Shown: piece by piece, positions 1 through 64,000 of the stretch
How the letters are laid out: the number at the start of each line of letters is the position of its first letter
How positions within the stretch are numbered: the first letter of the stretch is position 1
Assembly (NCBI GenBank): GCA_963713975.1
Contig: OY970218.1
Span: forward strand, 2,496,001-2,560,000
Source of the DNA: an uncultured Chloroflexia bacterium
GTDB taxonomy: Bacteria; Chloroflexota; Limnocylindria; Limnocylindrales; CSP1-4
Direction: 5' to 3'
DNA: 64,000 nucleotides
The notes under the pieces: generated by a model
Seen by the model: only the letters and a program-made list of their open reading frames with translations
What the model was told of the DNA's origin: nothing
Databases searched by the model: none
Position numbers and translations under genes: made by a program

Positions 1-2181
1 CTCGCGGAAGCCGTTGATGTTCCAGCCCGCGGTGGCCTCCTGGAGGAAGCCCTGCCACACGTAGGTCGTGACGTCGATCGAGAACAGCGGGTCGCTCGGC
101 GTGCTGACAACCGTGTTGTCGGAGTTGCCGTTCCAGGCACCGACCGCAAGCGCGTACTCGCCGGCGGCCCGCTCCTTGGCGCTCGGCGCCCCGATGTAGC
201 CATAGGCGTTCAGGTCCTTGGCGTCGTTGTTGGTGCCGGTCTTGAGGGTCGCCGGCCGACGCCGGTTGCCCTCGGTCAGCCGGAACTCGCCCCAGTAGGG
301 GTTCACCTTGGGATCCGTGTTGCCGGCGAGGATGTCGGTCATGACCCCGGCCGCGCCCGCATCCAGCGCCTGTGTCGGGGCCGGCGTGTCGGCTGGACCG
401 AGGACCTCCGTGCCGTTGCTGTCCGTGGCAGTGATGATGGTGGTCTGGGCGACGAGCGAGCCGCCATTGGCGAGCGCTCCATAGGCCCGGACGAGGTCCT
501 TGGGCAGCACCTCCTCGACACCGAGGGCGAACGACAGGCCCGCGTCGACTTGGCCGTCCTTGAAGGTGACGCCCATCTCCTCGGCCTTGGCCTTGACGGT
601 GTCGTTCCCGATCACCGCCATCGCCTTGACGGCGGGGATGTTGAGCGAGAAGCGCAGGGCGTCGGTCACCCGGACGGGACCCCGCTCCAGGTTGTCGGCG
701 TCGGTGGGCGTGTAGCCCCTGCCGAAGTCGGTGACCACGTCCATGAACATCGTCGAAGCAGTGATGATCCGGGCGTCGATGCCGGTGGCGTACACGATCG
801 GCTTGAACGCGGAGCCCGGCTGGCGCCAGCCGTCGGCCAGCACGTCGAATCGGGGCTGCATCTTCTTGGTGGCCTTGAGGGCCGAGGGGTCGGCGGACCC
901 CTGGTAGGCCACGATCTCGCCCGTTTGGTAGTCCATGGCGATCAGCGCGCCGTTGTACAGCCGCTTGTCCCTGAGGTTCGCGATCCAGCTCTCGTAGGTC
1001 AGGCCGCGGGCCTTGGCCGCCGCCCGCGGGCTCTTGGCATGCGGGACGATGGTGGCCGCCTGGACCCATTTCTCGGCCAGGGCCTGAAGCCGCATGTCGA
1101 TCGTGCTCCGGATCACGAGCCCGCCGCGCTCGAGGATGGGGCACGTCTCGGCGCCGTCGCACAGGCGCGTCGTGAGCTCCGCCCGGACCTGGCGGACGAA
1201 CTGCGGGATCACCCAGACGGAGGACCGCTGGGTCGCCAGGACCACCTTCTCGGCCTTGGCCGCCGCGTAGTCCGCCGAGGTGAAGGCGTCACCGGTGAGC
1301 GGCGTGCCGCCCGCCGCGGCCATCTGGTCCAGCACGAAGTTGCGGCGGACCACGATCGGGGCATCCGGCGGCACGACGAGCTGGGTCGCGGTGCAGGTCT
1401 CGTCGGTCTGCGTCGGGTCCACGCACTCCTCGATGGCGTTCTGGACCAGGTCATAGGAGGAGGGCGCCTTGGGCAGGGCGGCGAGGATGGCCGCCTGGGC
1501 CAAGGTCAGGTCCTTGAGCTCCACCCCGAAGTACTCGCGGGCCGCCGCCGCCACGCCGTACGACTCGTTGCCGTAGTAGTTCTGGTTGAGATAGGCGGCC
1601 ATGATCCGCTGCTTGCCCGCCTCGCCCGGATACGCCTGCGTCACGCGGATCGACTGGATGATCTCCTTGATCTTCCGGGACGCGGTGACCTCGATCTGGG
1701 CGGTGCCGTCGTCCGACAGCAGACGCTGGCGGACCAGCTGCTGGGTGATCGTGGAGGCGCCGCGCGCGCGGCCGCGCAACGCGTCGAAGCCTGCGGCCAT
1801 GATGCCCACCGGATCGAAGCCCGAGTTCTCCCAGAACGTCCGGTCCTCGACGGCGGTCGTGGCATCCACCAGCACCGGCGGCACCTGGTCGAACGTGACC
1901 ACCGCCCGGTTGAACTCGCCGAAGCGGGCCAGCTCGGTTGCGCCGGTCCGGTCGTACACCACGGACTGCTCGGGGAGCTCGATCTGCTCGAGCGCCGTCG
2001 GGGCAGGTAGCCCGGTGCTCATGCTCGCGTACGTGGTCACGGCCAAGGCGGCGCCCGTGGCCCCGAGGAGCGCGAGTGCCGCGAACAGCACGAGCCCCAT
2101 GGTGGCGGCCGCGCCAATTCCGCGGCGTCGTGTCGATCGAGGCCGGCCCTCCGCGGGCTGGCTGGACGGGTCGTCGTACAT
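1..2181 (-). CDS. Class A penicillin-binding protein (transglycosylase + transpeptidase), 3' end runs off the window
   Basis: Manual minus-strand translation from ATG at 2181: MYDDPSS, N-terminal TM helix, GT51 motifs EDRTFWENSGFD, GASTITQQL, RKIKEI, YLNQNYYG; transpeptidase motifs QPGSAFKP (SxxK), SLN and KTGT. Not in the ORF track because it is open at the window edge. Confidence 0.93.
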   Translation of the reverse strand, partial: MYDDPSSQPAEGRPRSTRRRGIGAAATMGLVLFAALALLGATGAALAVTTYASMSTGLPAPTALEQIELPEQSVVYDRTGATELARFGEFNRAVVTFDQVPPVLVDATTAVEDRTFWENSGFDPVGIMAAGFDALRGRARGASTITQQLVRQRLLSDDGTAQIEVTASRKIKEIIQSIRVTQAYPGEAGKQRIMAAYLNQNYYGNESYGVAAAAREYFGVELKDLTLAQAAILAALPKAPSSYDLVQNAIEECVDPTQTDETCTATQLVVPPDAPIVVRRNFVLDQMAAAGGTPLTGDAFTSADYAAAKAEKVVLATQRSSVWVIPQFVRQVRAELTTRLCDGAETCPILERGGLVIRSTIDMRLQALAEKWVQAATIVPHAKSPRAAAKARGLTYESWIANLRDKRLYNGALIAMDYQTGEIVAYQGSADPSALKATKKMQPRFDVLADGWRQPGSAFKPIVYATGIDARIITASTMFMDVVTDFGRGYTPTDADNLERGPVRVTDALRFSLNIPAVKAMAVIGNDTVKAKAEEMGVTFKDGQVDAGLSFALGVEEVLPKDLVRAYGALANGGSLVAQTTIITATDSNGTEVLGPADTPAPTQALDAGAAGVMTDILAGNTDPKVNPYWGEFRLTEGNRRRPATLKTGTNNDAKDLNAYGYIGAPSAKERAAGEYALAVGAWNGNSDNTVVSTPSDPLFSIDVTTYVWQGFLQEATAGWNINGFRE

Positions 2182-2255
2182 CGTGAGGAAGTGTGCGGTG
2201 GAACGGCGGATCGTGCCAGCGGGGGCCGGTCGGGCGCCGCGAGAGTGTCCGCCGA

Positions 2256-2723
2256 CTACGCCTTCGCCAGGGCCTGGAGTAGCCGGTCCACGAACACCGA
2301 CTGGGCAGGGCTCAGGCGCCGGCGGGCCTCTGCCGGGTCCGCCCACAGCACCCGGTCGATCTCGGGCACGGTGATCAGCTGACCGGTCTTCGGGGGCCAC
2401 TCCACCTCGACGGTCATGCTCCGCACGCGTCTCGGATCGAGGTCCCCTTCGATGCCCCACGCATGGACAATCTTGCCCGAGCGCATGCGCACCTCGCCCA
2501 GGTCGATCGGGTCGCCGTTCGGCGGATTGTGCCCGGTCTCCTCCTCGAACTCGCGACGGGCGGCGTCGAAGAGGTCCTCATGGTCGTTGGCCGCGCCCTT
2601 GGGCAGCGACCAGGCGCCGGCGTCGCGTCGAGCCCAGATGGGGCCACCCGGATGGGCGACGAGCACCTCGATGTCGTCACCCGAGCGACGATAGAGGAGC
2701 AGGCCGGCGGACAGCTTGGGCAT
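2256..2723 (-). CDS. NUDIX hydrolase
   Basis: MPKLSAGLLLYR...AHPGGPIW...WSLPKG...AARREFEEETG (Nudix box); start moved to ATG 2723 within ORF 2256..2960. Confidence 0.9.
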   Translation of the reverse strand: MPKLSAGLLLYRRSGDDIEVLVAHPGGPIWARRDAGAWSLPKGAANDHEDLFDAARREFEEETGHNPPNGDPIDLGEVRMRSGKIVHAWGIEGDLDPRRVRSMTVEVEWPPKTGQLITVPEIDRVLWADPAEARRRLSPAQSVFVDRLLQALAKA

Positions 2724-2765
2724 GAGGCTCTCACAGCTCGAGCAGGAGGCTCTCGAGGACTCGCG

Positions 2766-2852
2766 GGGCACACGAAAGCGCCCGAAGGAACCGTACCGCA
2801 CCGCCTCGCCCACGACCTTGCCGAGCAAGCTCGGCCCTGTCGCAGCGGCTCC
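2766..2852 (-). ncRNA. Candidate structured RNA (unassigned) upstream of the NUDIX gene
   Basis: Minus strand folds into nested stems GGAGCCG/CGGUUCC, CUGCGAC/GUCGUGG and GCCGAG-CUUG-CUCGGC, then GGGCGC/GUGCCC. The irregular pairs are G-U on the minus strand and A-C on the plus strand. Confidence 0.45.
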
Positions 2853-2999
2853 GTCTCCAGCCACCCCGCCAGCCTTGCGGCCACCGTGGCGGCGGTCCGG
2901 GGACCCGGTCCGATCATTGCTGACCGGTCCGGTGTCGGTGCCACCGGCCCCTTCGGGCAAACCGAACGATATCGGCGGGGGCCTGGGGTGCCAACCGGG

Positions 3000-3074
3000 T
3001 TGTCCACGACTTTGACGGATTCGGGCGCGAAGTTGTCCACGATGTCGGGCCGGTCGTGGACAAGCTGTGGACAG
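3000..3074. promoter_or_regulatory. Cluster of four DnaA-box-like 9-mers
   Basis: TTGTCCACG at 3000-3008 and 3033-3041, its reverse complement at 3055-3063, and CTGTCCACA (reverse) at 3066-3074; each is 1 mismatch from the high-GC DnaA box TTGTCCACA. Confidence 0.55.
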
Positions 3075-3119
3075 GGGGTCGTTTCCGGGGGAGGCGCCGG
3101 CCCCCGCGCTGAGCGCGTG

Positions 3120-3266
3120 CCGCCAGCCGGTTCAACCGTCAGGTGAGCGCTCGTTCGAGCCGCTCCGCGACACGTTCCTGGGGGCCCGGGGCGGATCAGG
3201 GCGTCGGCACCCGACGGGTGCGCCGGCCAGCGGCGCAAACGGGCAGGCACCCAACCGTTCAACCGG
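3120..3266 (-). repeat. Dispersed ~140-bp palindromic intergenic repeat, copy A
   Basis: Reverse complement reads GGTTGAACGGTTGGGTG...CGTTTGCGCCGCT...GTCGGGTG...AGCGGCTC...GACGGTTGAACCG; aligns by eye with copies at 12932, 53084 and 56539. Confidence 0.7.
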
Positions 3267-3328
3267 GCAGCGGCTCCTGGGGCGCCAGGCGCGGTTGGCC
3301 CCGGCGCCCCAAACCACGCGACGCCCGG

Positions 3329-3988
3329 TCAGTCATCGTCGGCGACGACACCCCTGGCAGAGCGGGCCGGCGCAACCTCGTGGTGCCGCAGGCAGCGAGC
3401 CTCGTAGGTCTCGATGGCACGTCCATCGAACCCGCCGATGACGATCAGCGGGTCGTCGATCGCGGCCGGCCGGCCGCCCACCAGGCGCTGGGTGCGGGTC
3501 GCGGTCTCGCCGCATACCACGCAGATCGCCGAGAGCATCGTGATCTGGTCGGCCGTCGCCAGCAGCATGGGCATCGGGCCGAACGGGCGCCCCGCGAAGT
3601 CCGTGTTCAGGCCGCTCGCGATGACATGGCGGCCGCTGTGGCGCAGCGTCTCCGCGGTCTGGGAGAGGCTGGCGTCGAAGAATTGCGCCTCCTCGATGCC
3701 GACGAGATCCACGTCGCGCTCGCGCGCCAGCGACAGGATCGCGACCGGCTCACCCTTGGGCACCAGGACGGACGGGAAGCGCGCGTGGCTCCGGCTCTCG
3801 GCGTACTCGCCGGGCGTGCGGTCGTCCACATCGGGGCGCACGAGCAGGATGCGGCGCTTCGCGATCTCGGCGCGGCGGAGGAGGCGCAGCAGCTCGTCGG
3901 TCTTGCCGGACGACATGCAGCCGGCGATGACGTGGAGCCAGGGATCGGCGCGGTAGAGCACGGATCGAATTACCGGCTTCGCGGCCAT
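3329..3988 (-). CDS. tdk: Thymidine kinase (TK1 family)
   Basis: GCMSSGKT P-loop, IEEAQFF, SGLNTDFAGRPFG, CVVC and YEARCLRH zinc site. Start is ATG 3988 or GTG 3961. Confidence 0.92.
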   Translation of the reverse strand: MAAKPVIRSVLYRADPWLHVIAGCMSSGKTDELLRLLRRAEIAKRRILLVRPDVDDRTPGEYAESRSHARFPSVLVPKGEPVAILSLARERDVDLVGIEEAQFFDASLSQTAETLRHSGRHVIASGLNTDFAGRPFGPMPMLLATADQITMLSAICVVCGETATRTQRLVGGRPAAIDDPLIVIGGFDGRAIETYEARCLRHHEVAPARSARGVVADDD

Positions 3989-4030
3989 TCGGCGGGCGCG
4001 GTTGCGCGTCGGGCGCGGTACCGTGGCAGG

Positions 4031-5023
4031 GTGAGCGCGATCTCGGTCGATGGGCTGACCAAGCACTACCTGACGGGCGGGTGGGGCAGGGGAGCCCGAC
4101 GCCCCATCCACGCCCTCGAGGACGTGACCCTGGAGGTCCGTCCGGGCGAGATCTTCGGGTTCCTGGGCCCGAACGGTGCGGGCAAGTCCACCCTCATCCG
4201 GCTGCTCCTGGGCTACCTCCACCCGACCGCGGGCCGGGCGAGCGTCCTGGGCCTGGACATCGAGCGCGACTCGGTCGCCATCCGGTCCCGCACGGGCTAC
4301 CTGCCCGGTGGCATCGCCCTCGACGACGGGCTGACGGGCGAGCGCCACCTGGACGATCTCGCGGCCCTCTCGGGCAGGCCGCCGGTGCGCCGGAAGGAGA
4401 TCTGCGATCGCCTGGAGCTGAGCGACCGCATCCTGCGTCGCCCGATCCACGGCTACTCACGGGGCATGCGCCAGAAGGTCGGGATCGTGCAGGCGCTGCA
4501 GCACGACCCGGAGCTGGCGATCCTCGACGAGCCCTCCGAGGGCCTGGACCCGCTCATGCAGCGCGCGTTCTACGGAGTCCTCGAGGACCTGCGGGCCGAC
4601 GGGCGGACGGTCTTCTTCTCGTCGCACATCCTGTCCGAGGTGGAGCGCGTCTGTGATCGGGTCGCGATCGTCCGCGGCGGGCGCCTGGTGGCGACCGAGG
4701 ACGTGGGCACGCTCCTCGCGCAGCGCAAGCGCCGGGTGGAGCTCCGCTTCGACGGGGAGGCTCCGGTGCTCGCGGCCGTCGATGGCGTGTCCGGCCTGGC
4801 GGTCGAGGCGGGCCGCCTGACCTGCGCCCTCGTCGGCGACCCTCGCCCGTTCCTTGCCGCCATCGCCGGTGCGGCGGTCACGGACCTCGTCATCGAGCCC
4901 TCGCGACTGGAGGACGCGTTCCTCGAGCTATACGCGGGCGAGGAGGCTGCCGAGGTCGCGGCGGACGAGGTAACGGGCAACCCCGGAGACACGGACCCGC
5001 CCGACCACGGAGCGCAGCGGTGA
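4031..5023 (+). CDS. ABC-2 type transporter ATP-binding protein
   Basis: GPNGAGKST, YSRGM signature, ILDEPSEGLD, SSH switch; GTG start 4031. Confidence 0.92.
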   Translation: MSAISVDGLTKHYLTGGWGRGARRPIHALEDVTLEVRPGEIFGFLGPNGAGKSTLIRLLLGYLHPTAGRASVLGLDIERDSVAIRSRTGYLPGGIALDDGLTGERHLDDLAALSGRPPVRRKEICDRLELSDRILRRPIHGYSRGMRQKVGIVQALQHDPELAILDEPSEGLDPLMQRAFYGVLEDLRADGRTVFFSSHILSEVERVCDRVAIVRGGRLVATEDVGTLLAQRKRRVELRFDGEAPVLAAVDGVSGLAVEAGRLTCALVGDPRPFLAAIAGAAVTDLVIEPSRLEDAFLELYAGEEAAEVAADEVTGNPGDTDPPDHGAQR

Positions 5024-5835
5024 CCGGCCTGCTCAGCCTTCCGCTCCTCCGCCGGACGTGGCGTGCCCAGCGATCCCGCCTCGGCCTGGTCGCGCTGGCG
5101 CTCGGCGTGTGGGGGTTCCTGATGCCCGTGATCTACGCCACGTTCGGGCGCCAGCTGTCGGTCATCCTCGATACGGGGATCATCCCGGATGCGTTCCTGC
5201 GGCTCATGGGCGCCGACCCGTTCAGCCTCGAGGGTGCCGTGGCGCTCGGCTGGGTGCACCCCATCGCCATCGGGCTGCAGGTCATCTTCCCGATCGGGCT
5301 CGGGGCGGCGGCGATCGCGGGCGAACGCCAGCGCGGGACGCTGGAGGTGCTGCTCTCGCGGCCCCTGTCGCGGCGGCGGCTGTTCACGACCTACCTTGCG
5401 GCCCTGATCGGCTTTGGCGCGATCACCACGGCCGCGGTCCTCGTGGGCACCCTCGCGAGTGCCGCGGTCTACGGCGTGACAGGGGAGCTCGACGCTGGCG
5501 CGCTGGGGTTCCTGGCGGTCAACACCGTCCTGCAGCTGGCCGCGTTCTCGGCGCTGGCGCTGGCAGCATCGGCATCATCGGACCGGCTGGCGCCGGCGCT
5601 CGGGTTTGGCCTGGCGGTCCTGCTGCTGGGGTACGTCCTGCAGGTCCTGGGCACGATCTGGCCGGATGCGGCGTTCCTCCAGCCGCTCTCACCGTTCCAC
5701 TACCTGCGCCCGCTGGAGGTGCTGAGCGGCCGCGCCGAGCCGATGGACCTCGTCGTCCTCGCCGGCGTCACCTTCGTGGCCGCGGCCTGGGGGCTGTGGC
5801 ACTTCCCGCGTCGGGACCTCGCCGCGCCAACCTGA
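5020..5835 (+). CDS. ABC-2 type transporter permease
   Basis: About six hydrophobic helices, IAGERQRGTLEVLLSRP motif, C-terminal RRDL; 4-nt overlap with the ATPase. Confidence 0.88.
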   Translation: MTGLLSLPLLRRTWRAQRSRLGLVALALGVWGFLMPVIYATFGRQLSVILDTGIIPDAFLRLMGADPFSLEGAVALGWVHPIAIGLQVIFPIGLGAAAIAGERQRGTLEVLLSRPLSRRRLFTTYLAALIGFGAITTAAVLVGTLASAAVYGVTGELDAGALGFLAVNTVLQLAAFSALALAASASSDRLAPALGFGLAVLLLGYVLQVLGTIWPDAAFLQPLSPFHYLRPLEVLSGRAEPMDLVVLAGVTFVAAAWGLWHFPRRDLAAPT

Positions 5836-5884
5836 TCGGCACCGCCCGACCCGCCCCGTTGCCCTTGCCATGGAGGCACACCAG

Positions 5885-6388
5885 ATGAGCATTCCCCTGA
5901 CCCCCGAGGAGCGGCGCTTCGTGCCGGACGACTTCGTTCCGCCCCTGGGCCTCGACCATCCCGCGTTCCGGCTTCGGCCCCTCGGGCCCGAGCACAACGC
6001 CTCCGACTACGCCGCCTGGACCTCGAGCATCGAGCACATCCGCTCGACGCCGGGGTTTCCCGATGGAGGGTGGCCGCGCCCGATGACGCCCGAGGAGAAC
6101 CTGGCCGACCTGGTCCGGCACGCGGGCGACTTCGCGGCCCGACGAGGGTTCACGTACACCGTGCTCGCACCCACCGATGACGATCCGCCGCTGGTCATCG
6201 GCTGTGTCTACATCTACCCGGCGCACGGCCCCGGCGCCCACGTCCAGTCCTGGGTCCGCGCCGCGGACGCCGATCTCGACCCGATCCTCGCCGGCGCGGT
6301 CTCGGCGTGGCTGGCCGAGGCGTGGACGTTCGAGCAGGTCGACTACGCGGGGCGCTCGGGGACCCGAGACGCCATCATGGGCGCATGA
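5885..6388 (+). CDS. GNAT/RimJ-like N-acetyltransferase fold protein
   Basis: FRLRPLGPEHNASDYAAW...FTYTVL...IGCVYIYP pattern; GGAGG RBS upstream. Confidence 0.7.
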   Translation: MSIPLTPEERRFVPDDFVPPLGLDHPAFRLRPLGPEHNASDYAAWTSSIEHIRSTPGFPDGGWPRPMTPEENLADLVRHAGDFAARRGFTYTVLAPTDDDPPLVIGCVYIYPAHGPGAHVQSWVRAADADLDPILAGAVSAWLAEAWTFEQVDYAGRSGTRDAIMGA

Positions 6389-7329
6389 CCGCACCGTCGA
6401 TCCCGCTCGAGATCGGGCTCAGCCTGCCCACCTGGCCGCGGGCCGACCGGACGTATGCCTCGTGGCCGGAGCTGCGCGCGCTCGCGCTCGAGGCCGAAGC
6501 GATGGGCGTCGACACGCTGTGGGCCCCGGACCACCTCCAGCGCGACCTCGCGTCCGGGGAGCGGATCGGGTTCTGGGAGTGCTGGACCATCGTCACCGCG
6601 GTCGCGGAGGCCACCACCACGATCGGCATCGGGCCGTACGTGGCCTGCACCGGGTTCCGCAACCCGGCGCTGCTGGCCAAGATGGCGGTCACGCTGGACG
6701 AGGTGAGCGGCGGACGGCTGGTCCTGGGCCTCGGCAGCGGGGTGCCGGACCGCGACACGAGCTGGCAGGCGTATGGCTTCGACGCCGAACGGCCGGTCGC
6801 ACGGTACGCGGAGGCCGTCGAGGTGATCTCGCGCATGCTGCGCGAGTCGTCCGTGACGTTCGCGGGGACGTTCTTCCGCGCCGACGACGCGCAGATCATC
6901 CCGAGCGGAACCGCCGCCGGGCCGCCCGTCTGGGTGGCCGGGCTGGGCGACCGGACCAGCCGCGTGGCCGCGACCTTCGGGGACGCGATCAACGTCAACC
7001 TCCCGCTGTGCGGGCCCGCGGACATGGCGCGGGTCGCCGACATCGCCGCCCGGGCCTGCGCCGCGGTCGGTCGCGATCCGGACACCCTGGGGCTGACCGG
7101 CTGGGGCCGGCTGGTGCTGGACGAGGACGGGAACGCGCTCGATCGTGACGGGTGCCTCAGCGGATCCCCGGCCGAGGTTGCCGCCACGGTTCGCGGGTTC
7201 GCCGAGGCAGGGCTGCGGCACATGACCTTCCACGTGGGCGCGCCGGACGACCCGAGCCGGTTGCCGGCCCTGACGCCGGCGACCCTGGCCCGCTTCGGCA
7301 CGGTGCTGGAGGCCATCCGTGCGGCCTGA
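6385..7329 (+). CDS. LLM-class (luciferase-like) flavin-dependent oxidoreductase
   Basis: LWAPDHL, RNPALLAKMAVTLDEVSGGRLVLGLGSG. Confidence 0.9.
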   Translation: MTAPSIPLEIGLSLPTWPRADRTYASWPELRALALEAEAMGVDTLWAPDHLQRDLASGERIGFWECWTIVTAVAEATTTIGIGPYVACTGFRNPALLAKMAVTLDEVSGGRLVLGLGSGVPDRDTSWQAYGFDAERPVARYAEAVEVISRMLRESSVTFAGTFFRADDAQIIPSGTAAGPPVWVAGLGDRTSRVAATFGDAINVNLPLCGPADMARVADIAARACAAVGRDPDTLGLTGWGRLVLDEDGNALDRDGCLSGSPAEVAATVRGFAEAGLRHMTFHVGAPDDPSRLPALTPATLARFGTVLEAIRAA

Positions 7330-7373
7330 GCCGCGCCGGGACACCGCCGCCGTACCGGTACACTGCCGCCGCC

Positions 7374-8198
7374 ATGGACACCCAGCACGCGCTCCTCGCC
7401 GATCGCGTCGCCGGGCTGCTCGCCGGGGAGCCCGAGGTCAGGGCCGTGGCGCTCGGTGGGTCCCGCGGCGCCGGCGGCGTGGCCTGGGACGAGTGGTCCG
7501 ATATGGACCTCGAGGTCTTCACGCGGTCTCCGCTCTCGGATGCCACGCGCGCGCGCGTCCTCGACCTGGCCGGCGCCCCATCACGCGCGCTCCCGCTCCG
7601 CGACTTCTGGGGGTCCGCGGACGAGTGGCGGGACCCTGAAACCGGGATCAACGTCGACGTCACCTACTTCGACGCGGCGTGGATGGCGGACCAGCTGGAC
7701 CGCGTGCTCGTCCGGCACGAGCCGTCACTGGGCTACAGCACCTGCTTCTGGCACACCATCCGCGGCTGCGAGCCGCTCTTCGACCGCGACGGCTGGCTTG
7801 GCGACCTGCGCGAGCGGGCGGCCGTCGACTACCCGGAGGCCCTCCGCCACAACATCGTGGACCACAACCTGCGGGCCCTGCGAGGGTTCGCCTCGGCGTG
7901 GGAGGAGCAGGTCGGGCGGGCCGCGCGACGCGGCGACCTCGTCTCCGTCAACCACCGTCTCACCGGGCTGCTCGCGAGCTACTTCGACGTGCTGTTCGCG
8001 CTCAACCGGGTGCCCCATCCGGGCGAGAAGCGCCTCCTCTGCGCGGCCGTCGGCCTGTGCCCGAGGCGTCCTCCCGAGATGGAGCCCGCGGTGACCGAGG
8101 TGCTCCGGACGGCCACGAGTGACCTTGCCGGCCTGCCGGATCGCGTCGGGCGCCTTCTTGATTCGCTCGTGGCGATCACCGGCAGTCTCGACCGCTAG
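7374..8198 (+). CDS. Pol-beta-like nucleotidyltransferase with helical C-terminal domain (DUF4037-like)
   Basis: LGGSRG...DEWSDMDL (GS-DxD motif), GYSTCFWH, SYFDVLFALN...HPGEKRL. Confidence 0.75.
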   Translation: MDTQHALLADRVAGLLAGEPEVRAVALGGSRGAGGVAWDEWSDMDLEVFTRSPLSDATRARVLDLAGAPSRALPLRDFWGSADEWRDPETGINVDVTYFDAAWMADQLDRVLVRHEPSLGYSTCFWHTIRGCEPLFDRDGWLGDLRERAAVDYPEALRHNIVDHNLRALRGFASAWEEQVGRAARRGDLVSVNHRLTGLLASYFDVLFALNRVPHPGEKRLLCAAVGLCPRRPPEMEPAVTEVLRTATSDLAGLPDRVGRLLDSLVAITGSLDR

Positions 8199-8359
8199 TG
8201 CTTACCACGTTGTGTCAGCAGACCACCAGAGTAGTGTCGCGCGGTCGGAACCGACATCAACTTGGAACGCGACCCCGACCCGCAGCACAAGGCCCAGACG
8301 AGGCGTCCCAGAGTCTGGCGGTCGCGGTTGGGCCGGTCGAATGAGGTGGGAGAGTCGCC

Positions 8360-9040
8360 ATGAGACGCCCCAATGTCCTTGCTGTCATTACCTTGGTTCT
8401 CGTCGGTAGCCTGGGCGTTCCCGAGCCGGTCTCTGCGGAGTCTTGCCGGCCCGTCATGCCCGATCACGCCCGCAATGCTCGCGGCTACACGTTTCGGGCG
8501 AGAATCACGGACATTCGCCTTGAGGGTAATGATCCGTCGCTGACGTACATCACGATGGCGATCGAGAAGGTGTACGCCAACCAGGATAGCGAGCGGCTTC
8601 GAGCCGGGGCGAGCATCGAGGTGTATTCCAACCCGTGCGACGGCTTTGGACTCCTGGGCCTCGAAGTCAAATACGAGATCCTCATGAGCACGAAGTATCT
8701 GGAGGCCGGTGACGGTCCGGGAACCTGGAACACGGCCCTCTGGCAGGTTGACGGCGACAGAGTCCGTCTCGCTGTCCTGAAGGGCGAGGAGTTCGACAAG
8801 ATCTGGTACACGACGGACCGTCGCATCGCGAAAGCCGACACGCTGCAGGAGGCTCTCGCCTTGGTCGCGCCGAGGGCAATCGGCATGCCTGACACAGCGA
8901 CGGAAGTGGTCAGGAACTCCCTCGTGCCAGCCTGGCCGGCGCTTCTGGCCGGTATCGGCGCCTTAATTCTCGCCACCCTGGGGCTCCGCGGCAGGAATCG
9001 TAGCGAGACGCGGTCAAGGCAAGATCGGAAACTGGGGTAG
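8360..9040 (+). CDS. Secreted/surface protein, passenger of the IS element, with a sortase-like C-terminal signal
   Basis: N-terminal signal peptide, two Cys (ESCRP, NPCDG), C-terminal MPDTAT + hydrophobic helix + basic tail; lower GC than the flanks. Confidence 0.7.
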   Translation: MRRPNVLAVITLVLVGSLGVPEPVSAESCRPVMPDHARNARGYTFRARITDIRLEGNDPSLTYITMAIEKVYANQDSERLRAGASIEVYSNPCDGFGLLGLEVKYEILMSTKYLEAGDGPGTWNTALWQVDGDRVRLAVLKGEEFDKIWYTTDRRIAKADTLQEALALVAPRAIGMPDTATEVVRNSLVPAWPALLAGIGALILATLGLRGRNRSETRSRQDRKLG

Positions 9041-9523
9041 ATCCGCCGCCTCGCGCACGACAGACAGCGGAACGGGCGCTCGGTTCGTACCAAGCCCAAG
9101 CAGCGTCTGGAATGCCAACTGGGGGTTGCCGCGGCGGTTGTGACGGAACACGAACTCATTGAGATACGCCTGCAGTTGAGCGCGGCTCACGCCGTGGAAC
9201 GTGCCGAGAAGCCACTGCTTCATGTTCCCCTCCTGCGTGAAGTCCGGGATTACCTCCATGCGGACGCGTCCAGAACCTGTGCCGCGGCGCTCGACGGCGA
9301 CGATCACGAGCGCCGCCTTGCGGCCTTTGAGTTGGCGGCTGCCCCGGAGTCCAGCTTGGGGGCCGCCGACCCACGTCTCGTCCATCTCGATGATCCCGCT
9401 CAACTTCTCGCGGTCCGGGACGACCATCGCCCGACGCAACTTGTGGAGGAGCAGCCAGGCGGCGTTGTAACTGAGGTCGAGTTGGAACGCGCGGAGTGAG
9501 AGCGGAAAATCGGGTCGTGCCAT
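9014..9523 (-). pseudogene. Internally deleted IS1595-family transposase
   Basis: AWLLLHKLRRAM, IEMDETWVGG, GTFHGVS..LQAYLNEFVFRHNRR are IS1595 motifs; only 169 aa, with no zinc ribbon and no central DDE segment. Confidence 0.85.
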
Positions 9524-9668
9524 GACTCGACCCTACATGTGGTGGTCTGCTGACACAACGGGGTAAGCACTCGACCGCTAGCAGGCCGGCGCCAGACCGA
9601 CGCGCGTTCGCGCAATCCGTGCAAGGATCGCGCCGGCGCACCGCGCAGGCCGGTGCCGGACGGAGGGG

Positions 9669-11345
9669 ATGAGCGTGATCGGTCGGGCGCGACCCGTGCT
9701 CGGTCGGGCGCGACCCGTCCTCGTCACCATCGCCAGCGTGATCCTGCCCGGATCGGGCCACCTTGCGATCGGCAAGCGACGCATCGCCCTGCTGTTCCTT
9801 GTTCCCACGATCCTCGTGATGCTGGCCGTCGCGGCGTGGGCGGCATCCAGCGGCGCCTTTGGCGTGGCCGCCGCGCTCGTCACGCCTGGCGCGCTGACCT
9901 TCCTGTTCGCGGCCAACATCCTCGTGGCGGGGTGGCGGACGTCCGCCGCCGTGGACGCGGTGGGGAGGACGTCACCCAGCCGGCCGGCGCTGGCGGGGTC
10001 CATCCTGGCGATCGTGATCCTGGTTGGAGTCCCGCACCTGCTTGCGGCCACCACCATCGTCGCCACGGAATCCTTCCTGGACGAGACGTTCGCCGGCATG
10101 GATCCCACATCCGGGCCCGACACCGCGGCCGCCGAGACGCCCGTCCCCGAGTTCACGGAGCCCCCAGAGGAGACCGAATCGCCACCCGGCATGACACCCG
10201 GGCCATCGCCGTCGGGCTCTGCCGTCCCAACCCCGTCACCGACACCCGTGATCCCGCCCTACCCGAAGGACGGAGGAAACGGGACGCTCCCGGCGTTCGG
10301 CGTGTCCGTGCCATGGCAGCGCGCGGGTGTGGAGCCGTGGGGCAACGACGGGCGGTTCGACCTGCTCCTGATCGGGTCCGACGCCGGTGCCGGCCGCTGG
10401 AGCCGGCGCAACGACACGATGCTCCTGGTCGAGGTGGACGTGGCGACGGGCAAGACCGCGATGATCGGCCTGCCGCGCAACCTGCAGAACGCGCCATACC
10501 CGCCCGGGCCGGCGCGCGACGCGTCCGCCTGTGGCTGTCAGCCAGGGCTGCTCAACGAGATGTACGTCGAGGCGACGGGGCGCAACCCGGGTCTCTGGCC
10601 GGGCAAGGGGGCGGTCAAGGGGATCGGGGCGATCCGGTCGGTCGTGAGCACCCTCACCGGCCGTCCCATCGACGCCGTGCTGATCGTGGACCTCATCGGC
10701 GTCGTCCGGGTCGTGGACGCGATGGGCGGCGTGGACATCAACGTTCCCGAGGCCGTCGTCGACGACTCGTATCCGGATCCCGGCCGGGGCAAGATCAAGC
10801 TGCGCATCAAGGCCGGCAAGCAGCACTTCGACGGGCGGGAAGCGCTCGCCTACGCCCGCAGCCGCCACATGGACAGCGACTACGGCCGGATGGAGCGCCA
10901 GCAGTTCCTGTTGCTGGCCATGCGCCAGCAGCTGGGACCGTCGGTGATCCTCAATGCCCCCGCCCTGTTCGCCGCAGCCAAGGGAGCCGCCTGGACCGAC
11001 CTCCCGCGCGAGAGCCTGCCTGCCCTGGTGGAGCTGTTCGGCAGGACGGCGGACGTCAAGGTCAAGCAGTTGCGGATCGTGCCGCCCCGCTACCCGTCGT
11101 GGATGACCGCCGCCTGGGTCAACCAGGTCCGGAAGGACGTGGCGGCCCTCATCCCGGGACTGCCGGAGCCGCGCCGGATCAGCGTGCCGCGTCCGGTGGC
11201 AACGCCGCGACCCACGCCCAAGCCGACCCCGAAGCCCACTGCGAAGCCGTCCGTGAAGCCCACCAGCACGCCGGCGGAATCGACCCCGGAGCCCACGCCG
11301 AAGCCGACGGCGGAACCGACCCCGGAGCCCACGCCCGAGCCCTGA
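9669..11345 (+). CDS. LytR-CpsA-Psr (LCP) family glycopolymer-peptidoglycan ligase
   Basis: LLIGSD, RNDTMLL, LPRN, ALAYARSRH, SDYGRMERQQ; N-terminal TM helices; PT/PK-rich tail. Confidence 0.92.
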   Translation: MSVIGRARPVLGRARPVLVTIASVILPGSGHLAIGKRRIALLFLVPTILVMLAVAAWAASSGAFGVAAALVTPGALTFLFAANILVAGWRTSAAVDAVGRTSPSRPALAGSILAIVILVGVPHLLAATTIVATESFLDETFAGMDPTSGPDTAAAETPVPEFTEPPEETESPPGMTPGPSPSGSAVPTPSPTPVIPPYPKDGGNGTLPAFGVSVPWQRAGVEPWGNDGRFDLLLIGSDAGAGRWSRRNDTMLLVEVDVATGKTAMIGLPRNLQNAPYPPGPARDASACGCQPGLLNEMYVEATGRNPGLWPGKGAVKGIGAIRSVVSTLTGRPIDAVLIVDLIGVVRVVDAMGGVDINVPEAVVDDSYPDPGRGKIKLRIKAGKQHFDGREALAYARSRHMDSDYGRMERQQFLLLAMRQQLGPSVILNAPALFAAAKGAAWTDLPRESLPALVELFGRTADVKVKQLRIVPPRYPSWMTAAWVNQVRKDVAALIPGLPEPRRISVPRPVATPRPTPKPTPKPTAKPSVKPTSTPAESTPEPTPKPTAEPTPEPTPEP

Positions 11346-11351
11346 CGCCGA

Positions 11352-11588
11352 CTACCCCTTCTGGGACATCTGCTTGTCGACTTCCTTCTGGATCTGGTCG
11401 TCGCGCCGGGCCTTGACGCGCCGGGCCAGGAACAGCCCGATGATCCACGGCCACAGCAGGGCAACAATGGCGCCGATCACGACCGCCGCACCGTACTTGA
11501 TCGTCGTGTCGTCGTTCATCGCAAACATGGCCGCCAGGAGCAGGTACGTGACCAGCGCCCCAAGAATGATCCCGATCACCCGATGCAT
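11352..11588 (-). CDS. Small two-TM membrane protein
   Basis: GGAGGA RBS, ATG 11588, two hydrophobic segments and a charged tail, GC3-rich codons. Confidence 0.7.
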   Translation of the reverse strand: MHRVIGIILGALVTYLLLAAMFAMNDDTTIKYGAAVVIGAIVALLWPWIIGLFLARRVKARRDDQIQKEVDKQMSQKG

Positions 11589-11702
11589 GACATCCTCCAC
11601 CTCGTACCCGCCAACGCGGGAGTCCAGTATCGGGCTTCGGCACGTGGGCGGGAGGGCGTCGCCGACACCCGGCGGCGCCATCGACCTGACCAAGGAGGCA
11701 GC

Positions 11703-12038
11703 ATGATCGTGTGCGTCCCGGTGACCCCGGACGGCCAGGTTGACCCGCGCTGGGGCCGCGCGCCCCGGGTGGCGGTGGCGCGCCTGGACGACGGCACCAT
11801 CGCTTCATGGGACGAGCATGACGTGGCCTGGGACGTGCTCCACGATGTCGGCACCGAGGGTGGCCATCACGCCCGCGTCGCCCGGTTCCTCGCCGATCAC
11901 GGCGTGGAGGTGGTCGTCGCCGGGCACATGGGTCCGCCGATGGTCCAGATGCTGGGCAAGATGCGGATCATCGCGAAGCTCGGTGTCGAAGGTGACGCCC
12001 GGCATGCCGTCGAGGGTGTGGCCCGACTCGACGCGTAG
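11703..12038 (+). CDS. NifB/NifX-family (dinitrogenase FeMo-cofactor domain) protein
   Basis: MIVCVPV...VDPRWGRAP...GVEVVVAGHMG; AAGGAGG RBS. Confidence 0.8.
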   Translation: MIVCVPVTPDGQVDPRWGRAPRVAVARLDDGTIASWDEHDVAWDVLHDVGTEGGHHARVARFLADHGVEVVVAGHMGPPMVQMLGKMRIIAKLGVEGDARHAVEGVARLDA

Positions 12039-12082
12039 CGTGCGCCCGACGGGACGGCGGCGAGTGGTCAACCGGCCGACGA

Positions 12083-12868
12083 TCAGATCGGGACGGTGAA
12101 CGCCACCACCACCACCGCGATCGACGCGAAGATCTCCACGATGCCCACGTGGACGGGCCGCATCGGGCGGGGTCCCCGGGCCATCCGGCGCTGGGCCAGC
12201 GGCAGGCCGATCGCCCTGGCCGTGAGCCCGGCCGCCAGGACCGCGTACGCCGGCGGCAGCCAGACAGCGGCGATGACGATCAGCGCGACGTGGAACCCGA
12301 CCGACAGCCTCGCGAACGCCTCGTTGCCGCGCTCCCGCAGGACCGAGCGCACCACCAGCACCGTCCCAACCTGGTAGCCCGCCAGGACCAGCGTGTACGG
12401 GATGACCCGATCCAGCTCGAACACGCCCGACACGTACGCCGTCGCCGGCAACAGGACCAAGGCCTGCGCCACCTGGACGAGGCTGTTGGCGAGGTCGCGC
12501 CGCGTCCCGGGTTGGGCACCACGGAACACGATGATGCCGGCCGGCACGACCACGATCGCCGCCAGCGCCAGGGCCGGGAAGACCACCAGCAGCAGGACCC
12601 CGAGGATGGCCGCGATCGTCCCGTAGACGGCGATCGGCAGCCGGTATGCAGGCGGGCGACGGGCTCGCGACCACGCCTGGAGCGTCGCGGAGGCGAGGTA
12701 GGCGGCCAGGGCGAGCGCGGCCACGGCGAGCTGCCACGGGTTGGGCGTGCTGGCTGCGACGCCGAGCAGGACCGGGACCAGGAGCATCGCCCAGGCGCCA
12801 TGCTGGCGCGGGATCCACAGCCGGTGGGCAGCGATGGGCCGAGCCTCGGTGCGCGGGACGGTGGTCAT
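12083..12868 (-). CDS. YwiC-like integral membrane protein
   Basis: WIPRQHGAWAMLLVP N-terminal motif, multiple TM helices, VGIVEI near the C-terminus. Confidence 0.8.
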   Translation of the reverse strand: MTTVPRTEARPIAAHRLWIPRQHGAWAMLLVPVLLGVAASTPNPWQLAVAALALAAYLASATLQAWSRARRPPAYRLPIAVYGTIAAILGVLLLVVFPALALAAIVVVPAGIIVFRGAQPGTRRDLANSLVQVAQALVLLPATAYVSGVFELDRVIPYTLVLAGYQVGTVLVVRSVLRERGNEAFARLSVGFHVALIVIAAVWLPPAYAVLAAGLTARAIGLPLAQRRMARGPRPMRPVHVGIVEIFASIAVVVVAFTVPI

Positions 12869-12931
12869 GGGATCACGCTAGCGCACCGCGGGCGCCGACG
12901 CCGGGCGCGCGCCAACGGCGCGTGTCGCCCA

Positions 12932-13079
12932 CCGGTTGAACGGTCGGGTGCCACCCGGTTCACGCCGCTAGCCGGCACGCTTGTCGGGTGGCTGGGCCCT
13001 GCGCGGCTCCGCGAGCCGACGAATGTGCCGGTGAGCGGCCGGAATCGCGCTCCACCCGATGGTTGAACCGCCTGGCGGC
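12932..13079 (+). repeat. Dispersed ~140-bp palindromic intergenic repeat, copy B
   Basis: GGTTGAACGGTCGGGTG...GCCGCT...CGGCAC...GTCGG / CCGAC...GTGCCG...AGCGGC...CACCCGATGGTTGAACC. Confidence 0.7.
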
Positions 13080-13148
13080 TCAGCTGGCGCCTGGCGGCTC
13101 AGCTGGCGCCTGGCGGCTCAGGCGGCGCCTGGCGGCTCAGGCGGCGCC
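13070..13148. repeat. 19-bp tandem repeat (about 4 copies)
   Basis: GCCTGGCGGCTCAG(CT/GC)GGC repeated head to tail. Confidence 0.8.
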
Positions 13149-13175
13149 AGGTGCCCCACGCCGCCCACGCCCCGG

Positions 13176-14618
13176 CTACCCGCCCTGCGGGTCCTGGATC
13201 CACGCCGCCAGGTCCGCGACCAGCTCCGGCGCCACGTGCCCGGGCACCGCGTACTCCGCCGGCCGACTGGGACCCGAACCGGACATCAGCAGGTGGTTGA
13301 GCGCCGGGTACTCGTGGATCGCGACGTCATCGCGCCCCGCCAGCGCCGTGCGCCACGCGGCCAGCTCGGTCGGTGGCACCTGGTAGTCCCGACCACCCTG
13401 GGAGATGAAGATCGGGATCGCCAACTCCTTGGCCGTCGCGGCCGGATCGTACGTGCGGAGGTCCAACAGGTACGGCGCCGGGATGCCGAGCGGAAGGTCG
13501 GTCGCCGGCGTCGTCGGTGACAGGTCGGGCGACTCCGCGAGGGCCACCTTGTCCGCGAGGCCATCGAGCATCGCGGCCGCCTGGGGGTCTGCGCCCCCGT
13601 CCGGGGAGGCGAGGTATGTGATCTGGTCCAGGATCAGACTCGGAAGCGAGGACGTGTTCGCCTCGAGGAGGGCGATTCCGGCAACCTTGTCCTCGGCCTG
13701 TGCCGCGATCCGGGGCGCGAGGTGGCCGCCCAGGCTGTGGCCGGCGACGAAGACCCGGCCCGGGTCAACGCCGGGCGTCTGCCGGAGCTGGTCGATCGCG
13801 GCGAGGGCATCGTCGATCGTCTCCTCCTTGACCGTGATGCTCGGGCCCGCAGCTGCCATCTCGGTCCCGTACGCCTTCGTCCGCTTGTCGTAGCGGAGGA
13901 CGGCGATCCCGGACGAGGCCAGACCCCAGGCGAGGTCCCGCAATGGCGCGTTCGGCCCGATCGTCTCGTCGCGGTCATTCTGCCCGGAGCCCGCCAGCAG
14001 CACGACGGCCGGGAAGGGACCGTCGCCCGTGGGCATCGAGAGCGTGCCCGGCAGGACCCACGGCGCCGTACCGACGGTCACCTCGGTCTCGGTGAACGCG
14101 TCGGGCCGCACGTAGGCGGCGGGGGAGGGGACGGCGGACGACGAGCCCGACGGTGCCGCGGAGCTCGCCGGTCCCGGCTCGCCCAGGTGGAGGCCCGCGA
14201 CCAGCCCGTCGGCATCCACGGTGACCACCATCGGCAGCGTGGCGTTCGCGAATGCCACCTGCACCGTCGCGTTCGTGTACGGCGCCTGCTCCGCAGTCGT
14301 CACCTCGCCGATGCTGCCGAAGTCGCCGAACTGGCCCGTGAGCTGCCCCCACAGCTGGGCGAGCGATGCGGCCGGGGCCGCCTTGCGCATGGTGTCGCCC
14401 TCCATCGCCTCGGCGGCGACGAGGTCACCGCGGGCGAGGGCATCGATGAAGGCACGGCCGATGGCGGCGGGATCGCCGGATCCCGGGGCGGCCAGGGACG
14501 CACCTCCTGATGGCGCGGCCGCGCTCGGCGACGCCTCCTCGGGCGGCTGGCTGGCCGTGCCCGAGGCACATGCGGCGAGGATGAGCGAGACAACGGCGAC
14601 GAGCATCAGGCGAACCAC
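13176..14618 (-). CDS. Lipoprotein alpha/beta hydrolase with DUF3887-like N-terminal domain
   Basis: Lipobox LAAC, GSGQNDRDE, GHSLGG nucleophile elbow, QGGRDYQV, LNHL; TGGAGG RBS before GTG 14618. Confidence 0.85.
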   Translation of the reverse strand: MVRLMLVAVVSLILAACASGTASQPPEEASPSAAAPSGGASLAAPGSGDPAAIGRAFIDALARGDLVAAEAMEGDTMRKAAPAASLAQLWGQLTGQFGDFGSIGEVTTAEQAPYTNATVQVAFANATLPMVVTVDADGLVAGLHLGEPGPASSAAPSGSSSAVPSPAAYVRPDAFTETEVTVGTAPWVLPGTLSMPTGDGPFPAVVLLAGSGQNDRDETIGPNAPLRDLAWGLASSGIAVLRYDKRTKAYGTEMAAAGPSITVKEETIDDALAAIDQLRQTPGVDPGRVFVAGHSLGGHLAPRIAAQAEDKVAGIALLEANTSSLPSLILDQITYLASPDGGADPQAAAMLDGLADKVALAESPDLSPTTPATDLPLGIPAPYLLDLRTYDPAATAKELAIPIFISQGGRDYQVPPTELAAWRTALAGRDDVAIHEYPALNHLLMSGSGPSRPAEYAVPGHVAPELVADLAAWIQDPQGG

Positions 14619-14769
14619 GGTGAACCTCCAATGCCTGACATGATGCCCCGGGCTCGCAGGGCTCGCCGGGATGGGGGTGCCGGGATGGGGTGCCGGCTTG
14701 CCCCGGACCCGGCCACTCGTCCCGGACTGGTCGTGACACGTGGCCCTCACCCGCGACGTGTCGTCTATC

Positions 14770-14784
14770 TATGCTATTGGCATA
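14770..14784. promoter_or_regulatory. Palindrome TATGC-N5-GCATA overlapping the putative -10 box and start codon of the PadR gene (possible autoregulatory operator)
   Basis: AT-rich inverted repeat in a GC-rich background, directly at the start of a PadR-family gene. Confidence 0.4.
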
Positions 14785-15206
14785 TGAATGACGAAACCCG
14801 CCACACACGCCACCACGGCAACGAGCCGCACGGGCACCACGGCCACCAGGGCTGGGTTCGCCAGGGCGGCAGGCGCGGTCGCTGGCTGGAGCCGTTCCTG
14901 CTGCTGCTGGTCGCCGAGGACGAGGCGCACGGGTACTCCCTCATCCGCCAGCTGAACGACCTCGGGGTTGCACCCGGTGAGGTTGACGTGGGGATGGTCT
15001 ATCGGACGCTGCGCGAGCTTGAGGCGGAAGGCCTCATCGAGTCGACCTGGGCCGCCGAGAGTGGCGCGCCGCGACGCGACTACCGCGTGACGCCCGATGG
15101 GAGGCTGGCCCTTGCGGAGTGGGCTGCTGTCATGGATGAACGGGCACGGCTGATCGCCGAATTCCAGCCGCGCTATGCGCGCCTTGGGGCGCGCGAAGGA
15201 GGTTGA
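14784..15206 (+). CDS. PadR-family transcriptional regulator with His-rich N-terminus
   Basis: AHGYSLI...VYRTLRELEAEGLIES.W...RRDYRVTPDG. Confidence 0.9.
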   Translation: MNDETRHTRHHGNEPHGHHGHQGWVRQGGRRGRWLEPFLLLLVAEDEAHGYSLIRQLNDLGVAPGEVDVGMVYRTLRELEAEGLIESTWAAESGAPRRDYRVTPDGRLALAEWAAVMDERARLIAEFQPRYARLGAREGG

Positions 15207-15207
15207 T

Positions 15208-15432
15208 ATGGGTTGCCGGCATGGATGCGAGCACGACTGGTACGAGGACGGGGAGTGGCAGGTGCGTCGTCGGCCGGCCCGGCGCTGGGCGTCGGGGGAC
15301 GAGGAGCGCACCGCGGTGGACCAGCGCCCTGCAACAGCGGCCCTCGAGGGGAGGCTGGACGACCTCCAGGAGGAGCTCGGCCAGATCAAGGCGATGCTCG
15401 CGGAGGCGGCGCTGACGAGAGGGACGGGATGA
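15208..15432 (+). CDS. Small hypothetical protein with Cys/His N-terminus and C-terminal coiled coil
   Basis: AAGGAGG RBS; MGCRHGCEH...LEGRLDDLQEELGQIKAML; stop overlaps the next start. Confidence 0.6.
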   Translation: MGCRHGCEHDWYEDGEWQVRRRPARRWASGDEERTAVDQRPATAALEGRLDDLQEELGQIKAMLAEAALTRGTG

Positions 15433-15953
15433 TGACCACATATGCCACCGTCTCCCACGCGCACCACGACCAGCTGCACAGGATCGTGGACCAGCTCAAC
15501 ACCCTGGGCGACTGCTCGGACGGTGACTGCCTGGACACGACCAGGCTGATCACGGCGAGGCCGGCCATCGAGGAGATCTACGAGGGCCTCCGCACGCGGC
15601 TCCTCCCGCACATGGAGGCCGTCGAGGCCGCCGTCTACCCGACCCTGGAGCGGCTGCTGTGCGATCGCGTCGCCACGGTGATGATGCGGCACGACCACGA
15701 CGAGATCCGCCGCCTGTCGTTCGCCATCGGGGGCTTCGTGGAGCACCCCGAGGCGGAGGTCAACCGTGGCACCGTCCTGCTGATGCGCCGGTCCCTGCTG
15801 CGGTTGTACGCGATCCTCAAGGCGCACCTCGCGGAGGAGGAGCTCTACGTCCCGATCCTCGAGGGCACCATGTCCAGCGCCCAGGCGGCGGAGATCGTGG
15901 TCGCCCTCGACCACGTTGCCGCCAGGAACCAAATCGCAGCGGGCGTCGCCTGA
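15429..15953 (+). CDS. Hemerythrin (HHE) domain protein
   Basis: HHDQL...HMEAVEAAVYP...DHDEI...HLAEEELYVP. Confidence 0.82.
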   Translation: MMTTYATVSHAHHDQLHRIVDQLNTLGDCSDGDCLDTTRLITARPAIEEIYEGLRTRLLPHMEAVEAAVYPTLERLLCDRVATVMMRHDHDEIRRLSFAIGGFVEHPEAEVNRGTVLLMRRSLLRLYAILKAHLAEEELYVPILEGTMSSAQAAEIVVALDHVAARNQIAAGVA

Positions 15954-15997
15954 CGCTCGCGCACCTGCACGCACCCCTTACCAGGAGCAAGCCACCC

Positions 15998-16387
15998 ATG
16001 AAGATCGCCATCGTCACCGACGACGGACAGACCATCAGCGCCCACTTCGGCCGGGCCCGCGCCTACGCGGTGCTCACCGTCCGGGACGGTGAGGTGGTGG
16101 AGCGGGAGATGCGGCCCAAGTCGGCGCCGCACCTCGATCGCCAGCCCGGCCACGACGACGGGGACGCGTCACACGACGGTCCGGCCGCACACGCCCGTCA
16201 CGACCAGATGATCGCCCCCATCGCAGACTGCACCTACCTGATCGCGCGGGGGATGGGCCGCGGCGCCTACGACCGGATCACCCAGGCCGGGATCCAGGCG
16301 ATCGTCACCGACATCGTCCACGCGGACGAGGCGGCCCTCGCCTGCGCCGGCGGGACCATCGGGAACCTGGTGGACCGGCTCCACTGA
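15998..16387 (+). CDS. NifB/NifX-family protein
   Basis: MKIAIVTDDGQTISAHFGRA...His-rich loop...DCTYLIARGMGRGA; AGGAG RBS. Confidence 0.85.
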   Translation: MKIAIVTDDGQTISAHFGRARAYAVLTVRDGEVVEREMRPKSAPHLDRQPGHDDGDASHDGPAAHARHDQMIAPIADCTYLIARGMGRGAYDRITQAGIQAIVTDIVHADEAALACAGGTIGNLVDRLH

Positions 16388-16497
16388 ACCCGGACCGGCT
16401 CCACTGAACCCGGCCGGTGTGCCGGGGCACCACAGCCGGTGCCGCTACCGCCGTTCGGCCCCTTGCGCGCCGTCCCACACGGTGGTACAGGTGTGGC

Positions 16498-17031
16498 ATG
16501 ACGCTCACCTCGATGCACTTCCACGTGCCGCGCCGGCTCCCGGTGCTCCTGCTCGCGCTCGCCGTCATGGGGTCATTCGCCGCGGCCAGCCCCTCGACCA
16601 CCGATGGGCGCACCTATGTCAAGGTGTCCAGCCTGACCCGCGCGACCAAGGTGGATCGTGTGGTCGCCTCGCGCGTCAACATCAACCTGCCCATCCGCAA
16701 CGGCGTGATCGGCGGGACGGTGCGGGAGCGGATCGCCTACCACTACCCGGGAACCTCGTGGCCGGGCGGGGACTCGAACACCTACTTCTACGCGCATGCG
16801 CGCGTCGGATCGTTCCTCAACCTCAAGAAGATGCGCGTCGGCGACATCGTGCGCCTGCACCTGGTGTCGGGGGGCTGGGTCCGCTACAAGGTGACCCTGG
16901 TCAAGCGGGTCCGCTGGAACGACGGCAAGTGGACGCTGCTCACCTCGTCGGAGCGACTCACGCTCCAGACCTGCACAGGCAACACCAAGACCGCGGACCG
17001 TCTCGTCGTGGTGGCCAAGCCCCTCGATTGA
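16498..17031 (+). CDS. Sortase (canonical His-Cys-Arg triad)
   Basis: N-terminal hydrophobic segment; YAHAR, TLQTC, DRLVVVA. Confidence 0.85.
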   Translation: MTLTSMHFHVPRRLPVLLLALAVMGSFAAASPSTTDGRTYVKVSSLTRATKVDRVVASRVNINLPIRNGVIGGTVRERIAYHYPGTSWPGGDSNTYFYAHARVGSFLNLKKMRVGDIVRLHLVSGGWVRYKVTLVKRVRWNDGKWTLLTSSERLTLQTCTGNTKTADRLVVVAKPLD

Positions 17032-17054
17032 CGCTGCGCGGATCGGCCCGTCGC

Positions 17055-17453
17055 TCAGGATCCGTTGACGGCCGGGGCCAGGCCCGCGGCGACGAGATCC
17101 GCGTCGAACGCGAACGCACGCCCGATCCCGTGACGCGCCGCGAACGCGATGCTCACGCGATCCACGAAGCTGGTACCGCCACCGATCCGGCGAACTTCTG
17201 ACAGGCACGCCTCGTGGAGGGGTCGATTGACCATCTCCACCCGCACCCCCGGCAGGAGATCGTCGACGAGGGCGACGATGGCCGCCGCCCCGAGCCGGGA
17301 CCGCACCAGTGCCACGGTCTCGACGACCACGTAGGCGTGGGTGACGAGATCCTCGTCGTCGGGATCCGTCCAGAAGGCAACGGCAGCCTCGTGATGCGCA
17401 TCGCTCCGGTCGAGCAGGGCATACAGCGCGCTGGTATCCACCACGACGCTCAC
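17055..17453 (-). CDS. vapC: VapC-type PIN domain toxin
   Basis: VDTSALYA, VVVET, SFVDRVS, FAFDADL conserved acidic residues. Confidence 0.85.
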   Translation of the reverse strand: MSVVVDTSALYALLDRSDAHHEAAVAFWTDPDDEDLVTHAYVVVETVALVRSRLGAAAIVALVDDLLPGVRVEMVNRPLHEACLSEVRRIGGGTSFVDRVSIAFAARHGIGRAFAFDADLVAAGLAPAVNGS

Positions 17454-17692
17454 CACGAACCCTCGCCCAGGATCTCGTCGTGGCGCTCGGAGATGTCACT
17501 GCGCCCCGAGTCGAAGGTCCCAAGGACCGCCAGGGACCGACTGCGAGCGGCCCGGCGCGTCTCCAGGTCATCGGGGAACGTGGCGTCGACCGCCTCCCGG
17601 ACGAGCGCTCCGATGCTCGTGCGACGGCGTGCACCCTCGCGGGCAAGCCGCGCGTGCTGGGAATCCGTCAGTCCGATCGGTATGCGCCGCAC
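17450..17692 (-). CDS. CopG/RHH-type antitoxin (VapB-like)
   Basis: RRIPIGL...SIGALVREAV, SGRSDISERHDEIL; 4-nt overlap upstream of the PIN gene. Confidence 0.78.
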   Translation of the reverse strand: MRRIPIGLTDSQHARLAREGARRRTSIGALVREAVDATFPDDLETRRAARSRSLAVLGTFDSGRSDISERHDEILGEGSW

Positions 17693-17736
17693 GATGAAAT
17701 GATACCGCATGGGGTAGATCTGATATCACTGAGCGC

Positions 17737-18156
17737 CTATATCGGCCGCGTGCGGCGACGCAGGTGCACGGCGCCGGCGATCACCCCGACCGCGATCAGC
17801 GCCCCCGCCGCATCGATGGCGACATCGACCGCCGATGCATGCCGCCCGGAGACGACCGCCTGGTGGAGCTCGTCCGTCACGGCGTACAGGATCGTCAGCA
17901 GGAGCGCCCAGGCCCGCGGTCGACGCGTGCGGGTCGTCGTTGCGATGGCATGCCACACGAGCAGCGCAAGGATCCCGAACACGGCGGTGTGACCCAGCTT
18001 GCGCAGCGCGAAGTCGGCCGAGTCATCGGGGAGGAACCGCAGGTTCGCCTGCGCCGAGAACGCGAAGATGAGCGCCGCCCAGGCGACCGCTGGTGCCCAC
18101 GCGCGCAAGGCACCGCGATGCGCACCGGGGGGCTTGAGGCGACGCGTCGAGGCCAT
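17737..18156 (-). CDS. VanZ-family membrane protein
   Basis: RKLGHTAVFGIL, YAVTDELHQ, GRHASAVDVAID. Confidence 0.88.
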   Translation of the reverse strand: MASTRRLKPPGAHRGALRAWAPAVAWAALIFAFSAQANLRFLPDDSADFALRKLGHTAVFGILALLVWHAIATTTRTRRPRAWALLLTILYAVTDELHQAVVSGRHASAVDVAIDAAGALIAVGVIAGAVHLRRRTRPI

Positions 18157-18392
18157 GACCGCGAGGATAGCGGCGGTGCCGATCTGCAACGCAATTGGTA
18201 CCAAGGGCCCACTGGTCACTTGGCATCCGGACCGGGGGAAGTACTATCCGGTAAGTACTTATGCCTATCTCGCCCTGCTCATTTGGGGCGAGAGACCCGT
18301 CTCTGGGGGAGACCGATCGACGGTTCGGGCCGCGTCGCATCCTTGCGCACGGTCGTATTGCGTCATTCCGTGGCGCCGAGGGAGATGTCCGC

Positions 18393-21300
18393 ATGTTGCC
18401 CACCCTTTCCTTGCAGACTCCCGCCATCCGCCGCGCGCTCGTCGCATTCATGGCGTTCGCGATGGCCGTCACGACGTCGGTCGCGCCGGTGGCGCCTGTG
18501 GCCACTCCAGCCACAGCGGCAGGGTTCGGTGACCTCGCCTGTACGACACTGACGGCACTCCCTGTCTCAGCGAACACGGGCGAGAAGCCGCAGTCCAAGG
18601 TCTGGAAGCATGACGGCGCCTGGTGGGCGGTCCTTCCGACGACCGCCGCCACGCCAGGATCCGGGACGTGGCTCTGGAAGCTTGTCGGCGACACCTGGAC
18701 GAGCGTCATCAAGCTGTCCAACAACACCGACACGCACGCGGATGCTCTGAAGGTCGGCGCGGTCACGCACATCCTGCTGTACCGCGGCACGTCGTCCGAA
18801 CTGGTCTCGGTCGAGTACGGCGCCGGGACCTACGCTCCCTGGTCCCTCCGTCCAGCAGCCCAGGCCATCACGCTCGACAGCGGCGTCGAGACCGCCACCA
18901 TCGCCGTCGACTCAACGGGCCGCATGTGGTTGGCGTCTGCCGGAACCACCTCGGTCTACGTCCGCTCGAGCGTCTCGCCCTACACCACCTGGAACGCCCC
19001 GATCACGCTGGGAACCGGTGTCGCCGAAGACGACATTGCGGTCGTCACGGCGTTCGACGACGACAAGGTCGGTGTGCTCTGGTCGAACCAGAACACGGAG
19101 CGGTTCGGGTTCAAGGTTCACGCGGACGGCGACGCAGAGGGGACATGGTCGGCCGATGAGGTTCCCGCGGACGGGTCTGCCCAGAACATCGGCTTGGGCA
19201 TGGCCGACGACCACATGAACTTGGCGGTCGCGGCTGACGGCACCATCTATGCCGCCGTCAAGACCAGCTACGACACGGGCGGCTCGCCGAAGCTCGCCCT
19301 GCTCGTCCGCCGGCCCAGCGGGACGTGGGATCCGCTGTACGGCGTCTCCGAGAGCGGTACCCGCGGGATCGTCCTGCTCAACACGTCGGCCGACGAGCTG
19401 CTCTACCTCGCCACCTCGACCGAAGGCGCCGGCAACATCCTGGCGCGGACATCACCCACCGCGGCGATCAGCTTCGGTGCACCCACCACGCTCATGAGCG
19501 GCTCGTTCAACGAGGTCACCAGCACCAAACAGAACTACACCGATGACCTTGTCGTCCTCGCGAGCTCCGGGTCCACGAGCGCTGTGGGGCGGCACTGCAC
19601 GTCGGGCGCGCCGCCCGCCAACACCGCCCCCGTCGCCCAGGCCGGCGCGCTCTCCACGCCGATCAATACGGCCGGCAACGGCACCCTGGTCGCCACGGAC
19701 GCGGACAGCGATCCGCTGACGTACTCGATCGTCACCAATGGCACCAAGGGCACCGCCGTCGTCACCAATGCCGCGACGGGTGCCTACACCTACACCCCAA
19801 GCGCAGGCCAGACCGGCGCCGACAGCTTCACCTTCAAGGCGAACGACACACATGTCGACTCCAACACCGCCACGGTCTCGGTGACGATCACCTCCGGCGC
19901 GGTGGATCCCTCCCTCGTGGGCTGGTGGACGATGGACGAGACGGGCGGCACGACTGCGGCCGACTCCGGCGCCGCTCCGCTCAACACCGCGACGACCAGC
20001 GGAAACCCGACCTTCGTGCCCGGCAAGACCGGCAATGCCATCAGGCTCAACGGCACCAGCCAGTACGCGAGCGCGCCCGATGAGGCGTCACTCGACATTG
20101 CCAACGCCATCACGATGGCGGCCTGGGTCAAGCCCGGGCAGTACGACACGCAGGACATCATCGCCAAGGACATCAACGGCAGCGTCAACGGGTACCAGTT
20201 GTCGCTGGCCACGACCAAGTCCGGCGACGACTCCCAGCGGGCCTTTGTCCGCTTCAACCAGCAGACGAGCGGCGACACCTACCGTGTCAACGCGGTGACG
20301 ATGTACCCGATCGATGGCTCGTGGCAGCATGTCGCGGCCACCTACGACGGCGCCACGATCAAGCTCTACATCGATGGCACCCTGGAAGGGTCGATGCCCT
20401 GGACCGGAACGATCGCGACCAACAGCACCGCCCTGGGGATCGGCGCCCAGAGCGACAACACCCGGTGGCTCGACGGTGACCTGGACGACGTCCGCCTCTA
20501 CAACCGCGCCCTGAGCGCCGTCGAGATCCTGGCCCTGGCGGCTCCGGGCAACAGCGCTCCCGTCGCCCAGGCCGGCGCGCTCTCCACGCCGATCAACACG
20601 GTCGGCAACGGCACCCTGGTCGCCACGGACGCGGACAGCGATCCGCTGACCTACTCGACCGTCACCACCGGCACCAAGGGGACCGCCGTCGTCACCAATG
20701 CCTCGACGGGTGCCTACACCTACACCCCCATGGCAGGCCAGACCGGCGCCGACAGCTTCACCTTCCGGGCGTACGACGGCACGGCCTATTCGAACACCGC
20801 CACGGTGTCGGTGACGATCACCGACCCGTCTGCTGACGTGGTCATGGTGGGCGCCGGCGACATCTCGGACTCCGGCACGGGCGACACGCAGACGGCCGCG
20901 CTCATCAACGCGCTGCCAAGTGCCACAGTGTTCACGCTCGGCGACAACGCGTATCCGGACGGATCGGCCAGCAACTTCTCCACCTACTACGAGCCGACCT
21001 GGGGGGCCTTCAAGGCCCGCACGTACCCGTCCGTGGGCAACCACGACTGGACCAACAGCGCCACCGGGTACTTCCCGGAGTTCGCCTCCACGCTCGCCGG
21101 CGTCTCGCCGGCCGGATCGCCCAACGGCTACTACAGTTACGATCAGGGCACCTACTGGCACGTCATCGTGCTCAACACGGAGATCGACTATTCGGCGGGC
21201 TCGGCCCAGGAGATCTGGTTGAGGGCGGACCTCGCGGCGAACGCGTCGAAGAACGTCCTTGCCTACTGGCATCGGCCGATGTTCAGTTCGGGCAACGTCC

Positions 21301-24300
21301 ACGGCACCGAAGTCCTGGATCGCGTGATCTGGGACGACCTCTACGAGTTCGGAGCCGACCTCGTGCTCAACGGTCACGAGCACTGGTACGAGCGCTTTGC
21401 GCCGCAGACCCCGGACGGCGTCGCCGACGCTGCCTACGGCATCCGGCAGATCACGTGCGGCACCGGCGGCGGTCCCCGCTACTCGCTCGGGACACTGGAT
21501 GCAAACAGTGAGGTCCATGACGGATCCACCTGGGGCGTCTGCAAGCTGACCCTCCGGGAATTCGGCTACGACTATGAGTTCATCCCGGTCGCTGGCGGAA
21601 TCTTCACGGACTCCGGTAGCGGTGCCGTCCACAACGCCCCGCCCCCCATCACGAACTTCGGACTCCAGTTCGACGGCACGAACGACTACGTGACGTTCGG
21701 GGCCGCGCCAGGCCTCAACGCAGCGAACTTCACCGTTGAGACCTGGTTCAAGTGGACGGGCGGTGGAGCCACCACGACCACCGGTTCCGGCGGCATCCCC
21801 GACGCCATCCCGCTGGTGGCGAAGGGGGCCCAGCAGGCCGAAGGCTCCAACGTCGACATGAACTACTTCCTGGGCATCAAGGCCGGCACCGGCACGCTGG
21901 TCGCGGACTTTGAGGAAGGCGTCGGCGGCAGCGGCCCGTTGGGCCAGAACCACCCGATCGTCAGCACCGCCCCGATCACGACCAACGTCTGGCACCACGC
22001 CGCCGCGACGTATGACGGCACGACCTGGAACCTCTACCTGGACGGCGTCAACGTCGGCACCGCCACCATCGGCGAGCCGGTTCGCTCCGACAGTATCCAG
22101 CACGCCTCTCTTGGGTCGTCGCTCAACACGACGGGCGGGACCAACGGCTTCTTCGAGGGCACGCTTGACGAAGCCCGCATCTGGAACGTCGCCCGCAGTC
22201 AGGTGCAGATCCAGGGAACGATGAACAGTGAGATCACCAGCGGGACGGGGCTTCTTGCCCGCTGGGGCCTCGACGAGGGGACCGGAACGAGCGTCGCGAG
22301 CTCGGTCGGCACCTTCCCCGGCACGCTTACGAATGGTCCGACGTGGGTCCCGGGGTTCGTCCCGACCGGACCCGTGGCCCCGGTCTGTTCCGCCGTCGCC
22401 ATGACCACGCCGCTCAACACCGCGGCCGATGCGGCCCCCGCCTGCTCCGATGCGAACAGCGATCCGCTGACCTACACGATCGTCGGTGCGGCATCGCACG
22501 GGACGGCAACTGTCGCGTCGGGCCAGCTGCACTACGTGCCGACGACCGGATACAGCGGCCCGGACAGCTTCACCTACCGTGCCTATGACGGCTCCGCCTA
22601 TTCGAATACCGCAACGGTGACCGTTACGGTCACAGCCCCTGTCACAAACTACGGCCTCCAGTTCGACGGCAGCAACGACTACGTGACGTTCGGCCAGGCG
22701 ACCTCGACCCTGGGGGCGTCGACATTCACGCTGGAGGCGTGGGTCAACCGCGGCGCTGGCGGCGACCTCATGGGCACCGGGACGGGTGGCCTGGGATCCG
22801 GCACCATCCCGCAGGCATACCCGGTCCTCACCAAGGGCTGCGGCGAGGGCGACGGTTCCAACGTGGACATGAACTACTGGCTTGGGGTCACGTCGACCGG
22901 CGTCATCGCGGCCGACTTCGAGGCGGACCCAGGAGGGCAGAACTACCCCGTCATCGGGACCAACAGCTTCCCGACGGGCGAGTGGCATCACATCGCGGCA
23001 ACCTACGACGGACAGGTCTGGCGGCTGTATCTCGACGGTGCCCTAGACACGGAATTGGATCTTGGCACTGCCCGCGCGCCGCGCGATGACAGCATCCAGA
23101 ACGCTGCCATCGGGACCTCACTACTCTCGACCGGGATCCCCGGAACTGGCAGCAGTTCTTGCCAGGGCTATTTCTCGGGCGCGATCGACGAGGCCCGTGT
23201 CTGGAACGTGGTTCGAACCGGCGGCGAGATTGATGCCTCCTGGGATACCGAGATCACCGGGCCCACCACCGGCCTCCTCGGCCGCTGGGGCATGAACGAG
23301 GGCTCCGGAACGACGATCGCGAGCTCCGTCGCGACGATCCCCGGAACACTCACGAATGGCCCCACCTGGGTCCCGGGGTTCGTGCCGACCGGCGGCAACC
23401 TGCCGCCCTCCGCCCCGACCAACCCGGCGCCCGCAAACGGTGCGACCGGCGTCGCCGCGTCACCCACCCTTACCGTCGACGTCGCTCCTGACCCGGACGG
23501 CGATCCGCAGACGGTGACGTTCTTCGGGCGGCCCAAGCCGACGGCAGGAGAGGACTTCACGCTCGTCGTCCTGCCGGACACGCAGCACTACACCGACGTC
23601 GACGAGGCCCGGGCGAACGTCTACCGCGCCCAGACCCAGTGGATCGTCGACAAGGAGTCCGATCTCAACATCGCCTTCGTCAGCCACCTGGGCGACATCA
23701 CGGAGCACTTCGACAGCGTCGAGGTCGAGTGGCAGCGTGCCGACTCCGCGATGGACACGCTGGACAACAACGGGGTGCCAAACGCGGTCTCGCCAGGCAA
23801 CCACGACCTCAGCAGCCTCGCGGCGACCTCCGTCTACTACGACCAGTACTTCCCGCCCAGCCGCTATGACCTGCCGGCCAACCCCTGGTACGGCGGATGG
23901 CTGGGAGAAGAGGCCGGACAGACCCAGCGCCTGAACAAGGACAACTACGAGCTGTTCACGGCCGGCGGGATCGACTTCCTGATCATCCACCTCGAGGTGG
24001 ACATGCCGACCTACGCGGTCGCATGGGCGAACGACATCATCAGCCGCTACCCGGACCGCCAGGTCATCCTCAGCACCCACGCGTTCGTGGACACGAGCGG
24101 CAACCGGCCGAACTCGCTGATCACCGGGCGGTCGGACGGCATGACCGCATCTGCCGTCTGGACCCAGCTGATCTATCCCAACTGCAACGTGGTCATGGTC
24201 GTCAACGGGCACTACCCGGGCGAGGGTCGCACGACCACGAACAACTCCTGTGGCCAGCCCGTCCATCAGGTCCTGACCGACTACCAGAGCCGCACCAACG

Positions 24301-26303
24301 GTGGTGACGGCTGGCTGCGCTACTACGTGTTCAAGCCGGCGGCGGCCACCATCGAGGCCTACACCTACAAGGTTCCGCAGGGCGCCACCCTCGGCTCGTT
24401 CGAGGTTGACAGCTCCAGCCAGTTCACGCTGGCGTGGCCGGCAGCGGGGACCGCGTCGGCACCGTTCACGGAGATCGGGGACGCGCCGGTGTCCGGAGGC
24501 ACGGCCTCCATCTCGTGGCCAGGCCTTGACGCGGACACCGAGTACGAGTGGTACGCGGTCGCCAACGACGGCACCGCCACGACACCGAGCGCGACGTGGT
24601 CGTTCACGACGGGTACGGCCGCTCCTGGCACCTTCACCCTGTCGGGCGCGGTCACCGCGGGCGGCTCGCCGCTCCCGGGTGCCACCGTCCACGTCATCCT
24701 CGACGACGGGACCTACATCGGCAACACCGCCAGCGTCGCCGGCGGGGCGTACAGCATCACCCTGGCCCCCGGCACCTACAAGCTGTGGATCCAGCCCAAC
24801 GAGCCGGGCTACGGCGACCAGTACTTCGGCGGCGCCGACCTCGGCACTGCGACGCCCATCGGGGTCAGCGCCAACACCGTCGCGGACGTCCCGCTGGTCG
24901 GGGGCCCCTCGACCTTCACCCTGTCGGGCGCGGTCACCGCGGGCGGCTCGCCGCTCCCGGGTGCCACCGTCCACGTCATCCTCGACGACGGGACCTACAT
25001 CGGCAACACCGCCAGCGTCGCCGGCGGGGCGTACAGCATCACCCTGGCCCCCGGCACCTACAAGCTGTGGATCCAGCCCAACGAGCCGGGCTACGGCGAC
25101 CAGTACTTCGGCGGCGCCGACCTCGGCACTGCGACGCCCATCGGGGTCAGCGCCAACACCGTCGCGGACGTCCCGCTGGTCGGGGGCCCCTCGACCTTCA
25201 CCCTGTCGGGCGCGGTCACCGCGGGCGGCTCGCCGCTCCCGGGTGCCACCGTCCACGTCATCCTCGACGACGGGACCTACATCGGCAACACCGCCAGCGT
25301 CGCCGGCGGGGCGTACAGCATCACCCTGGCCCCCGGCACCTACAAGCTGTGGATCCAGCCCAACGAGCCGGGCTACGGCGACCAGTACTTCGGCGGCGCC
25401 GACCTCGGCACTGCGACGCCCATCCCGTTTGCCGGTGACACGATGCAGAACATCGCATTGGTGGTCACCCTGTCGGGCGCGGTCACCGCGGGCGGCTCGC
25501 CGCTCCCGGGTGCCACCGTCCACGTCATCCTCGACGACGGGACCTACATCGGCAACACCGCCAGCGTCGCCGGCGGGGCGTACAGCATCACCCTGGCCCC
25601 CGGCACCTACAAGCTGTGGATCCAGCCCAACGAGCCGGGCTACGGCGACCAGTACTTCGGCGGCGCCGACCTCGGCACTGCGACGCCCATCGGGGTCAGC
25701 GCCAACACCGTCGCGGACGTCCCGCTGGTCGGGGGCCCCTCGACCTTCACCCTGTCGGGCGCGGTCACCGCGGGCGGCTCGCCGCTCCCGGGTGCCACCG
25801 TCCACGTCATCCTCGACGACGGGACCTACATCGGCAACACCGCCAGCGTCGCCGGCGGGGCGTACAGCATCACCCTGGCCCCCGGCACCTACAAGCTGTG
25901 GATCCAGCCCAACGAGCCGGGCTACGGCGACCAGTACTTCGGCGGCGCCGACCTCGGCACTGCGACGCCCATCGGGGTCAGCGCCAACACCGTCGCGGAC
26001 GTCCCGCTGGTCGGGGGCCCCTCGACCTTCACCCTGTCGGGCGCGGTCACCGCGGGCGGCTCGCCGCTCCCGGGTGCCACCGTCCACGTCATCCTCGACG
26101 ACGGGACCTACATCGGCAACACCGCCAGCGTCGCCGGCGGGGCGTACAGCATCACCCTGGCCCCCGGCACCTACAAGCTGTGGATCCAGCCCAACGAGCC
26201 GGGCTACGGCGACCAGTACTTCGGCGGCGCCGACCTCGGCACTGCGACGCCCATCGGGGTCAGCGCCAACACCGTCGCGGACGTCCCGCTGGTCGGATCT
26301 TGA
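18393..26303 (+). CDS. Giant secreted multidomain protein: N-terminal beta-rich domain, 3 LamG-like, 3 cadherin/Big_9-like, 2 metallophosphoesterase domains, FN3-like, 6 carboxypeptidase-regulatory-like repeats
   Basis: Signal peptide; LamG motif W.HVAATYDG...LY.DG...DE.R.WN three times; ATDADSDPLTY repeats; phosphoesterase 1 GDI/GDNAY/GNHD/WHRP/GHEHWYER; phosphoesterase 2 PDTQ/HLGDI/GNHD/STH/NGH; GAGGGAG RBS. Confidence 0.88.
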   Translation: MLPTLSLQTPAIRRALVAFMAFAMAVTTSVAPVAPVATPATAAGFGDLACTTLTALPVSANTGEKPQSKVWKHDGAWWAVLPTTAATPGSGTWLWKLVGDTWTSVIKLSNNTDTHADALKVGAVTHILLYRGTSSELVSVEYGAGTYAPWSLRPAAQAITLDSGVETATIAVDSTGRMWLASAGTTSVYVRSSVSPYTTWNAPITLGTGVAEDDIAVVTAFDDDKVGVLWSNQNTERFGFKVHADGDAEGTWSADEVPADGSAQNIGLGMADDHMNLAVAADGTIYAAVKTSYDTGGSPKLALLVRRPSGTWDPLYGVSESGTRGIVLLNTSADELLYLATSTEGAGNILARTSPTAAISFGAPTTLMSGSFNEVTSTKQNYTDDLVVLASSGSTSAVGRHCTSGAPPANTAPVAQAGALSTPINTAGNGTLVATDADSDPLTYSIVTNGTKGTAVVTNAATGAYTYTPSAGQTGADSFTFKANDTHVDSNTATVSVTITSGAVDPSLVGWWTMDETGGTTAADSGAAPLNTATTSGNPTFVPGKTGNAIRLNGTSQYASAPDEASLDIANAITMAAWVKPGQYDTQDIIAKDINGSVNGYQLSLATTKSGDDSQRAFVRFNQQTSGDTYRVNAVTMYPIDGSWQHVAATYDGATIKLYIDGTLEGSMPWTGTIATNSTALGIGAQSDNTRWLDGDLDDVRLYNRALSAVEILALAAPGNSAPVAQAGALSTPINTVGNGTLVATDADSDPLTYSTVTTGTKGTAVVTNASTGAYTYTPMAGQTGADSFTFRAYDGTAYSNTATVSVTITDPSADVVMVGAGDISDSGTGDTQTAALINALPSATVFTLGDNAYPDGSASNFSTYYEPTWGAFKARTYPSVGNHDWTNSATGYFPEFASTLAGVSPAGSPNGYYSYDQGTYWHVIVLNTEIDYSAGSAQEIWLRADLAANASKNVLAYWHRPMFSSGNVHGTEVLDRVIWDDLYEFGADLVLNGHEHWYERFAPQTPDGVADAAYGIRQITCGTGGGPRYSLGTLDANSEVHDGSTWGVCKLTLREFGYDYEFIPVAGGIFTDSGSGAVHNAPPPITNFGLQFDGTNDYVTFGAAPGLNAANFTVETWFKWTGGGATTTTGSGGIPDAIPLVAKGAQQAEGSNVDMNYFLGIKAGTGTLVADFEEGVGGSGPLGQNHPIVSTAPITTNVWHHAAATYDGTTWNLYLDGVNVGTATIGEPVRSDSIQHASLGSSLNTTGGTNGFFEGTLDEARIWNVARSQVQIQGTMNSEITSGTGLLARWGLDEGTGTSVASSVGTFPGTLTNGPTWVPGFVPTGPVAPVCSAVAMTTPLNTAADAAPACSDANSDPLTYTIVGAASHGTATVASGQLHYVPTTGYSGPDSFTYRAYDGSAYSNTATVTVTVTAPVTNYGLQFDGSNDYVTFGQATSTLGASTFTLEAWVNRGAGGDLMGTGTGGLGSGTIPQAYPVLTKGCGEGDGSNVDMNYWLGVTSTGVIAADFEADPGGQNYPVIGTNSFPTGEWHHIAATYDGQVWRLYLDGALDTELDLGTARAPRDDSIQNAAIGTSLLSTGIPGTGSSSCQGYFSGAIDEARVWNVVRTGGEIDASWDTEITGPTTGLLGRWGMNEGSGTTIASSVATIPGTLTNGPTWVPGFVPTGGNLPPSAPTNPAPANGATGVAASPTLTVDVAPDPDGDPQTVTFFGRPKPTAGEDFTLVVLPDTQHYTDVDEARANVYRAQTQWIVDKESDLNIAFVSHLGDITEHFDSVEVEWQRADSAMDTLDNNGVPNAVSPGNHDLSSLAATSVYYDQYFPPSRYDLPANPWYGGWLGEEAGQTQRLNKDNYELFTAGGIDFLIIHLEVDMPTYAVAWANDIISRYPDRQVILSTHAFVDTSGNRPNSLITGRSDGMTASAVWTQLIYPNCNVVMVVNGHYPGEGRTTTNNSCGQPVHQVLTDYQSRTNGGDGWLRYYVFKPAAATIEAYTYKVPQGATLGSFEVDSSSQFTLAWPAAGTASAPFTEIGDAPVSGGTASISWPGLDADTEYEWYAVANDGTATTPSATWSFTTGTAAPGTFTLSGAVTAGGSPLPGATVHVILDDGTYIGNTASVAGGAYSITLAPGTYKLWIQPNEPGYGDQYFGGADLGTATPIGVSANTVADVPLVGGPSTFTLSGAVTAGGSPLPGATVHVILDDGTYIGNTASVAGGAYSITLAPGTYKLWIQPNEPGYGDQYFGGADLGTATPIGVSANTVADVPLVGGPSTFTLSGAVTAGGSPLPGATVHVILDDGTYIGNTASVAGGAYSITLAPGTYKLWIQPNEPGYGDQYFGGADLGTATPIPFAGDTMQNIALVVTLSGAVTAGGSPLPGATVHVILDDGTYIGNTASVAGGAYSITLAPGTYKLWIQPNEPGYGDQYFGGADLGTATPIGVSANTVADVPLVGGPSTFTLSGAVTAGGSPLPGATVHVILDDGTYIGNTASVAGGAYSITLAPGTYKLWIQPNEPGYGDQYFGGADLGTATPIGVSANTVADVPLVGGPSTFTLSGAVTAGGSPLPGATVHVILDDGTYIGNTASVAGGAYSITLAPGTYKLWIQPNEPGYGDQYFGGADLGTATPIGVSANTVADVPLVGS
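24630..26296 (+). repeat. Intragenic 282-bp tandem repeat, 6 units
   Basis: Units start at 24630, 24912, 25194, ~25466, 25743 and 26025; identical by eye except a divergent junction at ~25424-25465. Confidence 0.92.
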
Positions 26304-26411
26304 GCGGCGAACCAGCAAGGTTCCTCAAACGCAAGTGCCCGCTCACAAGCAGCCTGGGCGCACGCCACGATTCGAGCCAGCACATGGATGTATCGAACTG
26401 AGGTGAGAGCG

Positions 26412-29400
26412 ATGTCGCGTTTCCGGTTCGACGGCCTGTCCACCACGAGCGCATTCCGCCGGCCCGGTCGCGCGGCGACGATGGTGACGGCGGCTTCTCT
26501 CATGGCCTCGCTCCTCGCCGGCATCCCGGTGCAGTCCGTGAAGGCGGATTTGGCCGGCAAGGCTCTACAGTTCGATGGCACCAGCCAGTACGTTTCGTTT
26601 GGCAATGCAGGGACACTGGGGCTGTCGGTCTTCACCCTCGAGACCTGGTTCAAGCGCACCGGCACCGGGACGACGACGACCACGGGTACCGGCGGGATCG
26701 GGAACACAATTCCGCTTCTGACCAAGGGCCGTGGCGAGGGTGATGGCTCCAACGTGGACATGAACTATTTCCTCGGCATCCGGGCCAGCGATAACGTGCT
26801 GGCGGCGGACTTCGAGGACATGAACACCGGCCTCAACCACCCCGTGGCCGGCACGATCGCGATTCCGGCGGATGGCACGTGGCACCACGCTGCGGCGACC
26901 TACGACGGGACGACGTGGCGGCTCTACCTCGATGGCAACCCTGACGGCACGACCACCATCACCTGCACCGTGGCGAACGTCTGCGTGCCGCGGCACGACA
27001 GCATCCAGCATGCTGGCTTGGGCACCGCCATGACGTCGACCGGCGCCGCTGCGGGCTACTTCGCGGGCGTGCTCGACGAGGCTCGGATCTGGAGCGTTGC
27101 GCGCTCTCAGAGCCAGATCCTTGCCACCAAGAATGTTGAGGTCACCAGCGGAACCGGGCTCGTCGCTCGGTGGGGGATGAACGAGGGCACCGGGACCTCG
27201 ACCGCCGACTCCACAACGCCCCAGGAGAACGGCACTCTGTTCAACGGCCCAACCTGGGTCAACGGGTTCCCGGATGACACCATCCCGGCGGCGCCGACCG
27301 GCCTCGCCGCTGTGTCCGGTGTCGGCCAGGTTTCGCTCACCTGGAACGTCAATGCCGAGTCCGACCTCGCCGGCTACAACGTCTACCGCAGCGCGTCCAG
27401 TCCGGTCACCAAGGGGTCGCCCCTCAACGGAAGCACCCCTCTCGCCACGCCTGAGTACCTGGACTTGTCCGGGACACCGGGCACCCCGTATGTCTACGCC
27501 GTTGCCGCGGTTGACACGAGCGCGAACGTGTCGGCCCTCTCCGGCGAAGCATCGGGTACGCCAAGCACTCCGCCGCCGGGACCGTACGGGCTCCAGCTCA
27601 CCAATACGTCCTACGTCACCTTCGGCGACCCGGCGAAGCTGGACCTCGCCCAATTCACCATCGAGACATGGTTCAAGCGGACCGGGACGGGCACGTCCAA
27701 TACCACCGGTACCGGCGGCATCACCAACCTCGTCCCGCTGCTGACCCATGGCGCTCCGGAGTCGGACGGCGGGACCGTCGACGCCAATTGGATTCTGGGC
27801 ATCAACACGTCCGGCAACGTCATCGCGGCGGACTTCGAAGGGATCGACGATCCGACTCCGACCGGAGCCAACGCACCGGTGAGCGGCACGACCGCCATCA
27901 CCGACGACGTGTGGCATCACGCTGCAGCCACCTTCGATGGGACCACCTTTGCCGTCTACCTCGACGGCAACCTCGAGGACAGCGTCACCCCCGGCTTCCA
28001 CCCGCGCTCCAACTCGATCCAGCGCGTTGCGCTTGGCGCGATGATCACCTCAACGGGTACCGCCCTCGGCCGCTTCGACGGCGTCATTGACGAGGCGCGG
28101 GTCTGGGACCATGCCCGCAGCGGCGCAGAGATCCTCGCTGACAAGAACAACGAGCTTGTGGAGGGCACGGGGCTCGTCGCACGCTGGGGCCTCAACGAGG
28201 GCGCCGGCGCCACTGTCGGCGACTCGATGCCGACTCCAGCGGCGGGCGCCATCAGCGACACCGGCTTCAGCTGGGTGGCAGGTGCGCCGGTCACGCCTGT
28301 TGTCGTCAACCACGCGCCTGTCGCCACGGACGATGCCTTCACGACGGCGTCCAACACGCCGTTCGACGGAACCCTCGATGGGAGCGACGCCGACCTCGAC
28401 CCGCTGACGTACTCGCTTGGCACGAACGGAACGCATGGAACCGCGGTCATCACAGACGCCGAAACCGGTGCCTTTACCTATACGCCGGACACGGACGCCG
28501 CGGGCGTGGACACGTTCACGTTCAAGGCGAACGACGGGACCGTTGACTCGAACGTCGCAACCGTCACGATGACGATCACAGGCCTCGTTGGCCACTGGAA
28601 GATGGAGGACAACCTCGTCGACTCGGCGCCACCCGCGAACGCCGCGACCGATGTCGCCAGCCCGGGCTATGTGGCCGGATTCGATGGCCTGGCACTGTCA
28701 CTGAATGGATCGAGCCAGTATGCGACCGTCGATGACGACGCCGACCTCGACATCACGTCCGCCATCACGATGGCGGCCTGGGTCAGGCCCACGCAGGCGG
28801 CCACCCAGGACCTGATCGCCAAGGACGTCAGCAGCAGCGTCGACGGCTACCAGCTCTCGCTCTCGGACGACGCGGCGGCCAACTCGCAGATCGTGTTCGT
28901 CCGCTTCAACCAGGACACCAGCGGCGACACGTATCGCGTCAACTCCACGACTCAATACCCGGCCGACGGCACCACGTGGATGCACGTCGCGGCAACCTGG
29001 GACGGCACAACGACCCGGCTCTACGTAGACGGCGACGAGGAGGCCACCGGGTCCTTCACCGGCATGATCGCGGCGAACAACGTGCCGCTGGGCATCGGCG
29101 CGCAGATCACGGCGTTGAACGCTGCGTCGCGCTGGTTCGGCGGGGCCGTGGACGACGTCCGCCTCTACAACCGTGCCCTGAGCGCTGCGGAGATTGCTGC
29201 CCTAGCAGCAGGCCCGCTCGACCACATCACCATCAGCCCCCCGACGGCCACGATCGACGCGGGCGCCACCCAGGCCTACACCGCGGAGGGCTTCGACGCC
29301 CTCTCCAATAGCCTGGGCGACGTGACCGGCGACACCACCTTCAGCATCGACGGCACCGGCACCTGCACCCTGGCCGACTGCGGCTCGGACGTCGCCGGCA

Positions 29401-32400
29401 GCTACACCGTCACCGGTCTCAACGGCACCTTCAGCGACACGGCGGCCCTGACGGTGACCGCAGGCCCGCTCGACCACATCACCATCAGCCCCCCGACGGC
29501 CACGATCGACGCGGGCGCCACCCAGGCCTACACCGCGGAGGGCTTCGACGCCCTCTCCAATAGCCTGGGCGACGTGACCGGCGACACCACCTTCAGCATC
29601 GACGGCACCGGCACCTGCACCCTGGCCGACTGCGGCTCGGACGTCGCCGGCAGCTACACCGTCACCGGTCTCAACGGCACCTTCAGCGACACGGCGGCCC
29701 TGACGGTGACCGCAGGCCCGCTCGACCACATCACCATCAGCCCCCCGACGGCCACGATCGACGCGGGCGCCACCCAGGCCTACACCGCGGAGGGCTTCGA
29801 CGCCCTCTCCAATAGCCTGGGCGACGTGACCGGCGACACCACCTTCAGCATCGACGGCACCGGCACCTGCACCCTGGCCGACTGCGGCTCGGACGTCGCC
29901 GGCAGCTACACCGTCACCGGTCTCAACGGCACCTTCAGCGACACGGCGGCCCTGACGGTGACCGCAGGCCCGCTCGACCACATCACCATCAGCCCCCCGA
30001 CGGCCACGATCGACGCGGGCGCCACCCAGGCCTACACCGCGGAGGGCTTCGACGCCCTCTCCAATAGCCTGGGCGACGTGACCGGCGACACCACCTTCAG
30101 CATCGACGGCACCGGCACCTGCACCCTGGCCGACTGCGGCTCGGACGTCGCCGGCAGCTACACCGTCACCGGTCTCAACGGCACCTTCAGCGACACGGCG
30201 GCCCTGACGGTGACCGCAGGCCCGCTCGACCACATCACCATCAGCCCCCCGACGGCCACGATCGACGCGGGCGCCACCCAGGCCTACACCGCGGAGGGCT
30301 TCGACGCCCTCTCCAATAGCCTGGGCGACGTGACCGGCGACACCACCTTCAGCATCGACGGCACCGGCACCTGCACCCTGGCCGACTGCGGCTCGGACGT
30401 CGCCGGCAGCTACACCGTCACCGGTCTCAACGGCACCTTCAGCGACACGGCGGCCCTGACGGTGACCGCAGGCCCGCTCGACCACATCACCATCAGCCCC
30501 CCGACGGCCACGATCGACGCGGGCGCCACCCAGGCCTACACCGCGGAGGGCTTCGACGCCCTCTCCAATAGCCTGGGCGACGTGACCGGCGACACCACCT
30601 TCAGCATCGACGGCACCGGCACCTGCACCCTGGCCGACTGCGGCTCGGACGTCGCCGGCAGCTACACCGTCACCGGTCTCAACGGCACCTTCAGCGACAC
30701 GGCGGCCCTGACGGTGACCGCAGGCCCGCTCGACCACATCACCATCAGCCCCCCGACGGCCACGATCGACGCGGGCGCCACCCAGGCCTACACCGCGGAG
30801 GGCTTCGACGCCCTCTCCAATAGCCTGGGCGACGTGACCGGCGACACCACCTTCAGCATCGACGGCACCGGCACCTGCACCCTGGCCGACTGCGGCTCGG
30901 ACGTCGCCGGCAGCTACACCGTCACCGGTCTCAACGGCACCTTCAGCGACACGGCGGCCCTGACGGTGGAAGGTCCTGCCACGTACACCCTGGGTGGCCT
31001 CGTGACCGGCAGCGGGGGCACCCCGCTCACCGGTGCCGTCGTCCACGTCATCCTCGATGACGGCACCTACCTCGGCAACGATCCGGTCGACGGCACCGGG
31101 GCCTACGAGCTCACCCTCGCCTCGGGCAGCTACAAGCTCTGGATCCAGCCCAACGCCGCGGGCTACCCCGACACCTACTACGGGGGCACCGACCTCGGAA
31201 GCGCCACCGCCATCCCGGTCAGCGGCGACACCGTCCTCGACATCGCGCTCGCCGGACCGCCCGCGGTCTACACCCTGGGTGGCCTCGTGACCGGCAGCGG
31301 GGGCACCCCGCTCACCGGTGCCGTCGTCCACGTCATCCTCGATGACGGCACCTACCTCGGCAACGATCCGGTCGACGGCACCGGGGCCTACGAGCTCACC
31401 CTCGCCTCGGGCAGCTACAAGCTCTGGATCCAGCCCAACGCCGCGGGCTACCCCGACACCTACTACGGGGGCACCGACCTCGGAAGCGCCACCGCCATCC
31501 CGGTCAGCGGCGACACCGTCCTCGACATCGCGCTCGCCGGACCGCCCGCGGTCTACACCCTGGGTGGCCTCGTGACCGGCAGCGGGGGCACCCCGCTCAC
31601 CGGTGCCGTCGTCCACGTCATCCTCGATGACGGCACCTACCTCGGCAACGATCCGGTCGACGGCACCGGGGCCTACGAGCTCACCCTCGCCTCGGGCAGC
31701 TACAAGCTCTGGATCCAGCCCAACGCCGCGGGCTACCCCGACACCTACTACGGGGGCACCGACCTCGGAAGCGCCACCGCCATCCCGGTCAGCGGCGACA
31801 CCGTCCTCGACATCGCGCTCGCCGGACCGCCCGCGGTCTACACCCTGGGTGGCCTCGTGACCGGCAGCGGGGGCACCCCGCTCACCGGTGCCGTCGTCCA
31901 CGTCATCCTCGATGACGGCACCTACCTCGGCAACGATCCGGTCGACGGCACCGGGGCCTACGAGCTCACCCTCGCCTCGGGCAGCTACAAGCTCTGGATC
32001 CAGCCCAACGCCGCGGGCTACCCCGACACCTACTACGGGGGCACCGACCTCGGAAGCGCCACCGCCATCCCGGTCAGCGGCGACACCGTCCTCGACATCG
32101 CGCTCGCCGGACCGCCCGCGGTCTACACCCTGGGTGGCCTCGTGACCGGCAGCGGGGGCACCCCGCTCACCGGTGCCGTCGTCCACGTCATCCTCGATGA
32201 CGGCACCTACCTCGGCAACGATCCGGTCGACGGCACCGGGGCCTACGAGCTCACCCTCGCCTCGGGCAGCTACAAGCTCTGGATCCAGCCCAACGCCGCG
32301 GGCTACCCCGACACCTACTACGGGGGCACCGACCTCGGAAGCGCCACCGCCATCCCGGTCAGCGGCGACACCGTCCTCGACATCGCGCTCGCCGGACCGC

Positions 32401-33794
32401 CCGCCGACACCACGCCACCGGACGTGACGACGCCTGTCCTCGCACCCGATCCTGCCACTGTCGGTGATCCGGTCACGGTCACCGCGACCGCGACCGACCC
32501 CAGCGGTGTCGCCTCGGGCGAGGTGAGCATCGACAACGGTCCCTGGACCCCCATGAGCGCCACCGACGGCACCTTCGGCGGCACGAGCGAGGGGCTGACC
32601 GGGGCGGTCAACACCGATCACGCCGTGATCGCGATCGCTACCGGCAACGCCCATACCTGCGCCCTAACCACCGCCGGCGGAGTGGAGTGCTGGGGCAACA
32701 ACTTCGCCGGCCAACTTGGGGACGGCACGACCACGAACAGCTTGACCCCGGTCGACGTGATCGGCCTAGGAAGCGGAGTGGCAGCCATCGCTGCGGATAG
32801 CTGGGACCATACCTGTGCCCTTACTACTGGTGGCGGGGTCAAGTGCTGGGGGGACAACGAGTATGGCCAGCTCGGTGACGGAACGACGACGGACAGCCAT
32901 ATCCCGGTCGACGTCGTCGGGCTGGGCAGTGGGGTGACCGCCATCACGATCGGCGCTCTGCACACTTGCGCCATCACCAATGGTGGCGGGGTCAAGTGCT
33001 GGGGCTCTAACGGCGCAGGTCAGCTGGGCAACGGCATCGGCTACAACGACAACTACGCCAGCACCCCCGTCGATGTCGTCGGGCTGGGCAGTGGGGTGAC
33101 CGCCATCGCCGCCGGATCCGATACTGGCTGCGCCATCACCACCGGGGGTGGGGTCAAGTGCTGGGGGAACGGCCCTCTCGGAACCGTCGACGGAGCCAGC
33201 TACGATGTCCCGGTCGATGTCTACGGACTGAGCAGCGGGGTGACCACCATCGCCGCCGGATTGAGCCAGCACATCTGCGCCGTCACCACCGGTGGAGGGG
33301 TCAAGTGCTGGGGGCTCAACGAGTCGGGCCAGCTCGGGGGCGGCACCACCGACGACAGCAACACCCCGGTCGATGTCTCGGGCCTGAGCAGCGGAGTGAC
33401 CGGGATCGCCATCGGCGGCGGCTACACCTGCGCGCTCATTGGGGGCGCGGTCAAGTGCTGGGGGGGCAACTCGGAGGGCCAGCTCGGCGACGGCAGCTAC
33501 ACGAGCAGCTTGACAATGGTCGATGTCTCGGGCCTGAGCAGCGGAGTGACCGCCGTGGCCGCCGGTGCCGTAAACACCTGCGCTCTCCTCGCGAGCGGGA
33601 CCGTGCAGTGCTGGGGCTCGAACGAGTATGGCCAGCTCGGCAACGGCACGACGACCAACAGCCCGACGCCGGTCGCGGTCGGTCTCACCTCACTTGCACC
33701 CGGCAGCCACGAGGTGTGTGTCCGGGCCACCGACACGGTCCCCAACACGAGCGACGGCACCGCCTGTGCGATGCTCACCGTGAACGCGCCGTAA
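26412..33794 (+). CDS. Giant secreted multidomain protein: 3 LamG-like, FN3, Big_9-like, 7 Ig-like repeats, 5 carboxypeptidase-regulatory-like repeats, RCC1/BLIP-II propeller
   Basis: Signal peptide ending VKA-D; LamG motifs; PAAPTGL...GYNVYR FN3; HTCA...VKCWG.N..GQLG.G RCC1 repeats; GAGGTG RBS. Confidence 0.88.
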   Translation: MSRFRFDGLSTTSAFRRPGRAATMVTAASLMASLLAGIPVQSVKADLAGKALQFDGTSQYVSFGNAGTLGLSVFTLETWFKRTGTGTTTTTGTGGIGNTIPLLTKGRGEGDGSNVDMNYFLGIRASDNVLAADFEDMNTGLNHPVAGTIAIPADGTWHHAAATYDGTTWRLYLDGNPDGTTTITCTVANVCVPRHDSIQHAGLGTAMTSTGAAAGYFAGVLDEARIWSVARSQSQILATKNVEVTSGTGLVARWGMNEGTGTSTADSTTPQENGTLFNGPTWVNGFPDDTIPAAPTGLAAVSGVGQVSLTWNVNAESDLAGYNVYRSASSPVTKGSPLNGSTPLATPEYLDLSGTPGTPYVYAVAAVDTSANVSALSGEASGTPSTPPPGPYGLQLTNTSYVTFGDPAKLDLAQFTIETWFKRTGTGTSNTTGTGGITNLVPLLTHGAPESDGGTVDANWILGINTSGNVIAADFEGIDDPTPTGANAPVSGTTAITDDVWHHAAATFDGTTFAVYLDGNLEDSVTPGFHPRSNSIQRVALGAMITSTGTALGRFDGVIDEARVWDHARSGAEILADKNNELVEGTGLVARWGLNEGAGATVGDSMPTPAAGAISDTGFSWVAGAPVTPVVVNHAPVATDDAFTTASNTPFDGTLDGSDADLDPLTYSLGTNGTHGTAVITDAETGAFTYTPDTDAAGVDTFTFKANDGTVDSNVATVTMTITGLVGHWKMEDNLVDSAPPANAATDVASPGYVAGFDGLALSLNGSSQYATVDDDADLDITSAITMAAWVRPTQAATQDLIAKDVSSSVDGYQLSLSDDAAANSQIVFVRFNQDTSGDTYRVNSTTQYPADGTTWMHVAATWDGTTTRLYVDGDEEATGSFTGMIAANNVPLGIGAQITALNAASRWFGGAVDDVRLYNRALSAAEIAALAAGPLDHITISPPTATIDAGATQAYTAEGFDALSNSLGDVTGDTTFSIDGTGTCTLADCGSDVAGSYTVTGLNGTFSDTAALTVTAGPLDHITISPPTATIDAGATQAYTAEGFDALSNSLGDVTGDTTFSIDGTGTCTLADCGSDVAGSYTVTGLNGTFSDTAALTVTAGPLDHITISPPTATIDAGATQAYTAEGFDALSNSLGDVTGDTTFSIDGTGTCTLADCGSDVAGSYTVTGLNGTFSDTAALTVTAGPLDHITISPPTATIDAGATQAYTAEGFDALSNSLGDVTGDTTFSIDGTGTCTLADCGSDVAGSYTVTGLNGTFSDTAALTVTAGPLDHITISPPTATIDAGATQAYTAEGFDALSNSLGDVTGDTTFSIDGTGTCTLADCGSDVAGSYTVTGLNGTFSDTAALTVTAGPLDHITISPPTATIDAGATQAYTAEGFDALSNSLGDVTGDTTFSIDGTGTCTLADCGSDVAGSYTVTGLNGTFSDTAALTVTAGPLDHITISPPTATIDAGATQAYTAEGFDALSNSLGDVTGDTTFSIDGTGTCTLADCGSDVAGSYTVTGLNGTFSDTAALTVEGPATYTLGGLVTGSGGTPLTGAVVHVILDDGTYLGNDPVDGTGAYELTLASGSYKLWIQPNAAGYPDTYYGGTDLGSATAIPVSGDTVLDIALAGPPAVYTLGGLVTGSGGTPLTGAVVHVILDDGTYLGNDPVDGTGAYELTLASGSYKLWIQPNAAGYPDTYYGGTDLGSATAIPVSGDTVLDIALAGPPAVYTLGGLVTGSGGTPLTGAVVHVILDDGTYLGNDPVDGTGAYELTLASGSYKLWIQPNAAGYPDTYYGGTDLGSATAIPVSGDTVLDIALAGPPAVYTLGGLVTGSGGTPLTGAVVHVILDDGTYLGNDPVDGTGAYELTLASGSYKLWIQPNAAGYPDTYYGGTDLGSATAIPVSGDTVLDIALAGPPAVYTLGGLVTGSGGTPLTGAVVHVILDDGTYLGNDPVDGTGAYELTLASGSYKLWIQPNAAGYPDTYYGGTDLGSATAIPVSGDTVLDIALAGPPADTTPPDVTTPVLAPDPATVGDPVTVTATATDPSGVASGEVSIDNGPWTPMSATDGTFGGTSEGLTGAVNTDHAVIAIATGNAHTCALTTAGGVECWGNNFAGQLGDGTTTNSLTPVDVIGLGSGVAAIAADSWDHTCALTTGGGVKCWGDNEYGQLGDGTTTDSHIPVDVVGLGSGVTAITIGALHTCAITNGGGVKCWGSNGAGQLGNGIGYNDNYASTPVDVVGLGSGVTAIAAGSDTGCAITTGGGVKCWGNGPLGTVDGASYDVPVDVYGLSSGVTTIAAGLSQHICAVTTGGGVKCWGLNESGQLGGGTTDDSNTPVDVSGLSSGVTGIAIGGGYTCALIGGAVKCWGGNSEGQLGDGSYTSSLTMVDVSGLSSGVTAVAAGAVNTCALLASGTVQCWGSNEYGQLGNGTTTNSPTPVAVGLTSLAPGSHEVCVRATDTVPNTSDGTACAMLTVNAP
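29208..30968 (+). repeat. Intragenic 252-bp tandem repeat, 7 units
   Basis: Units start at 29208, 29460, 29712, 29964, 30216, 30468 and 30720; each encodes GPLDHITISPP...TAALTV with a CTLADC Cys pair. Confidence 0.92.
30984..32404 (+). repeat. Intragenic 285-bp tandem repeat, 5 units
   Basis: Units start at 30984, 31269, 31554, 31839 and 32124. Confidence 0.92.
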
Positions 33795-33892
33795 CCCCGC
33801 AGGGACGCATCGCACGGCTGCACGCCCGGTCTCCCAGCGGGGCCCGGGCGTGTCGCCGGGTTGGTGTGCGCCCCATCAACCAAGGAGTCCTG

Positions 33893-34546
33893 ATGCAACG
33901 CACGGCCGTGACGTCGAGCCCGCCCGGCAAGGTCCGGCTGGCCGCGGTGATCCTGGGCCTCGCGCTCCTGGGGTCGGCCGGGCTGGCCGCGTGCGGCAAC
34001 ACGCCGGATGAGGCCTCTCCCAGCAGCCGGCCGGCGTCGGTCGCCCCCTCGACAGCCGGTCCGTCGCCGGCCGCGAGCCCAACGGCCATGGCACCGGCCA
34101 CGCAAGGGCCCACGGCATCGCCCGAGCCCTCGGCCGCCACCGCGGAGCTCGACGTGTGTGGCCTCATCCCTCAGACGCTGCTGGCCTCCGTCCTCGGTGG
34201 CGAGGCGGCATTCCCCAAGGCCATCCCCGCTGCCGGCTGGAGCGCGGGACAGTGCGCCTGGAGCGGCCCTGCCGCGAGCTTCATCGTCCGCGTCGGCACG
34301 GCGCCCACGATCGCGGCCTTCGGTGACCCTGCGGCACCCGACGCCGAGGCGATGCTCGCCGCGTTCGCGGCCGCGGCCGACGCGGCGGGCACGGCGAAGA
34401 AGGTCCAGGGCATCGGCGATGGGGCCGTACTGGGTCCGGCGGGGATCGCCGCCTATCGTGATGACACGTACCTCGAGGTCACGAGGCTCAACCTCACCGA
34501 CCGGCAGCTGACCGACGTCATGAAGCTGGCCATCGGGAACCTCTAG
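33893..34546 (+). CDS. Lipoprotein of unknown function
   Basis: AAGGAG RBS, lipobox LAAC, PSA-rich linker, DVCGL...QCAW...GIGDGA domain. Confidence 0.72.
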   Translation: MQRTAVTSSPPGKVRLAAVILGLALLGSAGLAACGNTPDEASPSSRPASVAPSTAGPSPAASPTAMAPATQGPTASPEPSAATAELDVCGLIPQTLLASVLGGEAAFPKAIPAAGWSAGQCAWSGPAASFIVRVGTAPTIAAFGDPAAPDAEAMLAAFAAAADAAGTAKKVQGIGDGAVLGPAGIAAYRDDTYLEVTRLNLTDRQLTDVMKLAIGNL

Positions 34547-34595
34547 GCAGACCCGCGGGCCTATAGGCAGACGCGGAGACGGCTACCCTGCCACC

Positions 34596-35543
34596 ATGGG
34601 CCGACGAACTGCCTCGACGCGCGGCGGGTTGCCGACGACGGCAAAGGTGCGTGACTGGGTCGGGCTTGCGCGTATGTACGCCCGGGCCCGTCGGCGGCCA
34701 GCCAGTACGTCGGGCATCGAACGTGAGGCAGCCTATCTGGCCGCCGCTCTTGAGCGCCACGGCCACAGGGGGTTGCGTGGCTCGCGCGTTCTGGAGATTG
34801 GGTATGGAGCCAGGCCGTGGCTGCTCACCTGGCTGATCGGGAATGGGATCGATGCATTCGGCGTTGACCTCGACCGGCCGCTGCTGCGCCTCTCACCTCG
34901 AGCCGTTGCCCGTGTCGCGCGGACGAATGGTGGTGAACGAGCTGCGAAGAGCGTGGGCCGCCTGCTAATCGAAGGCGGCCGTGAACGGACGGCGCTCGAA
35001 CGGAGGCTGGTCGAGGTCACAGGTACCAGACTGCGGATTGGTGACGATCGGCTCCTCGTGGCGGACGCGACTAGCCCATCGTTCTGGGGCGGCATCGCCG
35101 TGGCTTCACTCGACGTGGTCTACTCGCTGGACGTACTTGAACACGTTCCAGAGACTGACCTGCCGGCCATGCTGCGGGGGATCGCCCGTGCCCTGAAGCC
35201 GGAGGGGCTCGCCGTGTTGCGGCCGAACGTCTTCACTGGCATCACTGGCGGTCACCTCCATGAGTGGTATCCGGACCAGGTGATGGCCAGCGCCCCGAAG
35301 TCCACCGAACCCTGGGAGCATCTCAGGTCAAGCCGAGTGGTCGCCAACACCTACCTCAACGGCCTGCCACGTCGTGCCTATCGGAGCCTGCTCGAGCAGC
35401 ACTTCGACGTGTTGGAGGACACCGCGGTCGATCCCGCGCTCGGCCGCGAACTGCTCGCCGGTCCGATCCAGGATGAACTGGCCCAGTGGGATGACTACGA
35501 GTTGTTCTCCAACCAGGTGACGTTCGTCCTCCGCCCGCGGTAG
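34596..35543 (+). CDS. Class I SAM-dependent methyltransferase
   Basis: VLEIGYG, DVVYSLDVLEHV, LKPEG. Confidence 0.85.
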   Translation: MGRRTASTRGGLPTTAKVRDWVGLARMYARARRRPASTSGIEREAAYLAAALERHGHRGLRGSRVLEIGYGARPWLLTWLIGNGIDAFGVDLDRPLLRLSPRAVARVARTNGGERAAKSVGRLLIEGGRERTALERRLVEVTGTRLRIGDDRLLVADATSPSFWGGIAVASLDVVYSLDVLEHVPETDLPAMLRGIARALKPEGLAVLRPNVFTGITGGHLHEWYPDQVMASAPKSTEPWEHLRSSRVVANTYLNGLPRRAYRSLLEQHFDVLEDTAVDPALGRELLAGPIQDELAQWDDYELFSNQVTFVLRPR

Positions 35544-35573
35544 CGCCGACTCAGCGCCCGGCTTGTGGGCGGC

Positions 35574-36623
35574 TCAGTCCTGGATCGGCGGTCCACCCTG
35601 GTGGTCGATCTCATCGTGGATGCTGTTCGACAGATCGCCTACCAGGATCGGCATCTCATTCACGATCTCGTAACTCTCGCCACAATGGGTGCAGCGCCGC
35701 ATGGTGGTTGATGGGACGAGTTGATCGTGACAGGACGGGCACACACGCACGGGCTCAACGCGAGGCGTGACGCTGGCGGCGGCATTGACTCCAGGGCGTC
35801 GTCGTCGATCCAGCTCGAGGAGGCGCGCATCAATCATCGCCTCGTACGCCGCCAAGAGCTGGCAGTACACCAGTCCCTGTCGGCCGTCGAGGAAGCCTCG
35901 CTTGACCACGTACATCCACGCGAACCTCGCGGCTGGCCGGAAGGGCAGCCGATACCACACCTTGGTCTTCAGATACCGCCGCCGCTCGGGCCATGTGCCA
36001 AACAGCCGGCCTTGTCGCTGTCGACCTACCAGGCCACGTCGAGCCTTTGCGATCTCCGTGGCCTCAAGATCGGCATACCGTGCGTGCCGCGCGATGAACG
36101 CGTCCACGCCCTTCCGGTTCTCGTGCATCAACGGGCGACTCAGGAAGCTGACAGGACCGTCGACCAGCACATGCTCGTGGACGAGCCGCTCCTCGAAGCG
36201 CCCGACGGTTGGTCGAAACAGCCGCAGTTGATAGTCCGGGTACCACCCAGCGTGGCGCAGCACACGGCCCTCAAACACGTTCTGGCGTGGGACATGAAAG
36301 CCGGCAGACCGGGAATCGAGTTTGCCCTGGATCTCCCGGGCGAGGTCGCCGGTGATCCACTCGTCCGCGTCGAGGAAGAAGACCCACTCCGCTGAATCGG
36401 CGAGCCGCCCGATCGCCCAGTTCTTCTGAGCCGCGTAGCCGGCCCACGCGTGCTGGATGACTTTCGCCCCGAGACGCACCGCGATCTCCTGCGTGCGGTC
36501 GGTACTACCACTGTCAACGACGAGGACATCACCCAGGCGACGAGCGCTCCTTACGGACCGCTCGATGTGCACCTCTTCGTTGAGCGTGGGGATCACAACG
36601 ACAATCCGGGCGAATGGCCTCAT
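35574..36623 (-). CDS. GT2 glycosyltransferase with C-terminal Trm112-like zinc-finger tail
   Basis: IPTLNEE, VDSGSTD, LDADE, YPDYQLRLF, VHEH; tail VCPSC...RCTHCGESYEIVNEMPIL. Confidence 0.88.
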   Translation of the reverse strand: MRPFARIVVVIPTLNEEVHIERSVRSARRLGDVLVVDSGSTDRTQEIAVRLGAKVIQHAWAGYAAQKNWAIGRLADSAEWVFFLDADEWITGDLAREIQGKLDSRSAGFHVPRQNVFEGRVLRHAGWYPDYQLRLFRPTVGRFEERLVHEHVLVDGPVSFLSRPLMHENRKGVDAFIARHARYADLEATEIAKARRGLVGRQRQGRLFGTWPERRRYLKTKVWYRLPFRPAARFAWMYVVKRGFLDGRQGLVYCQLLAAYEAMIDARLLELDRRRRPGVNAAASVTPRVEPVRVCPSCHDQLVPSTTMRRCTHCGESYEIVNEMPILVGDLSNSIHDEIDHQGGPPIQD

Positions 36624-37786
36624 CGTGACTCCCCACACACCTGCGCGTACGCGGATGCGAGCTTGGCCCCATGAGCGGAGAAGGATGCGTGCGCCAGCGC
36701 CGAATCTCGTGCCTTGGCCGCCATCGAGGCCAGCACGCTCCGATCGTCCAACAATGCCTGGATCGCGGCGGCGAGCGACTCATGATCCGCCGGGACGACC
36801 CGGCCGCCACCATGCTCTCGAACGATGTCGGCGACCCCGACACGGTCGCTCACTATGACCGGCGTCCCGGCGGCCAGGGCCTCCACCGCCGCGACTCCGA
36901 AGCACTCGTACTCGGACGGCATAGCGAGAACGTCGATGTCGGAGAGGAACCGGGTCTTGTCATCGCCCGACACCCAGCCGATGAACTTCGCCCTGCCGGG
37001 CAGCAGCCGCTCCGCCTGCGCCGTGAGGGCCCGTTCGTAAGCCGCGTCGCCACGTCCCGCAATGACGAGGGAGACGTCGTCGTCGAGCCGGCTCCCGGCC
37101 TCGATGAGCGTGGAGACGTTCTTCTTAGGGTGGAGCCGGCCAAGGTACCCCACCTTCAAGTCACTCGAGCGGTTTGCGCGTCGCTGTCGTGGCGTTACCA
37201 GCAATCGATCGTCAACGACCGGATGGTAGATCCATGTGAGTTTGTTCGACGGCAGACGTGACAGTGAATCGCCCATCTCGAGGGGCGAGGAGCAGACGAT
37301 CAGGTCTGCAAGACATCCGTATGCGCGTACGCCAACTTGTTTGCCCGCCCGCGTCCCACTACGGCCATGTGACAGATCGAACGAGGTGAAGACTTCGTGC
37401 GGCGTGATCACGAGCGGCGTTCCGCCGATCCCAGCAATCGTGGACGCCAGGGCGCACGATCCCGTCCACGGAGAGTCGGCATGCACCACGTCATACCGTT
37501 TACGACGACGTCGGATCATCCACTGAACGAGCGCACGGCTCGGATCATAGTGGCGCGGCGAAAGACGGGGCGCGGATATGGGAAAGCCTGTCAGACCCAC
37601 CCCTTCGCTCTCGCAACGCTCCACCGTCGCGTGCCACCACGGTGTGTCCGTATCCCCCGGGCGCACGAGCACGGCGACGTCACAATGCATTCCGACTCGC
37701 GCGGCTGAGATCGCACCGTTGAGCGCGACCACGGCCGGACCGCCTACGAGCGGGTTGAGGCTATCGATGACGCGTAGCACTCTCAT
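36620..37786 (-). CDS. GT4 glycosyltransferase
   Basis: YLGRLHPKKN, PSEYECFGVAAVEALAAGTPV. Confidence 0.9.
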   Translation of the reverse strand: MRVLRVIDSLNPLVGGPAVVALNGAISAARVGMHCDVAVLVRPGDTDTPWWHATVERCESEGVGLTGFPISAPRLSPRHYDPSRALVQWMIRRRRKRYDVVHADSPWTGSCALASTIAGIGGTPLVITPHEVFTSFDLSHGRSGTRAGKQVGVRAYGCLADLIVCSSPLEMGDSLSRLPSNKLTWIYHPVVDDRLLVTPRQRRANRSSDLKVGYLGRLHPKKNVSTLIEAGSRLDDDVSLVIAGRGDAAYERALTAQAERLLPGRAKFIGWVSGDDKTRFLSDIDVLAMPSEYECFGVAAVEALAAGTPVIVSDRVGVADIVREHGGGRVVPADHESLAAAIQALLDDRSVLASMAAKARDSALAHASFSAHGAKLASAYAQVCGESR

Positions 37787-38850
37787 TGAAGGGCAGGCCC
37801 CGCGAGTATTTCAGCCGATCGGCCGAGCACCGTGTCCGCCCACCGAGCCGGCGTATACGGACTCGCAAGCCCGCGGCTGATCTGACCCATGTCCACACGT
37901 TCGCGATCTGACAGACCGGCGACATACGTCATGCACGTGGTGACGGACGCGACATCGCCAGTGCGGGCAACCCGACCATTCGCGAAATCATGGACGAGGT
38001 GCGGGACCGCGCCGCAGGCTTCGGTCGCAATGATCGGGAGACCTGCCGTTGCTGCCTCCGACAGCACGACACCCCATGGCTCGAAGCGACTCGGGACGAC
38101 CAGGCACCCGATCACCCCGAACCATGCGGCAAGCCCCTGGGGTTGGACGAACCCACCGTGGCGGACAGTCGGATGCCCACGAACCTCGCCCTCGAGTGGG
38201 CCGGCACCGGCTACGACCAGGCCCCACGGACTTGGCACGGATTGGCGATAGACCTCGTAGGACTGCAGGAGATCGCCGATGCCCTTCTCCGTGGTCAGTC
38301 GCCCCAGGTAGCCGAAGTCGCGTGGCGGTGGTGCCCCCGGCGACGGAGGTGCCGCGAGGGCCTGATGATCAGGACAGAGCAGGCCCGTCCAGATCCGATC
38401 ATCCCGGAAGCCGAGACGTCGTGCGAAGCACGCTTGGCGTTCGCCGGGCAGGAAGACGGCGTCGTACAGGCGTCGGACGTACCACCGGGAACCCGCGACT
38501 CCCAGCCGCTGCTTCGCCGTACCGAGCCACTGGTTGTCCATGCAGAGGACACGCACAGGCACGGGACGAAGGCGGTCCAAGACGTATCGGAATTCGCCGA
38601 TGTGCCATGAGTTGACCAGCAGTACATCCGGTGCGAACCGCTGCAGTTCCGCCAGCAGCATCGTCCGGTCGGGTCGGCCGACGTACTGGACACGCAGCGG
38701 CATCCACGCGAACTGCGCCTCCTCAAAGGGAGCATCCTCCCCCGCTGCCTCGTGGACTAGGAGGAGCTCGACGCCCGGCCTCGAGGCGAGCTCCTTGAGG
38801 CAGGCGTTCAGGTAGCCGCTCATCCTGGACCAGAGGACGGCGATCCTCAT
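37783..38850 (-). CDS. GT4 glycosyltransferase
   Basis: YLGRLTTEKG, PSRFEPWGVVLSEAATAGLP; true start ATG 38850 overlaps the upstream stop. Confidence 0.9.
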   Translation of the reverse strand: MRIAVLWSRMSGYLNACLKELASRPGVELLLVHEAAGEDAPFEEAQFAWMPLRVQYVGRPDRTMLLAELQRFAPDVLLVNSWHIGEFRYVLDRLRPVPVRVLCMDNQWLGTAKQRLGVAGSRWYVRRLYDAVFLPGERQACFARRLGFRDDRIWTGLLCPDHQALAAPPSPGAPPPRDFGYLGRLTTEKGIGDLLQSYEVYRQSVPSPWGLVVAGAGPLEGEVRGHPTVRHGGFVQPQGLAAWFGVIGCLVVPSRFEPWGVVLSEAATAGLPIIATEACGAVPHLVHDFANGRVARTGDVASVTTCMTYVAGLSDRERVDMGQISRGLASPYTPARWADTVLGRSAEILAGPALQ

Positions 38851-39695
38851 TCCGCGGCCACACTCGAGCGGACGACATACCCACCTGGTCCACGCTCGAT
38901 CGTGCTCCCGCCCACGGACTGGGACCTCAACCGGCGACGAGCATAACCGGGGGATCGGACCAGCTTGGCACCCCGCGCCGAGAGCTCGAGAGCCTTGTCG
39001 AATTGATTCAGGTCGCGACCGATCGCGCGCGCCGTGAACCTCCGTCGGTCCTCGTGGTACTGGATCTCGAGGCGCCCCGACCCCGAGATGCCCGCTGCGT
39101 GGAGCCGGAAGGCCGCCCAGTCCGCGCGCACACGGCGGATCCGTGCGCCGGCCAGCGCCAGGTCGACCATCAGCTCGCCATCCCAGCAGGTCAGATTGAG
39201 CGGATTGAAGCCGCCCGTGCGGTCGAATGAGTCGCGCCGGAAGAATGTTGACTGCTGTAGGACGTTCACGCCCCCATAAAGATAGCGGCGCAACCCCCAC
39301 GGTGTGGACTCGAAGTGACGGATCACCCTGTCGTCCGCGTCGATGATCCACCCGTCTCCGTAAACAACATCGGTTGAGGGATTCTCGCGGAAGAAGCAAT
39401 CAACTGCCTGGAGCGCTCCCGCCAGGTGCAGGTCGTCGGCGTTCAGGTAGCCGACCACGGCTCCATTCGTCGATCTGACGCCCTTGTTCAACCCATCGGC
39501 GGGCCCCTGGTCGGGTTCGAGCACAAGTCTCACGCGAGGGTCCCGGAGCGTCGCGAGATACTCCCGGCTTCCATCGGTCGAGCCAGCGTCCACGATCAGG
39601 TACTCGAGGTCCACGTCGCGCTGCGAGAGAACTGATTCCACCGTCGCGGGCAGGTACCGGCCCTGGTTCATCGAGATCGTGACGATCGAGATCAC
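38847..39695 (-). CDS. GT2 glycosyltransferase
   Basis: ISIVTISMNQG, VDAGSTDGS, YLNADD. Confidence 0.9.
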   Translation of the reverse strand: MISIVTISMNQGRYLPATVESVLSQRDVDLEYLIVDAGSTDGSREYLATLRDPRVRLVLEPDQGPADGLNKGVRSTNGAVVGYLNADDLHLAGALQAVDCFFRENPSTDVVYGDGWIIDADDRVIRHFESTPWGLRRYLYGGVNVLQQSTFFRRDSFDRTGGFNPLNLTCWDGELMVDLALAGARIRRVRADWAAFRLHAAGISGSGRLEIQYHEDRRRFTARAIGRDLNQFDKALELSARGAKLVRSPGYARRRLRSQSVGGSTIERGPGGYVVRSSVAAE

Positions 39696-41009
39696 GATTG
39701 TCCCGTGTCGGGTGCGACTTGCCTATCGGACCCGTTGGCAATCAGTCGTAGGCCCAGCAGGCAGAGCGTGATTCCGTATGACGCCGCGATCCGTCCATTG
39801 AACCCGTATGGCGAGAACAGGATGTTCCACATGAGCAACATGGTGGAGAAGACGAGAAGCGGCGCCAAGTCGACACGGAAGGCATAGAGGTTCGCCATGA
39901 GCCAGACGGCCATCGCCAGGATCGCCAGCCAGAACAGCCCGCCCAGGATGCCGGCCCACACCCATGAACCCATCAGGTAGGAGTGAGCGGGGATCAGGCC
40001 AGCGTCGGAGAACTCGGCGCCGACCTCGTACCCGAGGGAGCTGAGGCGCTCGGCCAGCAGGTCCACGTAGGCGAAGTCCTTCGCCCAGGAGCCATGCCCC
40101 AGAATTGGCGAGTCGACGATCGCCTGGGTTGTGACGAGGATCTCGGATCGACCCCCCACGAGGACGCCGAGCTGGCCCGACTGCATCTCGTGTCTTGCTT
40201 CGGCGTCGGCGCCCAGCCAACCAGCAGAGGCTGCGCTGTCGTAGAGCTGGAGGGTGCCAACGACCGCGACCACGAGAAGGGCGAGCCCCATGCCCGCACG
40301 CGTCAGTGAGCGTTTCGAGGAGGCCGGGCGCTCGCCCAGCAGGGCGCTGAATGCGAGGTAGCCGGCTGTCAGGAGGCTCACGCCGCCCAGGCTCCGATAC
40401 CCGAGGAAGAGGTTGAGGATTCCGAAGGCGGCAAACGCTGCCACCGTAGGCCACCGAAGTCGGCCACCAACCGAACCCGAGAATGCGGCCGCCATCCCGA
40501 GCCCGACCGGCAGTGCGAAGGCCCACTTCCACGGATCTGTAGCGGCATACGCATTCGGAACGACTAGGTACCCAAGGGCACCGCCAGTCGCTAGACCCAG
40601 AGCGAACAGGCGCGCCCGCCGCGGTGTCGACGCGAGAACCAGAAATCGCCGCGAAGTCGACAAGCGTGAAGACGATGGCCGCCCATCCCCGAGCAAGGTC
40701 CTCGAACGCGTTCCCGAGGACGAGATCGGTGACGATCTGCCCGAGCAACCAGCCCGCCCAGAGCACGACGAACCATCGTGGCATCGCGAGGCGATCGCGG
40801 GCGCTCCACAGCCACGGCAGCATCGCCAGCAGGAGAAGCTCGCTAAGGATCAGCCGCCCCACGACGGTGAACTCGACGAACGAGACTGCCGGCAGGAGAA
40901 ATGCCCAGGCGTCCAGGGCGACGAGGTGGGGGTGCACGGCACGCTCGGCGACGCTTTGAACTGGCAGCCGGCTCGGGTTCGAGGCCTGCGTGGTGGCAGG
41001 GTTCGTCAC
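39692..41009 (-). CDS. Putative Wzy polymerase / O-antigen-ligase-like membrane protein (one frameshift at ~40644)
   Basis: N-terminal TM part lies in ORF 39723..41009 and the C-terminal part in ORF 39692..40696; removing one base from the AAA run at 40643-40645 joins them (DFAAI-LVLAST). SPILGHGS and PAHSYLM motifs. Confidence 0.7.
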
Positions 41010-42469
41010 AGGTCAGCCCGGATTGCCGGTGGCCCAAGGTCCGAGTCGACGCTCTCGGCGGACGAGGCGTCCGCGTGCTCGAGTCGACGGACCAGACGCG
41101 GCACATACACGAGCGCCGGGACAAGCAGCGCGACAATGATCGCGATCGTCGATCCGATTGCGACACCCGCCACGCCTACCCGCGAGGTCAGGTAGATGCT
41201 CAACGCGAGGTTCAGGAGGGCCATCAGACTCCAGGTCGAAATGAGGAACCGCATCACCTGTGCCCCGTTGAGGAACACCAAGAACGCATTGACGATGGCC
41301 AGGGTGATGGTGAATGCCCCCAATCCAAGGTACAGGCCAGGAGCAGGGGCAACGCCCTGATCGGTCCATGCTTCCACGATCGCCGGCCCCCACATTGCCA
41401 AGGCAACGGTCACTGGGACGATGACCACGATCGTCACGCTCATGGACCGCCTGAGAGTGTGGCGAACCCAGGCGATGTCGTGTCGCGAGATCGCCTCGCG
41501 GTATGCGGGCCAGAGGGGAACCAGGGCGATCACGGCGAGGCCAGCGGGGATCGAGAACAGGCGGTAGACGATCGAGTAGTCGGCGACTGCCGCGGGACCC
41601 ACCACGTGTGCGATCACGAGGCGATCGGTCGAGAACCCAACCACATAGGCGATCTGGAGGGCCATGAAGGCAAGGCCAACTCCTATCACGGATCGCATCG
41701 CGCCGGTCGTCACATCCACGCGTCGGGGCGCCAGCCAAGGACGCTGATGGCGCACCAGAACAACGAGGTTCACCAAGCCCGCCATCAGTGGCCCACTCGC
41801 CATCGCAAGGACGAGAGCAGGGAGGCTCGCGCCTGCCGCGACCGCCGCGAGCAGGAGGATGACCGTCAGGAGGTTCCCGAACCCCGCGAAGGCGCTCTGC
41901 ACGAAGCCCTCCTGGAACGCAGCGCGGGCCTGGCCGGCGAGGCTCAGTGGCAGCCCAATGAGGAACGTTGCTACAAGAGCGGCCGTGGCGGGACCTGCCT
42001 CGGATGCAGCCAGCGGGTCAGCCGCAACGTTGTAGATTGCCGCCCACGGCACGATTGGATAGACGATCACGAACGCGAAGCCCAGGGCCAGCGCGACTGC
42101 GGTTAGCGTTGCCAACCCGGAGGTGAGGTATTGGCGCGCCGCCTGCCTGTCGCCATCTCCGTATGCCCGGGAGATGCTGTTGAGCACGCCGTTGCCGATC
42201 CCAAGGTCGGTCGCCCCGAGGAGGGCAACGACCGATGCGATCGTCATCCACATCCCAAAGCGGACGGGACCGAGCAGACCAAGGGTCAGCGGCACGCTGA
42301 CGAGCACGACGACGAAGGCCGACCCCCGCAGCGCGAGGCCCGCGATGGAACTCGCCACGGCACGACGGTTGCGCTCCGCAGATCGCTGGCTCTCGGTGCT
42401 GCCCGAGATACTGCTGGAGGAAAGCCAGGAGCCTAGCTTCCGTCGTCCGGAAGGCAGCATATTGGCCAT
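41006..42469 (-). CDS. Wzx-type oligosaccharide flippase
   Basis: About 12 TM helices, LGPVRFGMW, DLGIG, TDRLVIAH. Confidence 0.85.
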   Translation of the reverse strand: MANMLPSGRRKLGSWLSSSSISGSTESQRSAERNRRAVASSIAGLALRGSAFVVVLVSVPLTLGLLGPVRFGMWMTIASVVALLGATDLGIGNGVLNSISRAYGDGDRQAARQYLTSGLATLTAVALALGFAFVIVYPIVPWAAIYNVAADPLAASEAGPATAALVATFLIGLPLSLAGQARAAFQEGFVQSAFAGFGNLLTVILLLAAVAAGASLPALVLAMASGPLMAGLVNLVVLVRHQRPWLAPRRVDVTTGAMRSVIGVGLAFMALQIAYVVGFSTDRLVIAHVVGPAAVADYSIVYRLFSIPAGLAVIALVPLWPAYREAISRHDIAWVRHTLRRSMSVTIVVIVPVTVALAMWGPAIVEAWTDQGVAPAPGLYLGLGAFTITLAIVNAFLVFLNGAQVMRFLISTWSLMALLNLALSIYLTSRVGVAGVAIGSTIAIIVALLVPALVYVPRLVRRLEHADASSAESVDSDLGPPAIRADL

Positions 42470-42491
42470 GACCCGAGTTCCTCGCCCGTGC

Positions 42492-45237
<2,746 letters not shown>

Positions 45238-45241
<4 letters not shown>

Positions 45242-46463
45242 GAGGCGATCCCGTCCACGAGGGCGGCGGCGCGGGCCAGGCACGCGGCCGCGGACAGGTT
45301 GGCGTCCGCAAACACGGGTCCGGCCGCACCCATGGCACTCGCGAGGGCGGGCTCCGCGCGAAGCCAGGTGAGCGCTTCGAGGATGGCCCCGGTTTCGTCC
45401 AGCCGGGACCGTGAGTCCCGGCGCCGGATCGCCCCATCTCCCGGGCCGAGGGGCTGTCCTCGGGCACGGCGGCGACGATCGGCCGCCCCGCGGCGAAGTA
45501 GCTCGTCAGCTTGGAGGGCAGGGACATGTCACTCCTGCATGGCCCGCTCCGACAGGAGCAGGACGTCTGCCGCCGACGAGGAGGGTCGCGTAGACGCCGT
45601 CCGGCTGGACCGGCAGGAGGTCCAGCGTGGCGATGCCCTCCGCGGCGTCTCGAAGCCGGTTCGCCTGGTTCCCGCCCCCGACGAGGACGAAGTGGACCGG
45701 GTCTCCCCGCTGCGCGGCAAGGCGGGCCGCATCGACCACTTGGTCCAGGCCCTGCTTGGCGCCCATGTTGCCCGCGTGCAGGACGATCTGGCGGTCGTCC
45801 GGCCAGCCGAAGCAGCCGGCGGATCGACGCCGCGTCCGGCTCGGCGGCGCAAGGCGAGCCCAGTTGGGGACGTGGTGGATCCGGTCCTGGCGCGACGCCG
45901 AGCGAGGTGAGGTACGGGGTGAAGGCATCGGTGACGACCGCCGACCGCCTGGGCCCCGCCTGCCGCCCAGCGCCTCGGCGGCGGCCGTCACGCGGGCGAC
46001 CGTCCCGCCGCCCGCGATGCCGGACTGGCGGGCTGCCGGGCCCATGAGGTCCTGGAACAGGAGACCGTACGGGCTCCGGAACGCGCCGCCCGGCAATCCG
46101 CGCGAGGATGCCGCCGGAGAGGCTGGGCACGACGCCCAGGATCGCGTCCGGGCGGTTGGATCGGGAGGCTCGCGAGGAGTCCCGTCAGCCCGAAGGTGCC
46201 CTCGTAGACGGCCCGCTTGCCGGCCGACTGGGTGCCGGGGACGTAGTGGGCGGCCCGGATGACCGTCACGCCATCGATCTGCTCGGTTGCGAGCAGGCGG
46301 CGGGGCGTGCCGCGGTTGAGCCGCCAGCCGGGGTAGCTGGGCAGGCCGGTGATCACGTGACCTCGTCGCCGCGGGCCGCCAGGTGCTCCGCGAGTCCCGC
46401 GGTGTACGGACCGACACCGCTTGGCTCCGGGCGGTAGTTGATCCCGACGATGAGGACGCGCAT
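45238..46463 (-). CDS. WcaI-like GT4 glycosyltransferase (multiple apparent frameshifts)
   Basis: [63 protein letters not shown] are spread over several frames. Confidence 0.75.
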
Positions 46464-46488
46464 TGCGTGCCAGTCCGTCCGCGCCCGG

Positions 46489-48126
46489 TCAGCCGTTGGG
46501 CTCTGTCAGTGCGCCGGTGGCACCCGTCGCGGCGGCGGCCGCCGCGGGGGCGGTGCCCGTCGCGGCCTTGGCGTCCTCGTTCTTGGTCCCGTAGTAGTCG
46601 TAGTAGACGTATTCGTTGGCCGCCCGAGCCGACATCCGGTTGAGCGCGACGCCAAGGACCCGGGCGCCGGCCTTCGCGAGCGCCTCACGGCCGTGCTGCG
46701 TCGCCGCTCGGCGGGTGCGCCCGCTGTCGATGACCAGGAGCGTCCCGTCCGTGATGGAGGCCAGGATCGCGGCGTCGGTCACGGCCTGCAGCGGCGGGCT
46801 GTCGACGATCACGAGGTCCGCTGCCGCCGTCAGCCGCTCCAGGATGGTCCGCATCCGCTGTGAGGCCAGGAGCTCGGCCGGGTTGGGCGGCAGCGGCCCC
46901 GTGGTGACGATCCGCAGGTTCTCCTGCTCCGTGAGCTGCGCGACGTCGTCGATGGTGGCCTCGTCGCCGCCCAAGAGCGTCGTCAGGCCCCAGGCGTTGG
47001 TCATGTCGAACAAGCGGTTGACGCCGGGCTTGCGCAGGTCGGCGTCCAGGAGGATGACATTCCTGCCGGCCTGCGCGAACGCCACGGCGAGGTTGCCGGC
47101 GGTCGTCGTCTTGCCCTCGCTGGGGATGGAGCTGGTGACGAGGAGCGTGCGGACGGGCTCGTCCACGGAGGCGAAGGCGAGGTTCGTGCGCAGCGTGCGG
47201 TAGGCCTCCGCGGCCGGACCGCGCGGGTAGAGGAGGGTGGCGAGGCGGTAGATGTCGCTGCGGCCCTTCTCGCTCTTCATCTTGAGGATGGTGCCCAGCG
47301 TCGGGAGGCCGGTGGCTTCCTCGACGTCCTCGGACGACTTCACGGTGTCGTCCAGGTACTCCATGACGAACGCGATCCCCAGGGCGATGAGCAGCCCGAC
47401 GAGGATCGCGAGCAGGGTGTTGAGGAGCACCCGCGGGGAGGAGGGGAGCGCGGGCGGTGTCGCGGGATCCACGACGGTGACGGCGTTCGCGGTGGACCCG
47501 GCGATGCCCACCAGCGCGGCGTAGGACTGGCGGAGGCTGGCGACCTGTGACTTGAGCGCCGTCAGCTGCTGGTCGTCCTCGACGGTCCGGGCCGGGAGAC
47601 CGGCCAGCCGGTCGATCTCCGCCTGGGTTTCCTCGATCTGCGCCTGGGTGGCCATGACCTGCTGCCCGATGAAGGCCTGGACCTCACCGTTCTGGCCGTA
47701 GACGCTGGCAGACGCGGCGATCATCTGGCTCGCGATGTCGTTGGCGAGGTCCGCCGCAAGCGCCGGATCACCGTCCTCCACCGAGACCGTGACGAGGGTG
47801 GAATCGCGCGCCGCCGTGGACGTCACGAGCTTGCGGAACTCGTCCGGGGTGGTATCGAGTCCGGCGTCCGCGATCACCTGGGCCAGGATGGGGCCGGTAG
47901 TGGCGAGGTTCGCGTACGTCTGCGAGATCCGCTGGCTTGCCAGCAGGTCGTTGTAGTTGACGCCGGACGATGCGCTGGCCTCGCCCACGAGCAGCGTGAC
48001 CTGCGCCTCGTAGACCTTGGGCAGCGAGATCGAGACGAGATAGGCGGAGCCCCCGGCCAGCAGGGCGCCTGCGACAAGCAGCCAGAACCAATGGCGGACG
48101 ATCTGGCCCTGGCGGCGGAGATCCAT
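46489..48126 (-). CDS. Polysaccharide co-polymerase/tyrosine autokinase (CpsC-CpsD fusion, Wzc-like)
   Basis: Wzz-like N-terminus with two TM helices, AEAYRTLRTN, SSIPSEGKT, DADLRKP, DSPP, C-terminal Tyr cluster EYVYYDYY. Confidence 0.92.
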   Translation of the reverse strand: MDLRRQGQIVRHWFWLLVAGALLAGGSAYLVSISLPKVYEAQVTLLVGEASASSGVNYNDLLASQRISQTYANLATTGPILAQVIADAGLDTTPDEFRKLVTSTAARDSTLVTVSVEDGDPALAADLANDIASQMIAASASVYGQNGEVQAFIGQQVMATQAQIEETQAEIDRLAGLPARTVEDDQQLTALKSQVASLRQSYAALVGIAGSTANAVTVVDPATPPALPSSPRVLLNTLLAILVGLLIALGIAFVMEYLDDTVKSSEDVEEATGLPTLGTILKMKSEKGRSDIYRLATLLYPRGPAAEAYRTLRTNLAFASVDEPVRTLLVTSSIPSEGKTTTAGNLAVAFAQAGRNVILLDADLRKPGVNRLFDMTNAWGLTTLLGGDEATIDDVAQLTEQENLRIVTTGPLPPNPAELLASQRMRTILERLTAAADLVIVDSPPLQAVTDAAILASITDGTLLVIDSGRTRRAATQHGREALAKAGARVLGVALNRMSARAANEYVYYDYYGTKNEDAKAATGTAPAAAAAATGATGALTEPNG

Positions 48127-48255
48127 CGGTTGGCAGTCCCCCTACGGGATCCCGGGGAGGCGGATCCTCCCGATCACGACGCGTCGGCCTGCGTCGCCGT
48201 CACCGGGTCCGCTTGCGAGTATACAGACGGGTCCGAGCGGTCAAGCGGTCGCCGA

Positions 48256-50263
48256 TCACGGGGTCGCCCGGGGCGCATAGCGCAGCTCCAGCGTCAGGTC
48301 CTGGTCGAATGTCGTCTCGAGGGTGGCAGTGTCCCCGACGACGGCCAGCTCCGGGTCGGCGTCGGTGATCAGGAAGCCTTCCGGAACACGGATCGTGAGG
48401 GCGAGGGGTCCCGGCAGCAGCCCGGGCTGCTTCTGGATCGTCAGGCGGTAGGTGCCGCCGGTCTCGTCCGCGTCCGCGGCGTACGGGCTCGTCCAGGCAT
48501 AGGTGAGGTTGGTCCGCCCGGCCGGGATCTTGAGGTAGTTGGCGAATACCGCCCGGCCGTTGGCCTCCTCTACGACCGCCGGATCGCTGAGCGCCACGTA
48601 GCTCCCGCCAGAGACCTCCTCGACGCGACTCAGCTCCGGCACCAGGAGCCGGAAGTACATGCCCAGGAGCCGGAGGTCGCCGGCGATGGGCAGTGCCCGG
48701 TATGGGGCGCCTACGTCGGTCTCGATGCCGTTGTCCCAGGTCACCTTGAGGCGGTCCAGGGCGTTGCCGTACTCGTCGATCTGCACCTCGAGATCCAGGG
48801 ACCGGGTGGTGACGGCGTTGAGCTTGGATGTGGGGGCGACGTTGGAGTCGACCGGGTACACGTAGTCGCCGGGATCCTGCCGGATGGCGACCGTCGAACC
48901 CGTTCTCGACGACGAGGGCCTGGGCATCGGGGTCCTTGAACCAGGCGAGCAGGAGCCGACCGCGGCGGTAGGTGTCGGCGTCACCGGCCAGCCGTCCCCA
49001 GCTCTCGGGCGGCAGGCCCAGCAGCGAGGCGAACAGCTGCTGCGCGAAGGGGCCGAGGACGGCCTTGCGTTCCGTGGTCCCGTCGGCCGTCGCCGCCCAG
49101 ATCGCCTGCATCAGCTTGATCGTCGTCTCGCCCGGGGCGATGGTCACGTCATAGCCGGGCACCGCGATCGGCCCCGTGAGCTCGAGCAGGCGGTCGATGG
49201 TGTCGGTGCTGAGCGCGATCACGCCGTCGATATGGGTGTCGCCCGACTCGTTCTCGTAGAGGCGGATGGCGTCCCGGGCGCTGGTGGGGAAGTCCGGGGA
49301 CCAGTTCGCATCGGCAAGCTGCCAGGGCTGCTGCTCGCCCAGCAGGTAGTCGTGCAGCTCCTGCGGGCCCTTGATGAACGGATAGTCCCACGGCAGGTCG
49401 ATGTGGGCGATGTCCTGGAACGCGCTCTCGGTGATCCGGCCCTTGTCGAAGGCGATGATCCCGTAGCTCCCGGTGTAGCCGCCGGTGGGTCGCAGCTCGG
49501 CCGGGTTCTGGGTCAGGACCAGGTAGCGCCGCGGCGCGTCCCAGCCGAGGATCGCGGGCAGCGGGCCGCTCGCCGTGGCGAGGCCGTCCACCATCGGGCC
49601 GTACTCGTCCAGGCGGGTGATCAGGGCGTCGCGCGCGTCTTGCAGCGGGGCCACGAGGCCATCCGGTACGGTGGCCAGCGTCTGTCTCGCCGACTTTATG
49701 GCGGCCTGGACACCGGCGATCGGCTCGCGGGAGGTGGCCACCAGCTCCACGAGCTGGGACAGAGCCGATCCGCCCGCCGGGTCCGCCGCCTGCGCCTCCT
49801 TGATCTCGACGAACCGGCGCCCGATCGCGACGCCGTCGTCGGCCGCGCCGAACAGCTGCCCGGCCGCCGTCACGATGGCGTCGGCGCCCTCGATGTTTGC
49901 GGCCGTGACGGGGATGGCACGCGCGACCGCCACCAGGGGGTCGTTGGCCAGCAGGTATTCCAGGTTGTTGAAGCGGGCCCGGGATGCCGCCAGGTCCGTC
50001 TCGAGGGCATCCACCGTGGCCCGGTCCATGTCCAGGCCCACTTCTCGGATCCGGCCGACCATCTGCTCGAGGTCGCCACGGATCGCCTTCGCGTCGTCGT
50101 AGGCCGGGAGGTAGCGGAAGGCCGCCAGGGCGCCGCCGATGGCGACGAGGACGACCAGGAGCGCCCCGACGCCCAGGCCGACCAGCAGCAGCTTGCGGCG
50201 GCGGGAGCGGACGCGCCGTCGCCGCCGACGTCGGTGGTTCGTGGGTGCGGGATCCTCGCTCAC
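48256..50263 (-). CDS. DUF4012-like membrane-anchored protein (one frameshift at ~48889)
   Basis: Arg-rich N-terminus + TM, helical region, YLVLTQNPAELRPTGG, DANWSPDFP, IDGVIA; C-terminal part with IQKQPG is in ORF 48256..48984. Confidence 0.8.
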
Positions 50264-50973
50264 GACTGCGGCACCGCGATGACGATGAACCGCGGCGCCG
50301 TCGCGAAGTAGGAGGTCGAGGTCTGGAGCGTGAGCTGCTCGGCGGGCGTGGGATCGAGGTACTCCAGGGCATCCCACGGGACCTTCGGGAGGACCTTGGT
50401 CACGACGTAGGTGCGCTGCGTGCCATCGGCGAGGTCGAGCAGGACGATGTCACCCTTGCGCGCGTCCCAGAGCTTGATGAACATGCCCTCGCGGGCGTGG
50501 CCGTAGATGTAGATGTTCGTGCCGCCGCCCGGCCACCCGGTCCCGGGGAAGTGGGCCGCCTTGCCGATCGGGGCATCGATCCCGTCACCCTCGATGATCT
50601 TCTGGTCGATCCCGAGGCGCTCGATACGGATGCGTTTGGCCTTGACCTCGCCGGCGGAGGTGGCGTCGGGCGTCGCGTCCGGGGTCGGTTCGGGCGCTCC
50701 GCTGGTGTCGGGCGCGGGCGTTGACGTCGGGGCGCCGGCTATCGGCGGTTCCGTCGCGGCCGCTGGTTCCGTCGTGGCCGCGTCCGTCGCCACGGCGGCC
50801 GGAGGGGTGGTTGCCGAGGACGCCGTGCCGCGCAGGCCGCCACCCAGGATGAAGGCGAGCGAGGCGCCCGCGAGGACGATGACAAGGACGCCCGCGGCAA
50901 TGACCACGCCACGACCACGGCCGGCCATCCAGCCCGGGCGCTCGGAACGAGGGCGGCGGTCTGGATCGGTCAC
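50260..50973 (-). CDS. Sortase-family protein with Ser at the catalytic Cys position
   Basis: TM anchor, PT-rich linker, AAHFPGTGWPG, YGHAR, TLQTS (TCG at 50317-50319), PRFIVIA. Confidence 0.85.
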   Translation of the reverse strand: MTDPDRRPRSERPGWMAGRGRGVVIAAGVLVIVLAGASLAFILGGGLRGTASSATTPPAAVATDAATTEPAAATEPPIAGAPTSTPAPDTSGAPEPTPDATPDATSAGEVKAKRIRIERLGIDQKIIEGDGIDAPIGKAAHFPGTGWPGGGTNIYIYGHAREGMFIKLWDARKGDIVLLDLADGTQRTYVVTKVLPKVPWDALEYLDPTPAEQLTLQTSTSYFATAPRFIVIAVPQS

Positions 50974-51035
50974 CTGATCAGGCTAGCCCAATCCGCCGCA
51001 GGAAAGGCAGAGCGATCTGGCGCCCGGGATGCGCG

Positions 51036-51557
51036 TCAGCGCCTCGCCAGGACCCCGCGAAGGACGAGGCCGCCACCGCCTGCAAGCGCCAGCAGGGCGA
51101 GCAGGGTGCCGAGGAATGGCTCCGTGCGAGTGGGCATCGTGCCCGCCAGGGTGGAGGTGCGCGGGAGGCTCGCCGTGGTGATGTTGAGGGTGATCGTGCC
51201 GACGACTCCATCGGCCCTGGCACGAAGAACCCGGCTGCCGGGCACGCAGGCAATGTTGACAGTCGTCTTCGCGACACCGCTGGAGTTCGTGGTCGTCGGC
51301 GTCTTGTTGATCCTGTCCGACTTGGTCACGCGCGACTTCCAGGACCACGCGACCGGCTGGCCCGCGATGCGTTTGCCATTCTTGTCCTGGATCGTCGCCG
51401 AGATCGTGACGTTGACGCCGCACTTGAGCTTGCCGCCGGGCCGGGACACGGAGACGCTCGAGGCGACCTCACCTGCGTACCCGAGGGCGGTGCCGGCAGC
51501 GAAGACGGCGAGCGTGAGGGCAGCGAATGCGGTGAGCCACCGCCGGCGACTGGTCAT
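51036..51557 (-). CDS. Secreted Ig-like (Big_1-type) protein with LPxT sorting signal
   Basis: Signal peptide; SATIQDKNGKRIAGQPVAW, TTNSSGVA; C-terminal LPRTST + hydrophobic helix + RR. Confidence 0.8.
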   Translation of the reverse strand: MTSRRRWLTAFAALTLAVFAAGTALGYAGEVASSVSVSRPGGKLKCGVNVTISATIQDKNGKRIAGQPVAWSWKSRVTKSDRINKTPTTTNSSGVAKTTVNIACVPGSRVLRARADGVVGTITLNITTASLPRTSTLAGTMPTRTEPFLGTLLALLALAGGGGLVLRGVLARR

Positions 51558-51715
51558 CCCTGTCATCTCCCCAGCTTCGGGACGCATCCTCACAGTCGGC
51601 TCACCAAACTACGCGAGCCGCCATGGTTCCCGGCCATCATACGCTCGGGCCGCAACGGCCAATTGGCCCAGGTCGCGGCCTACCCGATCGGGCGTCACTG
51701 GGGCAGGATGGGGGG

Positions 51716-52993
51716 ATGCGGATCCTCCTCTGGCACGGCTACCTGCTGGGCGGCACCGGTTCCAACGTGTACACGCGCCAGCTTGCCCGCGCGTGGATGC
51801 ATGCCGGGCACGACGTCACGGTCTTCTCACAGGACCCGGATCCCGGCGCATACGACCTGGGTGGCGCGCGTGTCGTCCGCCCCGATGTGGGGGGCCTGCT
51901 GCCGGTCTTCGTGCTCGATCGCTACGACGGTTACGAGGTCAAGCTGCTCGGGGACTGCAGCGAGGACGAGCTGGGAAGATGGGTGGAGGCGAATGCCGCG
52001 GCCGTGCGGGCGCATCTCCCGGCCGACCTCGTCTTCGCCAATCACGTCCTGCTGGGCGGCCCCGTGGGGATGGCGAGCGGCGCCCGCTTCGCGGTGAAGG
52101 CCCACGGCTCCGAGCTCGAGTACGCGATGCGGGGCGACGCGCGGCTGGCGGCCTGGGGAGCACAGTGCCTGCGGGAGGCCGCCGCGACGTTCGTCGGCTC
52201 CGCCCACACTCGCGGCGTGCTCGAGGACGTGTGTGGTCATGTCGATGGCGTGCACGAGGTCCCGCCCGGTGTCGATGTCGATTCCTGGCGACCGGAGGCC
52301 CGGTCTGTTGCGCTCGAGGCCCTCATCGCGGAGGCACGAGCGGACCCACCGAACCCGGGCAACGCGGAGGAGCGGCTGCCCGACGAGGGGAACGCCGAGC
52401 GACTGGCGCGGTTCCTGGCCGGCGACCGGCCGACGGTCGTGTACTTCGGGAAGCTGATGCGCAACAAGGGCGTGCACCTGCTCCTCGAGGCGCTCCGGGG
52501 TGGGGCTGTGAAGGGCGTCGACGCGCGTGCCGGGGTCGATGCGCGTGCTGTCGTCGTCGGGTTCGGGGAGGATCGCGCGGAGCTGGAGGCGATCGCCGGC
52601 CCCGATGTCCTGTTCACGGGGCCGCTGGAGCACCGGCACCTCGTGCACCTGCTCGCGCTGGCCGATGCGTGCGTCGTGCCGTCGATCTTCCCCGAGGCCT
52701 TCGGGATGGTCGCCGCCGAGGCTGCCGCGGCCGGCTGCCCGCCGCTCGTCGCGCGTCACTCGGGACTGGCCGAGATCGCCGATGGACTGGAGGCGGCGTA
52801 CCCGCTGGCACTGCGCCACCTGGCGGGCTTCACCACGGGCGATGTGGCGGATTTGCGCGCGAAGCTCGACGAGCTGTTGGGCCTCGGTCCGGACGATCGG
52901 GAGGCGATCCGCGAGGCGGCACGCCGGGCCGTGCTGGAACGCTGGAGCTGGACCGGCGTCGCCCGGCGCCTGCTGGAACCGCTTGGCGGCTGA
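51716..52993 (+). CDS. GT4 glycosyltransferase
   Basis: MRILLWHGYLLGGTGSNVY, YFGKLMRNKG, PSIFPEAFGMVAAEA. Confidence 0.9.
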   Translation: MRILLWHGYLLGGTGSNVYTRQLARAWMHAGHDVTVFSQDPDPGAYDLGGARVVRPDVGGLLPVFVLDRYDGYEVKLLGDCSEDELGRWVEANAAAVRAHLPADLVFANHVLLGGPVGMASGARFAVKAHGSELEYAMRGDARLAAWGAQCLREAAATFVGSAHTRGVLEDVCGHVDGVHEVPPGVDVDSWRPEARSVALEALIAEARADPPNPGNAEERLPDEGNAERLARFLAGDRPTVVYFGKLMRNKGVHLLLEALRGGAVKGVDARAGVDARAVVVGFGEDRAELEAIAGPDVLFTGPLEHRHLVHLLALADACVVPSIFPEAFGMVAAEAAAAGCPPLVARHSGLAEIADGLEAAYPLALRHLAGFTTGDVADLRAKLDELLGLGPDDREAIREAARRAVLERWSWTGVARRLLEPLGG

Positions 52994-53083
52994 TCCGGGG
53001 TACCGCAGCGGGGCGGGGCGGATCCCGTGCCCGCGGCGGCGGGCGACCTTGCGCCACCGGCCAGCCTTGCGCCGCCGGGCGAC

Positions 53084-53216
53084 CAAACGGTCGGGCGCCG
53101 TACGGTTTGCGCCGCCCACTGGCACATCCGTGGGGTGGAGGTGCCCTGCCAGACGACAGACGTGCCGCCAGGCGACTCAAACGCAGGTGGACCCGACGGT
53201 ACAACCGCTGGGCGGC
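53084..53216 (+). repeat. Dispersed ~140-bp palindromic intergenic repeat, copy C (more diverged)
   Basis: AACGGTCGGG...GTTTGCGCCGC...GGCAC / GTGCC...ACCCGACGGTACAACCG. Confidence 0.6.
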
Positions 53217-53358
53217 ACGCCGGGCGATGGGCGGCACGCGGGGCGCTGAGCGGCACAACGGCGGGGGCGGTGGGGCGGCGCGGCCCGGCATTGGTTGCCG
53301 TAGGCAAGCAATCGGCCTAGGCTGGGCCCAGGGCACGGACGCCCGGGGAGGCAGCGCC

Positions 53359-54072
<714 letters not shown>

Positions 54073-54082
54073 GGCTGGTCCG

Positions 54083-56446
54083 GTGAGACTGCTCCGGCGC
54101 TCGCTCCGGCGTGACCTGCGCGCGCGGTGGGCCCAGTTCACCGCCGTGGGCGTCACGATCGTCCTCGGCGTCGGGCTGTTCGGCGCCTCGTTCGATGCGT
54201 TCCAGAACCTGACGGCCTCCTACCAGAAGATGTACCAGGAGCTGGCGTTCGCCGACCTAGTGGCGGCCGGCGGGCCCGTGGAGGATGTGGCCGCTGCCGG
54301 GAGCGCGGTTCCGGGCGTGGACGCCACGACGGTCCGGGCCGTGGGCGAGGTCCCGGTCAGGATCGGCGAGCACGACCAGCTCGCCCGGATCATCGGCCTG
54401 CCCGCGGACGGGAAGCCCGCGGTGGACGGCGTCCTCGTCCTGCGCGGCGCGAACCTCGATCCCAGCAGGGAGGACCAGGTGCTCGTGGAGCAGCACATGG
54501 CCGGCGCCCGGAACCTCGAGCCCGGCGACACGCTGGAGGTCATGGCCGCCGATGGCTGGCGAACGGTCGAGGTCGCTGGCATCGTCGCGTCGCCCGAGTA
54601 CCTGTGGCCGGCGCGCAGCCGCCAGGAGGTGCTGACCCCGTTCGACCAGTGGGGCGTCCTGTTCGGCCCGGGCGCGCTTGTGGAGGCGCTGCCTCCCGCC
54701 GCGATCCAGCGCGAGGCCCTGTTCCTGCTGGCGCCGGATGGCCCCGACGGTGCGCTCGGCACACTCGAGGCGGCCATCCTGGGCGCAGGTGCGGTGTCCA
54801 CGGAGACCCAGGATCAGCAGCCCTCGAGCGCCACGCTGCAGGAGGACGTGAACGGGTTCGGCGAGCTCTCGATCGCATTCCCCGCGATGTTCCTGCTGGC
54901 GGGCGCCCTCGCGCTGTCGGTGCTCCTGGGCCGGATCGTGGCGAGCCAGCGGGCGCAGATCGGCATGCTGCTCGCGAGCGGATTCTCCCGTCGCTCGATC
55001 CTGCGCCACTACCTGGCGTTCGGGCTCATCGTCGGGCTGGTGGGGTCCGTGCTGGGTGTCATCCTGGGCGCCCTGGCCGCCGCCACGATCTCGCGGCTCT
55101 ACACCGCCACGATCTCGGTGCCGATCACCGTGATCGAGGTGCGCCCGCTGACGATCCTGGTGGGCCTGGCCATGGGCACGGTCGCCGGAGCGGCCGCGGC
55201 CTACCTGCCGGCACGCCGCGCGTCCCGCACGTCACCGGCGGAGGCAATGCGCGGCGAGTTGCCCGCCGGACACGGCTCCATCAGCCTGGTCGAGCGCCTT
55301 CTCCCGCCGGTTCGCCGGCTGCCGACGCGCTGGCTCGTGTCGCTGCGGGGCCTGGGCCGCAGCCCGCGCCGGACGGTCTCGACGATCCTCGGGATCGCCA
55401 TCGCCACCATGCTGGTCCTCGTGTCGTGGGGGATGATCGATACCGTCCAGGTGCTGCTCGACCGCCAGTTCGGCCTGGTCCAGCGGCAGGATGCCGCGGT
55501 GCTCCTTGTCGCGCCCATGCCCGCCGGGGAGGTGGGGTCCGCGCTCGGGGTTGACGGTGTCGCGGCCGCGGAGCCGGAGCTCGACGCGCAGGGCGCCATC
55601 GTGCACGGGGACGCCCGGTACGCGACCACGATCGTCGGCCTGCGCCCGGACACGACGATGCATGGCTTCATCGCGCCCGACGGGTCCACGCTCGCCCTCC
55701 CGGCGCGGGGCCTGCTCCTCGGTGCCGCCCTGCGGGACCGCCTCGACGTGGGCGTCGGCGACGACGTGGACGTCGACCTGGGTGGCGGGAACGTGACGAG
55801 CCTGCCGGTGGCCGGGTTCGTGGACGAGCCCTTCGGCACGTACGCCTACGCCTCGCTGGATACCGTGGCGGGATTGACCGGCCGGGCCGCCGGTGATCCG
55901 CTCGTGAGCTCCGCGCTCGTCCGGTACGGCGCCGGGGCCGATCCGACGGCGGTCGCGGACCGGCTGAGCGCGCTGCCGACGGTGGCCGCCGTCGTCGCGA
56001 GCCGCGGCCTGTACGACCTCGCCCAGCAGTTCATGGGCCTGTTCTACGTGTTCATCGGGGTGATGCTGGTGTTTGGCGCGGTGATGGCGTTCGCGCTCAT
56101 CTTCAACACCATGACCGCCAACATCGCGGAACGGGCGACCGAGCTCGCGGCCCTGCGGGCGCTGGGGATGGCGAGCGGCACCGTGTCCCGCCTCGTGACC
56201 GCCGAGAACCTCCTCCTGACGATCCTGGGCCTCGTGCCGGGGCTGGTCGGGGGCTACCTGCTGGCCGCCGTGTTCATGGCCAGCTTCTCCAGCGACCTGT
56301 TCAGCTTCGACCTGCACGTGCGCCCCACGACGTTCCTCGTCACGGCACTCTCGATCCTCCTGGTGGCCGTGATCTCGCAGGTCCCGGCCCTGCGGAGCGT
56401 GGGTCGCATGGACCTTGGCCGGATCGTGCGCGAGGGGGCGACCTAA
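54083..56446 (+). CDS. FtsX/MacB-type ABC permease (two permease modules)
   Basis: Two repeats of TM + large extracytoplasmic domain + 3 TM; QRAQIGML and ERATELAALRALG motifs. Confidence 0.88.
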   Translation: MRLLRRSLRRDLRARWAQFTAVGVTIVLGVGLFGASFDAFQNLTASYQKMYQELAFADLVAAGGPVEDVAAAGSAVPGVDATTVRAVGEVPVRIGEHDQLARIIGLPADGKPAVDGVLVLRGANLDPSREDQVLVEQHMAGARNLEPGDTLEVMAADGWRTVEVAGIVASPEYLWPARSRQEVLTPFDQWGVLFGPGALVEALPPAAIQREALFLLAPDGPDGALGTLEAAILGAGAVSTETQDQQPSSATLQEDVNGFGELSIAFPAMFLLAGALALSVLLGRIVASQRAQIGMLLASGFSRRSILRHYLAFGLIVGLVGSVLGVILGALAAATISRLYTATISVPITVIEVRPLTILVGLAMGTVAGAAAAYLPARRASRTSPAEAMRGELPAGHGSISLVERLLPPVRRLPTRWLVSLRGLGRSPRRTVSTILGIAIATMLVLVSWGMIDTVQVLLDRQFGLVQRQDAAVLLVAPMPAGEVGSALGVDGVAAAEPELDAQGAIVHGDARYATTIVGLRPDTTMHGFIAPDGSTLALPARGLLLGAALRDRLDVGVGDDVDVDLGGGNVTSLPVAGFVDEPFGTYAYASLDTVAGLTGRAAGDPLVSSALVRYGAGADPTAVADRLSALPTVAAVVASRGLYDLAQQFMGLFYVFIGVMLVFGAVMAFALIFNTMTANIAERATELAALRALGMASGTVSRLVTAENLLLTILGLVPGLVGGYLLAAVFMASFSSDLFSFDLHVRPTTFLVTALSILLVAVISQVPALRSVGRMDLGRIVREGAT

Positions 56447-56538
56447 GCGGGCGTGCCGCGGGCGTGCCGCGGGCGTGCGACGGCCCCGGGCCGATGCCCA
56501 CCTCGCCCGTACCGCATCGCCGGGCCCGTGCCGCTGGG

Positions 56539-56675
56539 CGGTTGTACGGTCGGGTCCAGCCCCGTTTGCGCCGCTCAGCGGCACGCCTGTCGGGTGGCGG
56601 GGACGGTCCGCCCCATGGATGTGGCGCTCAACGGCTCAGAGCACAGCGCCCCCGACGGTTGAACCGGTGGGCGGC
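56539..56675 (+). repeat. Dispersed ~140-bp palindromic intergenic repeat, copy D
   Basis: GGTTGTACGGTCGGG...CGTTTGCGCCGCT...GTCGGGTG...CCCGACGGTTGAACCG. Confidence 0.7.
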
Positions 56676-56696
56676 GCAGCAGGGGCGGGCGGCGCA

Positions 56697-58949
56697 TCAC
56701 CTCCGCGTGGCGTCGCACCAGGCGTCGAGCGCGCGCGCCGCCGCGTCCGCCGTTGCCAGGACCGGGATCCCGGCCGCTGCCAGCCGATCCCGGAACGGGT
56801 CGTACAGCGAGCCGGCATCGACCACGCACACCCAGGGCTTGTCGGTCTCGCGCCACAGCTGTGCGAGCGTCGAGGCGATCGCGCCCGGGCGGTCCAGGTC
56901 CTCGTCGTGCAGCTGGCCGGGCTCCAGGGTCTCGATCGTGTCCGTCATCGGCACGATGCCCACGATCCCGACATCGATCTCGTCGGCCTCGAGGATCACG
57001 CGCCCGACATCCGCGGTGATCGTGGCGTTGGCGATGGGCGTCAGGTCCAGCGGGTTGTGGACATCCACCACGGACACGATCCCGGCCGGCTCCAGGATCG
57101 CCAGGAGCCGTGCCTCCGTCGGGGCGGCGAACGGGACCAGATCCAGCGAGCCCGCGTGGTCAGCGATCGTGACGCACTCCGAGCCCGCGTTGCTGGTCGC
57201 CCCCAGGCGGCGGCCCCTGGCGGGCCTGGCGTCGAGCATCGTGAACACCCGGAGCAGGTCGTCGAAGGCGGCGGGCGTGTCGGCGATCGTGACCCCGGCG
57301 GCCCGGGCCAGCTCCCGGGTGACCGTCGCGTCGCCCGCGATGGCCGCCGTGTGGCTGGCCGACGCGCTGGTCCCGGCTGCCGTCCGACCGGCGCGGTAGA
57401 GGATCACCCTCCGGCCCGACGCGGTGATGCGCGCGGCGGCCTCGAGGAACCGCAGGCCGTCCAGGCGGGCGAACCCCTCCACGTAGACCCCGAACACGCG
57501 GACCCCCGGGTCGTCCGCCAGGTGGGTCAGGAAGTCGCCCGCGGTCAGGTCCATCTGGTTGCCGATGGTGATCACGTAGCGCGGGTCGAGCGGGGCCATC
57601 CGGGCCAGGCGGGTGATCGCGAATGCGCCGCTGCCGGTGATCAGCGCGACGGGCGCGGGCCGGGAGCCGGGGGGCAGCTTGATCCGCGGGATGAACAGGG
57701 TGTCGTAGCGACCGGGTCGCGACCGGATGCCGAGGCAGTTGCCGCCGCTGATGACCGGACCGCCCGAGCCCCTGCCCCTGGCATCGGCGAGCGCCGAGCG
57801 CATCCTCGCCGCCAGGACGCCTCCGCCCTCCGTCTCCTCGAGTCCGCCCGGGATCACGATCATCGACTCCGTCAGGTCACGCTCCACGACCTCCGCGACG
57901 AAGGCCGGGGTGGCGGCAGCCGGCAGCACGATCACGAACAGGTCGACCTTGGCCGGCAGCGACGCGAGGTCGGGCACGCATCGGACGCCGTCGATGCTGT
58001 CGGCGCCGGGCTTGACGACGACGACGTTGCCGGGCGCGAAACCGTCCCGCAGGATGTTGCCCAGGATGACCCGCCCCGGGTTCGAGCCGGACGAGACGCC
58101 GACGATGGCGATCGACCGTGGGGCCAGGAGCCTGGCGACCTTGTGCAGCGGGCGTGGTGCCCTGGCCGGGCGCGGTCCGTCGCCCAGGGTGACGAGGATG
58201 TCCAGCGCGACGACCCCGCCAGGGGTGACCGCCGCCGGGTTGATCTCGATCTCGAGCAGGTCGTCCGGCGCCAGCACGGCGAGGGACAGCAGACGGGTCA
58301 CGACGTCGACCAGCGCCTCGACCCGCAGGTGCGGCGCCTGACCCCGGACGGAGGTCGTGGCCAGCCGGACCGCCGTCGAGCCCGCGAGCGCGGTCGCGAT
58401 ACCCACGGGTGGCGTCAGGGCAGGGGAGACGATGGCGATCTCACGTCCGGGCAGGAGATCGGCCGCGAGCGCCTCGGTGAGGATCCCGCCCGCACCGACC
58501 GCCACGATCGGCCCCATGTCGTCCGTCCAGCGCAGCGCGAGCAGCAGCTCGCCACCGGGACCCGCGTCGTGCTCGACGAACTCGGCCACGATGAAGCCAT
58601 CGGGTGCGTCGTCCAGCCTGGAGCGCATCGCCGCCATCGCCGCGCGGACGGCCGCCGGATCGCGCGCCACCACGGCCACGCCGCCGACCTCGGTCTTGTG
58701 CTGGATGCCACCGGCCACGACCTTGACCACGACGCGATCCCCGGGCAGACCCGCCAGCAGGGCGTCGTCGACGGCCGCCTCGTCCGCCACGAGGTGCCAG
58801 CGCGGCACGCTGATCCCGGCCGCCGCGAGCAGCGCGAGGCCCTCGGGCTCGAGGAGGGTGGCCCTGCCGTCGGCCCTGGCTCCGGCGACGATCGCCCGGG
58901 CGGCGGCGAGGTCCGCGGCGGGCGGGGTAGGGGACTCCAGCGGGGTCAT
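56697..58949 (-). CDS. ADP-forming acyl-CoA synthetase (ATP-grasp domain first, then CoA-binding/ligase domains)
   Basis: HKTEVGGV, EIEINP, PRSIAIVGVS, GGNCLG, SHTAAIAG (phospho-His), SNAG, NPLDL. Confidence 0.88.
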   Translation of the reverse strand: MTPLESPTPPAADLAAARAIVAGARADGRATLLEPEGLALLAAAGISVPRWHLVADEAAVDDALLAGLPGDRVVVKVVAGGIQHKTEVGGVAVVARDPAAVRAAMAAMRSRLDDAPDGFIVAEFVEHDAGPGGELLLALRWTDDMGPIVAVGAGGILTEALAADLLPGREIAIVSPALTPPVGIATALAGSTAVRLATTSVRGQAPHLRVEALVDVVTRLLSLAVLAPDDLLEIEINPAAVTPGGVVALDILVTLGDGPRPARAPRPLHKVARLLAPRSIAIVGVSSGSNPGRVILGNILRDGFAPGNVVVVKPGADSIDGVRCVPDLASLPAKVDLFVIVLPAAATPAFVAEVVERDLTESMIVIPGGLEETEGGGVLAARMRSALADARGRGSGGPVISGGNCLGIRSRPGRYDTLFIPRIKLPPGSRPAPVALITGSGAFAITRLARMAPLDPRYVITIGNQMDLTAGDFLTHLADDPGVRVFGVYVEGFARLDGLRFLEAAARITASGRRVILYRAGRTAAGTSASASHTAAIAGDATVTRELARAAGVTIADTPAAFDDLLRVFTMLDARPARGRRLGATSNAGSECVTIADHAGSLDLVPFAAPTEARLLAILEPAGIVSVVDVHNPLDLTPIANATITADVGRVILEADEIDVGIVGIVPMTDTIETLEPGQLHDEDLDRPGAIASTLAQLWRETDKPWVCVVDAGSLYDPFRDRLAAAGIPVLATADAAARALDAWCDATRR

Positions 58950-59256
58950 GGGGACAGGGTGCGCCGGGTGGGCACCGGCTTGCAAGGCGGACGTGAGGCG
59001 GTGGGCCCGACAGCGGTCCCGGACGGCGCGATCTGCGGATCGCTGATAGGGTGCCGCCCGCAACGTCATCGACAGGGGTTTACAGCTTCATAGCGCCGCC
59101 GCGGCGGGTTTCCTGCCGAGCGGTCGACACCTCGTCGATCGTCGTTCGCGCGCTCCCCCTGTCCTGTGTCACGGGTGAGCCCCCTCCCTCTGCGCCGTGC
59201 GGCGCCGTCCCTTCGTCATGGCGGTCGCCCGCCGTGCTCGGACAGAGAGGAGCCCA

Positions 59257-59847
59257 TTGGGGGTCACCAACGGCCTTCGGGTCATCAGCCTCGCAACCAT
59301 CGTCACGCTCGCGTCCGTCTCCGTGCAGGCCGCGCCCGTCTCGGCAGCGGATCCCGATCCGACGCCGACGGCCGATCCGGCACCGACCGCCGACCCGGCG
59401 CCATCCCCGGACCCCACGCCGGACCCCGCACTCGCCCCCCAGGTCATCGCCCCCGTCGTCGTCGTGCGACCTGACTACCGGGCCCGTGTCGTCCGGGTCG
59501 CAAAGGCGCAGCTTCGCGATCGCTACCGGCGCGGCGCAATCGGCCCCAGGGCGTTCGACTGCTCCGGCCTCGTCCACTTCTCGTACACGCGTGCGGGCGT
59601 GGGCCGGCGGATCGGCGGCGGACACTCGGCGCGCGGCATGCTCCGCTGGGGTCGCCTCCACGGCCGGACGAGCCGCCGCAACCCGCGTATCGGGGATGTC
59701 GTGATCTATGGCAACGGTTCGCACGCGGCGATCTACATCGGGAACGGCCGGGTGGTCAGCGCCCTCAATCCGCGGCAGGGGATCCGGATCACCCGGCTCC
59801 ATGCCCTTGGCGCGCCGTTCACGACCTTCATCCACACCGGCATCTAG
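59257..59847 (+). CDS. NlpC/P60 (C40) cell-wall peptidase, secreted
   Basis: GAGGAG RBS + TTG start, signal peptide, PT/PD linker, FDCSGLV, SHAAIYIG. Confidence 0.88.
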   Translation: MGVTNGLRVISLATIVTLASVSVQAAPVSAADPDPTPTADPAPTADPAPSPDPTPDPALAPQVIAPVVVVRPDYRARVVRVAKAQLRDRYRRGAIGPRAFDCSGLVHFSYTRAGVGRRIGGGHSARGMLRWGRLHGRTSRRNPRIGDVVIYGNGSHAAIYIGNGRVVSALNPRQGIRITRLHALGAPFTTFIHTGI

Positions 59848-59983
59848 CGTCCCGACCGCAGGTCGTTCGCGGGTTGAACAGAGCCTGCGCCCGTGTATCA
59901 CGGCTGGTGACGGGGCACGCCGGCTCACGAGAAGGTCCGGAGGCCGTGAAGCCGAACCCGCCGGCCGCCCGTATGCTTCCGTC

Positions 59984-60862
59984 ATGCCCGGACTCGACGG
60001 CCCCACCGCGCTCGCCCGACCCATCGTCGCCGACGGTGCGATGGGAACCGCCCTGTTTGCCGCGGGCATGCCCGTCGGGGAGGCGCCCGAGGCGTGGCTG
60101 CTCACCGAAGCCGGGGCCGCCGCGATCACCGAGGTCCATCGCGGTCACGTTCGGACCGGCGCACGGATCGTCCTCACCTCGAGCTTTGGGGCGAACCCGC
60201 TGCGCCTCGCCGGGTCGGCCCTCGAGGGACACAGCGCCGAGGTCTGCCGGGCGGCGGTCGCGGCCGCGCGGTCTGCGGCGGGCCCGGGCGTGATCGTCGC
60301 CGGGAGCCTGGGGCCGACGGGGGGCGTGCTGGCGCCGTACGGGGACCTGGACGAGGACGCCGTCCGCGCGGCCTACGCGGAGGAGGCCTCGTCGCTCGTG
60401 GCGGCGGGCGTGGATCTCCTCTGGGTGGAGACCATGATGGACCTGCGCGAGGCCGTCGCGGCCGTGGACGGTGCCCGTGAAGCTGCGCCCGGTGTCCCGG
60501 TGATCGCGACGCTGGTGTTCAAGCGTGGCCGCACGATGTTCGGTGACACGCCGTCCGGCGCCGCCACGACGCTTGCGGAGCACGGGGTCGCAGGCGTCGG
60601 CGCCAACTGCGGGGATGGGTTCGCGTCGGTCGAGGAGGTCATCTCCGCGCTCGTGGCCGCGGCGCCCGGCCTGCACATCATCGCCAAGGCCAACGCGGGA
60701 GCGCCGCGACGCGAGCCGGACGGTCGGACCGTCTACCCGGGAACGCCCGAGGAGGCTGCGGGCTATGCGCGCCGGGCGGCCGATGCCGGGGCGACGATCA
60801 TCGGCGGGTGCTGCGGCACCACCGCGGACCACGTGGCGGCCATCGCCGCTGCGCTCGCGTAG
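59984..60862 (+). CDS. Homocysteine S-methyltransferase family protein (stand-alone MetH N-terminal domain)
   Basis: DGAMGT, GSLGPTG, VETM, GANC, ANAG, IGGCCGT. Confidence 0.9.
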   Translation: MPGLDGPTALARPIVADGAMGTALFAAGMPVGEAPEAWLLTEAGAAAITEVHRGHVRTGARIVLTSSFGANPLRLAGSALEGHSAEVCRAAVAAARSAAGPGVIVAGSLGPTGGVLAPYGDLDEDAVRAAYAEEASSLVAAGVDLLWVETMMDLREAVAAVDGAREAAPGVPVIATLVFKRGRTMFGDTPSGAATTLAEHGVAGVGANCGDGFASVEEVISALVAAAPGLHIIAKANAGAPRREPDGRTVYPGTPEEAAGYARRAADAGATIIGGCCGTTADHVAAIAAALA

Positions 60863-61005
60863 GCGGACACGACAGGGAACCTCCGCCCCGCGGACCAGTG
60901 ACAACGGCTGCGCCGTGCGGGAGCAACGGCACTCCCACGACGGCCGACGGTGGCGAGACCATGGCTGCCGACTCGCCAGCCATACGCATCCATCCCGGAG
61001 GAATC

Positions 61006-61485
61006 GTGCCCACCATCAGCCAGGCCACGGAGGACTTCCTGGCCCAGCGCCGCATTGCCGTCGTCGGCGTCTCGCGCGAGCCCGGAGGCAAGCACGGCGG
61101 CAACATCGTCTACCAGCGTCTCAAGGATCGCGGCTACGAGGTGTTTGCGGTCAACCCGAATGCCGACACCGTCGAGGGCGACCCCTGCTTCCACGATCTC
61201 GCGTCGATCCCCGGTGGCGTCGATGCGGTGGTGATCGCCACGACGCCGGATGTCACGCCGTCGGTCGCCCGCGAGTGCCAGGAGCTCGGGATCACGCGGG
61301 TCTGGATGCACCGGTCGTTCAGCGGCGGCAGCGTGTCCGCCGAGGCACACGAGTTCTGCCGCGCGAACGGCATCGCCTCGATCGCCGGAGGCTGCCCGCT
61401 CATGTACGGACCGACGTCGGACGGCGGTCACCGCTTCATGCGCTCCATGCTGGGCCTGTTCGGGAGGCTGCCCAAGGAGGCGTGA
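61006..61485 (+). CDS. CoA-binding domain protein
   Basis: IAVVGVSR, VFAVNP, VWMHRSF, GGCPLM; GGAGG RBS. Confidence 0.85.
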   Translation: MPTISQATEDFLAQRRIAVVGVSREPGGKHGGNIVYQRLKDRGYEVFAVNPNADTVEGDPCFHDLASIPGGVDAVVIATTPDVTPSVARECQELGITRVWMHRSFSGGSVSAEAHEFCRANGIASIAGGCPLMYGPTSDGGHRFMRSMLGLFGRLPKEA

Positions 61486-61559
61486 CCACGGCCGGGCCGG
61501 CACCGCCGGACGGTCAGGCACCCGATGGTCGCCGCGGCCACAGGCCGCATACTCCCTGC

Positions 61560-63002
61560 ATGCGGATCCTTGTGGTGGGCGCCAGTGGGTACATCGGCGG
61601 TCGCCTCGCCGGGCTCCTTCTCGCCCGGGGTGAGGACGTCGTCCTCACCAGCAGGGACGCCCGGCCGCTCGAGGCCCGGTTCCCCGACGCGCGCGTCGTC
61701 GCGGCGGACCTGCTCGCTCCGGCCACGCTGGCAGCGGTGCTCGACGGCGTCGATGTCGCCTACTACCTGGCGCACTCAATGGGTGCGGGCGAGCGCGGCT
61801 TCCGTGAGCGGGACCGGACGGCCGCAGGAAACTTCGCCGCCGCGGCGGCGCGGGCGGGGGTGGCACGGATCGTCTACCTCGGGGGGCTCGGTGACGATGA
61901 CGCCGACCTCTCCCACCATCTCGCCAGCCGTCACGAGACCGGTGCCGAGCTGGCGGCACACGGCGTCCCGGTCACCGAGTTCCGGGCCGCGGTCATCATC
62001 GGGTCGGGGAGCGCCTCGTTCGAGATCCTGCGCCACCTCACGGAGCGCCTGCCGGTCATGATCACGCCGCGCTGGGTTGGCACCCGCTGTCAGCCGATCG
62101 GGATCCGTGACGTCCTGGACTACCTGGTCGGCGCGCTCGACCATCCGGAGATCGATGGAGTCGTCGAGATCGGGGGGCCGGACATCCTCTCGTACGGCGA
62201 CATGATGCAGGCCTACGCTCGTCTCCGGGGACTGCGCCGACTCATGATCCCGGTCCCGGTCCTGACGCCGCGCCTCAGCTCGTACTGGGTGAATTTCGTT
62301 TCTCCGGTGCCGGCCTCGATCGCCCGACCGCTCATTGAAGGCCTGCGCAACGAGGTGGTCGTGCGGGATCCCGGCCCCGCGGCTGCCTTTGGCCTCCAGC
62401 CGCTCACCTTGGACGAAGCGCTCGGGCGCGCGATCGACCGCACAGACCGCCACGACGTGGAGTCGACGTGGTTCGACGCCCTGGTCGCACCCGGCAAGGC
62501 CAGTCTCGCCTCGGTGACATCGCTCGAGGGGATGATCGTGGAGCGTCGGGCGCGGAGCGTCGCAACCTCGCCGGAGCAGGTATTCGGCGAGATCGAATCC
62601 CTGGGTGGCGATGCCGGCTGGCCGTACGCGAACGCCCTGTGGCGCATTCGCGGGCTGGCGGACCAGCTGGTCGGTGGCGTGGGCATGCGCCTCGGCCGGC
62701 GCGACCCCGACCACCTGCGGGTGGGCGACGCGGTGGACTTCTGGCGGGTGGAAGAGGTCCGGCGGCCCACCCTCCTCCGCCTGCGGGCCGAGATGAAGGT
62801 GCCCGGCCGTGCCTGGCTCCAGTACGAGGTGACCGAAACGGACACCGGCTGCCGTCTTGTCCAGACCGCCCTGTTCGAGCCGAAGGGACTCCCCGGGCTG
62901 GCATACTGGTACGCGCTCTACCCTGTCCACGGCCTCATCTTCCGTGGCTCGGTGCGCGTACTCGCCGAGCGGGCGACGCGGCGCGACAGGGAGGAACGAT
63001 GA
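61560..63002 (+). CDS. YbjT-like atypical SDR with DUF2867 C-terminal domain
   Basis: [43 protein letters not shown]. Confidence 0.88.
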
Positions 63003-63778
63003 CCCCAGCCGAGATCCGATCGTGGTTGATCGACATGGACGGCGTGCTGGTCCACGAGGAGACCGAGATCCCCGGCGCCGGCGACTTCCTGGCGCGCCTC
63101 GCTGCGCTTGGCATGCGCTACATGGTCATGACCAACAACTCCATCTACACACCACGGGATCTCGCGGCACGCCTGCGCGCCAGCGGGCTCGACGTCCCAG
63201 CGGAGTGCATCTGGACGTCCGCCCTGGCGACCGCACGGTTCCTGCGCAAGCAGCGGCCGGGCGGATCGGCGTTCGTCATCGGTGAGTCGGGGCTCACCAC
63301 GGCCCTGCACGACGCCGGCTACACCCTGGCCGAGCGCAATCCCGACTACGTCGTCCTGGGCGAGACCCGCACCTACAGCTTCGAGCGGGTGACGCGCGCG
63401 ATCCGCCTGGTCGCCGATGGGGCCCGCTTCATCGCCACCAACCCGGACCCCAGTGGCCCGACCCCGGACGGGCCGGTGCCGGCGACGGGCGCGGTCGCCG
63501 CCCTCATCAGCCGCGCGACTGGCGTCGAGCCCTACTTCGTGGGCAAGCCGAACCCGCTGATGATCCGCAGTGCCCTCAATGCCCTCGACGGCCACTCGGA
63601 GACGGCGGCGGTGATCGGGGACCGGATGGACACCGACGTCAAGTCGGGCCTCGAGGCCGGCATGCACACGATCCTGGTGCTGACGGGGTCGACGGCCGCC
63701 GGCGACGTGGACAGGTACCCCTTCCGGCCGTCCCAGGTCGTGGACTCGATCGCGGATCTCACGGCGGATCTCCGCTAG
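62999..63778 (+). CDS. HAD-IIA family hydrolase (NagD-like)
   Basis: DMDGVL, TNNS, ATNPD, GKPNP, GDRMDTD. Confidence 0.9.
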
Positions 63779-63873
63779 GCGTCTCGACCCACGTCTGGGA
63801 CTTTCGTGGGGTGGCTGGACCGGGACGTGGCTGGGTAGGGTGAGGGCAAGCCACAAGCGACTGGAGGTCGCCA

Positions 63874-64000
63874 ATGTCCCTCAACACCGCTCGCCCCCGC
63901 ACCGTGGGCAGCTCTCGCCAGCCCAATGAGTTCGGGCAGGCGCTGGTCGAATACATGCTGGCCGTGGCGCTCGTCGCGGTCCTCGTGATCGGTGCCGCGC
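63874..64000 (+). CDS. Flp/Tad-type (type IVb) prepilin, truncated by the window edge
   Basis: GGAGG RBS; MSLNTARPRTVGSSRQPNEFG-QALVEYMLAVALVAVLVIGAA contains the G/xxxxEY cleavage motif and a hydrophobic helix. Confidence 0.78.
   Translation, partial: MSLNTARPRTVGSSRQPNEFGQALVEYMLAVALVAVLVIGAA

What the first reader, a model, noticed from the sequence alone, without database searches (positions are those of the whole stretch)
50260..50973. Sortase with a serine in place of the catalytic cysteine
Seen: the protein keeps the sortase His (YGHAR) and Arg (PRFIVIA) but reads TLQTS where the paralog at 16498-17031 reads TLQTC; the codon is TCG (50317-50319). Established: sortases use the TLxTC cysteine to form a thioacyl intermediate, and Cys-to-Ser mutants of SrtA are essentially inactive. 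TCG differs from TGC/TGT at two positions, so one miscalled base does not explain it, although the region is error-prone. Inference: either a serine-nucleophile transpeptidase/transacylase or a catalytically dead substrate-binding pseudo-sortase. Its position next to an apparent LPRTS substrate suggests it is still functional.
Basis: partly seen in the sequence, partly recalled or inferred. Interest (0 to 1): 0.78.

Follow-up and report, generated by a model that had tools for sequence, protein, structure and literature searches.

The report
Natural sortase clade with serine nucleophile
This soil-type Chloroflexota genome carries a well-conserved sortase whose catalytic cysteine is naturally a serine, one of a large group of such enzymes that still sit next to their surface-protein substrate, which suggests that sortases can work with serine.

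Summary
ORF 50260-50973 (-) is a sortase-domain protein (Pfam PF04203, E 4.5e-17). It reads YGHAR ... LTLQTSTSY ... APRFIV, with TCG at 50319-50317 where solved sortases have the TLxTC cysteine.

It is neither an error nor a singleton:
- In 79 species-level genome loci, 65 have Ser (TCG 37, TCC 26, TCA 1, TCT 1) and 14 have Cys.
- His is kept in all 75 loci where the match covers it; Arg in 77 of 78 (one Lys).
- dN/dS is the same in Ser and Cys forms (0.28 against 0.30).
- 99 of 104 close Ser-type homologues contain no cysteine at all.

The gene order is conserved: a small Ig-like protein ending in LPxT[S/D]T + membrane helix + RR, then the sortase, then DUF4012, then Wzz/tyrosine kinase, at the head of a polysaccharide cluster.

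On a tree of the adjacent DUF4012 gene, Ser and Cys forms are interleaved: a single Ser clade is rejected (p-AU 4.5e-42). Seven of 13 genomes with the Ser form have no Cys-type sortase.

Best reading, about 0.5: an active serine-nucleophile sortase dedicated to its neighbour. A binding-only pseudo-enzyme is not excluded. My literature searches found no description of it. This needs biochemistry.

The parts
50260..50973 (-). Ser-type sortase gene, 237 aa from GTG 50973. The database gene call starts at the ATG 15 codons later and gives 222 aa. The stop is TGA 50262-50260.
   Evidence: ORF. Pfam PF04203 E 4.5e-17. The 222-aa form is P0001. The AlphaFold2 domain has block-mean pLDDT 94-99. Top Foldseek PDB hits are sortases A/C/E.
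50317..50319 (-). Codon TCG = Ser219, at the position of the catalytic Cys of TLxTC.
   Evidence: Sequence. Alignment to the solved sortases 8t28 and 6bwe. Ser in 65 of 79 loci.
50497..50499 (-). Codon CAC = His159 (YGHAR), the catalytic His equivalent.
   Evidence: Invariant in all 74 aligned domains.
50290..50292 (-). Codon CGG = Arg228 (APRFIV), the catalytic Arg equivalent.
   Evidence: Arg in 73 of 74 aligned domains, one Lys.
50845..50913 (-). N-terminal membrane anchor (residues 21-43). It is followed by a Pro/Thr/Ala-rich linker (about residues 44-108), then the catalytic domain.
   Evidence: Helix 21-43 in the AlphaFold2 model. Hydrophobic sequence read directly.
51036..51593 (-). Presumed substrate: a 185-aa secreted Ig-like (Big_1-like) protein with an N-terminal signal (SRRRWLTAFAAL...) and a C-terminal sorting signal.
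   Evidence: ORF. Pfam Big_1 E 6.9e-07, below the gathering score. Homologue directly upstream of the sortase in 51 of 63 operon-clade loci.
51039..51167 (-). Tripartite sorting signal: LPRTST, a 12-residue spacer, an 18-residue hydrophobic stretch, then RGVLARR.
   Evidence: Read directly. The same architecture, LPxT[S/D/T]x + TM + basic tail, is found in 37 of 41 Ser-linked and 9 of 9 Cys-linked neighbours.
48256..50264 (-). DUF4012 gene. Its GTG start overlaps the sortase TGA stop (GTGA). The reading frame changes near 48890-48903.
   Evidence: Pfam DUF4012 E 9.2e-30. Overlap read. Two tblastn pieces in different frames. Sequence. Adjacent in 61 of 63 operon-clade loci.
46489..48126 (-). 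Wzz chain-length determinant fused to a P-loop (BY-kinase-like) domain. It is the next gene of the operon, followed by polysaccharide-synthesis genes.
   Evidence: Pfam Wzz, GNVR, AAA_31/ParA. Downstream genes include GT1, GDP-mannose dehydratase, epimerase, FkbM methyltransferase, a Polysacc_synt flippase and GT2.

Best explanation
The gene encodes a membrane-anchored, extracytoplasmic sortase-fold enzyme. Ser219 has taken the place of the catalytic cysteine and, I infer, serves as the acyl-enzyme nucleophile, with His159 and Arg228 keeping their usual roles. It is a dedicated sortase. It recognises the LPRT|ST signal of the small Ig-like protein encoded directly upstream, cleaves after Thr to form an oxy-ester intermediate, and passes the protein to an amine of the envelope. 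That acceptor is most likely the peptidoglycan precursor, because the genome has penicillin-binding proteins. The enzyme probably works with the translationally coupled DUF4012 protein, at the head of a Wzx/Wzz-type polysaccharide cluster. Shown here: homology, the residue identities, conservation, the operon, the substrate signal and the phylogenetic pattern. Inferred: catalysis by Ser, the ester intermediate, the acceptor and the role of DUF4012.
For: 1. The fold and the residue mapping are secure.
2. Ser is fixed and under selection. It is present in 65 of 79 species loci with 4 synonymous codons and in 104 of the 120 nearest homologues.
3. At the aligned nucleophile position of these complete homologues only Ser or Cys occurs, although TGC can also reach Arg, Gly, Tyr, Phe and Trp in one step.
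4. His159 is invariant and Arg228 is present in 73 of 74 aligned domains. Other core residues (H141, D130, D175, E212, Q217, T218) are equally fixed in Ser and Cys forms.
5. Selection is not relaxed. Median dN/dS is 0.284 in Ser forms (903 pairs), 0.299 in Cys forms (91 pairs) and 0.268 in the second Ser clade (136 pairs).
6. There is no spare thiol. 99 of 104 Ser forms have no Cys, and the other 5 have Cys only at residues 20-37, in the N-terminal anchor region.
7. Ser-linked and Cys-linked loci share the same operon and the same sorting signal.
8. Ser and Cys states are interleaved on the tree of the adjacent DUF4012 gene. It needs 5 changes, starred branches force at least 4, and one Ser clade is rejected at p-AU 4.5e-42. 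This indicates that the two residues are functionally exchangeable.
9. Seven of 13 genomes with the Ser-type operon sortase, one of them a single 4.15-Mb chromosome record, have no Cys-type PF04203 match at E <= 0.01. The signal is nevertheless kept in Ser-linked loci generally.
10. Penicillin-binding proteins are present (5 PF00905 matches).
11. The sortase stop overlaps the DUF4012 start. The predicted sortase-DUF4012 complex gets weak support only: score 0.46 against a best control of 0.00. That mark was reached by 58 of 80 solved complexes and 2 of 110 mismatched pairs, but at 0.60 or under by only 7 of those 80. The runs agree in at least 95% of contacts and the partner pLDDT is at least 88.
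Against: - No assay, no reads and no RNA data were available.
- In S. aureus SrtA the C184S mutant is reported to lose most activity. I saw this only as a secondary passage in PMC4827206. In PMC5578623, C184S serves as a Cys-less background. The sortase active site is therefore not obviously suited to a hydroxyl nucleophile.
- I found no residue that changes together with Ser/Cys and could activate a serine.
- On the sortase domain's own short alignment, a single origin of Ser is not rejected (p-AU 0.243).
- The interleaving seen on the DUF4012 tree assumes that the two adjacent genes are inherited together, and that tree was a quick search.
- Absence of a Cys sortase in metagenome-assembled genomes may reflect incompleteness. 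Completeness was not reported for G001-G015.
- The window's own genome does carry one Cys-type sortase (16417-17031).
Confidence: 0.5

Rival explanations
1. It is a catalytically inert pseudo-sortase. The Ser form still binds the LPxT[S/D]T signal, acting as a chaperone, a retention or presentation factor, or a regulator of the polysaccharide machinery, but does not cleave it. Processing, if any, is done by another enzyme.
For: A passage in PMC4827206 says that SrtA C184S activity decreased dramatically. No compensating change in the active site was detected. The window's genome has a Cys-type sortase that could act in trans. A binding role would also keep the groove, the Arg and an isosteric Ser.
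Against: His159 has no obvious binding role, yet it is invariant in all 74 aligned domains at a median dS of about 0.7-1.0. dN/dS is equal to that of the Cys forms. Ser/Cys states are interleaved on the neighbour-gene tree, which would require repeated loss always to Ser, or regain of a lost nucleophile. Seven of 13 genomes with the Ser form have no Cys-type sortase.
Confidence: 0.27
2. It is active with Ser as nucleophile, but works mainly as a hydrolase. It cuts the Ig-like protein from its membrane anchor and releases it into the polysaccharide layer, rather than ligating it to the wall.
For: General chemistry, as I recall it: oxy-esters partition to water more readily than thio-esters, which is why subtiligase was made by a Ser-to-Cys change. 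The locus is a polysaccharide cluster rather than a cell-wall cluster.
Against: Serine acyl-enzymes do carry out transpeptidation in penicillin-binding proteins (established knowledge). Cys-type orthologues serve the same operon and signal, which suggests the same product. Nothing here distinguishes the two outcomes.
Confidence: 0.18
3. It is a sequencing or assembly error, or a decaying pseudogene in this one genome.
For: The neighbouring DUF4012 gene has a frame change, so this assembly or strain does carry indels. Reads could not be checked.
Against: Ser is found in 65 of 79 independent species genomes from many projects, with four Ser codons. The ORF is intact and 86% identical to its nearest relative, with dN/dS about 0.17 against L004 (dN 0.086, dS 0.511).
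Confidence: 0.01

Closest known systems
Sortases of classes A-F (Pfam PF04203; as I recall, MEROPS family C60, cysteine transpeptidases). The nearest solved structures are class C/A/E enzymes such as 8t28, 6bwe, 7s4o and 9m5i.
   Same: It has the same beta-barrel fold, the same His and Arg, the same TLxT motif before the nucleophile and an N-terminal membrane anchor. Its substrate carries LPxT-x + TM + basic tail and is encoded next door, as in dedicated sortase-substrate pairs.
   Different: The nucleophile is Ser, not Cys. No class model of NCBIfam reaches its cut-off: the best is class E at 28.3 bits against 160, and the general sortase_fam model gives 29 against 39.35. The residue after the scissile Thr is Ser or Asp (LPxT[S/D]T) rather than Gly. 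The gene is embedded in a DUF4012-Wzz polysaccharide operon.
Cys-type orthologues of the same operon in other Limnocylindria genomes (for example loci L037, L038, L041, L050)
   Same: They are 57-71% identical in the domain. They have the same gene order (Big_1 / sortase / DUF4012 / Wzz), the same type of signal and the same invariant core residues.
   Different: They differ at the nucleophile (TGC against TCC/TCG), one or two base changes apart. No other column separates the two groups cleanly.
Second Ser-type sortase-like family in the same genome (own genome C1:1100394-1100753; motif WLQTSEGP)
   Same: It has a sortase domain (PF04203, E 8.4e-07), a YAHAR His motif, and Ser at the aligned nucleophile position in 117 of the 120 closest homologues. 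It is also from Limnocylindria.
   Different: It is only distantly related. The Arg is not conserved. There are two conserved Cys elsewhere (YP[LY]CNVA and the C-terminus; 119 of 120 have exactly two). It does not sit in the operon described here.
Cys/Ser nucleophile exchange in other enzyme families: L,D-transpeptidases (Cys) against D,D-transpeptidases/PBPs (Ser), and chymotrypsin-fold Ser against viral 3C Cys proteases. These are recalled, not tested.
   Same: They are precedents showing that acyl-enzyme transpeptidation works with either residue, and that one fold can host both.
   Different: These are different folds. Within the sortase fold, the papers I could search describe no natural Ser form.
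Rhombosortase / GlyGly-CTERM (PMC3237569, seen as a search listing and abstract only)
   Same: It is a serine enzyme that processes a C-terminal sorting signal made of a motif, a TM helix and a basic tail.
   Different: It is an intramembrane rhomboid protease with an unrelated fold and signal.

Membership tests
Sortase domain family (Pfam PF04203) | Significant match to the family profile above the curated cut-off | tested here: met
   62.4 bits against a cut-off of 26.6, E 4.5e-17, profile positions 1-124 of 125.
Sortase domain family (Pfam PF04203) | Sortase beta-barrel fold | tested here: met
   AlphaFold2 domain with block-mean pLDDT 94-99. All listed top Foldseek PDB hits are sortases, E about 1e-9, TM (target-normalised) 0.5-0.8.
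Sortase as cysteine transpeptidase (MEROPS C60, recalled name) | Catalytic Cys in TLxTC | tested here: not met
   Ser219 (TCG) aligns with the Cys of solved sortases. The protein has no Cys at all.
Sortase as cysteine transpeptidase (MEROPS C60, recalled name) | Catalytic His and Arg | tested here: met
   His159 and Arg228 align with the catalytic residues and are conserved in 74 of 74 and 73 of 74 domains.
Sortase as cysteine transpeptidase (MEROPS C60, recalled name) | Cleavage of the sorting signal and transpeptidation | not testable with these tools
   This needs an enzyme assay or mass spectrometry of the mature substrate.
Sortase system | Substrate with a tripartite C-terminal sorting signal (LPxTG-like motif, hydrophobic helix, basic tail) | tested here: met
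   The neighbour ends in LPRTST + spacer + TM + RGVLARR. The signal is conserved in 46 of 50 neighbours of known sortase type, and in 7 further loci with a different upstream protein. The motif differs from LPxTG at the last position.
Sortase system | Membrane-anchored enzyme with an extracytoplasmic catalytic domain | tested here: met
   Basic N-terminus followed by helix 21-43. Topology is inferred, not measured.
Sortase classes A-F and GN (NCBIfam subfamily models) | Score above the class model's cut-off | tested here: not met
   Class E 28.3 against 160, class D 24.7 against 165, class F 15.7 against 166, GN 16.3 against 158.25. Class C was not listed for this protein.

The most novel reading that the evidence does not exclude
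Limnocylindria (Chloroflexota) carry a natural class of serine sortases. These would be Ser-His-Arg enzymes that cleave LPxT|S/D signals through an oxy-ester acyl-enzyme and ligate the protein to the envelope. The nucleophile has switched between Cys and Ser several times within one orthologous operon, so the sortase scaffold supports both chemistries. One possible reason, which is speculation, is that a thiol-free enzyme resists oxidation outside the cell. In about half of the genomes examined these are the only sortases present.
Probability: 0.45. Interest if true: 0.85.

Novelty: new variant of a known kind. Interest (0 to 1): 0.74.

Why it matters
Sortases are defined and classified as cysteine transpeptidases. 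Every mechanistic model, inhibitor programme and protein-ligation tool rests on the thiolate/thio-ester chemistry.

A large natural clade under purifying selection has serine at that position. It exchanges with cysteine inside one conserved operon. In several genomes no Cys-type sortase was detected at all.

If these enzymes are active, they show that the fold can run on a hydroxyl nucleophile. They would offer oxidation- and alkylation-insensitive ligases with a new LPxT-S/D specificity. They would also be missed by Cys-centred annotation rules and thiol-directed inhibitors.

If they are inactive, they are an unusually well-conserved pseudo-enzyme family with a clear binding partner, which is also worth knowing.

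Either outcome can be tested directly with a pair of natural Ser and Cys orthologues and one peptide.

The finding also ties a dedicated sortase-substrate pair to DUF4012, a widespread envelope protein of unknown function, and to Wzz-type polysaccharide export.

Tried and rejected
- Reads and expression: the look-up of sequencing runs listed no run for 49900-51700, so none was listed and no RNA holder was listed.
- Structure geometry: the model's coordinates are not exposed to the script box, so Ser-His-Arg distances could not be measured.
- Co-varying activator residue: the column-by-column comparison of Ser, basal Cys, nested Cys and second Ser clades showed no column that tracks the nucleophile. 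Position 222 (Y in 41 of 43 Ser forms; Y7/T3/N1 and D2/N1 in Cys forms) is the nearest, but it is not clean.
- General loss of exposed catalytic Cys in this organism: I looked for L,D-transpeptidases (PF03734) to compare. None was found in the 92%-complete genome, so that comparison could not be made.
- Single origin of Ser on the sortase tree: not rejected (p-AU 0.243), because the domain gives only 127 columns. The question was moved to the neighbouring DUF4012 gene.
- Neighbours of the second Ser clade (L067-L083): none of the window's neighbours were found, and only 1 of 17 loci had an adjacent LPxT-type signal protein (L080). That clade is not part of the operon story.
- Literature: five searches found no paper describing a natural serine sortase, and the term TLXTS had no occurrence. 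Subscription journals and supplements are not covered, so this is not proof that nothing is in print.
- Artefact or pseudogene reading: rejected (see rivals).
Full report
**What is in the window**

ORF 50260..50973 on the minus strand encodes 237 residues. Read on the reverse strand, the stretch ACG CTC CAG ACC TCG ACC TCC gives TLQTSTS, with TCG at 50319-50317. CAC at 50499-50497 gives the His of YGHAR, and CGG at 50292-50290 gives the Arg of APRFIV.

Pfam's Sortase model matches residues 115-235 at E 4.5e-17, 62.4 bits against a cut-off of 26.6. A profile built from 43 family members (A1) finds 45 solved sortase sequences. The printed alignments to class C enzymes (8t28, 6bwe) place this Ser on the Cys of TLVTC/TLITC, the His on the catalytic His and the Arg on the catalytic Arg.

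An AlphaFold2 model has a helix at residues 21-43, a low-confidence linker and a domain with block-mean pLDDT 94-99. Its best PDB matches are all sortases of classes A, C and E.

The protein contains no cysteine. The paralogue at 16417..17031 (+) reads TLQTC.

**Not an error and not a singleton**

- The word-indexed protein search found 564 relatives at E <= 0.001, of which the best 120 were listed, at 72-100% identity in the domain. Of these 120, 104 read Ser and 16 read Cys at the motif.
- The exhaustive search of 50%-identity representatives found 1204 proteins at E <= 0.001. In an alignment of the best 150 plus the query, the nucleophile column holds C 80, S 52 (query included), gap 8 and other residues 11, the last mostly in fragments.
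- A scan of one genome per species returned 158 relatives, of which 80 loci were kept. Nearly all are titled Chloroflexota, Chloroflexia or Candidatus Limnocylindria MAGs.
- In 79 of those 80 loci the position is covered. 65 have Ser (TCG 37, TCC 26, TCA 1, TCT 1) and 14 have Cys (TGC 13, TGT 1).
- All Ser codons are of the TCN box, one step from TGC through TCC.
- His is kept in all 75 loci where the match covers it, and Arg in 77 of 78, the exception being one Lys.
- Reads of this assembly could not be checked because no run was listed.

**Selection**

On codon alignments of 74 domains, median pairwise dN/dS (Nei-Gojobori) was:
- 0.284 among 43 Ser forms of the operon clade (903 pairs);
- 0.299 among 14 Cys forms (91 pairs);
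- 0.268 among 17 members of a second, more distant Ser clade (136 pairs).

Column by column, H141, H159, D130, D175, E212, Q217, T218, P227 and F229 are fixed alike in Ser and Cys forms, and R228 is fixed apart from one Lys. No column tracks the nucleophile cleanly.

Of the 104 Ser-type homologues, 99 have no Cys, and the other five have Cys only at residues 20-37 in the N-terminal anchor region. Fifteen of the 16 Cys-type homologues have exactly one Cys. There is therefore no relocated thiol.

**Context**

The gene upstream (51036..51593, minus strand) encodes a 185-residue protein with:
- an N-terminal signal;
- a weak Big_1 Ig-like match (E 6.9e-07, below the gathering score);
- a C-terminus of LPRTST, 12 residues, a hydrophobic stretch and RGVLARR.

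The sortase stop overlaps the GTG start of a DUF4012 gene (GTGA; Pfam E 9.2e-30). A Wzz/GNVR/P-loop protein follows. After it come glycosyltransferases, a GDP-mannose dehydratase, an epimerase, an FkbM methyltransferase and a Polysacc_synt flippase.

DUF4012 next to wzz is also listed in the EPS locus of Bifidobacterium longum 105-A (table passage of PMC5412050; passage of PMC6744442).

Across the 63 loci L004-L066:
- 61 hold DUF4012 directly downstream. The two without it, L023 and L024, are short contigs.
- 51 hold a Big_1 homologue directly upstream.

The Big_1 homologue ends in LPxT[S/D/T]x + helix + basic tail in 37 of 41 Ser-linked, 9 of 9 Cys-linked and 1 of 1 untyped loci. The commonest motifs are LPNTST, LPRTDT and LPRTST. 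The four failures look like frame breaks.

Of the 12 loci without a Big_1 hit, 7 still have an upstream ORF with such a signal, and 4 of the other 5 have little or no contig sequence upstream of the sortase.

A six-frame scan of the window's own genome found the neighbour plus two or three further candidates (LPETST, LPATDT, perhaps VPDTAT). It found no convincing LPxTG-type signal: the two LPxTG pattern hits look like membrane proteins.

**Ser and Cys exchange**

On a careful tree of the sortase domain with the nucleophile masked:
- the trait needs 7 changes;
- starred branches force at least 2;
- 0 of 200 bootstrap trees allow a single change.

However, the AU test does not reject one Ser clade (p 0.243). 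The alignment has only 127 columns.

I therefore mapped the trait on the adjacent DUF4012 gene (51 loci, 783 columns, quick search). There it needs 5 changes, and starred branches force at least 4. The Cys-linked loci L037/L044, L038 and L045 are nested among Ser-linked ones. Holding the 38 Ser-linked loci together costs 164 log-likelihood units, p-AU 4.5e-42.

This assumes that the two overlapping genes are inherited together. The direction of change is not established. Cys forms are basal under outgroup or midpoint rooting.

**Is another sortase doing the work?**

I searched 16 genomes for PF04203 at E <= 0.01 and read the motif of every match.
- Thirteen have the Ser-type operon sortase.
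- Seven of these 13 (G001, whose locus lies on a record titled a 4.15-Mb chromosome, plus G002, G005, G006, G007, G008 and G009) have only Ser-type matches.
- Six (G000, the window's genome, plus G003, G004, G010, G011 and G013) also have one Cys-type sortase.

Completeness was not reported for G001-G015, so absences in MAGs are provisional.

**Mechanism**

The window's genome makes peptidoglycan: it has 5 PF00905 matches. The most economical reading is a dedicated sortase that uses Ser219 with His159 and Arg228 to cut LPRT|ST and attach the Ig-like protein to the envelope.

Four lines of evidence argue for retained catalysis:
- only Ser or Cys occurs at the position, and the two alternate across related loci;
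- the other catalytic residues are invariant;
- the substrate signal persists;
- some genomes have no Cys sortase.

Against this:
- SrtA C184S is reported to be nearly inactive (passage in PMC4827206);
- no activating residue was identified;
- geometry and chemistry were not testable here.

Hydrolytic release rather than ligation, and a binding-only pseudo-enzyme, remain open.

A predicted complex of the sortase domain with DUF4012 (both from locus L012, with alignments A2 and A3) gave weak support only:
- score 0.46 (runs 0.50, 0.42 and 0.46) against a best control of 0.00;
- the runs agree in at least 95% of contacts, and the partner pLDDT is at least 88;
- the mark was reached by 58 of 80 solved complexes and 2 of 110 mismatched pairs, but scores of 0.60 or under by only 7 of those 80.

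**Comparison and novelty**

By homology and fold this is a sortase-domain protein. By chemistry it fails the defining cysteine. It also reaches no NCBIfam class cut-off: class E scores 28.3 against 160 and sortase_fam 29 against 39.35.

Five literature searches found no description of natural serine sortases. The library omits most subscription journals, and supplements were closed.

I rate it a new variant of a known kind, of high interest if activity is confirmed.

Noticed in passing
own genome C1:1100394-1100753 (-), locus L003 ORF 1390..2139 (-); outside the window: There is a second, distantly related sortase-domain family that also has Ser at the aligned nucleophile position (ELWLQTSEGP). 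It has 3538 homologues at E <= 0.001. 117 of the 120 closest read WLQTSEGP, and 119 of 120 have exactly two Cys, placed elsewhere (YP[LY]CNVA and the C-terminus). The Arg is not conserved. Most are named 'hypothetical protein'. It could be a sortase with a moved nucleophile, or a disulfide-stabilised pseudo-sortase.
   Followed up: partly
window 48890-48903 (-), inside the DUF4012 gene 48256-50264: The DUF4012 reading frame changes here. tblastn with the intact L004 orthologue gives two pieces in different frames (to 48890 in one frame, from 48903 in the other). In L004 the gene is one open frame of 793 codons. This is either an assembly indel or a real frameshift.
   Followed up: partly
window 50260-50264: The sortase stop TGA overlaps the GTG start of DUF4012 (GTGA), which suggests translational coupling. 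A predicted complex of the two proteins (orthologues from L012) gave weak support: 0.46 against a best control of 0.00.
   Followed up: partly
window 16417-17031 (+) and 18261-26303 (+): The genome's only Cys-type sortase (TLQTC) lies about 1.2 kb upstream of a 2680-residue ORF. That ORF has a run of near-identical repeats of roughly 90 residues (FTLSGAVTAGGSPLPGATVHVILDDG...) in its C-terminal part. No sorting signal was seen at its end as listed.
   Followed up: no
own genome C1, ORFs ending at 1715681 (+), 2485133 (-) and 2214149 (-); outside the window: These are further candidate sortase substrates, with LPETST, LPATDT and VPDTAT followed by a helix and a basic tail. No convincing LPxTG-type signal was found in the genome: the two LPxTG pattern hits look like membrane proteins. 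This lineage's motif therefore seems to be LPxT[S/D]T.
   Followed up: no
loci L067-L083, for example L080:2710-3882 and 4001-4579: A separate Ser-type clade (motif LTLQTSTGP, 45-53% identical to the query) lacks the Big_1/DUF4012/Wzz neighbours. In 1 of 17 loci (L080) it follows an Ice_binding-like protein (PF11999, E 4.2e-48) that ends in LPSTST + helix + RRRR.
   Followed up: partly
locus L118 (G015:C8:86780-87232): This is a further sortase-domain variant reading RLTLQTSQG, with Glu where the Arg should be (GELVVVAEP) and several Cys elsewhere. The same SQG/E pattern appears in a few 50%-identity representatives.
   Followed up: no
window 38847-46417 (-): Downstream of the Wzz gene lies a polysaccharide-synthesis cluster: GT1, a GDP-mannose 4,6-dehydratase fused or adjacent to an FkbM methyltransferase, an NAD epimerase, a Polysacc_synt flippase and GT2. 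Overlapping long ORFs at 43469-45283 and 42492-43958 suggest another frame problem or a mis-called start.
   Followed up: no
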